From positions 4,261 to 68,260 of IMG/VR virus record IMGVR_UViG_3300044845_000779: 64,000 bases of DNA. One strand, given 5' to 3'. The stretch's first letter is position 1; each line of letters begins with the position of its first letter. This DNA comes from a virus. Position numbers and translations under genes: made by a program. This document shows positions 1-64,000 of this stretch, piece by piece. The notes under the pieces are model-generated. The model did no database searches. It saw only the letters and a program-made list of their open reading frames with translations, and had not been told where the DNA came from.

Positions 1-1
1 T

Positions 2-472
2 CTGGCCGCAGCCAACGCCAAGGTGGCGGCGGTGGCCGAGCTCAAATACGACATGGCGCTGAGCCAGGTCGAGCTCGACTATCCGGCGCTTAACCCGGAC
101 AGCGCCGAATTCGATCGCGACGCGACCGCAGAGGTGGCCGAGCTCATCGACAGCTTCAAGCTCAAGGGCATGGACCCGTCGGCTGCGCTCAGAAAGGCGG
201 TCAAGTACGTGCTGGGCGCCCCCACGAAGGCGGCCGAAGACAACCGCAACGTCGAGCGCGACGGACTGCGCGAAGCCAAGGCGAGCGAGGCACGCAGAAA
301 AGCGGCCGACGCTATTGCGCGTACGCCGGCGAACCTGGCCAAGAGCGGCAAAGACTCTGACACCGCCGGCGGCGCGCTGCCTGACGCTCGCGCCGTGGCC
401 AAGATGAGCCAGGACGAGTTCTCCAAGCTTGACGACACGATGAAAGCCCGCCTGCGCGGCGACGACATCTGA
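2..472 (+). CDS. Probable capsid scaffold protein, C-terminal part (5' truncated)
   Basis: Frame open from window start; charged helical protein ending MSQDEFSKLDDTMKARLRGD; upstream of the capsid gene. Confidence 0.65.
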   Translation: MAAANAKVAAVAELKYDMALSQVELDYPALNPDSAEFDRDATAEVAELIDSFKLKGMDPSAALRKAVKYVLGAPTKAAEDNRNVERDGLREAKASEARRKAADAIARTPANLAKSGKDSDTAGGALPDARAVAKMSQDEFSKLDDTMKARLRGDDI

Positions 473-588
473 TTCTCGAGTCTCCTAGGCCAGGCGGCGC
501 TGCCACGTCGCCCGGCATCTCACTGTCTTATTACCCCATTACCCTGCCCGAATGCCCCATTTGCCCAGCCCGCACTTTCGAGGATTCG

Positions 589-858
589 ATGCGCAAGAAG
601 GCCCAGCTTGTACTTATCCGGTGGGTAGACGCAGCGATGAGCTGCGCGCCGCACTGGCAGCCGGGGCAACGCCCCGAAGCTCCTAAAAAGAAAGGTCTGC
701 ACGCCTGCGAGACCGTGGGTTTTTTGGCCCACCTCGACGAAGAGTGGGCGCAGGTCTACTCCACGCATGCAGAAGGCAACCACGCCCATGTGACGGAGAT
801 CCCGCGCGGCATGATCCGCTCGATCACGGTGCTCACCGAAGGCGAGGCGCTGCCGTGA
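589..858 (+). CDS. Hypothetical phage protein (89 aa)
   Basis: GAGGA RBS; IRWVDA...TVGFL...IPRGMI pattern typical of a small phage family; GTGA overlap with the next gene. Confidence 0.7.
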
Positions 859-1253
859 TCAGAACCTGCTCGAAGTGCAAGACCGACAAACCGCTAAACC
901 GCGAGTTTTTCAGCCCCGATGCAGCCAAGCCCACGGGCTTTCACTCGTGGTGCAAGGCGTGCCGTGCAGGCCACCGGCGCTACACATCGAACGGCAAATT
1001 TCGCCACGCTGTGAGCGACAAACTGCTGGGCGTGCTGCGCGAATACGTCAAGACCTGCATGATCTGTAAGTCTTCCGAGGCGCTGGTCGTCGATCACGAC
1101 CACGAAACCGGGCGCGTGCGCGGCATGCTGTGCCAGCACTGCAACCGAGGGCTTGGCCAGTTCAAGGATTCGCCCGAGATCATCAGGGCCGCCGAGCGCT
1201 ATTTGAGCGAGAACGACAAGGCCGGACCAGAAGCAAAAAAAGGCCGCAGCTGA
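855..1253 (+). CDS. Endonuclease VII-type HNH homing-like endonuclease
   Basis: CSKC..CKAC zinc motifs and CMIC...[23 protein letters not shown] motif; GTG start at 855 inferred. Confidence 0.9.
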
Positions 1254-1259
1254 TTATTG

Positions 1260-1289
1260 TTGCGCCCTTGTATCTTAATGTCTTACAAT
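1260..1289 (+). promoter_or_regulatory. Sigma70-like promoter for the capsid operon
   Basis: TTGCGC (1260-1265), 18 nt, TACAAT (1284-1289). Confidence 0.6.
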
Positions 1290-1302
1290 CTGTCTTATCG
1301 GT

Positions 1303-1420
1303 ATTCAGCCCGACAGCCTGAATCGAGTCCCGACCTCGGAAAACGTCGATCTGTTTCGCGCGCCCGACGCGTCATTCGGAAACACATCGTTTTTTTCCAT
1401 TCATTTTATGAGGTCGCACA
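1303..1420 (+). promoter_or_regulatory. Structured 5' leader of the major capsid gene
   Basis: Three hairpins containing CCCGAC; CGACCTC (1331-1337) complementary to SD region GAGGTCG (1410-1416). Confidence 0.55.
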
Positions 1421-2533
1421 ATGGCATTGACCAATTTCGCGAATCTGACCACCGAACAAAAGACCATCTGGTCGATGGATCTGTGGAAGGCCGCCCGCAA
1501 CTACTCGTTCGTCAACAAGTTCCTGGGCAAAGACACCAACTCGCTCATCCAGCACGTCACTGAGCTGAAAAAGTCGGAGAAAGGCGCTCGTGCAGTGATG
1601 ACCCTGCTCGCCGACCTGACCGGCGACGGCGTCGCGGGCGACCGCACGCTGGAAGGCAACGAAGAGGCGCTGCAGACTTCGGATCAAGTGATCCGTATCG
1701 ACCAGATGCGCCACGCCAACCGCCACGAAGGTCGCATGGCCGATCAGAAGTCGGTTGTCGAGTTCCGCGGCAACAGCAAAGACGTGCTCGCCTACTGGCT
1801 GGCCGACCGCATCGACCAACTCGCGTTTCTCACCCTGTCGGGCGTGGCTTACAGCCAGCGCAACAACGGCGCGGCGCGCGTGGGTTCGGACTTCCCGTTC
1901 CTGGAGTTCGCCGCTGACGTCGCCGCCCCCTCGAACCTGCGCGTCGCGCGCTGGAACGGCACCACCAAGTCTCTCGTCGTGGGCGGCGCAAGCTCGGCGG
2001 TTGCCGCAGCCGACACCCCGATGTGGGAGTGCTTTGTTCAGCTCAAGGCCTTTGCCAAGGACCAGTACGTCCGTGGCGTCAAGGAAAGCGGTGGCGAGGA
2101 GTGCTACCACGCGTTCCTGACCCCGCAGGCCATGGCCAAGCTCAAGCTGGACGCGACGTACATGCTCAACGTGCGTCACGCAGTCACCCGCGGCAAAGAG
2201 AACCCGCTCTTCTCCGGCGACACCGTGAAGATCGACGGGATCTACTTCCACGAGTTCCGCCACGTCTACAACACGGCGGGTGCGGCTTCGGGTTCGAAGT
2301 TCGGCTCGGGCGGCACGGTTGACGGCTGCCAGGTCCTGTTCTGCGGTGCGCAGGCGCTCGGTATGGCCGACATCGGCAACCCCGAGTGGGTCGAGAAGGG
2401 CTTCGACTACGAGAACCAGCAGGGCATCTCGGTCTCGAAGATCGCGGGCTTCATGAAGCCCAAGTTCACCAGCATCTACGCAGGTAACACCGCGCAAGAC
2501 TTCGGTGTGATCTCTTGCTACGTTGCGCAGTAA
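1421..2533 (+). CDS. Major capsid protein (N4-gp56/DUF4043-like)
   Basis: 370 aa; GDGVAGDRTLEGNEEAL, IRIDQMRHA, NPLFSG, LFCGAQAL, FDYENQQGIS motifs; strong codon bias. Confidence 0.92.
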   Translation: MALTNFANLTTEQKTIWSMDLWKAARNYSFVNKFLGKDTNSLIQHVTELKKSEKGARAVMTLLADLTGDGVAGDRTLEGNEEALQTSDQVIRIDQMRHANRHEGRMADQKSVVEFRGNSKDVLAYWLADRIDQLAFLTLSGVAYSQRNNGAARVGSDFPFLEFAADVAAPSNLRVARWNGTTKSLVVGGASSAVAAADTPMWECFVQLKAFAKDQYVRGVKESGGEECYHAFLTPQAMAKLKLDATYMLNVRHAVTRGKENPLFSGDTVKIDGIYFHEFRHVYNTAGAASGSKFGSGGTVDGCQVLFCGAQALGMADIGNPEWVEKGFDYENQQGISVSKIAGFMKPKFTSIYAGNTAQDFGVISCYVAQ

Positions 2534-2571
2534 GCGCGGCCTGCTGACAACCCACACACGAGGTACATGAA

Positions 2572-3033
2572 ATGCCCCTTCTGAAAATGAATCGCGGCGC
2601 ACAACGCGTCGTCGAAGGCCAGTTCGAGGCCGCCATCGCTGACACCATGCGCAACAGCTCTGGTGTCGTCCAGGCGATCAATGCCACCGCCGGTGTATTC
2701 GACGTCATCGGGCTGCCGGCTGGCGCCATCGTGCTGCGCGGCACGCTGGTTGTCGACACGGCGTTCAACACCACCGGCACGGCCACCATCGCCATCGGCG
2801 ACTCGGCCTCGGCCTCGCGCTACTTGGCCGCAACCAACCTGAAGGCCGCGGGCGCGACCGCGTTCTTGGCCGCCAGCGCCGGTTACCGTAACAGCGCCGG
2901 CCTGCCGGTGCGCATCACGCTGGCCCTGGCCGACGCCGCCGGCACCGCCGGCTCGTTCCGAATCACGGTCCAGTACATCATCGACGGTCGCGTCGAGGAG
3001 ATCGCTCGGTCGTACCCGGCCAACCAGCTCTGA
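2572..3033 (+). CDS. Virion structural protein (capsid decoration-like)
   Basis: Follows the capsid gene before a terminator; LPAGAIV..G..VVDTAFN...IGD pattern. Confidence 0.65.
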   Translation: MPLLKMNRGAQRVVEGQFEAAIADTMRNSSGVVQAINATAGVFDVIGLPAGAIVLRGTLVVDTAFNTTGTATIAIGDSASASRYLAATNLKAAGATAFLAASAGYRNSAGLPVRITLALADAAGTAGSFRITVQYIIDGRVEEIARSYPANQL

Positions 3034-3047
3034 GCTTGACGTAGTGC

Positions 3048-3078
3048 CCCGGGGGCTTTACACCCCCGGGATTTTTTT
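3048..3078 (+). terminator. Rho-independent terminator
   Basis: CCCGGGGG/CCCCCGGG stem followed by T7. Confidence 0.88.
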
Positions 3079-3107
3079 AACCGCCACACTTAACTCAGGA
3101 GCTGCCA

Positions 3108-3527
3108 ATGCCCCTCATGCAACTGCATCGCAATTTCCGGCTTGCCACGACCAAGGGCCATTCGGTCCAGTTCGAGGCCAACCAGCCCACCTACGTCCCG
3201 CCCACCATTGTGGCCGAGGCGATCGCCATCGGCGCCGAGATGGCCGCCGACGACAGCAAGCCCGACATGACTCCTGTTGACGCACCCGCGCCCAACTCAG
3301 GCCCGGCTGACGCCGCCGCGCGCGAGGCCGATATCTTGGCCGCGATCAACGTGCTCGTGCAGCGCAACGACCGCGAGGATTTCACCGGTGGTGGCTTGCC
3401 CAAGCTTTACGCCGTAGCCGCTCTGCTGGGCTACAAGACCGACAGAAAAGAACTCGAGGCCGTCTGGCTCAAGCGCGCAGAAATGATTGTCGCGGGTCTG
3501 CTGGGCCCGGACGGCGAGAAAGCGTGA
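3108..3527 (+). CDS. Hypothetical virion morphogenesis protein
   Basis: AGGAG RBS; 139 aa; DFTGGGLPK motif; position in the head module. Confidence 0.65.
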   Translation: MPLMQLHRNFRLATTKGHSVQFEANQPTYVPPTIVAEAIAIGAEMAADDSKPDMTPVDAPAPNSGPADAAAREADILAAINVLVQRNDREDFTGGGLPKLYAVAALLGYKTDRKELEAVWLKRAEMIVAGLLGPDGEKA

Positions 3528-3528
3528 C

Positions 3529-4209
3529 GTGAATTCGTCCGACCTCTACGATCGGTTTCGCGCGGACGTATTTGATACGCGCCAGCCCTATCTGTGGTCG
3601 GACCTCGAGGTCTATTCGTACATGGACGCGGCCCAGAAGCAGTTCTGCCGGCGCGCCGGTGGGATTCTGGATTCGACCTCGGATCTGACGCAGCTCAGCT
3701 TTGCGGCCAACCAGGTCTGGGTAGCTACAAGCCCGTTGATCCTGGCGGTTCAGCGCGCGCAGCGCCTGTCAGACTTTCAAAGAGTCGACGTCTTGTCGGT
3801 AGAAGAGTTGACGCGCCTGAGCGACGGCAACGACTACGGCACGCAGCGGCAGTTCCGTCTGGACAATCAGACCGGCGAAGTCCGCTACGCGATCAACAAC
3901 CTCGAGGTCGACAAGCTGCGCTTGCTGCGCATTCCGAAGGCTGCCGACACGATCGCGCTCACCGTATACCGCTTGCCGCTCAAAAGCATCTCGGATGCCG
4001 ACCAGAAGTTTGAAATTGCCGAGCAGCACCACGAGTATCTGCTGTGGGGGATGAAGGCGCTGGCCTATCTGAAGCAAGACGCGGAGACGCGCGATGACGG
4101 CAAGGCGCAAAGGTTTCAGCAACAATTTTTGGCCTACTGCGAGCAGGCCCGACAGGAGCGCGAGCGGCGCGAGCACAAACCGCGCTCGATGACCTACGGG
4201 GGTATCTGA
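3529..4209 (+). CDS. Probable head-tail adaptor protein
   Basis: PYLWSDLEVYSYMDAAQKQFCR N-terminus and HEYLLWGMKALAYLKQDAE C-terminus; GTG start inferred. Confidence 0.65.
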   Translation: MNSSDLYDRFRADVFDTRQPYLWSDLEVYSYMDAAQKQFCRRAGGILDSTSDLTQLSFAANQVWVATSPLILAVQRAQRLSDFQRVDVLSVEELTRLSDGNDYGTQRQFRLDNQTGEVRYAINNLEVDKLRLLRIPKAADTIALTVYRLPLKSISDADQKFEIAEQHHEYLLWGMKALAYLKQDAETRDDGKAQRFQQQFLAYCEQARQERERREHKPRSMTYGGI

Positions 4210-4562
4210 TGGCGGTCTTTAAGGTCAAACTTTCGATCCTGCAAGGTTCGACGTTTCGCAAGCAGTTCGTCTGGAAGACCGGTAACCCGGCTGTGATCGT
4301 GGACCTGACGGGCTACACCGCCCGCATGCAGATCCGCGCGGAGCTTGGGTCCAGCACGGTGCTCAAGGAGCTCACGACCGCCAACGGCGGCATTACGCTT
4401 GGCGGCGCTGCCGGCACGATTGATCTGTTCATTTCGGCGACGGACACCGCAGGCTTTGCCTGGGAATCGGGTGTGTATGACATCGAGCTCATCCAGCCCA
4501 ACGGCGAGGTGCAGCGCAAGATCGAAGGTGCGGTTGTGGTTTCGCCCGAGGTCACCCGGTGA
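4209..4562 (+). CDS. Virion/tail-associated protein
   Basis: DLTGYTARMQIR...GVYDIEL...PEVTR pattern common next to tail fibre genes. Confidence 0.7.
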   Translation: MAVFKVKLSILQGSTFRKQFVWKTGNPAVIVDLTGYTARMQIRAELGSSTVLKELTTANGGITLGGAAGTIDLFISATDTAGFAWESGVYDIELIQPNGEVQRKIEGAVVVSPEVTR

Positions 4563-4942
4563 GCCAGGAGATTCTGGTTCTGACAGACACGAACACCGAA
4601 ACACTGGTGCTCGAGGAAGTTCAGCACCTGATTGAGCGGATTACACAAGTCGAGGTGCTGGATGCCAACGAGGCGGCGCAGACACTCGAGATTGTGACTG
4701 CAGGCCCACAGGGGCCAGCCGGAACCAACGAGGACGACATGCCCTACACCAAGCGCATCGATTTCGTGGGCGACACGACCATGTACAAAGGCGAAGCGGA
4801 CCCGGGCACAGCCGAGTCGGCCGCTAAGTGGCGCATTCAGCGCCTGACCTTCGTGGGTGACGACGTGACCTACGAGTGGGCCGCAGGCACCGCCGCATTC
4901 GACAAAGTCTGGGCCAACCGGGCCGCACTGAGCTACATGTAA
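4559..4942 (+). CDS. Tail-associated protein with short collagen-like linker
   Basis: GPQGPAG linker then AKWRIQR...FDKVWANRAALSY domain; coupled overlaps. Confidence 0.65.
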   Translation: MSQEILVLTDTNTETLVLEEVQHLIERITQVEVLDANEAAQTLEIVTAGPQGPAGTNEDDMPYTKRIDFVGDTTMYKGEADPGTAESAAKWRIQRLTFVGDDVTYEWAAGTAAFDKVWANRAALSYM

Positions 4943-7266
4943 TGACGTTTTCGGTCGCCGGCAGCGTTATCACGCAGGCCAACGAGTCTGGCATCGCCAT
5001 TACTGGGGCGGCCTCGATTGCGGGTGGTGTGCGGTTTACCTGCACGCAGTCGTATGTGGCGGGCAATGTCGTCCGCATCACAGGCACCACGAGCTATAAC
5101 GGCAACTGGATGGTGGCTGCCAGAACCGCGACAACCTTCGACGTTCTGGAAAGCGCACAGGGCACGGGGATCACGTTCGTTTCGAGTCAGTCTGGCACTG
5201 CGGCACGGGGCGATGCAAGCCTCGCGGGGTTGAGCGGCCTTACTGGCGTGACGACTACGAGTGTGGATGCCTCCAGCGGCTATGTGATTTACCTGCTCGG
5301 CGACAACGTCAAGCTGCAAGTCAACGGCACGTTGGTCATCGGCGGTCTGCGAGAGATCAACTCGACCCTTCTTGGTCACAACGAGCAACTGGTGATCGGT
5401 CAAAACGCGATCAGCACGGGTCAGCCGGTCCTTCGCGTTGGGAGCGGCGGCGTTTTGGTGGTGGGTTGCCGGTACACGAACACCGTCAACTACACCGGGA
5501 CGACTGCCCCGCAATACACCGACGGGATCTCTCAGCAAGTCCTGATTTACCAGAAAGGTCAGTACGGGAGAAGCACCGCCGATGGTGACGGGGCGACTAA
5601 CCCAGCGACTAACCCAGCGCCAGCGACTTGCTTTCTGGCAATTTCAAGCGGTGCGCGGTTCGACTGGATCAGCGGGACAATCGATCACTGGGCCGACATG
5701 GTTTTTGACAGCGGCTCAACCGTGACCATTGGCTTTGAAGGGCAGCGAAACAAGCCGGTCACGGACAGCCGTCGCGGTTCGATGGTCATTTGGTTCAAGC
5801 CGGGAAGCTCGGTTTCGATCTTCGCCCTCAAGGCAATTGGTGATCGCGGCATCAATGTGACCAATGTCGCCAACACTGGTCGCGGTCCCACTTTTCAAAT
5901 GCTGCAAGGCCCGGCGGTATTCAAGGGCTTCGAGGGTTTCTGGTGGCGCTGTGTCGTGGGCCTCGCGAATGGCACGGGTGTCGGCGGCGCCTTTACCATC
6001 GAAGACTACGCGGGTGCTTTGGGAAGTGAGCTTGACATTGCGAAAGCTGTGCCGGCAGGACAAACGCTGCTCGTCACTTTCAAAAACAGCGCGGTCGGCA
6101 CGACGATGGTTGTTGTTGATGCCTCCCTAGGAACCGTGCTGCTGTACGTCACTCAAAAGCTCACCGCTACGGTGAGAACGACCGGCGGCGCGGCAATTCA
6201 GGACGCGGTGATTTGGACGATCAGCAATGCCGCCGTGCAAAGTTTGGGCGTCACCGATGCCAGCGGACAGGTAATGATCGACAACATCGAGACTGGCTTC
6301 TCTCCTGACAATCAAGGGAGCGTCACTTTGCGGTTTGCAGCGGGCGACGTGGCGACCTGGAACGTCCGGGCCTACCAAAGTTTGTCTGCTGTCTATCAGG
6401 TCACCATGCGGGGTATCGGTGGCTCGACGGTTGCGCCTGCGATGGTGAACGACTCTGCTGTCACGCTGAGTCGCTCTGCGGCGGGCGCACTGGCGAGCGT
6501 GGCTACGCTGGACAATTTTTACGACGCCGCGAAGTTCTGGAACGTCAGTAGCGCGAACGTCAATTTCCCGACCGCATCAACTCAAGTCGCCACGGCAGCA
6601 GGCGCTACGCTTGATCTGGGCGCGCTGAATGTGGTTGTGGATGCGACGGCGGCGAGTGCCTTTGCAGTCAACACCGGCACAAACACGGTCACGATCAAAA
6701 GCACGACGCTTGAGGTCGGGTCGAAATTCAGCACCCTAAAAACGACTGGCACGATTTCCTTTGTCAATGGCGCAGACGCTACCTGTACGCTTCAGGGCAT
6801 TGTCGTTCGCGGCACTACCGGCGTGTATTCGCCCAAACTCGAAACCGCCACGATGCGGTTCACTGCTGCGGGCACCTATGACCTTCGCGGCGCGACAATC
6901 AGCGGCACCCTGACGCTCACAAACACCAGCGGCGGTGCGGTGACGGTCCAGCTTCAGCCTGGCGTGACCTTCGTGAACAGCGGACCAAGCATCACGGTGG
7001 ATAACGCCGTGAGCGCAACGCTCACCATTGACGGCATTGTTTCCGGCTCGCGCATTTTGATCCGACGCACCGACACGCTTGCGGTGCTGGCCAACGCGGT
7101 CACTGGAACGTCTTACGCGTACCCCTATGTTGTATCGGGGTCTTTGCCTGTCGAGATCGTGTTGCGAAACGCAAGCGGGTCGCCCGCTTATCAGCAGTGG
7201 CGCACGACGACGACGCTTGCAGGCGTGAACGCCACCATCACCGCCGCGCAACTTTCCGACGAATAA
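4942..7266 (+). CDS. Large beta-rich adhesin/tail-fibre-like protein (774 aa)
   Basis: Thr/Gly/Val/Ala-rich ORF in the tail module; ATG overlaps the upstream stop. Confidence 0.6.
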   Translation: MTFSVAGSVITQANESGIAITGAASIAGGVRFTCTQSYVAGNVVRITGTTSYNGNWMVAARTATTFDVLESAQGTGITFVSSQSGTAARGDASLAGLSGLTGVTTTSVDASSGYVIYLLGDNVKLQVNGTLVIGGLREINSTLLGHNEQLVIGQNAISTGQPVLRVGSGGVLVVGCRYTNTVNYTGTTAPQYTDGISQQVLIYQKGQYGRSTADGDGATNPATNPAPATCFLAISSGARFDWISGTIDHWADMVFDSGSTVTIGFEGQRNKPVTDSRRGSMVIWFKPGSSVSIFALKAIGDRGINVTNVANTGRGPTFQMLQGPAVFKGFEGFWWRCVVGLANGTGVGGAFTIEDYAGALGSELDIAKAVPAGQTLLVTFKNSAVGTTMVVVDASLGTVLLYVTQKLTATVRTTGGAAIQDAVIWTISNAAVQSLGVTDASGQVMIDNIETGFSPDNQGSVTLRFAAGDVATWNVRAYQSLSAVYQVTMRGIGGSTVAPAMVNDSAVTLSRSAAGALASVATLDNFYDAAKFWNVSSANVNFPTASTQVATAAGATLDLGALNVVVDATAASAFAVNTGTNTVTIKSTTLEVGSKFSTLKTTGTISFVNGADATCTLQGIVVRGTTGVYSPKLETATMRFTAAGTYDLRGATISGTLTLTNTSGGAVTVQLQPGVTFVNSGPSITVDNAVSATLTIDGIVSGSRILIRRTDTLAVLANAVTGTSYAYPYVVSGSLPVEIVLRNASGSPAYQQWRTTTTLAGVNATITAAQLSDE

Positions 7267-7278
7267 GGAGTTTTTGCC

Positions 7279-8715
7279 ATGCCAATCGCGGCTGACTTTT
7301 CAATCTCTGCAACCGGCGACATTCGGCACACCAGCGGCACCACCGTTTACACCGTGCTGGAATTGCACGAGTTCCTGCAAGGTTTGTCCGATGATGAGTC
7401 GGCGGTCGGCAACGATTTGGTCGCCATCACGACGCCGAACCCATCAAAGCTGGACGGCCCGCGAGACGTTGCTGTGGCCTCCCGATTGAACCTGCTGACC
7501 GAGGGAGCGGTTGCCTACAATCTCGACGACGACGCAGCCCAGTACATCAATTTTGGCTCGATCAAGCAGACCGCAGCGGCAGTTCAGTATTCCGGCCTCA
7601 AGAGCATTGGCAACATTGTCGCGGCCTCGCCGGTCTACGTTGTTCAAAGCGGCAACAAGCTGACGAAGTTTTGGGCTGACGGGCACATCCAGATCCTTGT
7701 CAAAGTTCGCACGGGCGGCACTCTGATCGACTCGGGCAATGTGACCGCGTTCTCGCGCAAGTGGGGTCAGGCTTACTCGCACTTTGATGTGAACTTGTCG
7801 GCGGGTGGTGAGAGCAACGCCGCTCTTTCGACGGCGCTTGACGATAGCATCGTGCTGTCCGAGGCCGCCGCTGGCGCGCTTTCAGCGAAAGTTGCGATCA
7901 CGGTTGGCGACACCAATCAAGACCTCGGCAACGGCAACGGCAGCAAGCTGTACAAGGGAACCATCACTCTGACCGGCGGCGCGACTTTGCAGGAGGCCTA
8001 TCAATACCTCCAGTACCTTGCACGAGAGAACTCGGCCGCTACCGTCAACGGCGTGCCCGGCTGGCGCTACCGCGTGCTGAATGCGGCCTACACTGAGATT
8101 CCTATCGCGCCTTTCGGAACCTTTGCGGGCGGCACGTTTTTCGTCGCTCGGGGCTGGTTCATCACGGGCGTTTTGCCCGCCGAGGCGACACGTTATCGAC
8201 TGATCGCGCACGACGGCACCCCGCAAGTTCCACCCACACTGGTAGGGATTGCAGTCGGCAATCTGGTTGCTGGCGACCGGGTGCTTGTGACTCGCGACAA
8301 CGGGTCTGGCGGCATTCTGAAAGATGAATACACGCCGGTGGCGGCGTCGATCGGCGCGACCTCGATTCAAGTCGTCGAGTCGATCAAGACCGACACACCG
8401 GCGTCGGGCGCTATTCGCATCAAGGGCCTCAGATACACCTACTCGTCCTTCAATGCGGGCACAAAGACTTTCAGCGGTCTGTCGCCGGGGCTGGCGAGCA
8501 ATATCGTCACTGGCGACGATGTGTTCGTTCCGCTCATCGACCGGCAGGCGGCTGGCGCGTCCGAGTCGGTGACGTTCATTTTTGCCAACAATTACACTGC
8601 TCGCGTGGACGTTCGGCAGGGCTCAGGTGCATCGCCGATCATCCCGTTCACCACAGCCTTGAGCGTGACCAGCGCAGGCGCTTCGGTTAACGCCAGCCGC
8701 AACAGCGATGTGTAA
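7279..8715 (+). CDS. Putative virion structural protein (478 aa)
   Basis: TAAGGAG RBS; beta-rich composition; tail module. Confidence 0.6.
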   Translation: MPIAADFSISATGDIRHTSGTTVYTVLELHEFLQGLSDDESAVGNDLVAITTPNPSKLDGPRDVAVASRLNLLTEGAVAYNLDDDAAQYINFGSIKQTAAAVQYSGLKSIGNIVAASPVYVVQSGNKLTKFWADGHIQILVKVRTGGTLIDSGNVTAFSRKWGQAYSHFDVNLSAGGESNAALSTALDDSIVLSEAAAGALSAKVAITVGDTNQDLGNGNGSKLYKGTITLTGGATLQEAYQYLQYLARENSAATVNGVPGWRYRVLNAAYTEIPIAPFGTFAGGTFFVARGWFITGVLPAEATRYRLIAHDGTPQVPPTLVGIAVGNLVAGDRVLVTRDNGSGGILKDEYTPVAASIGATSIQVVESIKTDTPASGAIRIKGLRYTYSSFNAGTKTFSGLSPGLASNIVTGDDVFVPLIDRQAAGASESVTFIFANNYTARVDVRQGSGASPIIPFTTALSVTSAGASVNASRNSDV

Positions 8716-9230
8716 TGGCTTTTTACTCAGCCCCGTTCACTTTTGACTTTGGCACATCGAAGGTTGATGTCGATGCAGGCTCGGTCGACATCGACTGCGC
8801 GACGCTGTACACGGCATGCAAGCTTGCGCAGGCATCTGTTGAGGGAGTCATTTATGAGCGAATTGCCGCAGGATCAGGACTCAACGAACTCGGACCAGGA
8901 GTCCAGGTCGGTCTCACCCTCGAACTTTTGGGGCCGTGGCAGCTTCGTTTCCCGGCAGGAAACTACGTCGCCCGCGTTGCCGGTGGAAACCTCATCGGAG
9001 GCCCCGGTGGAGACCCCATCGCCTACACCGCTGGCGTCCAGACACTTCTGATCCAGTCGGCGGCTTCGACTGTCGTGACCGCTGGCGGCAGCAGCGGAAG
9101 CGCCACACCGACGCAGGTCGCACAGGCTGTCTGGGATCGGCAGGTCGCGCTGCACGCAGTTAGCGGCAGCTTCGGAAAACTTTTGTCGGGTGTGCTGACT
9201 GTCGCTAAATTCTTGGGGCTGACAAAGTGA
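8715..9230 (+). CDS. Putative virion protein (171 aa)
   Basis: Coupled to the upstream gene; C-terminal VAQAVWD...GSFGK motif. Confidence 0.6.
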   Translation: MAFYSAPFTFDFGTSKVDVDAGSVDIDCATLYTACKLAQASVEGVIYERIAAGSGLNELGPGVQVGLTLELLGPWQLRFPAGNYVARVAGGNLIGGPGGDPIAYTAGVQTLLIQSAASTVVTAGGSSGSATPTQVAQAVWDRQVALHAVSGSFGKLLSGVLTVAKFLGLTK

Positions 9231-9595
9231 CAACCCAATATCTGGTCGTATCCGAGCAGGACCCGATTTACCTGACCGACGTGGCTGTGGGCCCTCAAGG
9301 GCCGGCAGGCACCGCGCAGACCGCTGCCGCAGGGCTTGTAGCCACCGGCGTAAATAGCGCTACCGCCCTGGCGCTGACTGCGGGCTACAACGTGGTGGCG
9401 ACCACCCCAACGAACTCGGGCGTGAAGCTGCCCAACGTGATCGGCGCACCGGTGTGGGTCTACAACGCCGGAGCCAACACGCTCTTGGTCTACCCGCCCT
9501 CGGGCACGATCGACGGGCTTAGCTCGCGCACGCTGGCCGCAGGCAGTCGCGCCAGCTTCGTGCAGATCACATCCGGTGTGTGGTACTTGGTTTGA
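9227..9595 (+). CDS. Small tail-fibre-like protein
   Basis: GPQGPAGT linker; GVKLP...VYNAGANTLLVYP...W domain. Confidence 0.6.
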   Translation: MTTQYLVVSEQDPIYLTDVAVGPQGPAGTAQTAAAGLVATGVNSATALALTAGYNVVATTPTNSGVKLPNVIGAPVWVYNAGANTLLVYPPSGTIDGLSSRTLAAGSRASFVQITSGVWYLV

Positions 9596-9601
9596 TCCAA
9601 G

Positions 9602-9753
9602 TATCTAACACTCTCATCATGCTCTATAATCTGTCTGATTCTCGGCAGATTGTGGGGCGCAGAATCCGGCCGCGCCCAGCTGCGGTGGCCTCGGTGAGAG
9701 GCTGGCAGGCCTCACATAACCGCAGCACCCTTTAAACAGAATGCGAGGAATAG
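9602..9753 (+). promoter_or_regulatory. Promoter (TATAAT 9625-9630) and structured leader of a second tail operon
   Basis: Perfect -10 box; stems AATCTGTC/GGCAGATT, GGGCGC/GCGCCC, GCTGCGGT/ACCGCAGC; GAGGA RBS. Confidence 0.5.
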
Positions 9754-10161
9754 ATGGCCAATAGCCTGTACGACAAAGCACGCGAGCGGTTTCTTTCCGC
9801 GCAGCTGAACTGGTCCACCGACACGATCAAGGCTGTGCTGGTTGACACTGCGGTTTACACCCCGTCACTGTCCGCGCACGAGTACCTGTCGGACGTTTCC
9901 GGCTCGTCGCGGATCGCGACCAGCGGCGCGTTCACCGGCAAGACCATAGCGGGCGGGGCGGCCGACGCCAACGACGTGACCTTCACTTCGGTGAGCGGCG
10001 CATCGATCGAAGCGGTGGTGATCTACAGAGACACCGGGGTCGAGGGCACAAGCCCACTGATCGCGTACATCGACGTGGCTACCGGCTTGCCGATTACCCC
10101 CAACGGTGGCGACATCATCATCACCTGGGACAACGGCACGAACAAGATCTTCCGGGTGTAA
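9754..10161 (+). CDS. Tail structural protein (135 aa)
   Basis: MANSLYD...GLPITPNGGDIIITWD pattern of phage tail proteins. Confidence 0.75.
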   Translation: MANSLYDKARERFLSAQLNWSTDTIKAVLVDTAVYTPSLSAHEYLSDVSGSSRIATSGAFTGKTIAGGAADANDVTFTSVSGASIEAVVIYRDTGVEGTSPLIAYIDVATGLPITPNGGDIIITWDNGTNKIFRV

Positions 10162-10167
10162 GCTCCC

Positions 10168-11349
10168 GTGTCCATTCAGGTCTTTCGCTCTGACCAGAGC
10201 GGAGCGCCCAGCCTGACCGGGCAGGTAGGCTCGCTCATCACGCTTTTTGACGCGTGCCTGGTCAACGGCTACGCGACGATCTCGGTCTCGAGTATCACGC
10301 GCGCCTCGGCCACCGCGACGGTGACTACGGCGACTGCTCACGGCCTGGCCACAGGCGACTGGGCGCTGATGAGTGGTGCGGCGCAGGCCGCCTACAACAT
10401 CAAGGCGAAGGTGACGGTGCTGACCGCCACCACCTTTACTTACACGGTGGCCGGCTCGCCAGCGACTCCTGCGACCGGCACGCTCCTCACGCGCCGCGCC
10501 GGCGGCGGTTTCTCCAAGCCATTCAGCGGTACGAACATCGGGGTATACCGAGCCGACGACGTCGCCGGGCAGCGGCGCTATTTCCAGGTCACTGACGACG
10601 GCACCGCAACGAACAGCGATGCCAAAGAAGCGATCCTGCGCGGCTACGAGACCATGACCGCGGTTAACACTGGCACTGGGCTTTTTCCGACGTCCGCGCA
10701 AAGGCCGCAGGGCTATTACATCCAAAAAAGCTCAACCGCCGACGCGACCGCACGCGCGTGGGTGCTGATCACCGACGGCAACCTGGTCTACTTTTTTGTC
10801 AACGCAAATTCCGCAAACAGCACTTCGCCCAACGGCTCGAGTAACACAAGCGCATGTTTTGGCGACTTCATCTCGTACAAAGCCGGCGACATTTACAACT
10901 CGATCACGGCAGCAAATAATGACTCGAACTTTCAGTCTAATGGGTCGTACGGGCTTGCTTTTGGCACTCAGAACCCATCTGGCGCCACCACGACAATCAT
11001 GGTCGCCGCGCGCGATTTTACCGCGTTGGGCGGCGCCGCTGGCCTAAGACTATATCTTAACCAGCCGTTTTCGAATTGCGTCGGAGGAAGCTCAGCGTTT
11101 GCGTTTCCGAACCCGGTCGACAACGGCTATTACATCTGCCCGCTTGTGCTGGCTGGAGCCAACCACGTGCGCGGGCGTTTGCCCGGGGCGTTCGAACCGG
11201 CGCAGGGCCGACAGTTGGGTAATTGGGATCTGGTGACAAACGTCCAGGGCTACAGCGGGCGCACTTTCATGCACATGTGGGTGATGAATGGCGGGTCTCA
11301 GGGCGCTATTTTGATCGATATCACCGGCACCGCAGACGCTTGGGACTGA
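10168..11349 (+). CDS. Tail fibre protein
   Basis: GAPSLTG..GSLI.LFDACLVNGY N-terminus; TATAHGLATGD insert; VRGRLPG C-terminus. Confidence 0.75.
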   Translation: MSIQVFRSDQSGAPSLTGQVGSLITLFDACLVNGYATISVSSITRASATATVTTATAHGLATGDWALMSGAAQAAYNIKAKVTVLTATTFTYTVAGSPATPATGTLLTRRAGGGFSKPFSGTNIGVYRADDVAGQRRYFQVTDDGTATNSDAKEAILRGYETMTAVNTGTGLFPTSAQRPQGYYIQKSSTADATARAWVLITDGNLVYFFVNANSANSTSPNGSSNTSACFGDFISYKAGDIYNSITAANNDSNFQSNGSYGLAFGTQNPSGATTTIMVAARDFTALGGAAGLRLYLNQPFSNCVGGSSAFAFPNPVDNGYYICPLVLAGANHVRGRLPGAFEPAQGRQLGNWDLVTNVQGYSGRTFMHMWVMNGGSQGAILIDITGTADAWD

Positions 11350-11352
11350 CCC

Positions 11353-12168
11353 GTGGCAAACCATCGTTATTGGCGACTGGTTTGCCGCCCGACGTCGGAC
11401 ACCGCCGCTTTTGTGGCTGTCACCGATCTGGAATTTCGCAAGACGGTTGGCGGCTCAAATTCGGCCACCGGCGGCACTGCGATCTCAAGCAATCTGGCAA
11501 ATCAAGCTCTTGCCTTTGATGGCTCAACGCTTGCGGTCAGCGCGTGGACCGCCAACGTACAGGCGGTTAGCGGTGGCCTACCTACGGTGGCGTGGATCGG
11601 CTACGACTTCGGCGCAGGTAATCCGGCCGACATTCTGGAAGTCGTCATAAAAGGTCCGACCAACTCGTTATCAGGCAACAGTGACCCCTCCTATCTGCTA
11701 AGGAGCGCCACGCTCGAGTGGAGCGACAACGCAAGTCAGTGGACTGTCGCCAGCTTTTTTGGGCCTATGGCCTGGAACACCACAGGCCAGTCGTACACGT
11801 TCTTAACCACCACGACGCAAGCGCGCGCATTCAACAATCGCGCCGCGCGCTACAACGCCGCGCAAGTCGCGGGCGCAGTTTTTTCTACTGGCGTGCGCGG
11901 CCAGCTCAATTACAAATTGCGCCGCACTCCTTACACGGGTAACTTTCGCGTGGCGGGCTCGACCACAGATAGCGCCGTGCCGGTGTCCAGGCGGGTCGAT
12001 TTGTACGAACAAGCAAGCGGAATAATCGTCGCACGGCAACAAAGTAGCGCTGCCGGTGAGTTCGAGTTTCGCGACATCGCGCCCGGCAAGTACACCGTCA
12101 TGGGCACTGACACCACCGGCACGCTCAACAGCGTGGTGGCCGCGCACGTTGACGCCGTAGCGCAGTAA
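11353..12168 (+). CDS. Tail-associated protein: discoidin-like domain plus carboxypeptidase-regulatory-like domain
   Basis: HRYWRL, WIGYDFG, LEWSDN..WT; C-terminal RRVDLY...SSAAGEFEF..I.PGKY. Confidence 0.65.
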   Translation: MANHRYWRLVCRPTSDTAAFVAVTDLEFRKTVGGSNSATGGTAISSNLANQALAFDGSTLAVSAWTANVQAVSGGLPTVAWIGYDFGAGNPADILEVVIKGPTNSLSGNSDPSYLLRSATLEWSDNASQWTVASFFGPMAWNTTGQSYTFLTTTTQARAFNNRAARYNAAQVAGAVFSTGVRGQLNYKLRRTPYTGNFRVAGSTTDSAVPVSRRVDLYEQASGIIVARQQSSAAGEFEFRDIAPGKYTVMGTDTTGTLNSVVAAHVDAVAQ

Positions 12169-12184
12169 CACGGGGAGCCGGGCC

Positions 12185-14887
12185 ATGCCCTATACCCCGC
12201 CCGCTGGCTCCAATGTAGGGCTGGGATTCGCTCCCGGGCCGTACACACCGCCCGCCGGCTCCAATGTTCCGCTCGAGTTCGTCTCGGTCGGCGCGACCAA
12301 CACAATTACCTTTGTCACGGTGGGCAACACGCTCGCCATGGGTACGCCCACGATCGGGCGCGGCGCGCAGATCGTCAACCTGGCTGGTCAGGGCTTTGAC
12401 TCGCAGCGCTTTGGCCAGATCCGCTTTGGCTATCCGTTCACGCAGTCGCTTGTCGATGTCACGCTGGGCTCGCCACGCAATCTGTATGGCCTGGTCAGGG
12501 TCTACGATCCGCTGCAAGAGGTGGACCCAAGCGGCATTGCGCCCGGCGGGTTTGGAACTGCGGATGTCGGCTTTTACTACCGCTTCGTCTACCCGACCAG
12601 TTCTGCGCCACGCAACGCGTACGGCAATGCGTTTGTAGCCTACAAGCTACGAAGGCTGAACCCACTAGAAATTACCCCCGGTGAGGTCGGCCGCCCCACG
12701 GTCGATTTCCGACGCATCAGGCCTGCTGGTATCGACAGCATGAACGTCGGACTGCTCGCGGCGCAGAATCGGCGCGCGTACCTGCTGCCTGAAGCGATCC
12801 GCTCGACCGCGTTTGTTTCGACGCAGCACGTCGTGCGCTACCGGACTTCTTTCATCGCTCTGGCCAACAACGGGATCGCGCCGCCCGATGTCAGCCGCGG
12901 TGCGCTAGTGTTCAACAAGAACCGCCGGCTTCAGCATTTCCAAGACACGCAGTCCTTGGAGTTCGGGCGCGCGGCGATCGCCAACCGCAACCGCGTGCTC
13001 GGACCCTCGAGCTGGCGCTCGCACTTTGTCTCTTTCTACTTGTCGCTTCGGCGAACACCATCGTTCGATCCGGTGGGAATTAACTCTGCCGCCTACGGAA
13101 CGCCGCGCGTGGAATACCGCATCCGGCGTGTGTACCCAGAGCCCTGGGTGTCCGAGATCCTCGGCCCCTGGAACCAGGTCTGGAATAGCGCGCGGGTTGT
13201 CAGCCCCACCGGTCGCCCGTCTACTGCCGCATACGGCACGCCGGCGCTTGCCAACCGCAACCGGCGCGTCTACCCGCAGGCGGTCGACTCTTTGGTTGGC
13301 CCCAGTGCGGCGCTTGTGGCGTTCAGAATCCGCACGCTCTCGCAGTTTTTCGGATATGCAAGCCCTGAGTTCGACCGCCCGCAGGCGCAGTACCACGACG
13401 TACGCCTGAACCCGTATCCAATCAAACCCACAGGCTTCGACTCGTTTGCCCCCGCCGCGCACTACGTCGAGGGCAGGCGCAACATCATCGCGCCTGCGGC
13501 GATCTACCTGCGCGACGACGCAGTGTCGATGCCGTACGTGGTAAACCGCAATCGGTCGCTCGGCCCTTACTACACCGGGGAGACAAGCTACGGCCGCCCC
13601 GTCGTCACTTTCCGCATCAGGCGGGTGTATCCCGATGGGTTCTTCAGTCAGGCAATCGGTAAGCCCGTGGTTGCTGACAGTCGAATCTATGCTTCCATGT
13701 CTTCGGCTTCTTCGGGTAGTAATGTAGGAAATCACACAGTTGCTTATACGAGCATCACTCCTTTCATTACTCGCTATCTGTACGTCGGGCCGTACCGGAA
13801 GAATGAGCCCCCGGAGAACCAAGTCGGCCCGCCGGTGTTCCGCACGAACACGATATTCGCCGAAGGGTGGAGCAGCATGTCGCTTCCGCACCCGACTGTG
13901 CGGGCGAACTCGATCCTTGTGCCGACCATTCAGACTGGACGCGAGGAGGAGCTGTATTTCGGCATTCCGGCGTTCACCGCTGTGCAGTACCTCGAGCCGA
14001 CAAGCATTAGTCCGTCAATCCCGAGCCGAGCGCGCCTGTCGCCCTACACGATCTACGCCGCCTCTACGACCGAGCAGGCCGAGATCAACCACCCGCCGCA
14101 CAAGTGGCGGATTGTCGATCTCGACACGAAATGGGAGAACGGCACTGGATGGCGAGGCAGCGAGGACACGACGGTCATGCTCAAAAACCGGCGCATTTAT
14201 CCTACCGGCGTAGCACCCGGGCTGACTGCCGACCAGCCGGGCAAGTTCGGCGTTCCCTTCGTGAGTTTGAAGATCCGCCGGGTGTTTGTGCAGTCGTGGC
14301 GTTCTTCGCGCATGGGCCAGCTACACGACATTCCGACCACCCCGCGCGTGGTGGAAGTCTACGACCCATTCGAAGGGGAGGGGGTAGGAGAGGACACTGT
14401 GGTCGACTTTCCCGCGCCCGGTTCCGACGGTCGCGTGCGCCCCGTCGGGTTCTCGTCGTCCCTGATCGGAGCGCAGCAGGTGGAGCTGAAACACCGGCGG
14501 ATCTACCCTTCGTCGGCGGCAATGCCAGATTCTGAGGAGGTCCCGCCCCCGATCTACGTCGGACCACCGGTGCCGGTCGTCACGAGCGGGGCGTCTTCGA
14601 TGGAGTTCGGCAATCCCATGGTGGCCTACCGCATCCGCACGAGCGCGATGAACGGGTGGGACTCGATGGATTTCGTGACATCCGCCAGTCGAAAAGCCGA
14701 GCACATGCGGGTCTACAACAAGACGCAGATCGTGCTGGTCACGCCGCCCGCCGCTCAGACAATCTCGGCCCAAGGCTCTGACTATCTGGCGGTCTCATTC
14801 TCTACGGTCTATAATCGCAAGAGATTTGTGTCCCCGGACTGTATCTGCGAAGTGGGTATGCCCGTGCCGAGTATTAGCCGTGCCTGA
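12185..14887 (+). CDS. Large repetitive tail protein (900 aa)
   Basis: YTPPAGSNV twice and many NR.R.v.P.G....G.P repeats. Confidence 0.65.
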   Translation: MPYTPPAGSNVGLGFAPGPYTPPAGSNVPLEFVSVGATNTITFVTVGNTLAMGTPTIGRGAQIVNLAGQGFDSQRFGQIRFGYPFTQSLVDVTLGSPRNLYGLVRVYDPLQEVDPSGIAPGGFGTADVGFYYRFVYPTSSAPRNAYGNAFVAYKLRRLNPLEITPGEVGRPTVDFRRIRPAGIDSMNVGLLAAQNRRAYLLPEAIRSTAFVSTQHVVRYRTSFIALANNGIAPPDVSRGALVFNKNRRLQHFQDTQSLEFGRAAIANRNRVLGPSSWRSHFVSFYLSLRRTPSFDPVGINSAAYGTPRVEYRIRRVYPEPWVSEILGPWNQVWNSARVVSPTGRPSTAAYGTPALANRNRRVYPQAVDSLVGPSAALVAFRIRTLSQFFGYASPEFDRPQAQYHDVRLNPYPIKPTGFDSFAPAAHYVEGRRNIIAPAAIYLRDDAVSMPYVVNRNRSLGPYYTGETSYGRPVVTFRIRRVYPDGFFSQAIGKPVVADSRIYASMSSASSGSNVGNHTVAYTSITPFITRYLYVGPYRKNEPPENQVGPPVFRTNTIFAEGWSSMSLPHPTVRANSILVPTIQTGREEELYFGIPAFTAVQYLEPTSISPSIPSRARLSPYTIYAASTTEQAEINHPPHKWRIVDLDTKWENGTGWRGSEDTTVMLKNRRIYPTGVAPGLTADQPGKFGVPFVSLKIRRVFVQSWRSSRMGQLHDIPTTPRVVEVYDPFEGEGVGEDTVVDFPAPGSDGRVRPVGFSSSLIGAQQVELKHRRIYPSSAAMPDSEEVPPPIYVGPPVPVVTSGASSMEFGNPMVAYRIRTSAMNGWDSMDFVTSASRKAEHMRVYNKTQIVLVTPPAAQTISAQGSDYLAVSFSTVYNRKRFVSPDCICEVGMPVPSISRA

Positions 14888-16049
14888 AATTAAGCTCACC
14901 CCGTTTATCGGGATTGACAACGTCACGCCCGACCCGAACCGGGCTCAAGGCGCGCTTAGTGACGCGGTCAACACGAACATCGACCTGGCTGGCAACGCCA
15001 CGCGGCGTGCGGGCTACTCGGTGGCCTCGGCCGGCATCACCTCGGTGGGTAAGTCGGCCGCGCTTAACAGGGTGCTGGGAATTTACGCCGGCGCGCTTGT
15101 GTGGCTCGATCCCGAGGCGCTGGTGCGCAACGCATTGGGGCCGGTCGCAGACTCAGAGCTCGAGTATGTGGACGTCAACGACGAGACCGTCGTAGCCGGC
15201 CTGAACACGCTGGCTGTCATCCGGGGTGGCTCATTTATGAGTCTGGGCGTGGAGCAACCCCCGGCTCCCATTTTGGGACTGGCCACGTCCGGCGGGCTGC
15301 GCGCGGGTAAGTACGGCGTACTGATCACGTTCGTGGCCGCCGACGGGGAAGAGTCCGCCGCATCCGAGGCGGTGTTCATGACCGTGGCCGAAGGCGGTGG
15401 CATTTCGATCACCGCGCTACCCACGCCGTTTGAGACCAAGACCCAGTACGTTCGAGCCTACCGCACCGAGTGCGACGGGGACGTTTTTTACAACGCCGGC
15501 CGGGTGACTTCGGGCGGTGTGCTTGGCACAACCACGCTTGGGCGCGCGGCCGACACCCGCCACATGCGGCGCATGCGCGGTGGACGCTACCTGCGCTACT
15601 GGCGCGGCCGGATCGTAGTCGCTCGCGGGCGCACGCTCTACATGAGCGAGGCCATGCGCTACGGGCTGCTCGATGAGCGCCACGGCTTCGTCCAGCTGCC
15701 CACTCGCATCACGTTTATCCAGCCGGTTGAGGGTGGGATCTTCGTTGGCCAGACCAACGGCGTGGTGTTTTTGGCCGGCACAACCCCGAAAGATCTGAAC
15801 GTCGTGCGCACCGGTGCGGGCACCCCTACGCCGGGCACATCAACCGAGATCAGCAGCGACGACATGACGGGTGATTTTCTGCAGCAAGGCGCGCAGATGC
15901 ACGCCGCATGGTGGGGCAACCACGGGTATGCCATCGGCTTTCCCAATGGTGCCGTGTTTGAGCCGCAGTTTCGGCGGCTTCGTGTTCCGGTCGGCCAACG
16001 CGGGGCGTCAGCCGTGCACGAGCGCCGCCTGATTTCCCTTGTTTCCTGA
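14880..16049 (+). CDS. Virion/tail protein
   Basis: FIGIDNV...DAVN.NID..GN..RRAG; YGVLITFV...GEESAAS; GTG start inferred. Confidence 0.65.
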   Translation: MPEIKLTPFIGIDNVTPDPNRAQGALSDAVNTNIDLAGNATRRAGYSVASAGITSVGKSAALNRVLGIYAGALVWLDPEALVRNALGPVADSELEYVDVNDETVVAGLNTLAVIRGGSFMSLGVEQPPAPILGLATSGGLRAGKYGVLITFVAADGEESAASEAVFMTVAEGGGISITALPTPFETKTQYVRAYRTECDGDVFYNAGRVTSGGVLGTTTLGRAADTRHMRRMRGGRYLRYWRGRIVVARGRTLYMSEAMRYGLLDERHGFVQLPTRITFIQPVEGGIFVGQTNGVVFLAGTTPKDLNVVRTGAGTPTPGTSTEISSDDMTGDFLQQGAQMHAAWWGNHGYAIGFPNGAVFEPQFRRLRVPVGQRGASAVHERRLISLVS

Positions 16050-16078
16050 CTTCCGACTTCCGACATTTGAGGTTTCCA

Positions 16079-16669
16079 ATGGACCAACTGATCAACAAGC
16101 ACAAGCGCGAGTTCGCAGCCGATCTCGATTCGGGCGACTACGAACTGACCGAGGGCGGCCTGCTTTTCCCGCGCAAGTCCGTCATGGCAAAGGGCATGTA
16201 TTTCCACAGTGTCAATGGCCAGGACGAACAGGAAAGCCCGAACCTCATCAACGACGAAGGCATCCTGCACTTCCTGAACGTCGTGATGGGTGCCACCGCC
16301 AAGATCCCGACCTGGTATCTGGCGCTGTACTCGGGCGCGATTTCGCCGGCTGGAAGCTGGACGGCCGCCAATTTCACCGCCAACGCGACCGAGATCACCT
16401 CGAACACTGAGGGCTACAGCCAGACCGTGCGCCAGACTTTTGTGCCGGGCGTGGCAGCCTCGGGCGCAATCGACAACCTCGCCTCGCGCGCGTCGTTCAC
16501 GATCGCCTGCACGACTTCGATCAACGTCAACGGCGCGGGATTGCTGTCGGTGTCGACCAAGGGTGGTACGACCGGCGTGTTGCTGAGCTCGACTCGGTTC
16601 GCAACTCAGCGCACGCTGTTCAACGCTGACATCTTCCAGCTCGGCTACCGCGTGACTCTCACGGGCTAA
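16079..16669 (+). CDS. Tail structural protein
   Basis: GAGG RBS; NLI.DEG...L.V....WYLALY pattern; strong codon bias. Confidence 0.7.
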   Translation: MDQLINKHKREFAADLDSGDYELTEGGLLFPRKSVMAKGMYFHSVNGQDEQESPNLINDEGILHFLNVVMGATAKIPTWYLALYSGAISPAGSWTAANFTANATEITSNTEGYSQTVRQTFVPGVAASGAIDNLASRASFTIACTTSINVNGAGLLSVSTKGGTTGVLLSSTRFATQRTLFNADIFQLGYRVTLTG

Positions 16670-16670
16670 T

Positions 16671-19196
16671 GTGCGGGACTTCGCAGGCTTTGGACTGTCG
16701 TCTGAAGGGCCGCTCAACGACGACCTGATTCTTCAGGCGAAAGAGCTGGCCCATCAGACGCGGTTCGAGGCGCGCGAGCGCGGCATCGAGCAGTACCGCA
16801 AGTTTCGCAATCTCGATGACGGCGGCTACATGCACTCGGTGCTTGTGGGCGAGGTGTTGCGAGTGCACGTCGTGCGGGGCCTGCCTTCGCCGCCCGGGGT
16901 CAGTGTCAGCGTCGAGCAGATCCCTGACTTCGGATCGGGCTGGATCACCAACGGCTTGATCACCTCGTCCACGGTCAACAACGTCGTAAGCTCCGTCATT
17001 CAGGAATACACGCCCACGCCGCTTACAACCAAGCGGTTAAAGATCTCATCCGGGCGGCAGAAAAGCGCGCGTTTTGCCGTTCTGCCAGACAGAATTCTGC
17101 GCCAAGACCTGAATGCGCCGAACCCGCGCCTTCAGTACAGCCAGTACGTGCGGCTGCGCCCCAGCATGTACTCGGGGCTGATGACCAAGGTCGTCCAGGC
17201 CATCATGGGCTACGGGCGCGTAACGTCACCGACGGCATTCAAGCTCGCAAGCATCGCGCAGGGGTTCGTGCCGCCGAAAGGCGAAAAGCCAACTGACACC
17301 GAGATCCAAGCTTTCTCGACCGGCGTCACTGTCAAATACGACAACCGGTTTTACCGTACTCACGGCGTCGTCAAAGGGGCAGACAACAAGCTGTGGTTGT
17401 GCGAGATCGGTACACGCGGCGTGCTGCTGCAGTTGTTGACGTACTTCAAAAACACCGACACCGCCAAGTTCAAAAAGCTGTTTGAAGACGGCAAGCTCTC
17501 GTACGACACCGAGGCGCTGCAGATCCTCGAAGAGCTTGGTGGCCTTCCAAACGGCGAAACCTTCCCGTCGGGCGACAACCTTGCCGCGGCCAAGCGCGCA
17601 GGGCTCGTGGTCGAGGCGGCGACGCCTGCAGCGGTGATGCCGTTCTATTCGCTGCAGACCTTTTCGTCTGCGATCGGCTGGGCCTTCAACATGAAAGGCA
17701 CCGAAGCGCACAACGTCGGTTACGGAACCAACGAGCTCGGGCTGTATTACAGCGAGCACTGGCAGGCGCAGCTCACGCTCGGCACGCTGATCGCGCCTAC
17801 GCCCCGCCAGGTTTCGCTCGCCAGCGAGCTGCGCGCGGCACTTCTGGGCACCACCGCCGGCCTATCCGCGCAGCGGCTGCGCTATATCTGGAGCAAGACG
17901 CCGTACATCTCGGAGTTTGAGCTGATCAAGTTTGTCCGGTCTGCAGCGTCGGACGCCAACAGGGTGCTCAAACAGCTCGATGAATACCAGGTCACACGCG
18001 TCACGTCGGCTGTGGCGACGTTTACCAAAGTCCAGTCTGCGGTTTTTTACCACCCGGCCAAAAAGAACCGCCCGCCGATCAAGTTCTACGAACCCTTGGT
18101 CTCGGGGCTGGTCACACCTGACATGCGCCGTGAGGGCTTTCAAAACTACAACGGCGTACCAGAAGTGCTCGACGCACCGATGTATGTCTATTTTCTCGGC
18201 GACAACATCAAAATGGTCCGCTACTACTGGGACCGAAAAGTCACTGTCGTCAGTTCAATCGAAAGCGACTTCGAAGAGTGCATGTACGTCGGCAGTTGGT
18301 CGCAGGTAGAGCGCAGCGGCGCTCAATCCTCGCTTGCCGGTTTCTACACCCCAGACCACGACTACCGCCGAGCCTACGCAGCGGTTGAGAAAACCACGCG
18401 AGTTACCGGCACACCCGCCGGCAACAACGGGCAGACGGTGCAGGATGACCCTTCGCAACCGAACCGGGCCGATATCAGCCGCACCTGGTGGTTTCTAGTC
18501 AACTCTGTCATCACGCAAGAAGAGAACAAGGTTAGCCGCACCGCGGTCATTGTTCCCGAGGGCGCGCGCTCCGGCATTCTTTTTGCTCACGCCGAGATCA
18601 CCAATGCTGGCTTCATTTCAAACGCCACGGAGGTCAAAGGCCTTGGCGACCCGTGGTCGTACAGCGCGTGGCGCGACTTTGGCGGCTATTACATGCCGGA
18701 AGAGGTAAGAAAAGCGTGCGGCCGTTCAAAGCAGCGCACGGTTTGGGAGACCCGTTATGTGCCCGGTGCGTGCACTGATTTGGTCGACCAGGGGAGCTGG
18801 AAATCAAAGTGCAACCGACTAGGAGAAGGCAGCGGAGGCGGGCCTAAACCTATCCCGGGCACGTACACGATACTTAAAGACGTCGGCCATCTCGATGTCT
18901 ATGCAGACTACCCGCCGCAGGGCGGCCCCGCAGAGCGGCTTGTTTCGCAAGACGCGGAAGGGGTCGATGGGTACTTCCCCTGGGACATCTGGTTCGCTGA
19001 CTCGCCTGGCGAGTTCGGCGACTACCAACAATGCTTTGCTACCTGGAACTGCCTGGGCGATGGCGACGCATTCATTGCACAAAAGGGCCCAAACGGGCGC
19101 GACGGAACCCTGGTCAGGGGCAAGCCGTACGACAGCAAGTTTCTGACTTCGTATCCGACATTCATCGGGGTGGTAAATGGCGACGGTCCTGTGTGA
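16671..19196 (+). CDS. Large virion protein (841 aa)
   Basis: Long ORF in the structural operon; no clear motif. Confidence 0.6.
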   Translation: MRDFAGFGLSSEGPLNDDLILQAKELAHQTRFEARERGIEQYRKFRNLDDGGYMHSVLVGEVLRVHVVRGLPSPPGVSVSVEQIPDFGSGWITNGLITSSTVNNVVSSVIQEYTPTPLTTKRLKISSGRQKSARFAVLPDRILRQDLNAPNPRLQYSQYVRLRPSMYSGLMTKVVQAIMGYGRVTSPTAFKLASIAQGFVPPKGEKPTDTEIQAFSTGVTVKYDNRFYRTHGVVKGADNKLWLCEIGTRGVLLQLLTYFKNTDTAKFKKLFEDGKLSYDTEALQILEELGGLPNGETFPSGDNLAAAKRAGLVVEAATPAAVMPFYSLQTFSSAIGWAFNMKGTEAHNVGYGTNELGLYYSEHWQAQLTLGTLIAPTPRQVSLASELRAALLGTTAGLSAQRLRYIWSKTPYISEFELIKFVRSAASDANRVLKQLDEYQVTRVTSAVATFTKVQSAVFYHPAKKNRPPIKFYEPLVSGLVTPDMRREGFQNYNGVPEVLDAPMYVYFLGDNIKMVRYYWDRKVTVVSSIESDFEECMYVGSWSQVERSGAQSSLAGFYTPDHDYRRAYAAVEKTTRVTGTPAGNNGQTVQDDPSQPNRADISRTWWFLVNSVITQEENKVSRTAVIVPEGARSGILFAHAEITNAGFISNATEVKGLGDPWSYSAWRDFGGYYMPEEVRKACGRSKQRTVWETRYVPGACTDLVDQGSWKSKCNRLGEGSGGGPKPIPGTYTILKDVGHLDVYADYPPQGGPAERLVSQDAEGVDGYFPWDIWFADSPGEFGDYQQCFATWNCLGDGDAFIAQKGPNGRDGTLVRGKPYDSKFLTSYPTFIGVVNGDGPV

Positions 19197-20358
19197 CGCT
19201 GAAAATACAACCGGGGCGTTTACCTCGACCCTGTGGCCGGCGCTGCGCGTCGATTACGAAGACACCGCATCCGCGCTGCTGAGCGACACAGCCGGCGGGC
19301 TCGTCGTCACGCTGGCCGAAACCAGCGCGCTGGTATCCACCGTCACTTTTGACCAGGGCCCGGTCGTCACCGAGGTCGGTACGTTCGGCAACGTCCTGTC
19401 TTCCGTCGCGACGCTCGCAGTGCTCGTCACTGAAGCGCCCAGGCTCCTGAGCACGGTCGATGTGGCAGCCTCGGGGGATCTCGCCAGCACCGGTGTAATG
19501 GTGTCGACGCTCTTTGATTCGCGCTACACGGTAATCACCGAGACCCCCGCGCTTGTCAGCACCGTCACCACGTCGACCACGTCGTCCACCACGACGATCG
19601 ACGAGCGCGGCGCGCTGACCTCTGATGTCACCAATGCCAGCGTGGGCGACTTGACGGGCACCAGCGCACTTGCGTCGACCGTCACTCCCGTCAACTATCC
19701 GGTCGGCACAGTCAACGAGACTCCGGCTGGCGCAAGCACCGTCTTTCTGGCGGTCGTGGCCGCGCCGGCGCTCCTTGCGTCTGTCAGTCAGATCGTGTCG
19801 AGCGTGCCGTCGTACAGCGTCGCCTCGAGCGCACTGGCGCTGGACGAAGCTGACCTGGAGAGCTTCACGCTACTAGGGGGGGACTACGCCGCAGGCGCCT
19901 GGACCTGCAGCACGGACAGCTGGGCGGCCAGCCGCTACGCGCCGTTTGCGTTCGATTCGATCGTCAGCCTGGCGGGTTATCTGTTTGCGGCAGGCGAGGG
20001 CGGGCTTGTGCGCTTCGATGCCGACACCGACGCCGGCGACCCGATCGACGCTTCGCTCGACACCGGGCTGGGCCAGTTTGGCCAGCGGCAGCTCAAATTG
20101 ACCCAGGCGATGTATCTGGGCTATAGCTCTGACACTCCGATGACTGTTAGAATGGGAGTGACAGATTCTGGTTCAGAGAGTCAGTACGATTATCTGATGC
20201 CAGAGCGGGCAGCGACCGATCTGGTCTCTGGACGGGTTCCGCTGGGGCGGGGCTTGCGCAGCCGATACATGCGCGTGGTGCTTTCAAACACTTCCGGTGG
20301 CGATTTCAGGATTGCTGAAGCCATGTTGGAAGTCGATGTGTCCACGAGGCGTGTGTAA
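19177..20358 (+). CDS. Virion protein (Ser/Thr-rich N-terminus, tail-tubular-like C-terminus)
   Basis: RVPLGRGLRSRY C-terminal motif; position in operon. Confidence 0.55.
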   Translation: MATVLCDAENTTGAFTSTLWPALRVDYEDTASALLSDTAGGLVVTLAETSALVSTVTFDQGPVVTEVGTFGNVLSSVATLAVLVTEAPRLLSTVDVAASGDLASTGVMVSTLFDSRYTVITETPALVSTVTTSTTSSTTTIDERGALTSDVTNASVGDLTGTSALASTVTPVNYPVGTVNETPAGASTVFLAVVAAPALLASVSQIVSSVPSYSVASSALALDEADLESFTLLGGDYAAGAWTCSTDSWAASRYAPFAFDSIVSLAGYLFAAGEGGLVRFDADTDAGDPIDASLDTGLGQFGQRQLKLTQAMYLGYSSDTPMTVRMGVTDSGSESQYDYLMPERAATDLVSGRVPLGRGLRSRYMRVVLSNTSGGDFRIAEAMLEVDVSTRRV

Positions 20359-22230
20359 ATGGCTGACGAAACTTACGTCTCACAGATAATCAGCGAGGTT
20401 GAGAGCAAGGTCGACCAGGTCTTCAGTCGCGCCGACACTCTGATCTCGTCGTTTACCTCGGCTGCCAACGCGCTGGCCTCGGTTCCGCTGCCCACGCTCC
20501 CGCCGCTACCCACGCTGGCCGACCCGGGCACGAACTACGGCTCGACGCTGTCGCTGCCTACGCTGCCCAGCGCGCCCTCGGCGCCCTCGATCAACATGAA
20601 TCTGCCGGCGGTGCCGGCCGCGCCAGACATCACGGACCTGGACGCGATTATCAGCTCGCTGCCGGCGTTCAACCCGTCGATCACCACGATCGCGATCCCC
20701 ACAGCGCCGGCTGCGATCGACACGAGCGGCGCGCCCAGCCGCCCGGGAATCACCACCAGCGTCCCGTTGCCTGTCGCACCTGACCTGAGCGCACCGAGCT
20801 TGGGCCCGATGCTGCCGATCACGATCCCGACGTTTACCTTTCCGACGCTGCCGACTTTCGACACCACCGCGCCCGCGTTCACCGCCACAGCACCTGGCGC
20901 AGTCGCCGCCTGGAGCGAGGCGGTCTACGCAAGCGAGGAGCTTGAAAGCATTCAGGCGCGCGTCGCGCTCATGCTCAACGGCAGTTCGGGCCTGCCGCCT
21001 GCGGTAGAAGAGGCGCTCTTTGGGCGGGCCCGCTCGCGTGACGACATCGCAGCACTCAAGGCGGTGCAAGACGCCTACGAGACTTTCGCTGGGCGCGGCT
21101 TTTCGATGCCGCCCGGCATGCTGGTCAAGCAGGTCAACGCGACGATCGAGGACAACCAGCTCAAGGCTCAGGCCACGAGCCGCGAGATCTACGTCAACGC
21201 CAACAAGATCCTGATCGAGCAGCTCAACACAGCCGTGCAGCAGGGCATCGCGCTTGAGGGCTTGCTGAGCAACCTGGCGAACAACACGCTTGCGCGACAG
21301 TTTGAGATGGAAAAGTTCCGCCTGGAGCAAGCCATCTCGCTATACAACGCGCAGGTGCAGGAGTTCAACATCCGCAGCCAGGCGTACAGCGTGGCGGCGA
21401 CCGTCTACCGCACTCGCATCGACGCGGCGCTCTCGGCTGTGCAGGCCTACAAGGTGCAGGTCGACGCTCAGCAGGCTATCAGCGGCATCAACAACCAGAC
21501 GGTGCAGATCTTCCAGGCCCAGCTGCAGGCGCTTGCGACGAGAGCGGACGTCTACAAGACCTCGCTCGAAGCGGTGCAGACGCAGCTCGGCTTTGCCCGC
21601 ACGCAGATCGACATCTACAAGGCCGACATCGACGCGTACGCCACGCGCATCAACGCGGACAAGACCCGCTTTGAGGCCTACGACATCCAGGTGCGCGGCG
21701 AAGCGTCCAAGGTCGGCATCCTCGAGGCCGAGACCCGCGCATTTGCCGCCCGCGTGCAGGCGCAGTCGACCGTGGGCGAGCTGGGCGTAGCCAAAGTGCA
21801 GGCGCGCATTGCCGCCGCAGGCCAAGCCACTCAGGTCTACGCCTCGCAGGTTCAGGCCGAGCGCGACAAAGCGGCGACGACTGCGCAGTCGTTCAGCGCG
21901 CAGGCGCAGATGTTCGTCTCGCAGAGCCAGGCAATCATGGCGCAGGCGGGCGTGGGCGTGTCGATCAAAGAGCTCGACATCAAGAACACCGAAGCCACGC
22001 TGCGCGCAAACATCGCCCGCTACGAGGCCGAGTACAAAAAGTTCGACGGCGAGGCCACGCGCCAGATCAAGTTGTCCGAGCTGAACATCGGCAGCCTGCG
22101 CTCGCTTGCGCAGTATTCCGCCACGCTCGCATCAGGCGCCATGAGCGCGGTCAATCTCGGACTGCAAGCCCAGGGCCAGGCCCAGGCGCAGTGGTCCGAC
22201 TCCACCCAGAAAACTTACTCGTATACCTGA
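20359..22230 (+). CDS. Coiled-coil virion protein (putative ejection/internal protein)
   Basis: Pro-rich N-terminal third, long Ala/Gln helical C-terminus; RGFSMPPG. Confidence 0.6.
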   Translation: MADETYVSQIISEVESKVDQVFSRADTLISSFTSAANALASVPLPTLPPLPTLADPGTNYGSTLSLPTLPSAPSAPSINMNLPAVPAAPDITDLDAIISSLPAFNPSITTIAIPTAPAAIDTSGAPSRPGITTSVPLPVAPDLSAPSLGPMLPITIPTFTFPTLPTFDTTAPAFTATAPGAVAAWSEAVYASEELESIQARVALMLNGSSGLPPAVEEALFGRARSRDDIAALKAVQDAYETFAGRGFSMPPGMLVKQVNATIEDNQLKAQATSREIYVNANKILIEQLNTAVQQGIALEGLLSNLANNTLARQFEMEKFRLEQAISLYNAQVQEFNIRSQAYSVAATVYRTRIDAALSAVQAYKVQVDAQQAISGINNQTVQIFQAQLQALATRADVYKTSLEAVQTQLGFARTQIDIYKADIDAYATRINADKTRFEAYDIQVRGEASKVGILEAETRAFAARVQAQSTVGELGVAKVQARIAAAGQATQVYASQVQAERDKAATTAQSFSAQAQMFVSQSQAIMAQAGVGVSIKELDIKNTEATLRANIARYEAEYKKFDGEATRQIKLSELNIGSLRSLAQYSATLASGAMSAVNLGLQAQGQAQAQWSDSTQKTYSYT

Positions 22231-22238
22231 ACCTGACC

Positions 22239-24980
22239 ATGAATAAATCGCAGATCACGCGTGACTTCGAAGGCAAGATGGCGCTGCGCAAGTACGGCAA
22301 CGGCGGCATGGTTGAGGGCTACGCCAACGGCGGCATGGTCAAGGGCGACGACTCCCGGGTCATGAAAATGTCGCTGCGCAAGTACGGCTCCGGCGGCATG
22401 GTCCAGGGGTACAACAACGGCGGTGCGGTCGGCATGCTGTCTCGTCGCGCAAAGGCGATCGACGCCGAGGTCGACAAAGCCGCGCCTCCGGTGTCTGCAC
22501 CTGCGCCGATGCCCCCGCCGGCACCGACCCCGAAGCCGAATGCGCCCAAGCCGATTCGCTTTGCCAACGGCGGCACGCCGATGGGCACCGACACGGTCCC
22601 GGCGATGCTTACACCCGAGGAGTACGTGCTGCCGGTCAAGACCGCGCGAGCGCTGGGCGGCCCTGAGGTGCTCGACGAGCTGGTGCTGCGCACCAACGGC
22701 AAACCGGCCGGCGGCAAGGTCATAGAGGGCGTGCAGAACAACGCTCGCGGCGGCACGATTTACGCCGAGAGCGGGGGCAGTATGCCGTCGGGTTCGATGC
22801 GTGATCGCAGCCTGTTCGAAAAGCTTCGGGCGCAGAAATTGATCAACGGCCGAACCGTCGCAGACGTGAAGCTGGATATGGACGCTCTTCGCAGCGCCGC
22901 CACACAAGCCAAAGAGACGGCGCTTGCCGCCGAGCAGGCAAAGGGTTTTGGCAGGCAGGTAAAGATGCCAGTGTTTCAGCCTGCCGCTGCGGCGCTGCAA
23001 GAAGGGGCCGAGAACGCGGCCAGAAACGCAGCAGGGTTTGCCGCCGACGTTAAGTCCCGGCTTGCCGGGCAGTATGCAGGGGTCAGGAGAAACGTCGGCG
23101 TCGCCGGCGACGGCATCAAGACAGCCGCGGCCGACGCTGCCAAGGTAGGCAGAAGCGTGCTTGGCATGGCGGGTAACACCGTATCTGACGCGACGGGCGC
23201 CGCGGTCAACGGGTTGCGCAACGCAGGCTCTGCCGTCGTTGACGGCGGGCGCGCAGTGGGTGACGCCGTAACTGACGCAGTAACCAAAGACACCTCCATC
23301 TCGGGCATGGCGCGCACCGATGCGGGCAAAGCAGTCGGAGACGCGAAAGCTGCGGCCGACGCGCTGGAGGCGAAGAAAAATGCGCCTAAGTTTTATCAGC
23401 CCAGCCCGGGGGTGCGCAAGGTTGGCAGCGCGGCGTTCAGCGGACTGAAAGGGCTCAGCCTGCCGGTGCTTGGCTTGCAGGCCGCCAGTCAGATGAGTAC
23501 TCCTACCGAAGACTTTGCCAACAAGTTCAATCAGACCTTTGGGACAAACGCGCAGGCAGGTGAAGGATTCTTCCGCGACGCTGGGCTGCGCGCGGCGGGT
23601 CTTATCTTGGGCAGCGAAAAACCTTCAGCGCCTGTTGCTCCGGCTGGGCCTCAACCTACCGGCCCGGCGAATGCTACCGGTGTAGCAAACGCGCAAGCTG
23701 CGGCCGATGCGGCGGCAAAGCCCACCGATTTCGGAAGCATTTTGCGCAGCGCGCCGGCCGCTCCTACGGGCTTCAACACCCCGAAGCTGCCCGCGGACGG
23801 GATCTACCGCAACGGCAACTCGTTCTCGGACATCACTGACCGCGAAAACGTCATGGCCTCGCAGCGCGCCGCGCGTGCCAAGGAAGCGAGCGACTCGTTT
23901 AACGCAAGCGCAGCCCGCACAAGCCAGGCGTACAAGGACATCGGCAACCTGCGCGAGCAAGAAGCGCTCAACCGGGCACCGGTGTTGGGCAGCTCGTTTG
24001 GCCCGCGCCAGGCATTCTCACGCGGCGGCCCGGTGCTGCCCAACGCAGAAGACAGCGCGCGGTCGATGAACGAAGGTGCCGCACTGCGGGCCGCATCTAA
24101 CCCGAACTTCATGCCGTCGGGCGCGCGTCAGGCGCTGATTGCGAAGCTGAACAACGACGCCTCGATGGCCCGCCAGGAGGGCGCCAACGCGGTCAGCGCG
24201 CGTGGCCAGGACCTGAACTACGATCTGGGCCTGCGCCGTGAAAATACGTCGATGCGCGGTCAGGACTTGCAGATGGCTGCCGAGCAGTTCCGTCGTGAGA
24301 ACTCCTTGGAGAACGCGCGCATTGCTGCCGAGGCCAGCAAGTACGGTTCGGACAACAGCGCAGCGGCGAGCCGGTACGCCACCGACGCGAGCGAGCGCAA
24401 CAACGAGAACACGGTCGGCGCTACCCGCGAGGGCAGCATGCTTCGCTTGTTGTCGGAACAGGCGCGCCTGGGCTACGACCGCGAGAACCTGCGCGACAAG
24501 CGGTTCGTTGACCGCCTTGACCGCTCGTTTATGACGGTGGATGAAAACGGCAAGCCCGTGGCCGACCGTGTGCGTCAGAACTTGTTCGAACAATGGGCGA
24601 CGGCCAACGTCTCGCCCTCGCAGCTGAGCAGCGACCGAGGTTATGCCGACGCAGTCACTCAGTTCAATCTGGCGGAGCGCATGAACGCGAGGCAGGTAAA
24701 TAACGCGTTTGGCGGGCGAACCAGCAGCACGCCGATCGATATTGCCGATGTGCGCCCCGCCAGCTATCGCGACGTCGCCAGCGGCGGTCTGACGGTGGCT
24801 GATTACTTGCGCTCGAAAACTCCCGGAAGAGACGGGCGAGTGGTCGTGGACAAGCTCGGGCGCACCGCGCGCTTTACAGACATGATCGGCCCGGACAACG
24901 ACGCCGCCGCTGCGGCTGAGATCGAGCGCCGTAGACTGGCAAATTCACAGATCGTCGGCTCCGACGGACTGAGGCGCTAA
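22239..24980 (+). CDS. Putative internal virion/ejection protein
   Basis: Repeated (Y/F)xxGG motifs and GTDTVPAMLTPEEYV; start at ATG 22239 inferred. Confidence 0.6.
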   Translation: MNKSQITRDFEGKMALRKYGNGGMVEGYANGGMVKGDDSRVMKMSLRKYGSGGMVQGYNNGGAVGMLSRRAKAIDAEVDKAAPPVSAPAPMPPPAPTPKPNAPKPIRFANGGTPMGTDTVPAMLTPEEYVLPVKTARALGGPEVLDELVLRTNGKPAGGKVIEGVQNNARGGTIYAESGGSMPSGSMRDRSLFEKLRAQKLINGRTVADVKLDMDALRSAATQAKETALAAEQAKGFGRQVKMPVFQPAAAALQEGAENAARNAAGFAADVKSRLAGQYAGVRRNVGVAGDGIKTAAADAAKVGRSVLGMAGNTVSDATGAAVNGLRNAGSAVVDGGRAVGDAVTDAVTKDTSISGMARTDAGKAVGDAKAAADALEAKKNAPKFYQPSPGVRKVGSAAFSGLKGLSLPVLGLQAASQMSTPTEDFANKFNQTFGTNAQAGEGFFRDAGLRAAGLILGSEKPSAPVAPAGPQPTGPANATGVANAQAAADAAAKPTDFGSILRSAPAAPTGFNTPKLPADGIYRNGNSFSDITDRENVMASQRAARAKEASDSFNASAARTSQAYKDIGNLREQEALNRAPVLGSSFGPRQAFSRGGPVLPNAEDSARSMNEGAALRAASNPNFMPSGARQALIAKLNNDASMARQEGANAVSARGQDLNYDLGLRRENTSMRGQDLQMAAEQFRRENSLENARIAAEASKYGSDNSAAASRYATDASERNNENTVGATREGSMLRLLSEQARLGYDRENLRDKRFVDRLDRSFMTVDENGKPVADRVRQNLFEQWATANVSPSQLSSDRGYADAVTQFNLAERMNARQVNNAFGGRTSSTPIDIADVRPASYRDVASGGLTVADYLRSKTPGRDGRVVVDKLGRTARFTDMIGPDNDAAAAAEIERRRLANSQIVGSDGLRR

Positions 24981-24983
24981 GCT

Positions 24984-27900
24984 ATGGCGGGCGTCCTCGA
25001 CTCGCCGCTGCGCCGCTCACCTTCGGCCGACGTGCTCGGTGCACCGAGCGACACCGCAGAGCTTGCCAACGCGATCCGGGTAGACCCGAACGCGTCTTTC
25101 GAGCGCGGGCTGCGCAGTTCAGCCAGTGGCCTGTCGGCCGGCGCGTTCGCCGACGAGGCGCTCAAGGCCGAGCAGCGCGGTGACCGCGAGGGGTTCCTGC
25201 GCAACAAGGCAATCTTCGAAAGCATGCAGCAAGAAGCGCAGCAGTTCGCGCCGCGCGTGCAGCGCGTTGAGCAGATCAACGGTCTGCGCGACGCGGGTGA
25301 CTATGTCGCTGGTGCGCTCGGTCAGGCTGTACCCACAGCGATCCCGTCGCTGGCCGGTGGCTTGGCAGGCGGCTTTGTGGGCGGCCCCACTGGCGCAGTG
25401 ATCGGCGCGAGCATCCCCGGCTACTACATGAATCGTGGCGAGCAAATTGCCTCGCAGTACCAGGACCCGGCGATCGCAGCGCTTCCTGCCGCTCAGCGCG
25501 ACCAGGAAGCCACCCGCTACGGCGTGATGGCTGGCGCGCTTGATGCGCTGGTGCCGGGCTCGGTCGCCTCCCGCCTGCTGCGCCCCACGCTCGGCAACTA
25601 CGTGCGCAACCTGGGCAAAGAAGCGCTGGTCGAGGGTGCTACCGAGGGCGCTCAGACCCTGCTCGGCCAGAACACTCTGGCGCGCCTGAACCCGAACCGG
25701 GACGCAAGCGACGACCGCAGCGAGCTGATCAACTCAGTCCTTGCCGGTGGCATCGGCGGCGCTGGTATGTCGGCAGCCTCGTCTGCGGTGACCGCCGCGC
25801 CGCGCGCGCTGCTCTCGGGTGCGGGACGTACGGCTGATGCAGTTGGCGATGCGGCCGGCGCAGTGGGCGGCGTATTGGGTAGCGCAGCAGATACCGCCAG
25901 CACCGCTGGCCGCTCGCTGCTTGACATGTTCAAAAGCAAGCCGCGCGCACCGATCGATCTTTCCGCCTCGACCGCTGAGGTCGCCGACCAGATCAAGCAG
26001 GGCGGTGCGAACCCGATCTCGCTTGATGATCTGGCCGCGTACGGCAAAGACGCCGCCGATGACGCCCAGCAGCGAGTGTCGGGCATTTTTGAGCGCCGGG
26101 GTGAGAAACCCAGCATGCAGTTTATGGTGGGCGACGACGATCGCGACGTTGCTCGCGAGCTGGTAGCCAGCAACATCGACCGTAGCAGGCTTACGAAAGC
26201 CAGCGAGTCGCAGTTCGTCGAGGCCATGGGCACGCTGCTTGCGGCGATGAAAAGCCCCAAAGGTCTTACCGCCGAGGATCTGCACGACCTGGGCAGCTCG
26301 GACCTCTTCCTGCACACACGCAACCGCGTGAAGATGCTCGAGGACGTGGCGCGCGCAGCAAACCTGCCCACCGGCGCACTCACAGAAGTGCGCAGCGCCG
26401 AGGCAGACCTGGAAGATCGCAACAGTGCGCTGTACCGCACGCTGATGGACAACCCGCGCCTGCAATCCGGCGAAGAGCGCCGCGCCGTCGCGACCATGAT
26501 CGACATGGTTGCCAACGGCTCGGACGTGGGCCGCCAGCGGGGCAGGCTGCAGGGCGAAGGACGCGAAGAGCAGATCTACAACGCGCTGTACCAAGCGTTC
26601 CCGACGCCGGCGCTTCAAAACAAACTGACCCAACTGCTCGGGCAATACTCCGAGCGCCGGCGTGCCGCGATGCGCGCCTCGGGCCAGCTTGTAGTTAACG
26701 ACCCGGGAGAGAACCAGCAAACTGCGGAAATCCGCAACCGGTTCAACGACAACCCTCTGGGCAACGACGCAACGCGCCAGGAGTACGACGACCCGACGCG
26801 CGCAAGCATCAGCGAACGCACGGGCGCCGACGAGTTCATCTTCGCCGACGACAAGGTCGTCCGCCCGTTTACCAGCGCCGCCAACGTGCGGGCGTTGAAA
26901 GCGCAGGGGCGCCTTGGCTCGCGCGCTGCCGGCAACGATCGTGGCGTCGTGCGCTCGAGCATGCTTGAGCACATGAACGCGCACAACGCGCGCGTGAGCG
27001 AGACTGGCAAAGGTACGTTGATCGACCCCGAAAAAGAAGTCGTGCGCGTTCACAAAGACCTGATCGAGCAGAACGCTATCGATCAAGCGCGGCTTGGCAA
27101 AGGCGGCCTGACACCCACCGAGCGCGGCCAACTCAAGCGAGCCATCGAAGGGCGTGATCTGCTCGGCCAGCGCATCGAAGAAGCGATTGCGCGTCCCAGC
27201 CTGGCGGACAAGAAGACCGGCGCGCCGTCGCGCAAAGCGTGGGAAGCCGCGCTCGAGCTCATGCCGATCTACAAGCGGCAGTCGCCCGACGGGGAGGGCG
27301 CGCTTGCGCAGGACGAAGACCTGACCGGCTCTCGATGGGCCAAGGCCGAGCTCAAAGACACCGACGATACGCGCCTGACTTTCCGCAATGCAACGACGCG
27401 CAAGACCTTAAACCTGAACGCAATCAAGTTGCGCAACGCCTGGAAACAGCGCGAGGTAAAGGGCTCGGTCGAGGACAAAACGTCCGCGCAGTTCGAGCTC
27501 GATCGGTTCCACGACGCGGTCGCGAGCGTCATGGGCCGGGGCTACACGCTAGCGCGCTTGTCGAAGACCGGCACGGTGTTGGGCAAAGCCCAGGAAGACG
27601 CGATACAGAATCCAGGTATCCAGAACATCCCCGCGAGCCTGAACATCGGCAAGTTCAACGGCAAGATGACGACCTACGGCGAGCTGGTCGCCGCGGCTAA
27701 CGAGGGCAAGAGCAAGCGCCAGGCGCCGCAAGCAGGGCCGGCGCAAACCGCGCTCGACCGAATCAACTATCAACACGCGAAAAAACACGCAAAAAGCGAA
27801 AACCCTCCGAGCATTCCCGCAGGCCGAAAGATAGGCGAGGTTGCCGGCAAGCAAATGACGTACGGCGAGCTTGTTGCTGCCGCACAAGCCGAAAACGATA

Positions 27901-30900
27901 AAAGCAAAGCGGACAACAAAGTCCGCTACAACCCGCTTGAAGCGGAGATCGAGGACCTTCGGCAAGCGCGGCTCGATGACACGTTGCGGTTTGGGCCGGT
28001 GCCTGATTACAAGCCGCTGCCTGAGACAACTAGAGCGGAGCGCCTTCAGGAAATCGAGGACCACGCAGCGCAAGGCCCAGAAGAACGAGCTGAGGTCTTG
28101 GAAGGCCGCGACGAGACGTTGCAGGCTATCCGGGACAGGGCAAATGTTCTTCGCCGCAAAGTAAGCGACCTGCCGTACCCGCAACGTCAAGCTCGGCGCG
28201 AGTACATCGACAAGCGCAGGGACGAACTGCTGGCGGTCTACAACCAAATGTTCGACAACATCCGCAATCTCGCTCAGGGCGACGAGCGGGAAGGGCCGAT
28301 CGACACCAACTTTCAGATGGGCGAGACGCTGCGCGAACAAGACGCGCCTGGCGTGCGCACGGTTGAGCCGGATACCGGGGAGAGCATCCAGCTTGTGCAA
28401 GACACCGCTCGGCCAGGGCAGGTGCCGACGACCAAGCTGACTGCAGCCACCCGGCCTGACTTTTCCAACACGCGTCCTGATCAGCGAGAAGAAACGGGCG
28501 TTGCTCCCGCCCCAACAGAAAAAGCAGACCGCCCGTCACAGCTTCAGGTGACTGCGGCAGCAATGAAAAAAAAGGGCGTGTATACAAGCGAACCGATGCC
28601 GCTGCCCGACAGGGGCGGCAATCTCAACAAACGCGAGAACGACGCCAAGAACCGCGACCTGCGCCTGAGCACACAAGCACCGCTCGACCTGGGTCTGCCC
28701 GCAGTCTCAGACAAAGAGCGGGCCGACGCTGCGCGGGCGCGCGAGGCTGAGCAGGCCAGGCTTGCCGAGGACGACGCACGGCGCAATAAGGAACCCACTG
28801 GCGAGCAGCTCGAGCTGGGGCGCGCACGTCCGCCCAAGCAACTGCCGGCCGCACCGGTGCGCGAAAAGACCGCCGCACCCATGCCGGCCAAGGTCGAGCC
28901 GCGTGCCCGCCCGCCGCGCGAGATTGGCGTCACGGACTTTCGGGGCAAAGAGCCGGGCAAAGCCGAGATCGACGCGGCCATGACGGCCACCAGCAGCATC
29001 AGGCTCGATGTGCCGACCGTGCGCGCCGAGGAGCCGTACCAGACCCGGATTGCGAACTACCTGAAAGCGAAGGGCTGGACCGAGACTGCGGACAATGCGG
29101 GCGTATTCACCGCACCGCGTCAAAAGCGGTCCGCAGGGACGACCAAGTTCAGCCTCCTGCAGCCGCAGTCGCCGCTGGTGCAGCCCGACCTGACCGCTGA
29201 CCAACAAAAAGAGCTCATCGACGGGCTGGTCAAGCGCCTGGGCAAGAAGGTTGTGGTCAAGATCGAAAAGCTCGCCGGTGGCGTTTCCGGTTCATATGCC
29301 AATCAGCGAGAAATTGCTGGTCTCGATGGAATTCAGACGGTTGCTGCCGATGTCGTGAGCATCGCCATCAACATCGGCATGGACCCGGCGCGCAGCGTGG
29401 CGGCGCACGAGGCGCTGCACGGGCTATTCAACCGGCTGCGCGGTGCGGGCGCATCGAGCTCAAAGCTCTCGTCCGCCGCGATCCTCGAGCGCGTAGCGAT
29501 GACCCCAGCAGTTCAGAAGCAGCTCAAGGCGCTGCTCGCTCAATACCCGGCGGCGCTCAACCAGATCGGCCAGCCGGAAGAAGCCGCAGCCTACATGTAC
29601 CAGTTCTGGAACGCCGGCCAGCTCAAGGTCGTGCCTCCGGCAGCCCAAGACTGGATGAGCAAGATCCGCGACATGATCCGCAGCGTGCTGAAAGTGGCGA
29701 CCGAGCAAGAAAAGGCCGCCGCACTCATGGCCGCGTTCGACAAAGGAGAGTTTTCCAATCCGGCGACGGTCGACGCGGTGCTGCGCGATCTGCGCGAAAA
29801 GACTTTCCGTGAAAAGCTGCAGCAGGGCGAGGTCACCCGTTATCTGATCGATGCCGCCGACAGTCTTCTCCTGAGCTCGACCGACAGACTGCGCGGAACC
29901 AACGTGCCGGCGCTGCGCGATCTGGCGCGCAAGTTCCACGTCGAGACCGATAACGAAGGTGGCAGGCTTGGCTTTTTGCAGCGACGCGCTCAGCAGCAAA
30001 ACCAGATGGCAAACCGGCTCAACAAGCTGCTGGTGGGCAAGTCCGAGACGGTAAAGGCCGACGCGCTGTACGCGCTGCAGACCCAGCAGCCTGCAACGTC
30101 GAAAGAAGCGCAGGAGCTGGTCGACGGTCTGCGTGGCTTTCTTGATAGCTCGCACGACTACTTGACGCGCATGGGCGTGATGACCTTGAGCTACAAGACG
30201 AGCAAAGACCAGTACGGAAACAGCGTGGAGGTCCCCGGGTGGGACCCACTGCGCAAGGTGAAGAACTATTTCCCGCGCGTGTGGGACAGCGAACGGATTC
30301 TGGCCAACGAAACAGAGTTCCGCGACCTGTTGACCAAGTACCTGCTGGCCGACGGCGTGACCAAGCTGGACGTGGGCGTGATGGTCGACGGCATCGTGCG
30401 CTCACTTGTTACCGAAGACACAGTGGGGATGAACGACAACGCCGCCTACACGCCGTTCATGGAAGCGTCGAACTCGCGGGCGCTTACCTTCATCAACGCC
30501 AAGAACGCCGAGCAGTTCCAAAAGTTCCAGGCGCAAGACCTCTCGTACATCATGAGCCGGTACATCTTTGCTGCAGCGCACCGCGGCGCGTACGCCAAGA
30601 TCTTTGGCAACGACGGCGAAGTGATCAGAGAGGCGCTCGACGAGGCCGTAAAGCAGGGCGCGTCGGCTAAAGACCTCGACGTTGCGAAGCGAGCCACCTC
30701 GGCGCTGCTGGGCACGATGGGCAAGGACCTCGATCCGAAGCTGCGCACGCTCATGAACGGCATCATCGCCTACGAAAACATCGTGCTGCTGCCGTTCAGT
30801 CTGATCAACAACCTGATGGATGCAGTCGGAATCGCTGCACGCTCTGGCGATCTGAAAGACTCGTGGGAAGCGCTAAAGACTGGCTTGGCCGGGGTAAAAG

Positions 30901-31799
30901 CCGCGATCAAAGGCCTGCCCCCTGGTGAGAAAGAAAAGCTTGCTGCTGAGATCGGCCTGATCGACGACGAAGTGCTGGCCGGCAGCTACGGGTTCTCGCA
31001 TGAGGGCCACCACGTGACTGGCTTTGCCAAGAGCGTGCAGGACCGGTTCTTCAAGCTCAACGGCATGTATGCCTGGAACAAGTCGATGCGCATCGCCGCA
31101 ATGACGGCGGGCGTGAACTTCATCAAGCAGCGCGCTGTGGCGGCAGGCAAGGGCGACGAGACCTCGATCCGCATGCTCAGGGAGCTGAACCTCAGCGCAA
31201 ATGACGTCAAGATCAAGCCCGACGGGAGCCTTGCGCTCACCGTGGCCGACGGCCTGACGCCGCAGCAGGCCAACAAGATGCAAGAAGCGATGATGCGCTT
31301 CGTTGACGGTGCGGCGATCCGCCCGAATGCCGCGCACCGCCCGATCTGGGGCAGCGACCCGCGCTTCATGCTGATCTTTCACCTGAAGCAGTTCACCTAC
31401 AGCTTTCAGAACGTGGTCAAACGCTACGTCGAGAAAGAAGCCGAGCACGAGAACTACGCACCCACCGCCGCCATGCTGGCCTATGTGCCGGTGGGTCTCA
31501 CCCTGGGCCTGGCCAAGAGTGTGATCTCAGGGCGGCCGGTCGACACGACCTTGTCGGGGATGCTGGCCCTGGCGGTCAAGAACGCGACGCTTGGCACCAC
31601 CACCTTTACGGCTGACGTGTTCACCGACCTTGCGCGCAACCAGGTGCCGGGCGCGTCGTTCCTTGGCCCCTCGGCCGGGCACGCTATTCAAGCTGCGCAG
31701 ACGCTCGCCGGGTCGCCCAATGACTCGGTGGCCGACCTTGGCCTGCGCTCGGCGCCGCTGGGCCCGGCGCTGCGGGCAACCCTTTTTAGAGGCGCATGA
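24984..31799 (+). CDS. Very large internal virion/ejection protein (2271 aa) with zincin-like HExxH motif
   Basis: Gly-rich hydrophobic N-terminal segment, AHEALHG, NYFPRVWD; last structural gene before lysis. Confidence 0.7.
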   Translation: MAGVLDSPLRRSPSADVLGAPSDTAELANAIRVDPNASFERGLRSSASGLSAGAFADEALKAEQRGDREGFLRNKAIFESMQQEAQQFAPRVQRVEQINGLRDAGDYVAGALGQAVPTAIPSLAGGLAGGFVGGPTGAVIGASIPGYYMNRGEQIASQYQDPAIAALPAAQRDQEATRYGVMAGALDALVPGSVASRLLRPTLGNYVRNLGKEALVEGATEGAQTLLGQNTLARLNPNRDASDDRSELINSVLAGGIGGAGMSAASSAVTAAPRALLSGAGRTADAVGDAAGAVGGVLGSAADTASTAGRSLLDMFKSKPRAPIDLSASTAEVADQIKQGGANPISLDDLAAYGKDAADDAQQRVSGIFERRGEKPSMQFMVGDDDRDVARELVASNIDRSRLTKASESQFVEAMGTLLAAMKSPKGLTAEDLHDLGSSDLFLHTRNRVKMLEDVARAANLPTGALTEVRSAEADLEDRNSALYRTLMDNPRLQSGEERRAVATMIDMVANGSDVGRQRGRLQGEGREEQIYNALYQAFPTPALQNKLTQLLGQYSERRRAAMRASGQLVVNDPGENQQTAEIRNRFNDNPLGNDATRQEYDDPTRASISERTGADEFIFADDKVVRPFTSAANVRALKAQGRLGSRAAGNDRGVVRSSMLEHMNAHNARVSETGKGTLIDPEKEVVRVHKDLIEQNAIDQARLGKGGLTPTERGQLKRAIEGRDLLGQRIEEAIARPSLADKKTGAPSRKAWEAALELMPIYKRQSPDGEGALAQDEDLTGSRWAKAELKDTDDTRLTFRNATTRKTLNLNAIKLRNAWKQREVKGSVEDKTSAQFELDRFHDAVASVMGRGYTLARLSKTGTVLGKAQEDAIQNPGIQNIPASLNIGKFNGKMTTYGELVAAANEGKSKRQAPQAGPAQTALDRINYQHAKKHAKSENPPSIPAGRKIGEVAGKQMTYGELVAAAQAENDKSKADNKVRYNPLEAEIEDLRQARLDDTLRFGPVPDYKPLPETTRAERLQEIEDHAAQGPEERAEVLEGRDETLQAIRDRANVLRRKVSDLPYPQRQARREYIDKRRDELLAVYNQMFDNIRNLAQGDEREGPIDTNFQMGETLREQDAPGVRTVEPDTGESIQLVQDTARPGQVPTTKLTAATRPDFSNTRPDQREETGVAPAPTEKADRPSQLQVTAAAMKKKGVYTSEPMPLPDRGGNLNKRENDAKNRDLRLSTQAPLDLGLPAVSDKERADAARAREAEQARLAEDDARRNKEPTGEQLELGRARPPKQLPAAPVREKTAAPMPAKVEPRARPPREIGVTDFRGKEPGKAEIDAAMTATSSIRLDVPTVRAEEPYQTRIANYLKAKGWTETADNAGVFTAPRQKRSAGTTKFSLLQPQSPLVQPDLTADQQKELIDGLVKRLGKKVVVKIEKLAGGVSGSYANQREIAGLDGIQTVAADVVSIAINIGMDPARSVAAHEALHGLFNRLRGAGASSSKLSSAAILERVAMTPAVQKQLKALLAQYPAALNQIGQPEEAAAYMYQFWNAGQLKVVPPAAQDWMSKIRDMIRSVLKVATEQEKAAALMAAFDKGEFSNPATVDAVLRDLREKTFREKLQQGEVTRYLIDAADSLLLSSTDRLRGTNVPALRDLARKFHVETDNEGGRLGFLQRRAQQQNQMANRLNKLLVGKSETVKADALYALQTQQPATSKEAQELVDGLRGFLDSSHDYLTRMGVMTLSYKTSKDQYGNSVEVPGWDPLRKVKNYFPRVWDSERILANETEFRDLLTKYLLADGVTKLDVGVMVDGIVRSLVTEDTVGMNDNAAYTPFMEASNSRALTFINAKNAEQFQKFQAQDLSYIMSRYIFAAAHRGAYAKIFGNDGEVIREALDEAVKQGASAKDLDVAKRATSALLGTMGKDLDPKLRTLMNGIIAYENIVLLPFSLINNLMDAVGIAARSGDLKDSWEALKTGLAGVKAAIKGLPPGEKEKLAAEIGLIDDEVLAGSYGFSHEGHHVTGFAKSVQDRFFKLNGMYAWNKSMRIAAMTAGVNFIKQRAVAAGKGDETSIRMLRELNLSANDVKIKPDGSLALTVADGLTPQQANKMQEAMMRFVDGAAIRPNAAHRPIWGSDPRFMLIFHLKQFTYSFQNVVKRYVEKEAEHENYAPTAAMLAYVPVGLTLGLAKSVISGRPVDTTLSGMLALAVKNATLGTTTFTADVFTDLARNQVPGASFLGPSAGHAIQAAQTLAGSPNDSVADLGLRSAPLGPALRATLFRGA

Positions 31800-32314
31800 T
31801 GGACCGCAACTTCCAGCTTTCGCTGTTCCGAGTGCTCAAGCACGAGGGCGGCTATGTCGACCACCCGCGCGACCCAGGAGGCGAGACAAACCTCGGGGTC
31901 ACTCGCCGGACGTGGGAAAACTGGGTCAAGCGCAAGTGTCTACCCGGTGAGATGCGCTCGCTCACGCCGTACATGGTGGAGCCCCTGTACAAGAAGAATT
32001 ACTGGGACGCGGTGCGCGGCGACATCTTACCCTCCGGGGTGGATCACCTCGTGTTTGACTTTGCGGTCAACGCCGGCCCATCACGGGCAAAGAAGACCCT
32101 GCAGGCCGCACTGGGTGTCGATGACGACGGCTTTTTCGGGCCTAAGACTCTTGCGGCGGTCTTACTGTCTGATGCTACAATGACGGTGCATAAGTTCACA
32201 GAGCGTAAGAGAGCGTTTTACCAGTCGCTCCCTACGTTCACCACGTTTGGCCGAGGCTGGTTGATCCGCCTTGAGACAGTCAAAACCGAAGCACTGGCGA
32301 TGACGAAGGACTAA
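31796..32314 (+). CDS. Endolysin, glycoside hydrolase family 108 with peptidoglycan-binding C-terminus
   Basis: HEGGYVDHPRDPGGETNLGVT, FDFAVNAG, FGRGWLIR. Confidence 0.95.
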   Translation: MMDRNFQLSLFRVLKHEGGYVDHPRDPGGETNLGVTRRTWENWVKRKCLPGEMRSLTPYMVEPLYKKNYWDAVRGDILPSGVDHLVFDFAVNAGPSRAKKTLQAALGVDDDGFFGPKTLAAVLLSDATMTVHKFTERKRAFYQSLPTFTTFGRGWLIRLETVKTEALAMTKD

Positions 32315-32317
32315 CCG

Positions 32318-32452
32318 ATGCGTCTTGAACCCTTGATTATCTTTTTGCTCGGCTTCTTTTTGCTGGTCGCCTGCGCAAACCCAGCCAACGAGCCGGCGAT
32401 ACCGTCACCCACGGTGCTGGATGTGGTCGGAAAGCCGGAGACGGGCAAATGA
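32318..32452 (+). CDS. Small lipoprotein (44 aa; o-spanin-like)
   Basis: Translated by eye: MRLEPLIIFLLGFFLLVA-C lipobox, Pro-rich tail; ATGA overlap with the next gene. Confidence 0.65.
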   Translation: MRLEPLIIFLLGFFLLVACANPANEPAIPSPTVLDVVGKPETGK

Positions 32453-32709
32453 ATGACGACCTCGCCCGCATCGAAGCGAAGGTCGACACGCTGTCCGACG
32501 CGGTCGTCCGCCTGATTCTGATCGAAGAACGCCAGCAAAACCAGGCCGGGCGTATTCAGGAAGTCGAAGCCAAGATCGCGGCCCATGCGTCGGCCTTCAC
32601 CGCGCTCAACGCCAAGGTCGAAAGCTGGATGAACAAGTTCCTGGGCGTGGGGCTGGCGCTGGGGGCGGTTTACACCCTCATAAAGCTGGGCGCGGACATT
32701 TTGAAATAA
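32449..32709 (+). CDS. Coiled-coil protein with C-terminal TM helix (holin/antiholin-like)
   Basis: Heptad pattern then FLGVGLALGAVYTLI; lysis cassette. Confidence 0.65.
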   Translation: MNDDLARIEAKVDTLSDAVVRLILIEERQQNQAGRIQEVEAKIAAHASAFTALNAKVESWMNKFLGVGLALGAVYTLIKLGADILK

Positions 32710-32746
32710 GCAGTAAACAGAGTTATCCCTGGGGGGTTTCACCCCG

Positions 32747-32777
32747 AAAAAAAAGAGCCCTCGTGGGGCTCGTCTTT
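32747..32777. terminator. Probable terminator, stronger on the - strand
   Basis: A8 followed by GAGCCC/GGGCTC stem, near the convergence of the two arms. Confidence 0.65.
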
Positions 32778-32793
32778 AAAAAAAGGATGCCGA

Positions 32794-32967
32794 ATGAAAG
32801 ACTATTTTCTCGACCGTTTCAAAGAAGCCAGCACCTGGCGCGGCATTGTTATTTTCTTGACCGCGATTGGCGTTCCGATCGCGCCGGCGCTGGCCGACAC
32901 GATCATTGCCGCAGGTCTTGGTATTGCCGGCTTAATCGGAATGCTGATCCCTGATCGTCGGGCTTGA
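32794..32967 (+). CDS. Putative holin (57 aa, two TM segments)
   Basis: Translated by eye: MKDYFLDRFKEASTWRGIVIFLTAIG...IIAAGLGIAGLIGMLIPD; AAGGA RBS. Confidence 0.75.
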   Translation: MKDYFLDRFKEASTWRGIVIFLTAIGVPIAPALADTIIAAGLGIAGLIGMLIPDRRA

Positions 32968-33177
32968 TTCGCGAAAAGTAAGCCAGTGATCGGGGACGGC
33001 GTGAGCCGTGCCTCGATAGAACGGGTCGTCGATGTGCATCACCGAATGAACTTCGACGACCCGCACCAAACCTTCAAACTTTGATGTGGCTTTATCGCAC
33101 GCTTGATCGAGCGTGGACGCCATGACACGTATCTCCTCAAATTGAGGTTCGTGTTCTACCGCTACTAAGTAGATCAA
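32932..33177 (-). CDS. Hypothetical protein
   Basis: 81-aa ORF with AAGGGG RBS and TTG start. Confidence 0.45.
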   Translation of the reverse strand: MIYLVAVEHEPQFEEIRVMASTLDQACDKATSKFEGLVRVVEVHSVMHIDDPFYRGTAHAVPDHWLTFRESSPTIRDQHSD

Positions 33178-33314
33178 GACCGCCCCTTAAAAAAAAAATG
33201 CTTTTTGGCAAAACGCCGGGGGCAAGTGTCTCGCAGCGTGCTGCTGCAGTGGGCAAAAAAATGCAGGCGGATCATTCGCACGGATTAGTGCGACGAGCTA
33301 ATTCTGACGAACGG

Positions 33315-33605
33315 TCAAGCTGCAAGCTTGCTTGCCGCTTGTCGGCTCACTTCGCGCGACATCCCAACCAGCGCCAGCGCTTGCAGTTCAGCGTGAGTTG
33401 CTCTGCGCGCAAAAGCAAAGCCGGCGTTGTTGATGTGCCTGGCTGTGGTGGGCGTGCGCACGTCAGCTTGCAGCATTTCGCGTTCGAAGCTGACCCCAAC
33501 CAGCGAGTTGTATGAGAAAAGCATTGACAACTGGCCAACGCAGATTATTTGGCTATTGGCTGAGCTTGCCGTCATCGCCAGGCGGTATATCAAGTTGGTG
33601 TCCAT
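33315..33605 (-). CDS. Hypothetical protein
   Basis: 96 aa; AGGA RBS; LFSYNSLVG...TTARHIN pattern. Confidence 0.65.
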   Translation of the reverse strand: MDTNLIYRLAMTASSANSQIICVGQLSMLFSYNSLVGVSFEREMLQADVRTPTTARHINNAGFAFARRATHAELQALALVGMSREVSRQAASKLAA

Positions 33606-33880
33606 GTGCTTTTCCTGTGCTCTTTTCGTGTCACTCTATGTTGAATCTTGTCAGAGTGTTGTTAGACATGCGGACAAAATGAAAGTGGCCGCTATAGTCG
33701 ATAGCAGCCACAGGCGGTGAGAAACGGAACGGTCTTACAGGGTGTTAGAGCGAAACACAAAAAAAATGTCATGCGTACAGAATTCGGGCAGGTAACTGGA
33801 AACGCCCAAGGCATGCGGGTCGGCGTTTTGGCTGTGTTTGTTTTGCGTGTGAGAGAGCACAAAACTAAGTTCCTACGTTT
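33606..33880. other. Candidate attP region
   Basis: Non-coding, AT-richer stretch directly downstream of int; core sequence not identified. Confidence 0.35.
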
Positions 33881-34915
33881 TTACAGCTGTATCAGGCCTA
33901 CGCTTTTCTTGGTGTGGCCAGGCGCCAAGTGCGCATAAATCTCGGTCATCAGGATAGTCGAATGGCCCAATAATTCCTGCACTTCGCGTAGGGATACTCC
34001 CGCCATGACCAGATGGGAAGCAAAAGTGTGGCGCAAAGAATGAAGGTGGATTTCAGGCGGCAGCAGGGCTGCGTCGGCCTGGGCCCGGAACTTGGCAGTC
34101 AAGTAGTCCCTCGTCACACGGGGCAAGACGTAGCGCATGCCGCCAGTCAAAGCCCTGAGTGCATCAAGCGCTTCGCGCGCGCCGTCGTTGAGCGGCACGT
34201 CTCGAGACTTGCCCGACTTTGTGCGGGCCGTGGTGCGCGAGACGATCGAGATGAGCTCGCTTTGCACGTCGCCCCACTGCAGATTGAGAGCCTCAGTGCG
34301 GCGCATGCCAGTGTTGACATAGAGCTTCCAGATTGGGGCCCAATGCGGCTCAAGGGTTTGAGCGTGCAGATAAAGCGCCTCCATATGCGCTTTGGTCGCA
34401 AAAGTTGGCTTTACTTTGGCTGCACGCGGCAAATTAGGAAACCGCGCAGTCGGTAACGGCGACACTTGGATTTTGCCCCAAGCCACTGCCTTATTGAGCA
34501 TTGCGCGCAACGTGGCAATTTCGTTATTCGCCGCTGATGCCGCCACTTGCGTGCCGCGATTCAGCTTCCACATTTCGGCTTGTTGTAGCGGAATCGAATC
34601 GATTCGGTATTTGCCCAAACCCGGCACAATGACTTTCCTGATTCGCTTTTCTACATCGTAGTGCGTGTCAGGAAAAGCCTGGGAATACCAAACAAGGTAT
34701 TCCTCGGCAAATTCGGCAAGTGTTGGCGCTGCGGAAATACGCAGCCGGTGCATTACCTGCACGTTGCCCGCCAGCTCGAGTTCTTTAGCAAGCCGAAATG
34801 TTTCGGCCTGCTTTTCGGACATCACTTTCGTTTTGCCGAGCGTTTTGCGGTGCTGCTTGCCGGCTTCATGCCACTGGAGAACCCAGGAAGCACTTCTAAT
34901 ACGTACGGTTGCCAT
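33881..34915 (-). CDS. int: Tyrosine recombinase/integrase
   Basis: TGMRRTE (R), KSGK, HSLRH, LLGH and catalytic Tyr in TEIYAH. Confidence 0.95.
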   Translation of the reverse strand: MATVRIRSASWVLQWHEAGKQHRKTLGKTKVMSEKQAETFRLAKELELAGNVQVMHRLRISAAPTLAEFAEEYLVWYSQAFPDTHYDVEKRIRKVIVPGLGKYRIDSIPLQQAEMWKLNRGTQVAASAANNEIATLRAMLNKAVAWGKIQVSPLPTARFPNLPRAAKVKPTFATKAHMEALYLHAQTLEPHWAPIWKLYVNTGMRRTEALNLQWGDVQSELISIVSRTTARTKSGKSRDVPLNDGAREALDALRALTGGMRYVLPRVTRDYLTAKFRAQADAALLPPEIHLHSLRHTFASHLVMAGVSLREVQELLGHSTILMTEIYAHLAPGHTKKSVGLIQL

Positions 34916-35085
34916 TGCGCCTCGATCGCTTTGATCAAATCAACTCGGCGGTAGACTTTTTTGCCCATGAACCAGCCCGCAACAATGCCGCATGAAATGG
35001 CCTTGCTGCGGAACTGGCTGATGCTCACGCAGCAGTAGTGCGCGGCTTCGGCTTCAGACAAGTAGTCCTTACCTTCGAGACTCAA
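34822..35085 (-). CDS. xis: Excisionase-like HTH protein
   Basis: YLSEAEAAHYCCVSISQF...KKVYRRVDL; overlaps the int start; start codon uncertain. Confidence 0.7.
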   Translation of the reverse strand: MSLEGKDYLSEAEAAHYCCVSISQFRSKAISCGIVAGWFMGKKVYRRVDLIKAIEAQWQPYVLEVLPGFSSGMKPASSTAKRSAKRK

Positions 35086-35512
35086 TCGTGATCCTCAAGC
35101 TGGCCAGCTCGATCGTCACGCGTCCTTCGTGCTCGGTGATCGTCATTTGCGGCTTGTTGTCTGCGGGAACTGAGGGGCTGATCTTCTTTGGAGTGGGCTC
35201 AGGGCGGGCGTCGTAGGCTGCCTGAGCCATGGTCTCGATCTGGCTGGGTGCCAGATCTCGTTTGGGCTTGACCGTTTTCCAGCCATAGGCCCACTTGGCC
35301 TGGCTGCGCGGGGTCTTAGCCGCCGGCTCGCGGTACAGGTAGCCGCGCCGGTAGAGATTGCCAAGCGCGTCAGAGACGTGATTGGCGTTTTGTGCCACGG
35401 CATGGATTGCCGGCACATCGAACAGGTCCACGCATGTGAAAAGCCCAGGATGGGCCTGCATGTACTGCTCGAGTTGGTAGTAGATGTTGGTGTCTTGTAA
35501 GAGCGCGGGCAT
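35069..35512 (-). CDS. Putative winged-helix DNA-binding protein
   Basis: VSDALGNLYRRGYLYRE...WAYGW; GGAG RBS. Confidence 0.55.
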   Translation of the reverse strand: MPALLQDTNIYYQLEQYMQAHPGLFTCVDLFDVPAIHAVAQNANHVSDALGNLYRRGYLYREPAAKTPRSQAKWAYGWKTVKPKRDLAPSQIETMAQAAYDARPEPTPKKISPSVPADNKPQMTITEHEGRVTIELASLRITIESRR

Positions 35513-35665
35513 GATCAGCTCCGAAAACGGGGCGTACGTGAGAGAGGCCGAGAGTCTAAGAGGCCAGATAGTACGCGTTTTAGGTAGCGTGTGAATACCG
35601 TTTGGCGTGCGGACGACCACGCACGTACAGCTCAAGCAACAAAGCTGTGATGCTGATCACACCCG

Positions 35666-36127
35666 TTAGGATGCGAAAGACTGATTGCGTGAAGTTGGCG
35701 AGCTGAAAAGCTTTGGATGTGTAAGACATGGGCTAGGGCCTGTTTGAGTGCGAATCCAGTCGGCTAGAAATTGGCGCGATCGGACCAGCGGTTGGAAAGA
35801 TGCTGCAGTAAAGAGGGCTTCCCAGGCTCGGTTCTGAAGCAGAACGCCGCCTTCTTTGCAGCCCACAATCACTGCGACATTACGGCCCTCTGATAGACGC
35901 CCGCGCAGCCAGTTAAGCTGACGTGCGGACAGGTCTATCGGAAGGTCGGTCGCGCCTCGCACCGGTATCTCAACGAACTTGTATTCGACCCAGAGGTCGG
36001 CCTTTCGCCCCGAGTACCACACGTCTGCGGTGCCCGAGCGAAAGGGGTTGTTGTGCTTCTCGAAATGCACATCACGCAAGTGTTTGTGCACCGAGTTCAT
36101 GAAGACGGTCTCAGGCTTTGAGGACAC
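35666..36127 (-). CDS. VRR-NUC/Holliday-junction-resolvase-like nuclease
   Basis: GTADVW, WVEYK, LSARQLNWL; start inferred. Confidence 0.8.
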   Translation of the reverse strand: MSSKPETVFMNSVHKHLRDVHFEKHNNPFRSGTADVWYSGRKADLWVEYKFVEIPVRGATDLPIDLSARQLNWLRGRLSEGRNVAVIVGCKEGGVLLQNRAWEALFTAASFQPLVRSRQFLADWIRTQTGPSPCLTHPKLFSSPTSRNQSFAS

Positions 36128-36644
36128 TCCGCAGCCGTGCCTGCAGGTCTTCAAGCGTACCGTCGTTGTGGATGACGACGTCGTCTTCGGTAATAGCCAC
36201 GCCCATCTCGGACGCGTGCCCGTGAACAGGCGGTGCAGCTGCGCGGCGCAAGTGGATCAGCAGCCCGTTCATCTCGCGGATCATCTGCGCTTCGTTCTCA
36301 AAGCGCACGTCGGCCACGATCATGCCGGCGCCGCTGTTCAGTAGCGTCTGCTTGGCCAGCGTGATCCAGATGTCCTGGTCGATGAGGTTGCGGCCCCACT
36401 CGGTGCCAAGCCACTGCATCATTTGACGCGGGCTCTTGCCGCCAAAGGCTGCGATGGGGCTTTCCTTGTGCTCTTGCCAGTAAGGCTGAGACATGTCGAT
36501 ACGCAGGCCAGCCTTGAGCATGGCCCGGATCGGATCGGCAAACGAGTAGTGGTAGCCACCCACCAGGCCTGCGATAAGGCTGGCGGTGGTGTCTTTGCCT
36601 GAGCGCGCGGGACCGGCGATGCCGATTATTGGAATGCGTGGCAT
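36111..36644 (-). CDS. Deoxynucleoside monophosphate kinase
   Basis: GPARSGKDT, FADPIR, PRQMMQWLGTEWGR, DVRFENE, HASE. Confidence 0.93.
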   Translation of the reverse strand: MPRIPIIGIAGPARSGKDTTASLIAGLVGGYHYSFADPIRAMLKAGLRIDMSQPYWQEHKESPIAAFGGKSPRQMMQWLGTEWGRNLIDQDIWITLAKQTLLNSGAGMIVADVRFENEAQMIREMNGLLIHLRRAAAPPVHGHASEMGVAITEDDVVIHNDGTLEDLQARLRSVLKA

Positions 36645-37153
36645 TGCATGATCTCCATCAGCTGGCGGGCCTGAAAGACCGCGTCGTTGAGCGCGTTGTG
36701 CTTGAGCTCTTGGCCGAGCTCGAGCTTTTTGTACTGCCCGTCAAAAAGATTCTTGACCGTGCGGTAGCAGCGTTCGTTGTAAAAGCGCCAGGGCACAGGA
36801 CCGCCCGCGTCGGTGTAGGCGGTGGCCAGGATCGGCAGATCGAACGACGCGCCGTTGGCCCAGGTATGGATGGTCGGTGCGTCGGCGCCAACGAAGATCG
36901 TCAGGTCGGCGAGCACATGCGCAAGCGAAGCCTTGTCTGCGTCGCCAAAGACGCGCTGGGCTTCCTCGCCCTGGCTCAGCCACCACTTGAGTGTTTCGGC
37001 TGAAATGTGGCGGTTCTTGAACTGCGGTTGAATCTCGACTTCTCGATAGAAAGTGTCGACGATGGTAGTTTCGGTGAACTTGCAGGCACCCACGCTGAGA
37101 ATGACAGCGCGGGGGTCGGTGGACAATGTTTCGAGATCGATCATCAAGTGCAT
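36626..37153 (-). CDS. 3'-5' exonuclease (DEDDh)
   Basis: MIDLETL, WANGASFDLPIL, RCYRT, HNALNDA. Confidence 0.92.
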   Translation of the reverse strand: MHLMIDLETLSTDPRAVILSVGACKFTETTIVDTFYREVEIQPQFKNRHISAETLKWWLSQGEEAQRVFGDADKASLAHVLADLTIFVGADAPTIHTWANGASFDLPILATAYTDAGGPVPWRFYNERCYRTVKNLFDGQYKKLELGQELKHNALNDAVFQARQLMEIMQCHAFQ

Positions 37154-37180
37154 GAGACTGGCCTATGAGAGTTGTGGGTG

Positions 37181-37220
37181 CGCTCTAATACTCTGGCAGG
37201 TAAGTAAGAGTATTAGAGCG
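37181..37220. repeat. Perfect 14-bp inverted repeat (processing site/terminator candidate)
   Basis: CGCTCTAATACTCT, 12-nt loop, AGAGTATTAGAGCG. Confidence 0.8.
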
Positions 37221-37238
37221 TAAGAGCAGAGGGCGAGG

Positions 37239-37988
37239 TTAACGCACCACGCGTGCTGCCGAGCGCCCGCCGCGTGCAGGCATGGTCATGGGCTGGCCAC
37301 CGCCCAGGCCCGCGTCAGCTTTGGCCTGGAAGGCTGCAGCGTAGTCGGGCTCGGTCAGCAAGCGCTTGCGTGCTTCGGGCATGCGAGCGACGGCTTCCAC
37401 CACACGTTCGTTGATTTCGGGAGCACCGAAACGCAGCGACGGGTAGTCGACCTTGGGGTCGAAAGCGATGGTTGTAACGACCTTGACGGGCGGGGCCTGG
37501 AACTGGCCTGCGATCGAAGCGACGTACGCATCAAACGCTTTGATGCCGGTGGGCGAGACCGACAGCAGCCAGATTGGCGTGTCAGCTTCGAAGTCCGCGG
37601 GCAGCACAGCGATCAAGCGACCGTTCTTGCAGGCTTTGCCACGGCCGGCAGAGCCGAACTGGTTTTGCGGGCACGAGGAGCAGCTTTGCGCTTGCTTTTT
37701 GGGCGAGCTCTCGCTTGGCACGAGCTCGGACGGGTTGGCGCCAAGCGCAAAGCAGTCGGGCGGTGCGATCTCGTCTTTGTTGAAGGCACCCTCGTAGAAG
37801 AGGTTGCTCGCCACAAAGTCGAGGATGATCGCCTGGAACGGGCCCGGGTTGGTCGTGCCGTCGGGAAAGCGGAACTGCTTGCTTTGCGTGACCTTGATGC
37901 GGTCGCCCGAGGGCTTGGCGATGCGGTTGCTGATGTCAGCGACCATGTCGGCCAGCTGCTTGTCGATGTTGACGATCTCAGTGCTCAT
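37239..37988 (-). CDS. Putative ssDNA-binding/annealing protein
   Basis: CSSCPQNQFGS..RGKACKN motif; replication cluster; high codon bias. Confidence 0.6.
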   Translation of the reverse strand: MSTEIVNIDKQLADMVADISNRIAKPSGDRIKVTQSKQFRFPDGTTNPGPFQAIILDFVASNLFYEGAFNKDEIAPPDCFALGANPSELVPSESSPKKQAQSCSSCPQNQFGSAGRGKACKNGRLIAVLPADFEADTPIWLLSVSPTGIKAFDAYVASIAGQFQAPPVKVVTTIAFDPKVDYPSLRFGAPEINERVVEAVARMPEARKRLLTEPDYAAAFQAKADAGLGGGQPMTMPARGGRSAARVVR

Positions 37989-37993
37989 GCTTT

Positions 37994-38401
37994 TTATCCT
38001 AGAGTGGTAGTGCGGATGGTCTTTTTGGTGAAGGGGACAACGCCGGGGATGACGCCCTTGGTCTCGAACAGCTCACGGCAGCCCGTGACCGAGGGGCGCC
38101 GATCGAGAAGGTGGAAGTACTTGTGCCGTGCGATGAAGTCGTAAAACGCTGCCCAGTCTTGCACTTGGGGCTTGATCGACTCGCTGATCGAAGCGGTTGC
38201 CAGGCGGCCGGTGGAGCGCACCACGCCTTGGGCTTCCATCAGTTCGATCAGGTTGTTGGCGGACGCTTCGATCTGTTTCTCAAGATCTGAGACGACCGTT
38301 TCGGCGTCTTTCTTGCGCTCTTTGAGCTTTTGCAGCGCATCGATTTGTTCGCCGACGGTGAGCATTCGCGTGTGTGTAGCTGTAGCAGTATCTGCGGGCA
38401 T
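37994..38401 (-). CDS. Coiled-coil protein (Gp157/Gam-like)
   Basis: Coiled coil then VQDWAAFYDFI...LLDRR...IPGV. Confidence 0.55.
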   Translation of the reverse strand: MPADTATATHTRMLTVGEQIDALQKLKERKKDAETVVSDLEKQIEASANNLIELMEAQGVVRSTGRLATASISESIKPQVQDWAAFYDFIARHKYFHLLDRRPSVTGCRELFETKGVIPGVVPFTKKTIRTTTLG

Positions 38402-39015
38402 CAGAGTTTCTCCGAATTGGGAAAGAGAGTCAACAGATCGTTTAAGAGAGTGAGAGCCTCGGGTCGAGTTAAGTTGATGGTCTGTCCTGCAACGTCGATT
38501 GCGATGGACTCGATGCGGCGCGCACGCACCGTTGATGGAAAAGGAAAGTCAACTTTAAGGTCATGACACGGCGTGCCGACTATACTGGCCAGGCCCGGCG
38601 CCGGTGTGCCGGCCATGTTGCCCAAGCTAGCCGGCAGCATTGGGTTTACGGAGAAGTTTGCGGGCGGCTTGATGCGCAGCGGCTTAGTAGCACGCGAGGC
38701 GGGTGTCTCACGAGTCTCAGCGCGCCGCTCGTAGACCAAACCGAGCTTGCCCACGTTCTCGTGAAAGTAGCGATAGCGCGCGTTATCAAGCGGGTCGTCG
38801 TCGATCACACGCGTCACACGCCTGGTAATCCACAGCCGGTTGCAGATGTTGGATGCGCAGGTTGTGTCAGGAAAGTCCCCGGGCGCGATCTTCACAATTT
38901 GCGTCGAAGTAAGCCCGTCACCGCCTGCGGCGTCAAGCAGCGCCATCATGTACGCGGTCTTAGTCGGGAACTCGTCTGTTTTACTTTGAGTAGTTTCGAG
39001 CATATTTGCCTTCAC
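38401..39015 (-). CDS. Putative winged-helix protein
   Basis: GLTSTQI...ASNICNRLW...RYRYF. Confidence 0.5.
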   Translation of the reverse strand: MKANMLETTQSKTDEFPTKTAYMMALLDAAGGDGLTSTQIVKIAPGDFPDTTCASNICNRLWITRRVTRVIDDDPLDNARYRYFHENVGKLGLVYERRAETRETPASRATKPLRIKPPANFSVNPMLPASLGNMAGTPAPGLASIVGTPCHDLKVDFPFPSTVRARRIESIAIDVAGQTINLTRPEALTLLNDLLTLFPNSEKL

Positions 39016-40810
39016 AGTTTGTGGGTAGGTCTGGAGCCCAGGCGGGTGGCTTCTTCATGATGCCAACGCCCCAGGCTATTGCCTCCTCGGCATCCTTTTC
39101 GGGCGCGAGGTATACAACCTCGTCGTGCGTCATCATCACGACTCGGTATCGTTGTGCGATCGTGTGCATCTGCTCGGCGACTGCGCACCTGGCCAGAGCT
39201 TGGACCGCGTTCTCGGTAATCAGGCCGCCGTACACGCCAACGCGTGCCTTGCGGTTTATGTACGAGCAGTTGACGTAGCGCCCAGTAAATGCTGAGTGCG
39301 TCCCGGCAAGCCCCTCGTAGTGAATTGCCAGGCCCGAGGGCAGGATCATCTTGTTGCGCTCGAACTTAAGCGCTTTGTAGGCGATCGGTATGCCGGCAAT
39401 CATGGCGCTGATGAGCGCTTCCATGCGGTCCCACAACTGCTGTATTTTGTCGTTGGTGTCGCGGTAAATCGAAACGATGCGCTGGCACGCGGGCAGATTC
39501 AGGTGGCGCGGGTTGTACTTGTCGGTGGCAAGGGTGTCTTGCAGCTTTGCCGCACCCATGCCGTAGCCCAAGGCAAGCACGCAGATCTTGCCAAGCTGGC
39601 GCTCGTCATCAGTGATGTCGTGCACGGGCTGGTTGAAGATCTTCGAGGCCATGACACGGTATATGTCAGGACCTGTGCCCCAGTCGTAGTGGCGAAAGAT
39701 CTCGAGCTTTTCGTGGTCGTCTGCCAGCCACAGGTTCATGCGCGCCTCGATCTGGCTTGAGTCGATCACGCACATCACCTGGCCTTCTGGCGCGTGGATA
39801 GACTTGCGAAGCTCCCCTTTGGCCGGCAGGTTCTGCATGTTCATCTTGTTGCCGGCCGACCAGCGCGTGGTGTGCGCACCGCAATACTGCAGCAGCACCG
39901 GCAGCTTGTGGCCGTCGCGCGTGGCTTCCAAAAACCTGTTGGCGCGTGTCTCGCCTATGGTCGACTTGATTGCCAGGCGCGCTTCGACCAGAGCTCGCAC
40001 TTTGGGGTCGTCGTGTTCTTTGAGCGCCAGGAACTGCTTGTCTTTCTTGCTGAACGCGTAGATTGCTTTTCCCGGATTTGACGGCGACTGCTTCAGTGGC
40101 ACCACAACGTCCATTGCTTCTAGCAGCTGTGCAAACTGTTCGTTTGAGCTCAGCTGCTCGGCGTGCACGCCGGTGCGCAGCACGTGCGCGACTTTGGAAC
40201 CCACCTCGCGCTCGAGCTCGCGGTCCACGCGTGGTCGGTCAATCTCGAGCACTGGGACGCAAAACATGGCAAGCGTGATGTCGATCAGATCGAGCTCTGC
40301 AATCGGCATCAACGGTTCCATGTGCTTGTAGGCCGCGCGCATGAGTTCGACGTCTTGCACGCCGTAGTCAGCCAGGGCCTGCAGCTCTTCGTCTGTCAGA
40401 TCGCGCTTGCCTTTGGTATCTTCCAAGGCGCCTGCGATCTTTTTTCCCAAGCGCAGCCGCGCGGCCAGATCGTCCAGGCTGTGGCCGGCTGTGGCGCCGT
40501 ATAGCGCACGAGACATCAGCATGGTGTCGGCGTAGCGCGCAGGAACCTTGCCGTAGTGGTGGCTCAGAAGGTGGCCATCAAACGCGGTGTTGTGGCACAC
40601 AAGCTCGATGTTGTCCCAGTCAAATTCGTCGAGCACCGCTTGCGCAGACTCGGTCGAGCACCACTGCACTGGCTCGTCGTTTAGCGCCCACTGCAGCATC
40701 TGTGTCTTGAACTGCGGGTGGCGGATGTACTCGGACATCGACATGCCGGCCGAGCGCAGCGAGTAGTCCTTGGCGTAGTAGGTCTCGAAGTCAAGAAAGA
40801 GAAGGTTCAT
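38981..40810 (-). CDS. Family A DNA polymerase with 3'-5' exonuclease domain
   Basis: LDFETY, HNTAFD, YGVQDV; motif A DSSQIEAR, motif B RQLGKICVLALGYG, motif C THDEV. Confidence 0.95.
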   Translation of the reverse strand: MNLLFLDFETYYAKDYSLRSAGMSMSEYIRHPQFKTQMLQWALNDEPVQWCSTESAQAVLDEFDWDNIELVCHNTAFDGHLLSHHYGKVPARYADTMLMSRALYGATAGHSLDDLAARLRLGKKIAGALEDTKGKRDLTDEELQALADYGVQDVELMRAAYKHMEPLMPIAELDLIDITLAMFCVPVLEIDRPRVDRELEREVGSKVAHVLRTGVHAEQLSSNEQFAQLLEAMDVVVPLKQSPSNPGKAIYAFSKKDKQFLALKEHDDPKVRALVEARLAIKSTIGETRANRFLEATRDGHKLPVLLQYCGAHTTRWSAGNKMNMQNLPAKGELRKSIHAPEGQVMCVIDSSQIEARMNLWLADDHEKLEIFRHYDWGTGPDIYRVMASKIFNQPVHDITDDERQLGKICVLALGYGMGAAKLQDTLATDKYNPRHLNLPACQRIVSIYRDTNDKIQQLWDRMEALISAMIAGIPIAYKALKFERNKMILPSGLAIHYEGLAGTHSAFTGRYVNCSYINRKARVGVYGGLITENAVQALARCAVAEQMHTIAQRYRVVMMTHDEVVYLAPEKDAEEAIAWGVGIMKKPPAWAPDLPTNCEGKYARNYSK

Positions 40811-41043
40811 GGGACGATCTTTACTTTGTGCCCGCGGGCGGCCAGCGTCATGGCTGCGGATGTCACGTCGACTTTTCTGAGGTAGAAACTGTCTGATTCA
40901 CCGCCGTACCTGTTTCTTACGGTAGCGACTGTGCCGTTGACCCCCGCTTCAAGTTCTAAATACAGCGTGCCGGGGTACTGCTGCTGCAGTAGGTGCAGTT
41001 CTTGTGACACGGATTCAGCGTTGTGCCCCATGCGTAAAGTCAT
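40807..41043 (-). CDS. Small protein, paralogue family 1
   Basis: C-terminus AAMTLAARGHKVKIVP; ATGA coupling. Confidence 0.65.
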   Translation of the reverse strand: MTLRMGHNAESVSQELHLLQQQYPGTLYLELEAGVNGTVATVRNRYGGESDSFYLRKVDVTSAAMTLAARGHKVKIVP

Positions 41044-41363
41044 ATCTCAAGCCTCACTTTGCAGCCCAGCGCGGCGAGCTTCATCGCGGCTGTGGCCGGA
41101 TCAAAGCTTATTTCCATGACGTTGCGGTCGCCGACTCCTCGAAACCAAGATTCTGATTCGTGTTGAAGCCAAGAAACATAAGAACCATCGCCGGCGCGAG
41201 CAAGGCCAAAATGGGTTGCGATCAAAAGCTCGACGTGGCTGCCCTGCATCTGCTCTCTTGTTTTTATGTACGCTGCAAATACCTTTAGTTGTTCATCAGA
41301 ATCCATCATTGAGTTGAGGTCCTGCATGAACTGTTTGTGCAGTGCCGGCAGCGACATGCTCAT
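41040..41363 (-). CDS. Small protein, paralogue family 1
   Basis: C-terminus AAMKLAALGCKVRLEI. Confidence 0.7.
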   Translation of the reverse strand: MSMSLPALHKQFMQDLNSMMDSDEQLKVFAAYIKTREQMQGSHVELLIATHFGLARAGDGSYVSWLQHESESWFRGVGDRNVMEISFDPATAAMKLAALGCKVRLEI

Positions 41364-41659
41364 ATCTCAAGCCTCACTTTGACGCCAAGCGCGGCAAGCT
41401 TCATCGCCACGCTGACAGGTTCGTCTTGGACGGCGGTTATGAAACTTGAGGATTGCGTGTCTTGGTCTTCGTCCTTGGCAAACAAGAACTCCAACCTTGT
41501 TGCCCGTGGTCGCATCACGCTGTTTTGAACCAAAACGAGTTCGTGTTCAACTTGAGTTGTCCAGCGCGCAATGGCGACTAGTTGTTCTTTTACCGTCGGA
41601 AAATCATCCCTGTGAAGCTTTAAGCGAGTATCTTGTACAGTAGGCTTGGTAACGGTCAT
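41360..41659 (-). CDS. Small protein, paralogue family 1
   Basis: C-terminus VAMKLAALGVKVRLEI. Confidence 0.7.
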   Translation of the reverse strand: MTVTKPTVQDTRLKLHRDDFPTVKEQLVAIARWTTQVEHELVLVQNSVMRPRATRLEFLFAKDEDQDTQSSSFITAVQDEPVSVAMKLAALGVKVRLEI

Positions 41660-43086
41660 GGCAGCGCTTCCTCGGGCACAGGCGCTACCGCAGTAGCTGC
41701 GGCAAGTTTGCTCACGGTGAGCAGTGCAAGCAGGTCCGACTGGCGCACGTCTTTGACCTGCAAGATCTCAGCCACACCTTCTTCACGCGTGCCGGGCGCG
41801 GTCACTACGATCGTCTCAGTGCGCTGGGTCTGGCCTGCACGATAGATGCGCCGGTTGCCTTGCAGCCACCACTCCAGGTTGTGCGTGGGGCTGACCCAGA
41901 TGGTGGACGTACCACGAGTAAGCGTCAGGCCGTGCGCGGCTGACTTGGGGTGCGCAAGCAGCACACGATAAAAGCCTTTCTGGAAGTATTCAGTGCCCTG
42001 CGCGCGCTCTTTGTCGGTGCTCTCGCCATCGATGACTGCAAATGTGATGCCGCGCGCCTCGAACACCTTGATGAGCTCGTCTTTCTGATGCTTCCACTGG
42101 AAGAACACCACGCAGTGCGCACGCGCTTCGATGAGGTCAGCGACCAGCTCGTAGCGGCCGGTGTCGATTAGGCTGTACTCGCCCTGGGTGTTGTAGACCG
42201 CACCCGATGAGATCTGCATGAGCTTGGTTGCAACCGCTGCGCCGTTGACCGCGTTGATCAGCTCGCCGCTTGGCATCTGAGCGATCGCATGCTCGGTCAT
42301 GTCTTGGTAGGCCTTGAGCTGCTTGGCGCTCAAGTAGTAGTTGATCGTCTCAAGATGATTTTCAGGGATCGAGATGCAGTCTTCGAACTTGTGACGGATC
42401 GTGATGTCTTCGACAAGCTTGGAAACCACAGTCTGGATGCCGTCGATCTCGGTCCACTTGACCATCGTAGCGAGTGGGCCGACTTGCTTGGGGGCACACA
42501 CGTTGGCGCGAAACGAAAAGAAGCTCGAGCCCAAGCGCGCGCCGTCATCAAGCACTTGGTACTGCGCCCACAAGTCAGTGATGAGGTTTGAGCTTGGCGT
42601 GCCGCTCATGAGATGGATGTACTTAAAGTGCTTTTTGATCTTCTTGAGCGACTTGGAGCGTTGACTTGTGTGGTGCTTGTAGGCCTGCGCTTCGTCAACG
42701 ACTAGCATGCCGTCCTTGAAGCGCTTGAAGAACGCGGGCTTTTGCTTGGCAAGCCAGTTCACCGCGTCGGTGTTGGTAATGTAGACGTCGGCGTTTTCAG
42801 CGAACGCTTTTTCACGGTTGGTGGCCGTGGCAACCGAGGTGGTAAGAAGCGGCGCGAACTTTTCGAAGTCGTCTTGCCAGGCGGCGCGCAGCAAGCTCTT
42901 GGGCGCAAGCACCAGTGCGCAGCCGGCGTTGTTTAAGCGGCGGGCGGCGAACGCTTCAATTGCCACGCGTGTCTTACCTGTACCCGGGTCCGAGGCGTCG
43001 TAGGTACGCGCGCGGTCTTTCAGGAAGTCGATCGATACACGCTGGTGATTAAAGAGCGGCGGTGCGGTTTTCTTGACGCTTTGCAT
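41656..43086 (-). CDS. SNF2-family helicase
   Basis: DPGTGKT, DEAQ, SGTP, HGLTL, QGNRRIYRAGQ. Confidence 0.93.
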   Translation of the reverse strand: MQSVKKTAPPLFNHQRVSIDFLKDRARTYDASDPGTGKTRVAIEAFAARRLNNAGCALVLAPKSLLRAAWQDDFEKFAPLLTTSVATATNREKAFAENADVYITNTDAVNWLAKQKPAFFKRFKDGMLVVDEAQAYKHHTSQRSKSLKKIKKHFKYIHLMSGTPSSNLITDLWAQYQVLDDGARLGSSFFSFRANVCAPKQVGPLATMVKWTEIDGIQTVVSKLVEDITIRHKFEDCISIPENHLETINYYLSAKQLKAYQDMTEHAIAQMPSGELINAVNGAAVATKLMQISSGAVYNTQGEYSLIDTGRYELVADLIEARAHCVVFFQWKHQKDELIKVFEARGITFAVIDGESTDKERAQGTEYFQKGFYRVLLAHPKSAAHGLTLTRGTSTIWVSPTHNLEWWLQGNRRIYRAGQTQRTETIVVTAPGTREEGVAEILQVKDVRQSDLLALLTVSKLAAATAVAPVPEEALP

Positions 43087-43297
43087 ATGCTCTCCTTACT
43101 TTTAGTTCGGCTTCAATGAGGTGCAGGGCTTCAATTGCCCAGGCGTAACTAATCGAATCTTTCTCGCCGCGCAGGGCGTAGCGCACTGCGAGGTTTCGTT
43201 TGTGCGTGAGCTCAGTTTCAAGTTCTGCCGTGGTGAAAAGTGCATAACGATGCTTTGCAGTCGACACGAAGTGGGAAAGCAAATTCTTATTGTTCAT
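43049..43297 (-). CDS. Small helical protein, paralogue family 2
   Basis: ALRGEKDS..Y...IEAELKVRR; start inferred. Confidence 0.6.
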   Translation of the reverse strand: MNNKNLLSHFVSTAKHRYALFTTAELETELTHKRNLAVRYALRGEKDSISYAWAIEALHLIEAELKVRRAYAKRQENRTAAL

Positions 43298-43622
43298 TTT
43301 CTTTGTGAGCAATGAGATTAAAAATACGGTCAAAGGACTCGTTCTTTTTGCAGCCGCCCATGCACTTGAGAATCTTTGCGTTGTTCAGCTTTCGTTTTTC
43401 CAGATGCGATTTGAGCTTGGCGATTGCTCGCACGCTGTTGTAGTACGGCAGCGTGTGTTTCACGTCGTGTAAAGCCAGGATCGTTGCGCGCTTGGTGTGC
43501 CACGCAAGCCCTTTTTCAAGGTGCTTGTCGCTGCAGCTTGCAAGCCAGATCGAACTGGGCGACGGGTTTTCGCCGAGGTTACTTAGCATCTGGAACAGCG
43601 TCTTTTCGTTTGGCGATTTCAT
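43287..43622 (-). CDS. Small helical protein, paralogue family 2
   Basis: CSDKHL...HTKRA...LEKRK. Confidence 0.6.
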   Translation of the reverse strand: MKSPNEKTLFQMLSNLGENPSPSSIWLASCSDKHLEKGLAWHTKRATILALHDVKHTLPYYNSVRAIAKLKSHLEKRKLNNAKILKCMGGCKKNESFDRIFNLIAHKENEQ

Positions 43623-43839
43623 CGTCGATGCTCTTGAGCATTATTTTTGCAAACTCGTACGTAAATGAGTTTTTGTTGCCTCTGAGCGCGGCAACAGTCA
43701 TTATTTTGACGTTCTTTTTGCGCAAGACCTGAAGCACTTCGTCGTCTTGAAGTTGCATTGCACCTTGGTAATTCGGTTCATGGTCGAGCGATTCAAAAGT
43801 GCGGCGCATCTTTTCTTGTTTGTCGTCTTCAGTGGTCAT
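43579..43839 (-). CDS. Small helical protein, paralogue family 2
   Basis: AALRGNKNSFTY...IDDEIAKRK. Confidence 0.6.
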   Translation of the reverse strand: MTTEDDKQEKMRRTFESLDHEPNYQGAMQLQDDEVLQVLRKKNVKIMTVAALRGNKNSFTYEFAKIMLKSIDDEIAKRKDAVPDAK

Positions 43840-44089
43840 GGGTTTGAGAAGATCTTTGGTTGAGTTCTGCGTCTATCTTCCCGACTAAGTCGGCTGCAGA
43901 GCTACACGCCCTCCAGGTTTTGCGTTCTTCCAATTCAAATTGGCATCTTTTAGCCGCAAAGTTCGCTTCTTTACAGTGAAAGCTATTTTTTCCGTGGACT
44001 AATGCAGCTGCTACTGCTCGCTTGGTATGAAAGCGAATAGCGGCTACAAGGTGCTCATCACTGCAGGTTTTCCACCAAGGAGTGTTCAT
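43829..44089 (-). CDS. Small helical protein, paralogue family 2
   Basis: CSDEHL...HTKRA...GKNSF...ELEERK; GAGG RBS. Confidence 0.65.
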   Translation of the reverse strand: MNTPWWKTCSDEHLVAAIRFHTKRAVAAALVHGKNSFHCKEANFAAKRCQFELEERKTWRACSSAADLVGKIDAELNQRSSQTHDH

Positions 44090-44112
44090 TGCACCCTCGT
44101 ATCAATGTGTTG

Positions 44113-44273
44113 GTGCCCGGGGCATACCAAAGCCCCCGGGGCTAACCTGTTCGTGGTTTCTACGGTGTGCGCCAACCCGAAGGAGGTCCCATGGAGGATT
44201 GAACAAGCGCGCACACTGCCGGGGTTACTTGCCACTGGCCGGCTGGGCATTTGAGGAGAAGGAGAGCCTCAAA
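44113..44273 (-). ncRNA. Candidate structured RNA with CUCC/UCCU (anti-SD-like) loops
   Basis: Intergenic; several stems incl. TTTGAGG/CCTCAAA and GTGTGCGC/GCGCACAC; strand inferred from flanking genes. Confidence 0.45.
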
Positions 44274-44275
44274 CC

Positions 44276-45022
44276 TTAAACTTGGGCGATTGGAATTGAT
44301 TTCTTGTACGGGTTGTGCGGCGCTACTACGCCCACTTCGCAGTGGCCGGTGGCGTTCGGGGCATACGGGCACCACTTGCAGTTGAAGATACTGGGCCGGG
44401 CCACGAACTCAGTCTCGCTTGTCATCTTCTCGCCGCGTGCGTCATACCGCTCTCGATACCGCTCGATGTCAGCGCGCGTGAACTCAAAGCTCGTCATGTC
44501 GTTCTGGTCGGTGTACCAGAGCTCGGCGGTGATGATTTCCATGCTCGGAAAGCGATCCATGGTTGCGATCGCATAGAGCTGGGTCTGCTCAGCGTGCTTG
44601 ACCTCGTTACCGGCTTTCTTGCCGGTCTTATAGTCAATCACGACTGCCTGAGTGTCAGATAGCCGCACCATGGCATCGAGCTTGACCCGGCACCACACCG
44701 TGCGGTCCATCCACCCCACTGGCATCCAGTCGCGGTTTATTCCCCATTCGCCTTCGAGGGAGACTTGGCCGCTGGCGTACAAAGAGCGCAGATTTTCGAA
44801 CTCGTCTTTGAAGTCTTTGAGTTCGGTAATGAGCTCGATGCCGCCTTTGACGAAGAGTTCTGCCGCTTCGTGGATGCGGGTTCCGCGATCGTTGGGGTGT
44901 TCAGTTTTGCCCGCAGGTAACGGGCGCTCTGGTTCAGGAATACGGTCGACATAAGCAATCTTTGCCCGCAGCGGGCATTGTTCGAAGGTGGTGAGACGGG
45001 AGTACGACCAGGCTTTGATCAT
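44276..45022 (-). CDS. PD-(D/E)XK Cas4-like exonuclease
   Basis: SYSRL..FEQCP, RGTRIHEAAE, IDYKTGK, QTQLYA, CKWCPY...C. Confidence 0.9.
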   Translation of the reverse strand: MIKAWSYSRLTTFEQCPLRAKIAYVDRIPEPERPLPAGKTEHPNDRGTRIHEAAELFVKGGIELITELKDFKDEFENLRSLYASGQVSLEGEWGINRDWMPVGWMDRTVWCRVKLDAMVRLSDTQAVVIDYKTGKKAGNEVKHAEQTQLYAIATMDRFPSMEIITAELWYTDQNDMTSFEFTRADIERYRERYDARGEKMTSETEFVARPSIFNCKWCPYAPNATGHCEVGVVAPHNPYKKSIPIAQV

Positions 45023-45087
45023 GTGAGCGTGCTCTTCGTTTTGAAGGCTCTCATTCTCACACAAATCAGACAGAGTGTCGGTAGACT

Positions 45088-45921
45088 TTAAGACTCTTGG
45101 GGCGAAAAATCGACCTGATAAGTCACTGCACCCATTGATAGCCGAAGCTGCTCTTTGTTCCTGTCGCGCTCGAGCCACCATTGCAAATACTCCGGTTGAG
45201 ACATGCGGCGACGATGGCCGTATTGTCCATCGCGCTGTGCAAATGCGGCCAGCTTTGCAAAGTCTTGATTGGTCTCCAACGGCATGCAAATTTTGCGGCT
45301 TGCGTAATACGCATCACTCCACTCTTCAGGCGTGCGCATATTCGGTTTTGGCAGATCGGCAAGCGCACCCATGTGCGCGCGAAACAGCGTGTCAGCTTTA
45401 ATTTTTTCAAACCGTTCGCGGTATTCGCGCCGCTTGTCTTTGTCCCACACTCGCACGGGTACACGATCGACTGAACCCGCGATGTGACCGTGCTTGGGGT
45501 GCCAGATAAAGCGCATAGCACCAGGCGCTACAAGCTTGTAAGGCGTGCCATCCTGGTCAACCCAACCATAGCGGGTGTAGACCCAGCCAAGTTGTGCTTT
45601 TGAGGTGTTGCGCGAAAATTCCCAGCCGTTAGCCAAATCACCCAGCAAACGGACAAACGACGGACTGGCGCAAGCTCCTGCTGGCGGCTTGAAATCAACA
45701 CTGCCATCTCTGCGCACTATTGCAAGGGGAGGGTGCGGCGGACGTGTACCTGATTTGCGGTATGTGTACCAATCAGGGTAGATGTACAAATCGTCGACGT
45801 TGCTGATGCCCGGCCAAAGCACAAGCGAGTTGTGGCCCACGCCGCGCATGTTGCGAAACAACTTTCCAGTGCGGCGGGAATCGAAAAAATCTTCAAGTTT
45901 TCGAAAGCTGAGATTTGACAT
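45088..45921 (-). CDS. Hypothetical protein (277 aa)
   Basis: Long ORF on the coding strand of the arm; start inferred. Confidence 0.6.
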   Translation of the reverse strand: MSNLSFRKLEDFFDSRRTGKLFRNMRGVGHNSLVLWPGISNVDDLYIYPDWYTYRKSGTRPPHPPLAIVRRDGSVDFKPPAGACASPSFVRLLGDLANGWEFSRNTSKAQLGWVYTRYGWVDQDGTPYKLVAPGAMRFIWHPKHGHIAGSVDRVPVRVWDKDKRREYRERFEKIKADTLFRAHMGALADLPKPNMRTPEEWSDAYYASRKICMPLETNQDFAKLAAFAQRDGQYGHRRRMSQPEYLQWWLERDRNKEQLRLSMGAVTYQVDFSPQES

Positions 45922-45977
45922 AGTTTCGGTCAATAAGCGTTGTCGATCGATCAGGAGCACTAGCTCCTGAAACCTGT

Positions 45978-46190
45978 TCACGAGGAAGGTGCGCCAAACA
46001 GCAAGTAGCCGACGTAGCTGTAGATGCACACGATGACGCACCACAGGATCAACACGTCGTTTGGCCAGCGTTGCAGCGGCGCGTCATCGTCGGGGTGAAA
46101 CTCAGCGTAGGGCCCAAAAGCCTCTTTGACCGTACGCTTGGTGGTGGCGTAGGGCACATCGAACTGAGGAATGTCTTTGGTGTTTTGCAT
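45978..46190 (-). CDS. Small membrane protein
   Basis: RTVKEAFGPY motif; C-terminal TM segment. Confidence 0.6.
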   Translation of the reverse strand: MQNTKDIPQFDVPYATTKRTVKEAFGPYAEFHPDDDAPLQRWPNDVLILWCVIVCIYSYVGYLLFGAPSS

Positions 46191-46229
46191 GGGTGTTTCT
46201 TGTCAGGTGGTTGTGAGAACGCAAGAGTA

Positions 46230-46424
46230 TCAGAGTGCGGGATCTGATTTTGCTCTGTGCGCGTCGATTTTGTGCCGTTCTTCCAAGGCGTAAATCACAG
46301 AGTCGACGTGCGCGATCAGTGCTTGAAAGGCCAGCGCTACCTCTTCCGGGGTTTGAGCTGCGCGGTAGTTCATTGCGAGCAGTTTGGTGGTGTTGCGGTG
46401 TCCGGCAAGCAATTCACTGGGCAT
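46230..46424 (-). CDS. Hypothetical protein
   Basis: GGA RBS; overlaps the end of the upstream gene. Confidence 0.45.
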   Translation of the reverse strand: MPSELLAGHRNTTKLLAMNYRAAQTPEEVALAFQALIAHVDSVIYALEERHKIDAHRAKSDPAL

Positions 46425-46785
46425 GGTCGATTTCCATAGAAGGCGGATAGGGTTGGCGGGGCACCCAGCTGGCGGCAAAGTCGCACCGCCCCACAATTGC
46501 AGGAGTGCCGTTGACAGCAGCGTCGACTTTTTGCTCGAAGGTGTAGCTTTCAGACGGGTCGGCAGCGATGTAGCTAAATGACGTCGCTTGCAGCTCGAGG
46601 TTGTCTTCGCACGCCGAATTGCCGTTGCGCTTTTTGCGAATGAGATAGTGCTCAAGCAAAAAGCGTAGGTGGTTTTGCAGCGCCTTGGAGCTCAAGTTCA
46701 GCTCTTTACACAGCTCGGCCGCGGTTCTCCACTCGTGCTGCATGGCTGCGTAGACCCGTTCCTTCTGGTAGTAGTCACGCGCCAT
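46414..46785 (-). CDS. Winged-helix DNA-binding protein
   Basis: TAAELCKELNLSSKALQNHLRFLLEHYLI; TGATG coupling. Confidence 0.7.
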   Translation of the reverse strand: MARDYYQKERVYAAMQHEWRTAAELCKELNLSSKALQNHLRFLLEHYLIRKKRNGNSACEDNLELQATSFSYIAADPSESYTFEQKVDAAVNGTPAIVGRCDFAASWVPRQPYPPSMEIDHAQ

Positions 46786-47951
46786 CAGTACAGATCCAGC
46801 TTCACGGTCTCGCCGTTTGGTGCCACCACGTCGGTGGACATAGCCCACAGAAGCGGGAACTCGTCAGCCACGTGGTCGGGCGGAAAAGTGCCGTAGCCGT
46901 CGGTGAGATACACGATGCAGTGCGGGTCGATGTCGTTCTCACTGATCCAGTCCCACAGCGGTCGGAAGTCGGTGCCCCCACCCCCCTTGAGCTCCATGAG
47001 CGGGGCTTCAACGTCATCGCCTGGCTCGAACTCGTGCACCGCAGCGACTTCGGCGTCGATGTCGACCACATACAGTTTGGGCGGCGAGAGCTCGCGAAAG
47101 ATCGAGACGATCTCGGCCATGAACTGCGCGTTGCAGTCCGGGTCGCAGTAAATCGAGCCTGAGGTGTCGCGTGCGACCACCATGGGGCCCATCTTTTCGC
47201 CAGCGGGGGAGGGCAGGTAGATACCCATGCCGATGAATCTGCGGTTGACCTTGGCCCAGCTGTCGGTGGTGGGCGCTTTGTAAGTGGCAAAGCGGCGCAG
47301 CACGTTCTTCCAGTTGACGACTGGCTCGAGGATCTTGTCGATCAACGATTCGATGCCGGCCGGCAGCTTGCCTGCTTGGCGCGCGGCAGTTGCAGCTTGC
47401 GCGAGAGCTTGCTTCCACTCGCTTTCGGCGCGTTTTTGAACCGCCTCTTGCGACTGCGTGCCGTCGTTGGGCATGTCGCGAACTTCGCCCCAGCCGCCTG
47501 CGCCGTAGATGTCACCGTCGTCATCGTCGTCACCGTCTCCACCTGGGCCGTCACCCTTAGGCAGCAGGGTGTAGATCTGGTCTGCGCTCATGCCGGCGTA
47601 TTGAGGGTCGAGTAGCGCACCAGCAGGCAGCTTGTACCTTTTCGGATCGATAAGCTGGTTCAGTGCGTAGTCGCAAGCCATGTTCCAGCGCTTGGGGTTG
47701 CGCCCGTTGCGGCGGGTGTGGTGCAAGAGCGCTGGGTGCAGCAGCTCGTGCACAAGCAAGCCCTTGCGTTCCTCGGCGGTGAGCTTTTTGACGAAGTCGG
47801 GGTTGTAGCCGATCGTCACGCCGTTGATCCAGGCAGTGGGTTGCGTTGTATCTTCGACCACGCGCAGGCGCAGGCAAAGTGAACCGAAGAAGGGGTCCGA
47901 CATGACCAGCTCGGTTCGGGCTTTGGTCATGACGTTGATGTCTTTACGCAT
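46785..47951 (-). CDS. Metallopeptidase + vWA domain protein (DUF2201-like)
   Basis: PFFGSL, HELLH, WNMACDYALN; DTSGS MIDAS, GGGGTDFRP, YLTDGY. Confidence 0.9.
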   Translation of the reverse strand: MRKDINVMTKARTELVMSDPFFGSLCLRLRVVEDTTQPTAWINGVTIGYNPDFVKKLTAEERKGLLVHELLHPALLHHTRRNGRNPKRWNMACDYALNQLIDPKRYKLPAGALLDPQYAGMSADQIYTLLPKGDGPGGDGDDDDDGDIYGAGGWGEVRDMPNDGTQSQEAVQKRAESEWKQALAQAATAARQAGKLPAGIESLIDKILEPVVNWKNVLRRFATYKAPTTDSWAKVNRRFIGMGIYLPSPAGEKMGPMVVARDTSGSIYCDPDCNAQFMAEIVSIFRELSPPKLYVVDIDAEVAAVHEFEPGDDVEAPLMELKGGGGTDFRPLWDWISENDIDPHCIVYLTDGYGTFPPDHVADEFPLLWAMSTDVVAPNGETVKLDLY

Positions 47952-47982
47952 AAAAAGATCCTTCTGGATTGTCAGATTCGAG

Positions 47983-48471
47983 TCAGTTGTCGAACGCGAA
48001 CACCACGCGATAGGCATCGAGTGGGTGCGCGTCATCGGGACGTTCTTCGCGGTCGAACATAAAAGGCAAAGGGCCCAACAGACCTGCAGCTTCTTCAACG
48101 TCCATCTCTTCGCCGCGCAATGCGCGCTTGACTGCAGCAACGCGATCGTCGATTCCTCGCCACTTGTTCACAAACGTCATCGCGGACATGTAGCTGTGCG
48201 AGTGAAGATCGCTGTATCCAAGCCGAAGTCGGGCCATAGGGCTTGCGTCCTCAGGCATGCCCAAGGGCTCTGGGCCGTCACCGCGCACGCCTGCGAGGCT
48301 TGCGAAAAACGCGTAGTTCCGGTTAGTGACTTTCCAGAACATGGTTTCGCGCGATGACACATGCGTTGTCCGATCCAATGCAACTGTCGGAAACGCCGAG
48401 TAGCTGTTGATACCCATCCATTGCCCGTCGTCGAGCTGGTACTCGAGCACTACGTGAATATCGCAGCCCAT
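47983..48471 (-). CDS. Conserved phage protein (MGCDIH type)
   Basis: MGCDIH...RNYAFFASLAGVR...HSHSY...RVVFAFDN; GGAGG RBS. Confidence 0.8.
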   Translation of the reverse strand: MGCDIHVVLEYQLDDGQWMGINSYSAFPTVALDRTTHVSSRETMFWKVTNRNYAFFASLAGVRGDGPEPLGMPEDASPMARLRLGYSDLHSHSYMSAMTFVNKWRGIDDRVAAVKRALRGEEMDVEEAAGLLGPLPFMFDREERPDDAHPLDAYRVVFAFDN

Positions 48472-48514
48472 TTTTCCTCCGAATTTATAGTGTTGGGTTC
48501 CCAGCAGTCGCGGT

Positions 48515-49129
48515 TCAGACCGCATCTTTGAGCATCGTGGCCTTGATCAGACTCGTCTTCATCTCGCTGTTGAAGATCTCAGACAAGTCTTGCTTTACCG
48601 TCTGCGTGGCTTCTCGCCGGCTGTAGACCTTGTGAAACCGTTCGCGAATGTCGTCGGGTACGAGATCGAGAACCGTGGGCCAGAGCTCGTGCACCTGCTG
48701 CAAGCTGGTAGCGGCTTCAAGCAACTTTTGCACTTTGCGCTGCAGTTCATCGCGTTCGGAAAAGAGCGCGTCGCGTTTAAGGCCGAACTCTTTGAGCGCC
48801 GCCACGCACGGAATATCAGTGCGCTTTTCCAAGTCCGACCAGCGCCCGTGTGAAAGCCAGTCCAATGGGACCGCTTGGCGGTGAAACTTTATGGTGCTGT
48901 AAAAGCCAAACAAGTTTATGTTCAGCTCGTTTCTGCGGTTCAAAAACCCGGGCGGGACTTGATTCAAGATTTGTTTGGTAGCGGATGAGACAAGTGCATC
49001 GACGATTTGTTGTCCATCAAAAGCGGCCGTAGCCGCTTTTTCGTTTTGGTCAATGCGCAGAGTAAAAAGCTCGTAGGCTTTGCTTTTGATGTGCTGTCGC
49101 AGGGCGCCAGTGAGTTTGACGTAGGCCAT
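48515..49129 (-). CDS. Nmad5-like protein
   Basis: N-terminal KLT..LR..I and C-terminal LLEAATSLQQVHELWP pattern. Confidence 0.55.
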   Translation of the reverse strand: MAYVKLTGALRQHIKSKAYELFTLRIDQNEKAATAAFDGQQIVDALVSSATKQILNQVPPGFLNRRNELNINLFGFYSTIKFHRQAVPLDWLSHGRWSDLEKRTDIPCVAALKEFGLKRDALFSERDELQRKVQKLLEAATSLQQVHELWPTVLDLVPDDIRERFHKVYSRREATQTVKQDLSEIFNSEMKTSLIKATMLKDAV

Positions 49130-49196
49130 ATGAGATTGATGTCCTTTTCGTGGTGAGTGACGAGAGAGTAAGACAGTAAGAGACTGGGGTCAAAAG

Positions 49197-50216
49197 TCAA
49201 AGCATGACGTCAGCGTGCTTATTGGCCCAGGCGTCAAAGGCGTTGAGACTTGTGATGCTGGGCGTGCGAGCCAGGCATTCCTTGACGCACATGACGTTGA
49301 ACTCGGTCGGAATCCGATCGAGGTACTGCGTGATGCGCTCGAAGTTGTCTTCAGTAGCACGCGCAGCCAGTGCGCTGGAAGTGGCGTACAGCGTGGAGGG
49401 TTCCTCGGGCACGTTGGCTTTCTTGGGATCGATCAAGAGCGCGTCGATGTTGGGCATGGAGCGCGAGTGTTTGCGAAAGCCTGCAAAGAGCGCACCGACC
49501 GATTCGCCGACTGCCGAGGCGTACATGTCGTACTCGATGTGAGCCGGCAGGTTTGAGCTGATGAGGCGGTTCAGGTAGGAATAGGTGCGCGGCGTGGCAA
49601 AGCCAAGCGCGTCCTTGAGCTTGCCAGCGTTGTCTTTGCCACGCGCGCCGTCGGTGTCCAGCTCGTTGAGCAAGTGCGGGTGCTGGCGAACGAAGCCGAT
49701 GATGTCGGAGTGGATGCCGTTTGTGTAGCACCACTGGCAGAAGTCGTCGAGGTGAACCTCGTACTCCAGATGCAGGAAGCGGTTGCGAAGCGGCGCCGGC
49801 ATGGCGGTGATCGTTGCGCGGTCCTGCACGCGGTTGCCAGCTGCGCCGATGCGCCAGGCGTCGGGCAGTACATAGTCACCCAGGCGGCGGTCGAGAATGA
49901 GCTGATAGGCCGCAGCCATGGTGCGCGCGTCACCGGCGTTGATCTCGTCCAAGAACAAGATGCCGGCCGAGCCGTCGTCCACAGGCAAGAAGCTCGGAGC
50001 GTTGAAGTAGGTGGTCTGCTGCTCGACGGTGGGCACACCGCGCAGGTCGACCGCGTCGAGCTGGCTGATGCGCACGTCGATGAGCTTCATCTTGTTGCGT
50101 TCGGCGGCTTGGCGCACGTTGTCGGACTTGCCCACACCGGGCGGGCCCCAGATCATGAAGGGCAGGTTGGCATTGATGGCGACGTCAAGAGCGTCAGCGA
50201 TTTCGGCAGGGCGCAT
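49197..50216 (-). CDS. MoxR-type AAA+ ATPase
   Basis: GPPGVGKS, LFLDEIN, AAGN, PLRNRF, ATPR. Confidence 0.92.
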   Translation of the reverse strand: MRPAEIADALDVAINANLPFMIWGPPGVGKSDNVRQAAERNKMKLIDVRISQLDAVDLRGVPTVEQQTTYFNAPSFLPVDDGSAGILFLDEINAGDARTMAAAYQLILDRRLGDYVLPDAWRIGAAGNRVQDRATITAMPAPLRNRFLHLEYEVHLDDFCQWCYTNGIHSDIIGFVRQHPHLLNELDTDGARGKDNAGKLKDALGFATPRTYSYLNRLISSNLPAHIEYDMYASAVGESVGALFAGFRKHSRSMPNIDALLIDPKKANVPEEPSTLYATSSALAARATEDNFERITQYLDRIPTEFNVMCVKECLARTPSITSLNAFDAWANKHADVML

Positions 50217-50261
50217 GGTTCAGATTCCAATGGTTGAGGTGGTTGAAGCAGTTGGGGGGGA

Positions 50262-50450
50262 TTAAGTGGGTGAGGTGGGTGAAGTGGGTGAAGTGGTTGA
50301 GGTGGATTGCGCATCGAGGTCAATGCGGGGTGCAGAGCCCGAATCCGGCATGGGCATGGGCATGGTGGAGCGGCGCATCAGAAAGAGCGAACGTGCCGAC
50401 TGCGCGATGGACAGGCCTGCGGCCAGGCTTACAAGGATGTTGATGAACAT
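50262..50450 (-). CDS. Small protein with N-terminal TM and tandem-repeat tail
   Basis: AAGGA RBS; 6-bp (PMPMP) and 9-bp (TSP) tandem repeats. Confidence 0.4.
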   Translation of the reverse strand: MFINILVSLAAGLSIAQSARSLFLMRRSTMPMPMPDSGSAPRIDLDAQSTSTTSPTSPTSPT

Positions 50451-50794
50451 GAGGGGTCCTTATCAATGAAGTGCATCATCTGAGAGTTCACTGCGTTGTT
50501 AATCATGCGTTGCAGGGTCTTGTACTGAGCCATATGCAGGCTCGAAATGATTGCCTGGTCGCCGATGTAAAACTCGGTGACGTTGATTGATCCGTTGTTT
50601 GATGCGTTGCTTGCACCAGGTTGCGATGTGTTGGCCACACCCACAATCAAGCAAAGCCCCACGACCAGTTCAGGGTCGATCTTGTTGAGGGTTTCGAGCG
50701 TGTGGGCAAAAGCCGCTGCGGGCGGCATGTTTTTGTCGTTGATGTCGCCTTCGTTGTTTGGTTCGGAAGAAGGTGAATCGGGGGTGTCAGTCAT
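50429..50794 (-). CDS. Hypothetical protein
   Basis: AAGGAG RBS; ATGA coupling. Confidence 0.55.
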   Translation of the reverse strand: MTDTPDSPSSEPNNEGDINDKNMPPAAAFAHTLETLNKIDPELVVGLCLIVGVANTSQPGASNASNNGSINVTEFYIGDQAIISSLHMAQYKTLQRMINNAVNSQMMHFIDKDPSCSSTSL

Positions 50795-50934
50795 AGGTCT
50801 CCTTGATGACAAAACGGTGCGGGTTCGAACGGCGCTGGTTCAGGCGCAGGTTCGGGTTTGGGTTTGCGCCAGCGAACTGGTTTTTTGAGCCGCCCGAACG
50901 GCCAGGTCGGGTCGTCTTTGAACGGCCAGGTCAT
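50791..50934 (-). CDS. Small WPF-motif protein (47 aa)
   Basis: MTWPFKDDPTWPFG...; coupled overlaps. Confidence 0.45.
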   Translation of the reverse strand: MTWPFKDDPTWPFGRLKKPVRWRKPKPEPAPEPAPFEPAPFCHQGDL

Positions 50935-51016
50935 TCGGGGCACACCCATGTAGCCACGCGCAGCAGTTGTGAGGCGTAGCGAATAAGCAGCCACGTGATG
51001 CGGCGGCGAATGTGGA

Positions 51017-51559
51017 TCACGGTTTGACCCCGAAGTTGAAAGCAATGAGCTGGCAAAATAGGCGGTACTGCGCAAGCGCCTCGGCGTTCCAAGCGTGAGT
51101 CTTTTCGATGATTTCGGAAAACTCGTGCACGGTGCCGCTGAAGCATCCGCAGTTAACCCGTACACCGATCTTTGAGTCGATGTGTGCGGTCGTGAACCGA
51201 CCGGATGATTTGGCGGGGCCCAAGATCAAGTAGTCGGATGCGGACTTGATGACTGCATCCCCACCGATAACGGCATTGCTATCGATACAGGCGCCACCAG
51301 ACACTCGGGCGTTTCCCTCTATGCGGGCAAAACCCCTTACACGAGCGAAGTCACATACCTGAGCGGTATCGGTGACGTAAGCGTTGCCATACACCCACGC
51401 GCCCCCATATACCTTGGCGTCACCGGAAACCACAGCTCTTCCAAAAACATTGGCGTGGCCGTATATGTAGGCTCGGCCTTTTGCTATTGCGTTACCAAAT
51501 ACGGTCGCATTCTTGGCTACTCGGGCTTTGTCTAAGATGTTTGCTGCGGGCTGTACCAT
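51017..51559 (-). CDS. Left-handed beta-helix (hexapeptide repeat) protein
   Basis: Repeated V(Y/F/S)G(N/D)A hexapeptides; VNCGCFSGT C-terminus. Confidence 0.85.
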   Translation of the reverse strand: MVQPAANILDKARVAKNATVFGNAIAKGRAYIYGHANVFGRAVVSGDAKVYGGAWVYGNAYVTDTAQVCDFARVRGFARIEGNARVSGGACIDSNAVIGGDAVIKSASDYLILGPAKSSGRFTTAHIDSKIGVRVNCGCFSGTVHEFSEIIEKTHAWNAEALAQYRLFCQLIAFNFGVKP

Positions 51560-51577
51560 TTGAGACTCCTTGTCGTT

Positions 51578-53935
51578 TTATTTGAGGTCTTTCTGCGCTT
51601 GGGCGAGCCACCCTGACTGGTCCGGGTCGCTCAGATTCCAGCTAGGCTCGATTTCGATGCCGGTGACTTTCTTGTTCTGGCTGCTCGACCAGATAGCTTT
51701 CAGGCGCAGCTTGTGGTGGCCGAGGTACTTGGTGAACTTGTTGGGTGCGACCGGGATGTTCTCGCCGACCAGGTATCTGAATAGCGTGTGCAGGTCGTCG
51801 CGCGAGATCTTTGTGACGCCGTCGATCACGAATGAGCGGATCAGGTCTCGATAAGCCAGAGTGAGCGCGTCGCGTGCGTTGACGGTGAAGGTGTTGTTCG
51901 ATACCACCGGTGCGTTGGTGGGTAGCTGCTCGACAAACCATTCCAGGTTGCCGCGCATCAGAGCTTGGGAAACCTCGTCCGCGGCTTGCGTGGAAGTGTC
52001 GATCAGGTCTTGCCGCGCGCGTGTGTGCAGGGCAGTCCGGGCGCGGGTCTCGTCTACGACGAGAGTCATCCAATAGCGGTACAGGTCGGGGACTTCCGCA
52101 TCGAGCGTGTCCAACCATTGCTGACTTGGTACAGGCAGTCGTTTGGTCTGGTAGTCGCCCACATTGAACCGTCGGTCGTCACTTGGGACGTCCACCGGGT
52201 CGTGCATGTTGGAGGCGAAGATGAAGTTCGAGTAGTTGCGAACGCGCCGCGACTCGGAGTACATCGCGCGTGAGCTGATGTTGGGCTCGACCATGATGTT
52301 CTTGATCTTGGCCATGAGCATGCCGCCCTTGCGCGCGCTCGAGGTCTGGATCTCGTCCACGAAGACGATGAAGCGGTTTTCCATGTCAGCGGTGAAGTTT
52401 TCTTCGAGCTGCTCCATGCGCTTGACGGTCATCAGGTTTTCGAAGATCGGCAGCAGCACGCGGTTAACCAGCAGGCCTTTGCCTGTGCCCTGCACGCCGT
52501 GCCAGACCCATCCGGTGTAGGTGAGCTCGAGCCGTTGGCAGATGTAAGCCATCCAGTTGTGGAAGTGCTCGACGATCTCGGGCGTGTCGCCCAGCACGTT
52601 GGTGATGAGTTCTTGGCAGGTGGGTGGGGGCTCGTCGACTTGTACATAGTCCATCAACATGATTTTGGAAGGCGAGAAGGTGTTCACCACCCCGGTCTTG
52701 AAGTTGATGCGTGCGGGCTCATGCGGCATGAACTCCATGCGCATGTCAGGCACTGCATCGTTGAGCTCCAGGCCATAGCGTTTAGCGAAGTCCATGACCT
52801 GCGCGCGGCTGTTGGTGCGCTTGAGGTCGAGCTCGTCGACTGCTTCGTCGTAGTAGCCGGTGAAGTAGCTCGAGGTGTTGAAGTCGCGAAAGGCGAGGTA
52901 GATCTTCTGGCTGTCAACGGCAGCGGTCTGTTGCAGCGAGCGGTAGTAGTCGGGTAGCAGCTCTTCGGTGCGGTAGTTGGGCTCGGATTTGAAGTTGAAG
53001 ATGAACTCGGCGTTGTCCACTGGGTGGTAGTAGGCCCAGGAGTCGCCGTCGTTCAGGTTCAGGTACACGAATCCACGTTCTTCTTTGATGCCGGAGACGT
53101 ACGCGTCGTCAGGCTTGTGCAGGTATTCCACGCCGGCCTTGATCTTGTACAGGCTTGCCCGGCGCTTGGGCACGTTGGCGGCCACGCGCAGCTCGTTCAC
53201 GCGTGCGTCGATCAGTGGGCGCAGGGTGAGCGCGCTGGGTACGGCCGGCGGCAGGGTGAAGGTCTCGGCTTGTTTTTGTACGTACGCGATGCGCACACCG
53301 GCGTACGGGTCGGTGATGTTGGTAAGCACCGGTGGGGCGATGTAGATCAGTTTGTCGTTTTGGCACACCGAGACGTCCACCGGCCAGGTGGGTGAGTTCA
53401 GGGTTTTGGTGAGCGTCATGGCTGCGCGCAGGATGGGCGTGGCCAGGTTGAGGTTTTGCAGGTAGAGCTTGAGCTTGGCCGGCACTGTGGGCGTGTCCAG
53501 CAGGCAGAAGATGTGGGCCCGAAGCCCGGACTTGGTCGGGTCGATGCCGGCAGAGGCTGACCACTGCAAGACGTACGAGAGGTATCCCAGGCCGATTGCG
53601 GCCATGAAGTCGTCAGGGCTTGAGAAGGGTGCACCGTCCAGGTCGAACACCAGCAGGCAAGTCGGGGCGTTGGGGTCAGTTGAGCCTGCCCGTGATTCGT
53701 CGTGCAGGGCGCGCGAGGGGTTGCCTTTGAGCAGGCACATGCCGGCGTTGCCTGCGGCGGTCAGCGCCTTGGCCAGGTCGGGCAAGGTGGCGACAGTCAC
53801 GGTGGTGCTGGTGAAGGCCCAAGCACGGGGGTAGGAGGTCGAGGTCAGGGCGCCGGTTGCAGCGTCGCGTGTGAAGGACTTGGAAAGCGGGCCGTCGGAT
53901 GAGGCGAGGAAGGTCAGTTCCATGATTGGACCCAA
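51578..53935 (-). CDS. Primase-helicase (prim-pol-like N-terminus, D5/DUF5906-like ATPase)
   Basis: LVFDLDG, SAS, LRAHIF; HGVQGTGKG, FVDEI, FIFASN, DDRRF. Confidence 0.88.
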   Translation of the reverse strand: MGPIMELTFLASSDGPLSKSFTRDAATGALTSTSYPRAWAFTSTTVTVATLPDLAKALTAAGNAGMCLLKGNPSRALHDESRAGSTDPNAPTCLLVFDLDGAPFSSPDDFMAAIGLGYLSYVLQWSASAGIDPTKSGLRAHIFCLLDTPTVPAKLKLYLQNLNLATPILRAAMTLTKTLNSPTWPVDVSVCQNDKLIYIAPPVLTNITDPYAGVRIAYVQKQAETFTLPPAVPSALTLRPLIDARVNELRVAANVPKRRASLYKIKAGVEYLHKPDDAYVSGIKEERGFVYLNLNDGDSWAYYHPVDNAEFIFNFKSEPNYRTEELLPDYYRSLQQTAAVDSQKIYLAFRDFNTSSYFTGYYDEAVDELDLKRTNSRAQVMDFAKRYGLELNDAVPDMRMEFMPHEPARINFKTGVVNTFSPSKIMLMDYVQVDEPPPTCQELITNVLGDTPEIVEHFHNWMAYICQRLELTYTGWVWHGVQGTGKGLLVNRVLLPIFENLMTVKRMEQLEENFTADMENRFIVFVDEIQTSSARKGGMLMAKIKNIMVEPNISSRAMYSESRRVRNYSNFIFASNMHDPVDVPSDDRRFNVGDYQTKRLPVPSQQWLDTLDAEVPDLYRYWMTLVVDETRARTALHTRARQDLIDTSTQAADEVSQALMRGNLEWFVEQLPTNAPVVSNNTFTVNARDALTLAYRDLIRSFVIDGVTKISRDDLHTLFRYLVGENIPVAPNKFTKYLGHHKLRLKAIWSSSQNKKVTGIEIEPSWNLSDPDQSGWLAQAQKDLK

Positions 53936-54262
53936 GGTTGGGGATCAGAGTGTAAGACAGATTGACAGACTGAAAAGCGAGCAAACGTCGCAAGTTTGTG
54001 TCAGTCGAAGGCAGTACGAGGGCAGGGCAGGCGGACAGGCGAGCAGGCGGCTCATCCGAAAGGATTAAAATTCATTCCGGTTTTGCAAAAGTGGAAGGAA
54101 AGTCGAAGGCTTGAAAGCCCCTAGGCAAGCCACTCTTCGACTTCTTCTACTTATTAGGGCATGCATATATATGTATTAATGAGTGTTAGGGGGGTAACAT
54201 TTCAAACTTAGAGCTTTTGGAAATCGGTCCGAAGGGTCGAAGTGGAAGGAAGTCACTGCCCG
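53936..54262. other. Putative replication origin
   Basis: Non-coding next to the primase gene; AT-rich core (54160-54180) flanked by direct and inverted AAGTGGAAGGAAGTC-like repeats. Confidence 0.55.
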
Positions 54263-54967
54263 TCACTGCCCGTCCCTGGCCTGCACCGGCTCAGCCACCG
54301 GCTCGGCCTGCTTTGCGGTCTTTTCTCTTGCAACTTCCCACGCTAGCTTTGCAAGCGGCTTGGCGTCCATTTGCCCTGCCGCGAATGCACTATGAAAACC
54401 GTGGTTATCCCACCAATCTTCAAACGATTGAAAGTGCCACGCCACCGGCTCGGCCTGCTGGAGTGCGGCGCGGAGTGCGGTGATCGTCGCGTCCTGAATC
54501 TTTAGCACGGACATCAATCGCTCGACCTCGCCGCCCATCGGCTCGGCCACCGGCTCAACCACCGGCTCGGCCTGCTGGGGTGCGGTTGTTGAGTAGAGAG
54601 GTAGCCAATAGGTAGCGTCCCAATCAGACCCTTTGGGGCTGTTAGTTTCTCGTCGCAATAGCCCTGTCTCTTTGTGCATCCACGCCACCGGCTCGGCCTG
54701 CTCTTTGTAAATGCTCGCCGGGTCAATTCGCTTGTCGCCTTGCATAATCCCAAGGCCCAACGCGAGTACGTCCTCAAATGTTTGAACCACCGGCTCGGCA
54801 ATCCGATTCTCAATCTCTCTCCAATACTTCATTGCTGCATCTCGACCCTTGAACCAAGTTTTGACCCGCCAGTCGCCTACCCCGTAAGGGCACACTGCGT
54901 CGCCGTCGCTGGCGCTGCGCTGCCCTTCTTGGTACACGCGCATTCTTTCTGCTGCATCTGGACTCAT
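54263..54967 (-). CDS. Modular QAEPV-repeat protein with N-terminal RMF-like module
   Basis: AGGAG RBS; modules separated by QAEPV; YQEG...CPY...W..G. Confidence 0.7.
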   Translation of the reverse strand: MSPDAAERMRVYQEGQRSASDGDAVCPYGVGDWRVKTWFKGRDAAMKYWREIENRIAEPVVQTFEDVLALGLGIMQGDKRIDPASIYKEQAEPVAWMHKETGLLRRETNSPKGSDWDATYWLPLYSTTAPQQAEPVVEPVAEPMGGEVERLMSVLKIQDATITALRAALQQAEPVAWHFQSFEDWWDNHGFHSAFAAGQMDAKPLAKLAWEVAREKTAKQAEPVAEPVQARDGQ

Positions 54968-55735
54968 TTGTTTTCTCCTTTCACCGGCTCGGCCTGCTCT
55001 TTGTCAACTTTCGGTGCTGACTTTGTCAACGCTTTGTCAACCGGCTCGGGCTGCGGGGGTGGGCGTGTGTAGAGCACACGCTCTTGGTATGGCCCGCCCC
55101 CGTCTTCGTGGTCGGCGTGTCCGTCATACCATTCCGCGCAATGCCGCTTGCGGAACTGCACAACCGGCTCGGCCTGCTGCTTCAGCCAATTAATCTCGAC
55201 GAGACACACATCCAACTTGCTTAGCTCGGCTTCTGCGGCATCAAAAAACGGCTCGGCATCAAGCCAATCCTCCCCTGTCATTGCTAAAGAACAGAAGATC
55301 CGCAGTCGCTCCAGCGCATTGCCAGTGTAAGTCTCGACGTCTTCAGCGATCTCGTTGTAGCGGGTCAGTGCAGACACCGGCTCGGCCTGCTCTTTGTCAA
55401 CTTTCGGTGCTGACTTTGTCAACGCTTTGTCAACCGGCTCGGGCTGCTGCGGATCCACGTAATCCCACACCCAGTCAACCCACGCCACTGGCTCGGCCTG
55501 CTTCCTCTTGCAATAACCGCGACAGTCACACGACTCATGCCCGCACGACACCGGCTCGGCCTGCACCGGCTCGGCCTGCTGGGGTGTGACCAGCCCAAGA
55601 CGTAAAGCCTGCCGCAGAACTTCTTCTACATCACGAGCGCCGATGCCGCGCCAGACCTCGCATTTATCACCAACGCGCTCGGCTACCGTTTGCAGCCTTT
55701 CTTCTGGGAAATTGGCCTGCACCGGCTCGGCCTGT
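54285..55735. repeat. Dispersed 15-bp repeat ACCGGCTCGGCCTGC (9 exact copies plus near-copies) and a 73-bp exact duplication
   Basis: Exact copies start at 54297, 54444, 54561, 54687, 54983, 55163, 55376, 55550, 55565; 54982-55054 equals 55375-55447. Confidence 0.92.
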
Positions 55736-55956
55736 CGCTGGGAAAGAGCGACGACCTGCTTTGGCGCAGCGCGAAGTGCTGCTTCAAGCAAAGGACGAAT
55801 TGGCTCGCGGCATGCCATATCGTCGTGCGCGAGATACGCTGCATTGACCATCTCATCAGTGATTTGCTCGGGCCAGAGCGGTATCGGCGTTGGCCGTTGC
55901 AGCATCCAGTACTCAAGTTCAAGGCATCTGAAGTAGTTCAAACTGTCGGCTCTCAT
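54964..55956 (-). CDS. Modular QAEPV-repeat protein
   Basis: Multiple QAEPV/QPEPV junctions; ATGA coupling; start inferred. Confidence 0.7.
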   Translation of the reverse strand: MRADSLNYFRCLELEYWMLQRPTPIPLWPEQITDEMVNAAYLAHDDMACREPIRPLLEAALRAAPKQVVALSQRQAEPVQANFPEERLQTVAERVGDKCEVWRGIGARDVEEVLRQALRLGLVTPQQAEPVQAEPVSCGHESCDCRGYCKRKQAEPVAWVDWVWDYVDPQQPEPVDKALTKSAPKVDKEQAEPVSALTRYNEIAEDVETYTGNALERLRIFCSLAMTGEDWLDAEPFFDAAEAELSKLDVCLVEINWLKQQAEPVVQFRKRHCAEWYDGHADHEDGGGPYQERVLYTRPPPQPEPVDKALTKSAPKVDKEQAEPVKGENK

Positions 55957-56084
55957 TGCGGTATCTCGATAAGTGTGGGTTTGCACTCGCGTTTCACGGC
56001 AAAATCTTCAACAAAATCAGCAGCGACGTAGATCACAAACGCGAACAGCAGCAGAAAATATGAAATGTTGTCGATGATTCTCAT
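55953..56084 (-). CDS. Small membrane protein (43 aa)
   Basis: Translated by eye: MRIIDNISYFLLLFAFVIYVAAD...; ATGA overlaps at both ends. Confidence 0.6.
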   Translation of the reverse strand: MRIIDNISYFLLLFAFVIYVAADFVEDFAVKRECKPTLIEIPQ

Positions 56085-56743
56085 AGCTTAATCACTTGTT
56101 CAGCCTGCTTGGCGTTTCTCTCCCGCAATCTTTCTTCGACCAGCAACGCAACGTCCGCTGCGTATTGCCCGTACGGGGCCAGCTCGTCCATGTCTGCGTT
56201 GTCCAGCCCAACCCACGCCACTGGCTTGTCCTGTTCTTTGTAAACTTCCGGCTGGCTGGTTGTTAACCTATCGGCCACAGGAACAGGCTGTTCCAGTACG
56301 TGTGCAGCCATTGACAGGGCTTCAATGTCGGTGGCGTCCCATTCACCATCAAATTTGGCGATAAGTTGGCGCAGTTGTTGCGCCACCGCTGCCGCTCGCA
56401 GGTCAGTTTGTTGTGGCTTGTTTGCGGCTTCGATTTGGTCGATTCTGGCCGCGGCGCGGATGACGGTTTGAGTGCAGTTATCGCCCCAGGCGAGCCATTG
56501 AAATCTGTTAGTGACGACTGCGCCTACAGCCCAGCCGTTTGTGCTTGGTTTACCCGTAACTGTCATGGTGTGCTTTGCTATCAAACGCTGCGCTTTGAGG
56601 TCATCTGCTTCGTTTTGCTGCCAGCGCGACAGAGCGGTTTCTAGTTTGATAATCATGGCTGTGCGCCCCCCGATGCTTGCGTGGCGCAAGTCGTCTTTGA
56701 TCCACTTCAGCACGTCTAGGGCGGCTTGCTCGAGTTCGGTCAT
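56081..56743 (-). CDS. Modular accessory protein with degenerate PVAW junctions
   Basis: KEQDKPVAW, KQAEQV; ATGA coupling. Confidence 0.6.
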   Translation of the reverse strand: MTELEQAALDVLKWIKDDLRHASIGGRTAMIIKLETALSRWQQNEADDLKAQRLIAKHTMTVTGKPSTNGWAVGAVVTNRFQWLAWGDNCTQTVIRAAARIDQIEAANKPQQTDLRAAAVAQQLRQLIAKFDGEWDATDIEALSMAAHVLEQPVPVADRLTTSQPEVYKEQDKPVAWVGLDNADMDELAPYGQYAADVALLVEERLRERNAKQAEQVIKL

Positions 56744-57129
56744 GCTGGCTCTCCGCTGTCTGTTGATTTCATGGCTGCGCGCGCGATGTCTGAGATCGAT
56801 CGGCGCAAAGCGGTGGCAGTCATCTCGTCCAGTGCGCGGCTGTTGCACTTGCCGGGCCCAGTGGTGCCGTATTCAGCCAGCAGCGCAATTTGCTTGAGTG
56901 CTTGCTCTTGCGCTTCCACAGGCTGCTTGGTGTACACCTTGTCGCCTTTTTTGAGCTCGCTTGATCTGAACCCCACCATGTCACCGATCTTGGTTGTGAT
57001 GGTGTATTCCGCTGTGGTGTGGATGTGCTGGGCCCAGGCGGCCAGTTGTGCGCGCAGCTCATCGCGTTGGGCGAGTACGCATTCAGGCCTTGTGCAGTAA
57101 TAACTGCAGCTGTGAATTGAGGTTGTCAT
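56740..57129 (-). CDS. Hypothetical protein (HSCSYYC..P.C..AQRDELR motif)
   Basis: Cys/His motif; ATGA coupling. Confidence 0.65.
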   Translation of the reverse strand: MTTSIHSCSYYCTRPECVLAQRDELRAQLAAWAQHIHTTAEYTITTKIGDMVGFRSSELKKGDKVYTKQPVEAQEQALKQIALLAEYGTTGPGKCNSRALDEMTATALRRSISDIARAAMKSTDSGEPA

Positions 57130-57355
57130 TTTTATCTATCCATCCATTTGCCGATGGCCATGCCGAGAATAAGGCCCACGATAAACACAATGACGTTTTC
57201 AATTTTCATTGTGTTAAAGACCTTGGTGTATTCCATGCACAGGCTTGGTATAAAGCTCATATTCATTTTCAGGTGTCCCACTGTGATCGCCCCCCGCCTG
57301 ATAAGGCGGCGCACGCTCCGACCGTTGAGAGTCAGAGCGTGCGACTGTGAGAGCG

Positions 57356-58366
57356 TTAGACCAGATCGTCAAGCAAATCGGCCGCAGTTGCGGTCGAATT
57401 CACCTTTGCGACACCATTGCCGCGGGCGTACGCCCGTTGCTGCGCTTGCTTGGCATCAGCCAGCACGCCCCTGACCGTCAAGATCTTGGGCTGGTTCAGC
57501 CAGTCCTTTGCTTGCATTGCCACCGCATGCAGCGCAGTCGAGGCACTGATGGCGTCTTCGACCGACATCATCCGATTGGTAAGCAGCTTGGCCGATTTGG
57601 CCAGGAGCTTGTCGTGGATGCGTTCAGCAATGCTGAGCTGTGCGCCGATGGAGAGCGCTACAAAGTCGTCAACGGTGTGGCCGGTGTTGAAGCTGTTGGC
57701 TTCGGCCAGAACGTCTTTGGCGGTTTCGCTCCACTTGCTCGCCGCGGCTTTTGCTTTTGCTTGCGCGTCAGCGACCGCCGTTCTGTACTGGTCCGGGAAC
57801 CGAGACTTGACGATGTCCAGGCGCGACTTGTCGTCGGTCGACAACTGACCTCGGATGTCAGACCAGAAGTCGAGCAGCCCTTTGAGCGACATCGGCAACG
57901 AGTACGCGTACGCGGGGTCGGTGGACCCTTCATACAGTGCGATGCTGCCGTTTGGCACGTCGCGGCACTCGTGCAGCTGGTCATAGAGCGAGTTTCTGAT
58001 GCCGTCGCAGATGTTGGCCTCCTCGGCGTCGTTGACGCGCGGTTCGTGCCCGCTTGCGTCTGTGAGGTAGGCCTTGATCGCCTCGCCACGAGTGGCTTCG
58101 TCTTGCTCATTGCGCTCATCGAGCGTGGAGCCCGATTCGCTTGCGCGCTTTTGTGCGTTGATGTGCTTGACCAGGCTCCACATCACTGAATTGGTGAGCG
58201 CGTTGCAGCTGATCTTGATCACCTCGACGCGAGTCTCAGTGTCGGACGGTGCGTCCATCAAATGCGTCAAGAAGTTTGTCGAGAAACTGACCGCGGGTGT
58301 GGCGGTGGTTTCGGTTTCGAAGTTCATGGCGGCCATGGTGCCGGTCGGGATGCGATGCGTTTTCAT
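57356..58366 (-). CDS. Hypothetical helical protein (336 aa)
   Basis: AAGGA RBS; phage-like codon bias. Confidence 0.7.
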   Translation of the reverse strand: MKTHRIPTGTMAAMNFETETTATPAVSFSTNFLTHLMDAPSDTETRVEVIKISCNALTNSVMWSLVKHINAQKRASESGSTLDERNEQDEATRGEAIKAYLTDASGHEPRVNDAEEANICDGIRNSLYDQLHECRDVPNGSIALYEGSTDPAYAYSLPMSLKGLLDFWSDIRGQLSTDDKSRLDIVKSRFPDQYRTAVADAQAKAKAAASKWSETAKDVLAEANSFNTGHTVDDFVALSIGAQLSIAERIHDKLLAKSAKLLTNRMMSVEDAISASTALHAVAMQAKDWLNQPKILTVRGVLADAKQAQQRAYARGNGVAKVNSTATAADLLDDLV

Positions 58367-58403
58367 ATGAGTGATCCTTGAAGTTTTGAGATTTGAGATT
58401 GGT

Positions 58404-58589
58404 TTAGCGAATGTTGCGCAGGTTGCGCACGTGCACGAACAGGTAAAGCACTTCTGAGTCGGACAGACCCTCCTTCATTAAGCGGTCTCGGTTCTCTTGC
58501 AAGAGTTCGAGCCGCAGTTCCGGCGTAAGCAAGTCCATGGGCTCACGAGCGCCGTGCTCGTTGAACCCATACTCGTCGTCACGAGTCAT
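58404..58589 (-). CDS. Hypothetical protein
   Basis: AGGAG RBS. Confidence 0.6.
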   Translation of the reverse strand: MTRDDEYGFNEHGAREPMDLLTPELRLELLQENRDRLMKEGLSDSEVLYLFVHVRNLRNIR

Positions 58590-58620
58590 GGTTTTCTCCT
58601 GAAAAGCGGCTAACCAACAT

Positions 58621-58666
58621 GGCCAGCCGTACAAGACAGCCTGGCCGCCTGGGCGCCAGCACAGGC
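58621..58666 (-). promoter_or_regulatory. Degenerate copy of the two-hairpin early-region element
   Basis: GC-TGGC-GC hairpin followed by GGCCAG...CTGGCC hairpin; lacks the core. Confidence 0.45.
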
Positions 58667-58671
58667 TTTAA

Positions 58672-58845
58672 CTATTGGTAGATGCCCGCTACGAGAGCGA
58701 CATCCCATTGATCGAACAGGCGTTGCACTCGTTCGATCGAGACACCAGTGCGCTGAGCAGTAGCGGAGCTGGTAAGTCCGCTGTGCCAGCAATGCTTGAT
58801 TGCGTTTTCGATCGCGATTGCGACCGGGTCTTTGAATGTGTTCAT
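58672..58845 (-). CDS. Small helix-turn-helix protein (57 aa)
   Basis: Translated by eye: ...GLTSSATAQRTGVSIERVQRLFDQW; TAAGGA RBS. Confidence 0.65.
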   Translation of the reverse strand: MNTFKDPVAIAIENAIKHCWHSGLTSSATAQRTGVSIERVQRLFDQWDVALVAGIYQ

Positions 58846-58858
58846 GGGGGGGTGTTCC

Positions 58859-59137
58859 TTATTTGAGGTAGTTGATGACTCCCGGGTAATAGGTGCGCCC
58901 GTCGATATAACCGACGAGCCATTTGGCTGCGGTGGTCATGCCTGATAAGAGCAGACCAGCAACTGCAGCGGCCATTACGCCGCTGAACGTCCCCCAATGG
59001 AGGACGTATCCTGCGACTGCGCCTGCCAAGTCGAGCCATAAGCCGTATTTGAGCAAGCGCAAGAGTGTGATGCGGGGCAGCTTCCAGAATAGGAAAGCAA
59101 ACCCGCAAAAGATAATGATCCCTGATTCGATGATCAT
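58859..59137 (-). CDS. Small membrane protein (about 3 TM)
   Basis: Hydrophobic segments; HWGTFSGVMAA. Confidence 0.7.
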   Translation of the reverse strand: MIIESGIIIFCGFAFLFWKLPRITLLRLLKYGLWLDLAGAVAGYVLHWGTFSGVMAAAVAGLLLSGMTTAAKWLVGYIDGRTYYPGVINYLK

Positions 59138-59310
59138 TCTCCGAGCTCCATCATTTTGTGTGGGCGTGGATCAACGTGCAGCGTTTGGATGGTGGCCGCG
59201 TGGTCGGCGGGGGTGCGACATATCAGCCAATCGGCTGCTCGCAGAACGCAAACGAAGTGATCGCGGTGATAGGTTTCACCGTCGTACCATTCAACGAGAT
59301 AAATGTTCAT
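59134..59310 (-). CDS. Hypothetical protein (58 aa)
   Basis: ATGA overlaps with an upstream 9-codon mini-ORF and with the downstream gene. Confidence 0.5.
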   Translation of the reverse strand: MNIYLVEWYDGETYHRDHFVCVLRAADWLICRTPADHAATIQTLHVDPRPHKMMELGE

Positions 59311-59427
59311 TTTGTGTGCTTTCGCTGTTTGTTCATGGGGTCCCACCGTTGGCGGGTGGGATTGATAAGACGCAGGTAACCCGGGGGCTATACATCGCCC
59401 CCATTTGGGTTGAGTGGATTGACTGGT

Positions 59428-59730
59428 TTATCGCTTTTGCATGAGGTCGATGACCTCGCTGATTGCGACCGCAAGCCCGATGATCAGGCTGTATTTCGCC
59501 GTGGTTTTGGCCGCGTTGATCGCACCCGGGTGCTTTTCCGCGTACTCCTTGATGCCCATGAGCATCGGTTTGTCGTCGATGACGATTCCGACTTTGGCGG
59601 GGCCGGCGGCGGGGGTGTTTGATGTGGCGTCGTTCATGGTGGTTTGGGTCTCTTTGTCAAAGGGTTTGAGTTTTGCGGGCGTGTCGCTGCGAAGTTCGCC
59701 GCGAAGTTCGATGTGTTCGATGATGTCCAT
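59428..59730 (-). CDS. Small protein with C-terminal TM segment
   Basis: AGGAG RBS. Confidence 0.65.
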   Translation of the reverse strand: MDIIEHIELRGELRSDTPAKLKPFDKETQTTMNDATSNTPAAGPAKVGIVIDDKPMLMGIKEYAEKHPGAINAAKTTAKYSLIIGLAVAISEVIDLMQKR

Positions 59731-59760
59731 GGTGTAACTCCTAATTGGTGATTGAAGGGT

Positions 59761-59821
59761 GTGTGGCCAGGGACAACCCCTGACCTACACACAAGAGACT
59801 GAAAGCCCGGCGCCAGCCGGG
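59761..59821 (-). promoter_or_regulatory. Two-hairpin element, copy 1
   Basis: CCCGGC-TGGC-GCCGGG, TCAGTCT-N4-TGTGTAGGTCAG, second stem. Confidence 0.75.
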
Positions 59822-59842
59822 ATGAGTGGATTGGTTGATTGT

Positions 59843-59989
59843 TTAGATCAAGTGGAATGAAGGCGTTTTGTCCGCGGCTTGCGCCTGTGCCGCTTCATTG
59901 AGCGCCCGTATTGCGGCGAGCAATGCGTACTGCGCTAGTTCTTTTTGTTCTTCTTCGGCCGCGCGCTTATCAATGGATTGGGAAAGCAT
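59843..59989 (-). CDS. Small helical protein (48 aa)
   Basis: ATG downstream of element copy 2; AAGGG RBS. Confidence 0.5.
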   Translation of the reverse strand: MLSQSIDKRAAEEEQKELAQYALLAAIRALNEAAQAQAADKTPSFHLI

Positions 59990-60020
59990 TGGAATGAGCC
60001 CTTTCGTACATGGAGTGTTT

Positions 60021-60084
60021 TGTGAATGGCCAGGCTGAATGCCTGACCTACACAAAAAAGACTGAAACTCAGCGCCAGCTGAGC
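60021..60084 (-). promoter_or_regulatory. Two-hairpin element, copy 2
   Basis: CTCAGC-TGGC-GCTGAG, same invariant core, covarying stems. Confidence 0.75.
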
Positions 60085-60165
60085 ATGACGTGAGTCCCAC
60101 CGTTGGCGGGCCACCCTTCAAATACACGCCACAACCTCGATGAGCCGAGGCTGTGGCGGTAAACA

Positions 60166-60684
60166 TTAGAAGGGCACTTCGCTGTTATCGATTTCCACTT
60201 CAGTGGGTGAAGGCTTGGCGTCGTGCTCGGCTTTCATTTCTGCGCTAACTTTTTCGTAGTTCTTTATTTCTGCGTACAGGCGAGCTAAGAACGGGGGCAG
60301 TTTCTCTGGCCGGTGTATTGCGCTGAGTTGGCTATAGAGATTGCGTCCAAGCGCCTTATCGAGTGCGGAATAGAGCCGTTCGGCTGTTGTGAATCCTCTG
60401 TCGGCGTACACCTTTTCGATGTACGTAATCCATCGAGGCGGCATGCCATCGGTGAGAGGCTCTTTTTTGTCCCATTCGTAGCGAGATACAAGTGCTGGGA
60501 CGTAGCGCGCGCAGAACGCGTCAAGGTCAGCCGGCGTGCGGTCGACGTTGGCGTGCGTTTCGCGGTGCGCGCTGGTTTTAGCTGATGCTTGCGCTTTGGT
60601 GGTTGCGCGAAGCTCTGCGAGTTCGGCGGCGAGGGTTTTGATTTGGGCTTCGAGGGAAGCCATGGTCAGTTTTTGCGTTGCCAT
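60166..60684 (-). CDS. Hypothetical protein with acidic SSB-like C-terminal tail
   Basis: AAGGA RBS; N-terminal coiled coil; ends EVEIDNSEVPF. Confidence 0.65.
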   Translation of the reverse strand: MATQKLTMASLEAQIKTLAAELAELRATTKAQASAKTSAHRETHANVDRTPADLDAFCARYVPALVSRYEWDKKEPLTDGMPPRWITYIEKVYADRGFTTAERLYSALDKALGRNLYSQLSAIHRPEKLPPFLARLYAEIKNYEKVSAEMKAEHDAKPSPTEVEIDNSEVPF

Positions 60685-60712
60685 TTCGTAGTTCCTTGTT
60701 TTGATTGGGGTT

Positions 60713-60928
60713 TTAGAACAGCAGTGCGGCGGCTGCGGCACCGAGAAACGCGCCGAGGCCAGAGACGGCGCTCTGCGTAACCGCTTTCTTCGTGCCATCG
60801 TCGCGCGCGATCGCAACCGCCGAGTCGATAGTCTTTTTCAATGTCGATGCAACTTTGGCTTCGGTGGCATTGGTGGCATTGGTGGCTTCGGGGGTTTGAA
60901 CCGGGGTGCTGCTCTGCTCTGTGCTCAT
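60713..60928 (-). CDS. Small protein with C-terminal hydrophobic Gly/Ala helix
   Basis: AAGGA RBS; first gene of the - arm. Confidence 0.6.
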   Translation of the reverse strand: MSTEQSSTPVQTPEATNATNATEAKVASTLKKTIDSAVAIARDDGTKKAVTQSAVSGLGAFLGAAAAALLF

Positions 60929-60951
60929 CGCTTAGTCCTTCCGTACGTGGG

Positions 60952-61014
60952 GTAGGTGATCAGAGAACTCTCTGACCTACACACGAAAGACTGAGTAGTT
61001 GCGGGCCGTGCCCG
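60952..61014 (-). promoter_or_regulatory. Two-hairpin element, copy 3
   Basis: CGGGC/GCCCG hairpin, same invariant core, CAGAGA/TCTCTG stem. Confidence 0.7.
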
Positions 61015-61310
61015 TGCAGTGACTGAGCACAGCGAAGTGCCATTGACGTGGGACCTACCTGCGCAGCAGTGCAGTGACTGAGCACAGCGAAGTGCAGTGC
61101 TGCGTAGCAGTGACTGAGCTGCACAGGGCGGGGCGGCAGCCCCCCCAGCAGCGAAGTAACTGAGCGCGCAGCGCGAAGTAGCGGCGGCAGCCGTGAGCTG
61201 AGGATCGGCGAGCGCAGCGAACCGAATCCGAAGTGGCCCCGGCATCGCCGGGTCCGGGGGAGGGGGTGTCATCGAAGGACAAATGCAAAAAAATTGTGCA
61301 AATTTTTTTA
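61014..61310. repeat. Repeat-rich divergent region upstream of terS (candidate terminus/packaging or priming signal)
   Basis: 27-bp direct repeat (61014-61040, 61069-61095), GCAGTGACTGAGC x3, GCGAAGT x4, G-run, AT-rich inverted repeat. Confidence 0.6.
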
Positions 61311-61338
61311 CTGCGCCTTCCCCCCGACCGCTTTGTAC

Positions 61339-61379
61339 TCTTACAGTCTTGTGGTAACTGTCTTACAATCCTGTCCAAC
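61339..61379 (+). promoter_or_regulatory. Putative late promoter for terS (near-leaderless)
   Basis: TGTCTTACAATCCTGTC, similar to the capsid promoter; TACAAT ends 10 nt before the ATG; no SD. Confidence 0.5.
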
Positions 61380-62045
61380 ATGCCACGATCCGCCATAACC
61401 ACGGCACAAACTGCCGTATCGCCCCCGCCGCCGCGCCCCAAAGCCGCGAAGGACCGCTTTGCGCAGCTCGTAGAGCGCAAAGCAGCCGGAGCCCTCAATG
61501 GCTACAGCGGCCCACTGAACGAGCGCCAACTCGCTGTGGCGCGCGCGGTAGCCGAGGGCAAGTCGTGGAGAGTCGCCCTGGAGTCCGCGGGCATGCGCGC
61601 GCACCCCGACACGTTGCACAAGTTCCAAGCCGACCCGCGCATCCAGGCGGTGATCCAGCGCGAGGCAAAACGCAGCGCCGAAGTGGTGAACATGACCCGA
61701 AAAAAGGTCATGGACGGCTTTCTGGACGCGATCGAGATGGCCCGCACCATGGCCGACCCCAACTCAATGATCAAAGGCTGGTCGGAAGTGGCTCGCATGT
61801 GCGGCTACTACGCGGCTGAGACGAAAAAGATCGAAGTTTCGTTCTCTGCCAAGCGTCTGATCGACAAATTCGAGACCATGAGCGATGAAGAACTCCTCCG
61901 ACACGCCGAAGCCGAGACGACCATCGACGTCGACGCGATCGAAGTCGACGACGACGGTCAAAAAAGGCTCGAAAACCAGCCAAACGACCAAAACACGGGC
62001 CACGAAGGCGAAATCGACGGTTTCGAAGGGTCAGTCACCCCCTGA
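61380..62045 (+). CDS. terS: Terminase small subunit
   Basis: LNERQLAVARAVAEG...AG, DPRIQAVI, AIEMAR...MIKGWSEVARMCGYY, MSDEELL; directly upstream of terL. Confidence 0.8.
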   Translation: MPRSAITTAQTAVSPPPPRPKAAKDRFAQLVERKAAGALNGYSGPLNERQLAVARAVAEGKSWRVALESAGMRAHPDTLHKFQADPRIQAVIQREAKRSAEVVNMTRKKVMDGFLDAIEMARTMADPNSMIKGWSEVARMCGYYAAETKKIEVSFSAKRLIDKFETMSDEELLRHAEAETTIDVDAIEVDDDGQKRLENQPNDQNTGHEGEIDGFEGSVTP

Positions 62046-62055
62046 AAAGGTCGTT

Positions 62056-63981
62056 TTGACCAAAAACTGCGCGCAGTGCGACAAAACCTGGGCCCGACCG
62101 GCCTGGCAGGCCTACAAATACTGGGAAATCGCGCGTTTTTGCTCCCGCGCCTGCAAGCAGGCCTACGACAAGACCGATCACGGGCGCCTGGAGCGCTCGG
62201 CGCAGACGAAAGCAGCCCAAGAAGCCGGTCACGACAAGAGCGCGCCCTCAATGCAAGAGCTTGCGCTGCCTTCCGAGCTTGCGCAGGGGGTCATTATTCC
62301 GAACCAGGCACCCAACCGTGGGAGTGACACGACGCCGCCCGACATGGGCCCGGCGCTGCGCGAGATGGCCCAGCGGGTGCTGGCGCGCCGCTCGCTTTTG
62401 CAGTTCACCAAGAAAACCCACCCCTCGTACGAGGCGGGCTGGGTGCACGCAGACATCTGCAAGCGCCTGGAGCGCTTTTCGGCCGACGTGGCCGCCAGAA
62501 AGAGCCCGCGACTAATGCTTCTGATGCCCCCGCGGCACGGCAAGTCGGAGCTGGCCTCCATTCGCTTCCCCGCCTGGCACCTGGGCCACCACCCGGACCA
62601 TGAGGTGATCAACGTCGGCTACAACCTGGATCTGCCGATGAAGTTCTCCCGCAAGGTGCGCGAGATGTTTCGCGACAACCTGTACACGGCGATCTTTGCC
62701 GGCGCAAAGCTTGACCCCGACAGTCAGTCGATCGAGGCCTGGAACACCACCCAGGGCGGGGGATTTACCGCGGCCGGCGTGGGCGGCGGTATTACCGGCA
62801 AGGGCGCGCACGTGCTGATCGTGGACGACCCGCTTAAAAACATGGAAGAGGCCGACAGCGCGCAGACCCGCGAAAAGCTGTGGGACTGGTACTTGTCGAC
62901 CGCCTACACCCGCTTGGCGCCAGGCGGCGGCGTGCTGGTGATCGAGACCTGGTGGAACGACGACGACCTGGCCGGGCGGCTGCAGGCTGCCATGCGTGCG
63001 GACCCGCTTTCAGACCAGTTTGTCGTCGTGAAATACCCCGCTCTTGCCGAGAAGTACGAGTTTCGGCACAAGGAAACGCTGCACATCGTGCGCACCGACG
63101 AGCCCGCGCTCTCGCGCGAAAAGCTTGTGGGGGAGGCGGTTGCAGCGAAACTCGTCCACGGGGATAGCACGGATGTCAGCCTGCTGGAGCCGCAGAACTA
63201 CGAGCTCCTGCGCTCCCCGGGCGAGGCGCTGCACACCGCCCGCTACGACGCCACCGCGCTTGGCCGGATCAAGGCCAACCAGGCCCCCCGGATCTGGTCG
63301 GCGCTGTACCAGCAGAACCCGGTGCCAGACGAGGGCCTGTACTTCAGGAAGGATTACGTGCGGCTGGTGCCGGTCACCCCGCAGCCCTACGGGTTGAACA
63401 TTTTTACTGCCTGGGACTTTGCCATCGGCGAGAAGCAGGCCAACGACTACACCGTGGGTGCCACGCTGGTGCAGGACCACATGGACAACCTGTACGTGGT
63501 CGAGATCAACCGCTTCAAGGGCGACAGTTTCACGATCGTGGAAGAGATTCTGAACGTGTACGAGCGCTGGGGGGTGTCGCTCGGTGCGGACTACCTGCTG
63601 GGCTTTGAGGACGGTCAGATTTTCCGCGCTATCAAGCCGCTGCTTGAAAAACGCATGCTGGAGAGGACTCTCTATCCATCTTATGAGATACTCAGACCGT
63701 TGACAGACAAGATGGCTCGTGCTCGGAGCCTGCAAGGTCGCATGCAGCAGGGGCGGGTGTACTTCCCCGAAGACGCACCGTGGCTTTCAGACACCACGCA
63801 CGAGTTGCTGCGCTTTCCGGGCGGCGTGCACGACGACATCGTCGACGCGCTTGCCTGGGCGGTGAATCTGGTGGTCGGAAAGTCCCCGCCACAGAAAACC
63901 CCGCCGCAGACGCTTGTTTCGTGGAAGGACCGGATCGATGGACTCATGGTCGGGTATGAAGGCTCGCACATGGCAGCGTAG
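62056..63981 (+). CDS. terL: Terminase large subunit with N-terminal zinc-finger-like segment (start uncertain: 61885, 62056 or later)
   Basis: MPPRHGKS, GITGKGAHVLIVDDP, ALYQQNP, AWDFA, HDDIVDA. Confidence 0.93.
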   Translation: MTKNCAQCDKTWARPAWQAYKYWEIARFCSRACKQAYDKTDHGRLERSAQTKAAQEAGHDKSAPSMQELALPSELAQGVIIPNQAPNRGSDTTPPDMGPALREMAQRVLARRSLLQFTKKTHPSYEAGWVHADICKRLERFSADVAARKSPRLMLLMPPRHGKSELASIRFPAWHLGHHPDHEVINVGYNLDLPMKFSRKVREMFRDNLYTAIFAGAKLDPDSQSIEAWNTTQGGGFTAAGVGGGITGKGAHVLIVDDPLKNMEEADSAQTREKLWDWYLSTAYTRLAPGGGVLVIETWWNDDDLAGRLQAAMRADPLSDQFVVVKYPALAEKYEFRHKETLHIVRTDEPALSREKLVGEAVAAKLVHGDSTDVSLLEPQNYELLRSPGEALHTARYDATALGRIKANQAPRIWSALYQQNPVPDEGLYFRKDYVRLVPVTPQPYGLNIFTAWDFAIGEKQANDYTVGATLVQDHMDNLYVVEINRFKGDSFTIVEEILNVYERWGVSLGADYLLGFEDGQIFRAIKPLLEKRMLERTLYPSYEILRPLTDKMARARSLQGRMQQGRVYFPEDAPWLSDTTHELLRFPGGVHDDIVDALAWAVNLVVGKSPPQKTPPQTLVSWKDRIDGLMVGYEGSHMAA

Positions 63982-64000
63982 GAAGTAGAGAAAGATGGCC

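Follow-up and report, generated by a model that had tools for sequence, protein, structure and literature searches.

A repeated two-hairpin element with an invariant 23-nt core precedes successive small early genes of an uncultured lake-water phage that has an integrase and is distantly related to Pseudomonas phage KPP25, and each copy can tentatively be read from its sequence as a compact cassette that stops and restarts transcription in the leftward early operon. The analysis covered a window of 64,000 nucleotides, positions 4,261 to 68,260 of the IMG/VR record IMGVR_UViG_3300044845_000779, and coordinates refer to that window. The three-copy element is real. Intergenic copies sharing the exact core TCAGTCT-N4-TGTGTAGGTCAG on the − strand were found at all three positions given in a preliminary description of this DNA, and an ATG with a Shine-Dalgarno-like stretch lies 43–53 nt past the end of each copy (3 of 3), in agreement with the earlier placement of the copies just ahead of the ribosome-binding sites of small genes. 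The features are collected in Table 1.

Table 1 Elements, early open reading frames and terminator-like hairpin in the early region.
Feature	Position	Strand	Description	Remark
Copy 3	60946–61014	−	Hairpin 1 61002–61014 (CGGGC-ACG-GCCCG); core 60972–60994; hairpin 2 60946–60985	Covariance model 65.7 bits
Copy 2	60018–60084	−	Hairpin 1 60067–60084 (UGGC loop); core 60043–60065; hairpin 2 60018–60057	Covariance model 91.3 bits
Copy 1	59759–59821	−	Hairpin 1 59806–59821 (UGGC loop); core 59780–59802; hairpin 2 59759–59792	Covariance model 93.1 bits
Proposed fourth copy	58621–58666	−	Two hairpins, 58647–58666 and 58621–58646; no core	Membership doubtful
71-aa ORF	60713–60928	−	First early ORF, behind copy 3	No family; no relative in 87 loci
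172-aa ORF	60166–60684	−	Next after the 71-aa ORF	
48-aa ORF	59843–59989	−	Behind copy 2	No family; no relative in 87 loci
100-aa ORF	59428–59730	−	Behind copy 1	No family; no relative in 87 loci
Strong terminator-like hairpin	60127–60158	−	14 pairs, tail TGTATTTGAA	Directly 3' of the 172-aa gene

A search for the core returned 3 matches at ≤3 mismatches, none of 100 shuffles contained any match, and the whole 68,260-base record holds the core nowhere beyond those 3 sites at the same tolerance. All of its specified positions are identical across the three copies (19/19), and the flanking stems have diverged. An invariant core next to stems changed on both sides points to a sequence-specific reader under selection and not to recent duplication. 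Peptide coding was rejected as the cause of the conservation upon inspection by hand, as the ORFs running across the core lie in different frames in copies 1 and 2.

The stems and loops described beforehand for hairpin 1 match the sequence: CCCGGC/GCCGGG and (G)CTCAGC/GCTGAG(T), each with a UGGC loop, and the shorter-looped form of copy 3. The folding energy of hairpin 1 is −8 to −12 kcal/mol. In copies 1 and 2 the hairpin runs into a U-rich tail; in copy 3, 7 non-U bases separate it from the core. The 3' half of the core, TGTGTAGGTCAG, forms the 5' arm of hairpin 2, an imperfect 14–15 bp stem interrupted by a bulge or internal loop, which folds at −23.8, −20.5 and −17.3 kcal/mol and carries loops that are not conserved (GUUGU, AUUCA and GUUC). 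In a three-row alignment, 11 pairs are common to all copies and paired in 33 of 33 cells; two of these are altered on both sides and three on one side via G-U, and just 35–41% of cells pair when the partner columns are slid by 1–3. The proposed covariation of hairpin 2 was thus borne out by compensatory and wobble-preserving changes, judged on three copies and with very low statistical power, but its extent had been understated, the stem being longer than claimed. The G-U pairs are present on the − strand only, as noted previously for the stem mismatches. The − strand is also the better-folding one for copies 1 and 2; the exception is copy 3, whose opposite strand reaches −18.9 kcal/mol.

A covariance model was built from the element, as had been suggested. 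It gave 28 matches at E up to 10, the best non-self match being the first early spacer of the related locus L056 (18.0 bits, rough E 0.006). The proposed fourth copy does contain both hairpins, the upstream one with the same GC-UGGC-GC top and the second with the stem GGCCAG...CUGGCC, but its membership of the family is unsupported, since it folds no better than shuffles (z −1.08) and is missing from the 28 matches.

The core has no convincing counterpart in the public collections scanned. A shortened 15-base core pattern gave 38 single matches in IMG/VR, none of them preceded by TCAG (0/38), and the full pattern gave 1 match in genome_contigs and 2 in metagenome_contigs, where the hairpin context was absent by eye. 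Among 80 terminase-relative loci (757,849 bases) the core was absent at ≤4 mismatches, with 10 chance-like matches at 5. Blastn of the element region against 50,697 phage records gave 0 matches, as did Rfam for 57000–64000 on both strands at E up to 1, a result that fits the earlier characterization of the element as an uncharacterised cis-acting system.

Relatives whose terminase is 55–66% identical carry their own hairpin-plus-block elements, in 3–4 copies and in the same genome place. Relative G001 contains exactly 3 copies of GCCGTTGGC-N5-GCGAATCGC, each flanked on one side by a triloop hairpin and on the other by a second, long hairpin, and analogous elements were judged by eye, among the matches listed, in L083, L062, L099/L100, L117 and L056. 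The repeated hairpin of L056 is followed by a clear U tract and is intrinsic-terminator-like. The relatives' elements are non-homologous to this core but similarly built. An automatic count of hairpin-linked repeats in relatives (23 of 49 loci) was dropped as too noisy, and the cases cited here were read by eye.

Canonical promoters were sought next to the element. On the early (−) strand, no sigma70-like site was found in 56000–62000 by the tool's scan or in 58300–61450 under a looser 8-of-12 rule (A2/T6). Sites of the sigma70-like form GTCT-TACAAT/TACACT/TACTCT do stand ahead of the genes for capsid, small terminase, primase and ATPase. Sigma54 promoters have GG and GC doublets 10 bases apart (TGGCAC-N5-TTGC). 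By eye this spacing fails in 2 of the 3 copies (copy 1 reads TGGCGC-N5-TTTC, copy 2 has N4 and copy 3 is without TGGC), and the sigma70, sigma54 and ECF-type readings of the core were dropped after examination by hand. The earlier statement that the core fits neither sigma70 nor sigma54 therefore stands.

The statement that no phage RNA polymerase is recognisable was likewise upheld: comparison of 62 ORFs with PHROGs and 58 with Pfam turned up no RNA polymerase or sigma family, about 20 small ORFs lying outside the scan. The 2271-aa virion protein has no match to solved structures (PDB) at the sequence level, where a distant fold may go unseen, and contains no DxDxD motif conserved among the 4 relatives compared; scans of the large virion proteins for DxDxD and T7-type motifs found nothing conserved. 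Tblastn of the first 1300 residues of this giant protein against phages gave 0 matches, and only 4 partial homologues turned up. A six-frame search with PF00940 gave 0 matches but is uninformative, its control being silent in every genome as well, and a phage-polymerase search of the ESM Atlas found only polyvalent-protein clusters carrying LPD22.

In the stop-and-restart reading, hairpin 1 and the U-rich 5' half of the core (UUUCAGUCU-N4-UGUGU) would attenuate or end the message arriving from upstream, and the invariant 23-nt block would act as a start signal of a non-sigma70 type. The reader of the block would be a factor private to the phage lineage: a polymerase that has escaped recognition, or a likewise unrecognised phage protein that acts on the RNA polymerase of the host. 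Starting within or just before the block, the new message would carry hairpin 2 at its 5' end, where the hairpin may protect the message and keep the ribosome-binding site, 17–28 nt downstream, free.

Several observations point in this direction. Because the early strand is without a sigma70-like site, unlike the capsid, terminase, primase and ATPase genes, the first genes need another start signal, and ahead of the first gene no block but the core is conserved. Since the blocks differ between relatives, their readers are probably phage-private rather than host RNases or sigma factors, and a start or leader signal fits better than an intercistronic cut site because the only detectable relative of the element, in L056, precedes the first early gene. 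Stop-and-restart is also supported by the position of copy 2, about 60 nt behind the terminator-like hairpin of Table 1, which is the sole such call on the − strand in 56000–62000; the order there is terminator-like hairpin, element, gene. Further support comes from the 5' half of the core, (T)CAGTCT(C)TT, which by eye resembles a family-wide box, GGAGTCTCTT, found in 15 of 39 distinct relatives 22–23 nt after the conserved motif that heads the early block.

The stop-and-restart reading is weakened by the lack of a reader among the ORFs scanned, and by hairpin 1, which the terminator rule did not call and which in copy 3 is set apart from the core by the intervening bases. There are 3 copies only, without close homologues, and an element acting solely as RNA would account just as well for the − strand G-U pairs and for the overlap between core and stem. 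A phage factor required by the first genes would have to enter with the virion, an assumption that is unsupported. An antitermination RNA, a processing site and a phage-factor promoter, the three options originally named, are indistinguishable by sequence.

Somewhat unlikely, though the nearest rival, is that the element punctuates RNA: one long early message would be cut at the single-stranded UCAGUCU by a host RNase or a phage-private endoribonuclease, with hairpin 1 ending the upstream piece at its 3' side, hairpin 2 beginning the downstream piece at its 5' side, and both stabilising. The succession of hairpin, unpaired conserved block and hairpin, here and in G001, suits such a site, as do the restriction of the G-U pairs to the transcribed strand, the location of copies between cistrons and the lack of a recognisable promoter at them. 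Host RNases, however, do not require 19 invariant bases and would be expected to leave a consensus among related phages, where none was found, and the PHROGs and Pfam scans recognised no nuclease gene among the early ORFs. The strong terminator-like site before copy 2 would fall inside the supposed single message, and copy 3 and the L056 element precede the first gene, with no cistron upstream to separate. The 14–15 pairs of hairpin 2 make a short substrate for RNase III. The early RNase III sites of T7 are single long interrupted helices of about two turns, located between cistrons and cut by the host enzyme. They share with the present element the structured RNA before successive early genes and a relatedness within the genome, and they leave hairpins at the ends of the pieces, as the present element would if cut; in contrast, the present element has two distinct hairpins with the unpaired invariant block between them, one of its copies lies ahead of the first gene and the blocks of relatives are unrelated.

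Antitermination of the nut/put kind, in which the nascent RNA, alone or with a small phage protein, would modify RNA polymerase to pass the early operon's hairpin terminators, is unlikely. The two-hairpin RNA with its conserved unpaired block would lie downstream of the early promoter wherever that is placed, copy 3 is upstream of the terminator-like hairpin, and in L083 2 of the 4 copies are directly followed by a terminator-like hairpin and U tract just before the ribosome-binding site. Lambda nut and HK022 put comprise a hairpin with a conserved loop or a conserved two-stem structure, and a single site after the promoter suffices for an operon, whereas here one operon has three sites in the space of 1.2 kb, the hairpin 2 loops vary and the hairpin 1 loop of copy 3 deviates. 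No arginine-rich N-like protein was seen by eye among the translated early ORFs, and an Rfam match is absent. The crowding of the copies and the unconserved hairpin 2 loops favour a lean towards the promoter-type reading over the put/nut reading.

It is quite unlikely that the core acts as double-stranded DNA, an asymmetric operator bound by a phage regulator that keeps the early genes off in lysogeny or late infection. The phage does have an integrase; the sites are asymmetric, share one orientation and occupy short spacers, and their differences between relatives are like those of immunity specificities; and a nearby 57-aa ORF shows helix-turn-helix similarity that is weak and falls below the Pfam cut-off (E 0.0038). 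An operator would leave unexplained why compensatory and wobble changes, on one strand, keep the 3' arm of hairpin 2 matched to the core; moreover, no repressor was identified and there is no promoter for the sites to overlap. The stoperators of mycobacteriophage L5, on which this idea is modelled, are many oriented asymmetric repressor sites spread across the genome, unlike the few sites here, none of which lies elsewhere in the genome.

The start-signal reading has parallels in two phages with polymerases of their own. Early transcription of coliphage N4 needs a 3500-residue virion RNA polymerase, whose hairpin promoters are described as having 5–7 bp stems, 3-nt loops and purines at −11/−10 on the template strand (Lenneman and Rothman-Denes 2015, PMC4496689). 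With the N4 promoters so described, the element shares three phage-specific early signals before the first genes, a small GC hairpin with conserved bases and a lack of likeness to sigma70 sites, but its invariant part is downstream of the hairpin, the loops are 4-nt UGGC in copies 1 and 2 and ACG in copy 3, and no virion polymerase is recognisable. The pre-early genes of Thermus phage P23-45 are reported to have private promoter and terminator motifs, and the phage two polymerases with DxDxD (Chaban et al. 2024, PMC10770324). Those motifs, which mark transcript starts and ends, resemble the present block in being strongly conserved, phage-private and clustered at the early end of the genome, although the large virion proteins here are without a conserved DxDxD. 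A bolder version of the start-signal reading, a long shot, is that the block is the promoter of an unrecognised transcription machine in KPP25-like podophages: a virion-delivered polymerase or specificity factor, perhaps in the hypervariable middle of the ~2300-residue ejected protein. This factor and its private three-copy promoter would vary in step between phages, in the manner of N4 or P23-45 but through an unrelated enzyme.

Gene content at the copies was compared with that of relatives, as had been recommended. ORFans lie behind the copies, 12 of the 14 early ORFs have no relative in the 87 loci (the exceptions being the 92-aa and 336-aa ORFs), and both the genes and the elements at this place differ in relatives. 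Upstream of copy 1, the spacer shares 73% identity with that at 59396–59428. In 4 lake-water DNA runs the contigs are near-identical to the window and offered no usable covariation; one variant contig (depth 2.46) diverges at 59967–60014, just 3' of hairpin 2 of copy 2, with the element unchanged. None of the 24 listed sequencing runs is on record as RNA. The ORFans, the relatives' own elements and the break in the variant contig speak for the suggestion that the early genes are exchangeable cassettes like those of T4-type PeSL (promoter-early stem-loop) elements, but the sigma70-like promoter that defines PeSL is absent. PeSL cassettes are described as lying in the spacers of a hypervariable early region and containing a strong sigma70-like promoter that has an AT-rich upstream part, as well as an attenuator-capable stem-loop with an ORFan and its ribosome-binding site behind it (Arbiol et al. 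2010, PMC2839356). By that description, both are repeated short cassettes in early spacers, associated with ORFans and with differing gene content, and both are proposed to isolate and restart transcription and to supply homology for gene shuffling. The present element differs in its GC-rich region, its two hairpins, the invariant 23-nt block private to one phage and the 3 copies only. The ORFans, the 73% spacer identity and the variant contig would also suit duplicated intergenic cassettes left as homology patches for small-gene swaps, with no regulatory reader, but this is improbable, as neutral patches should decay evenly and the core is fully identical where the stems changed on both sides, and as 23 bases of homology are short for efficient recombination.

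If the block does act as a start signal, phages of this group open infection from promoters that should lie beyond the reach of host sigma70, with no phage polymerase visible, which would point to an unrecognised way of launching early genes; the cultured members KPP25, R18 and A1002 are in development against Pseudomonas aeruginosa. If it is only a processing or attenuation site, it adds another instance of a common theme. Each relative keeps 3–4 private hairpin cassettes in the same place around fast-changing small genes, making the KPP25-like group a usable model for early-gene swapping by phages.

Several contigs end near the conserved family motif, and a genome terminus at that motif was considered and set aside. 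One complete record has the motif at both ends, so assembly breaks in a repeat explain the contig ends as well.

Three exact minus-strand copies of a 23-nt core were recovered, in agreement with the preliminary description. They are the sole matches at ≤3 mismatches, the whole 68,260-base IMG/VR virus record (of which the window is bases 4261-68260) adding none, and no match occurred in 100 shuffled sequences. All 19 specified core positions are identical across the copies while their flanks have diverged. The positions are collected in the table with those of other features.

Features of the phage and of the region around the element (window positions)
Feature	Position	Strand	Detail
Core TCAGTCT-N4-TGTGTAGGTCAG, copies 1, 2, 3	59780-59802, 60043-60065, 60972-60994	-	23 nt; pattern scan
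Large terminase	61885-63981		
Portal	outside window		
Capsid	in record		
2271-aa virion protein	24984-31799		
Tyrosine integrase	33881-34915		
Family A DNA polymerase; SNF2 helicase	in record		
Primase-helicase	in record		
GTCTTAC into TACAAT	1280		just upstream of capsid
GTCTTAC into TACTCT	49168		just upstream of ATPase
GTCTTAC into TACACT	53952		just upstream of primase
GTCTTAC into TACAAT	61360		just upstream of small terminase
QAEPV-rich early ORFs (234, 340 aa)	54263-55986		adjacent
11-mer repeat family	55038-55724		within the QAEPV ORF stretch
Motif CCACTTCGGAT(TCGGTTC)	61226-61236	-	early-gene sense
Iterons, GCAGTGACTGAGC	61014-61165, up to 61240		3 exact, one variant
AT-rich patch	~61270-61310		adjoins iterons
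Repeat CCGCCAACGGTGGGAC	59340-59355, 60094-60109	-	2 exact

Each copy contains, in order, a GC-rich hairpin 1 (CCCGGC-UGGC-GCCGGG in copy 1, GCUCAGC-UGGC-GCUGAGU in copy 2, CGGGC-ACG-GCCCG in copy 3), an unpaired stretch with UCAGUCU-N4, and hairpin 2, with fold energies of -23.8, -20.5 and -17.3 kcal/mol. The covarying stem previously reported for hairpin 2 is present but longer than was seen, being an imperfect stem of 14-15 bp whose 5' arm is the core's UGUGUAGGUCAG. In alignment A2 (3 rows), the 11 pairs common to all copies were paired in 33/33 cells, compared with only 35-41% of cells when partners were shifted by 1-3 columns. Two pairs show two-sided changes (GC to AU, GC to CG) and three show one-sided changes via wobble. 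Opposite GGUCAG, copies 1 and 2 have CUGGCC, which gives one U-G pair, and copy 3 has CUGAUC, which gives one G-U pair; the stem is therefore complete only on the minus strand, which is sense for the genes. This strand folds better than the plus strand for copies 1 and 2, but not for copy 3. A small-ORF ATG with a Shine-Dalgarno-like stretch lies 17-28 nt past the end of hairpin 2. Visual inspection suggests a possible alternative fold in copies 1 and 2, where hairpin 2 includes a sequence nearly matching the 5' arm of hairpin 1, with which the hairpin 1 3' arm could pair (copy 1: GCCGGG with CCUGGC, 59806-59811 with 59760-59766; copy 2: GCUGAG with UUCAGC, 60068-60073 with 60028-60033); this pairing is absent from copy 3.

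A fourth copy had been proposed at 58621-58666, where a first hairpin shares the GC-UGGC-GC top and a second one comes after it. It was not counted as a member: its fold is no better than shuffles (z -1.08), and a covariance model derived from copies 1-3, which themselves scored 93.1, 91.3 and 65.7 bits, did not recover it among 28 hits with E ≤10.

Among named phages, KPP25, R18 and their relatives are closest (identity 63.1% for capsid, 38.7% for primase). A leftward block, divergent from the terminase operon, extends from ~61000 as far as the integrase, with the element at its head. The genes that follow the copies are ORFans; when 14 early ORFs were compared with 87 loci, relatives were found only for a 92-aa membrane protein and a 336-aa protein. 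No family match was found for either QAEPV-rich ORF.

A phage RNA polymerase had been reported as unrecognisable, and no polymerase or sigma family matched among 62 ORFs searched against PHROGs and 58 against Pfam, a scan that covered all but ~20 small ORFs. The 2271-aa virion protein had no match in PDB (by sequence) or Pfam at E up to 1. In the ESM Atlas, its first 1300 residues showed resemblance to polyvalent-protein clusters only, and its Atlas neighbours carry LPD22, a polyvalent-protein domain. With its four detectable homologues (2229-3416 aa) it shares only ~220-330 N-terminal and 560-900 C-terminal residues, the ends being conserved and the middle hypervariable, and no conserved DxDxD motif was found in this set. 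A six-frame PF00940 search carries no information because its control gave no match anywhere.

No sigma70-like site was detected on the minus strand in 56000-62000, or in 58300-61450 under a looser rule, which bears out the view that the core is not of sigma70 type. By eye, exclusion of sigma54 holds for copies 2 and 3, but copy 1 fits the pattern. The proposed Rfam comparison gave no match at E up to 1. GTCT-TACAAT/TACACT/TACTCT sites with passable -35 boxes occur upstream of the capsid, small terminase, primase and ATPase genes, so host-type promoters appear to exist elsewhere in the genome. GTCTTAC was matched 10 times against 3.2 expected, and these sites, with their shared upstream GTCT, are probably host-type middle and late promoters.

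No convincing core match was found in IMG/VR, GTDB genomes or JGI metagenomes, and none of 80 terminase-relative loci contained the core at ≤4 mismatches. Relative G001 (72,102 bases; 65% terminase identity) carries exactly three copies of GCCGTTGGC-N5-GCGAATCGC, located in its first three early spacers, each ordered as a GUU-triloop hairpin with a covarying lower stem, the unpaired 9-mer, a long second hairpin and the ribosome-binding site. Further sets, judged by eye, comprise four copies of CGUGC-UUCG-GCACG in L083 (two of which lead into a terminator-like hairpin bearing a U tract) and three copies each of CGC-UGAA-GCG in L062, a separate hairpin set in L099/L100, CAGC-AA-GCUG in L117, and GCGCGGC-GUU-GCCGCGC with a clear U tract in L056. 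Apart from self matches, the covariance model scored highest on L056, in its first early spacer, with 18.0 bits and a rough E of 0.006; the alignment spans hairpin 1, the U/GU tract, UGUGUA and hairpin 2. As far as these comparisons reach, the core sequence is private to this phage and the architecture is a family trait. The first early spacer of KPP25 (L004) contains a hairpin, GATTCGC-GGA-GCGAATC, whose 3' arm recurs in the G001 private block GCGAATCGC; at 2220-2880, KPP25 also has an AT-rich 660-nt gap in its early region with three ~40-nt direct repeats.

The element is tentatively read, from its sequence, as a stop-and-restart cassette in which the block would serve as a start signal outside the sigma70 type and hairpin 2 would cap the 5' end of the new message. 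This reading is favoured because the first gene has no canonical promoter ahead, copy 2 closely follows a strong terminator-like site (60127-60158), the hairpin 1 tail is U-rich in copies 1 and 2, and the element's only detectable relative precedes a first early gene. The strongest rival, somewhat doubtful, is an RNA punctuation site, with which the hairpin/unpaired block/hairpin layout and the strand-specific wobble pairs are consistent. Antitermination is unlikely, a DNA operator of the stoperator kind slightly more so, and a recombination relic the least probable. The block is invariant within the genome and unrelated to those of relatives, a pattern that speaks for a separate, phage-specific reader in each phage and against host RNases, host sigma factors or Nus factors.

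The closest described system is the PeSL (promoter-early stem-loop) cassette of T4-type phages, a stem-loop and early promoter around ORFans (PMC2839356). Its defining sigma70-like promoter was tested for and is absent, so the element is not a PeSL; its mode of action may be similar. N4 hairpin promoters (PMC4496689) and the private motifs of P23-45 (PMC10770324) are functional analogies, with no counterpart of their polymerases recognised here. The element bears on how KPP25-like phages transcribe their first genes.

Several other motifs and repeats were observed nearby. The non-coding motif CCACTTCGGAT(TCGGTTC), in the interval separating the early block from the small terminase gene, is family-wide: the window has it at ≤1 mismatch, as do 50/80 terminase-relative loci (L043-L122), often inside a loop formed by a long inverted repeat. 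The box GGAGTCTCTT follows it by exactly 22-23 nt in 15 of 39 distinct relatives and is missing there in the window; this fixed spacing looks promoter-like, with a packaging site as the alternative. The iteron region (61014-61240) contains an exactly repeated 27-nt unit, recurrent ACTTCG[GC] words and TCAGTCA, which is near the core's TCAGTCT; together with the sole AT-rich patch, the iterons could be a replication origin or packaging region. The repeat CCGCCAACGGTGGGAC folds as a small hairpin (CCCGCC-AAC-GGUGGG, one G-U pair), one copy lying upstream of copy 2 and the other in the spacer before a 58-aa ORF.
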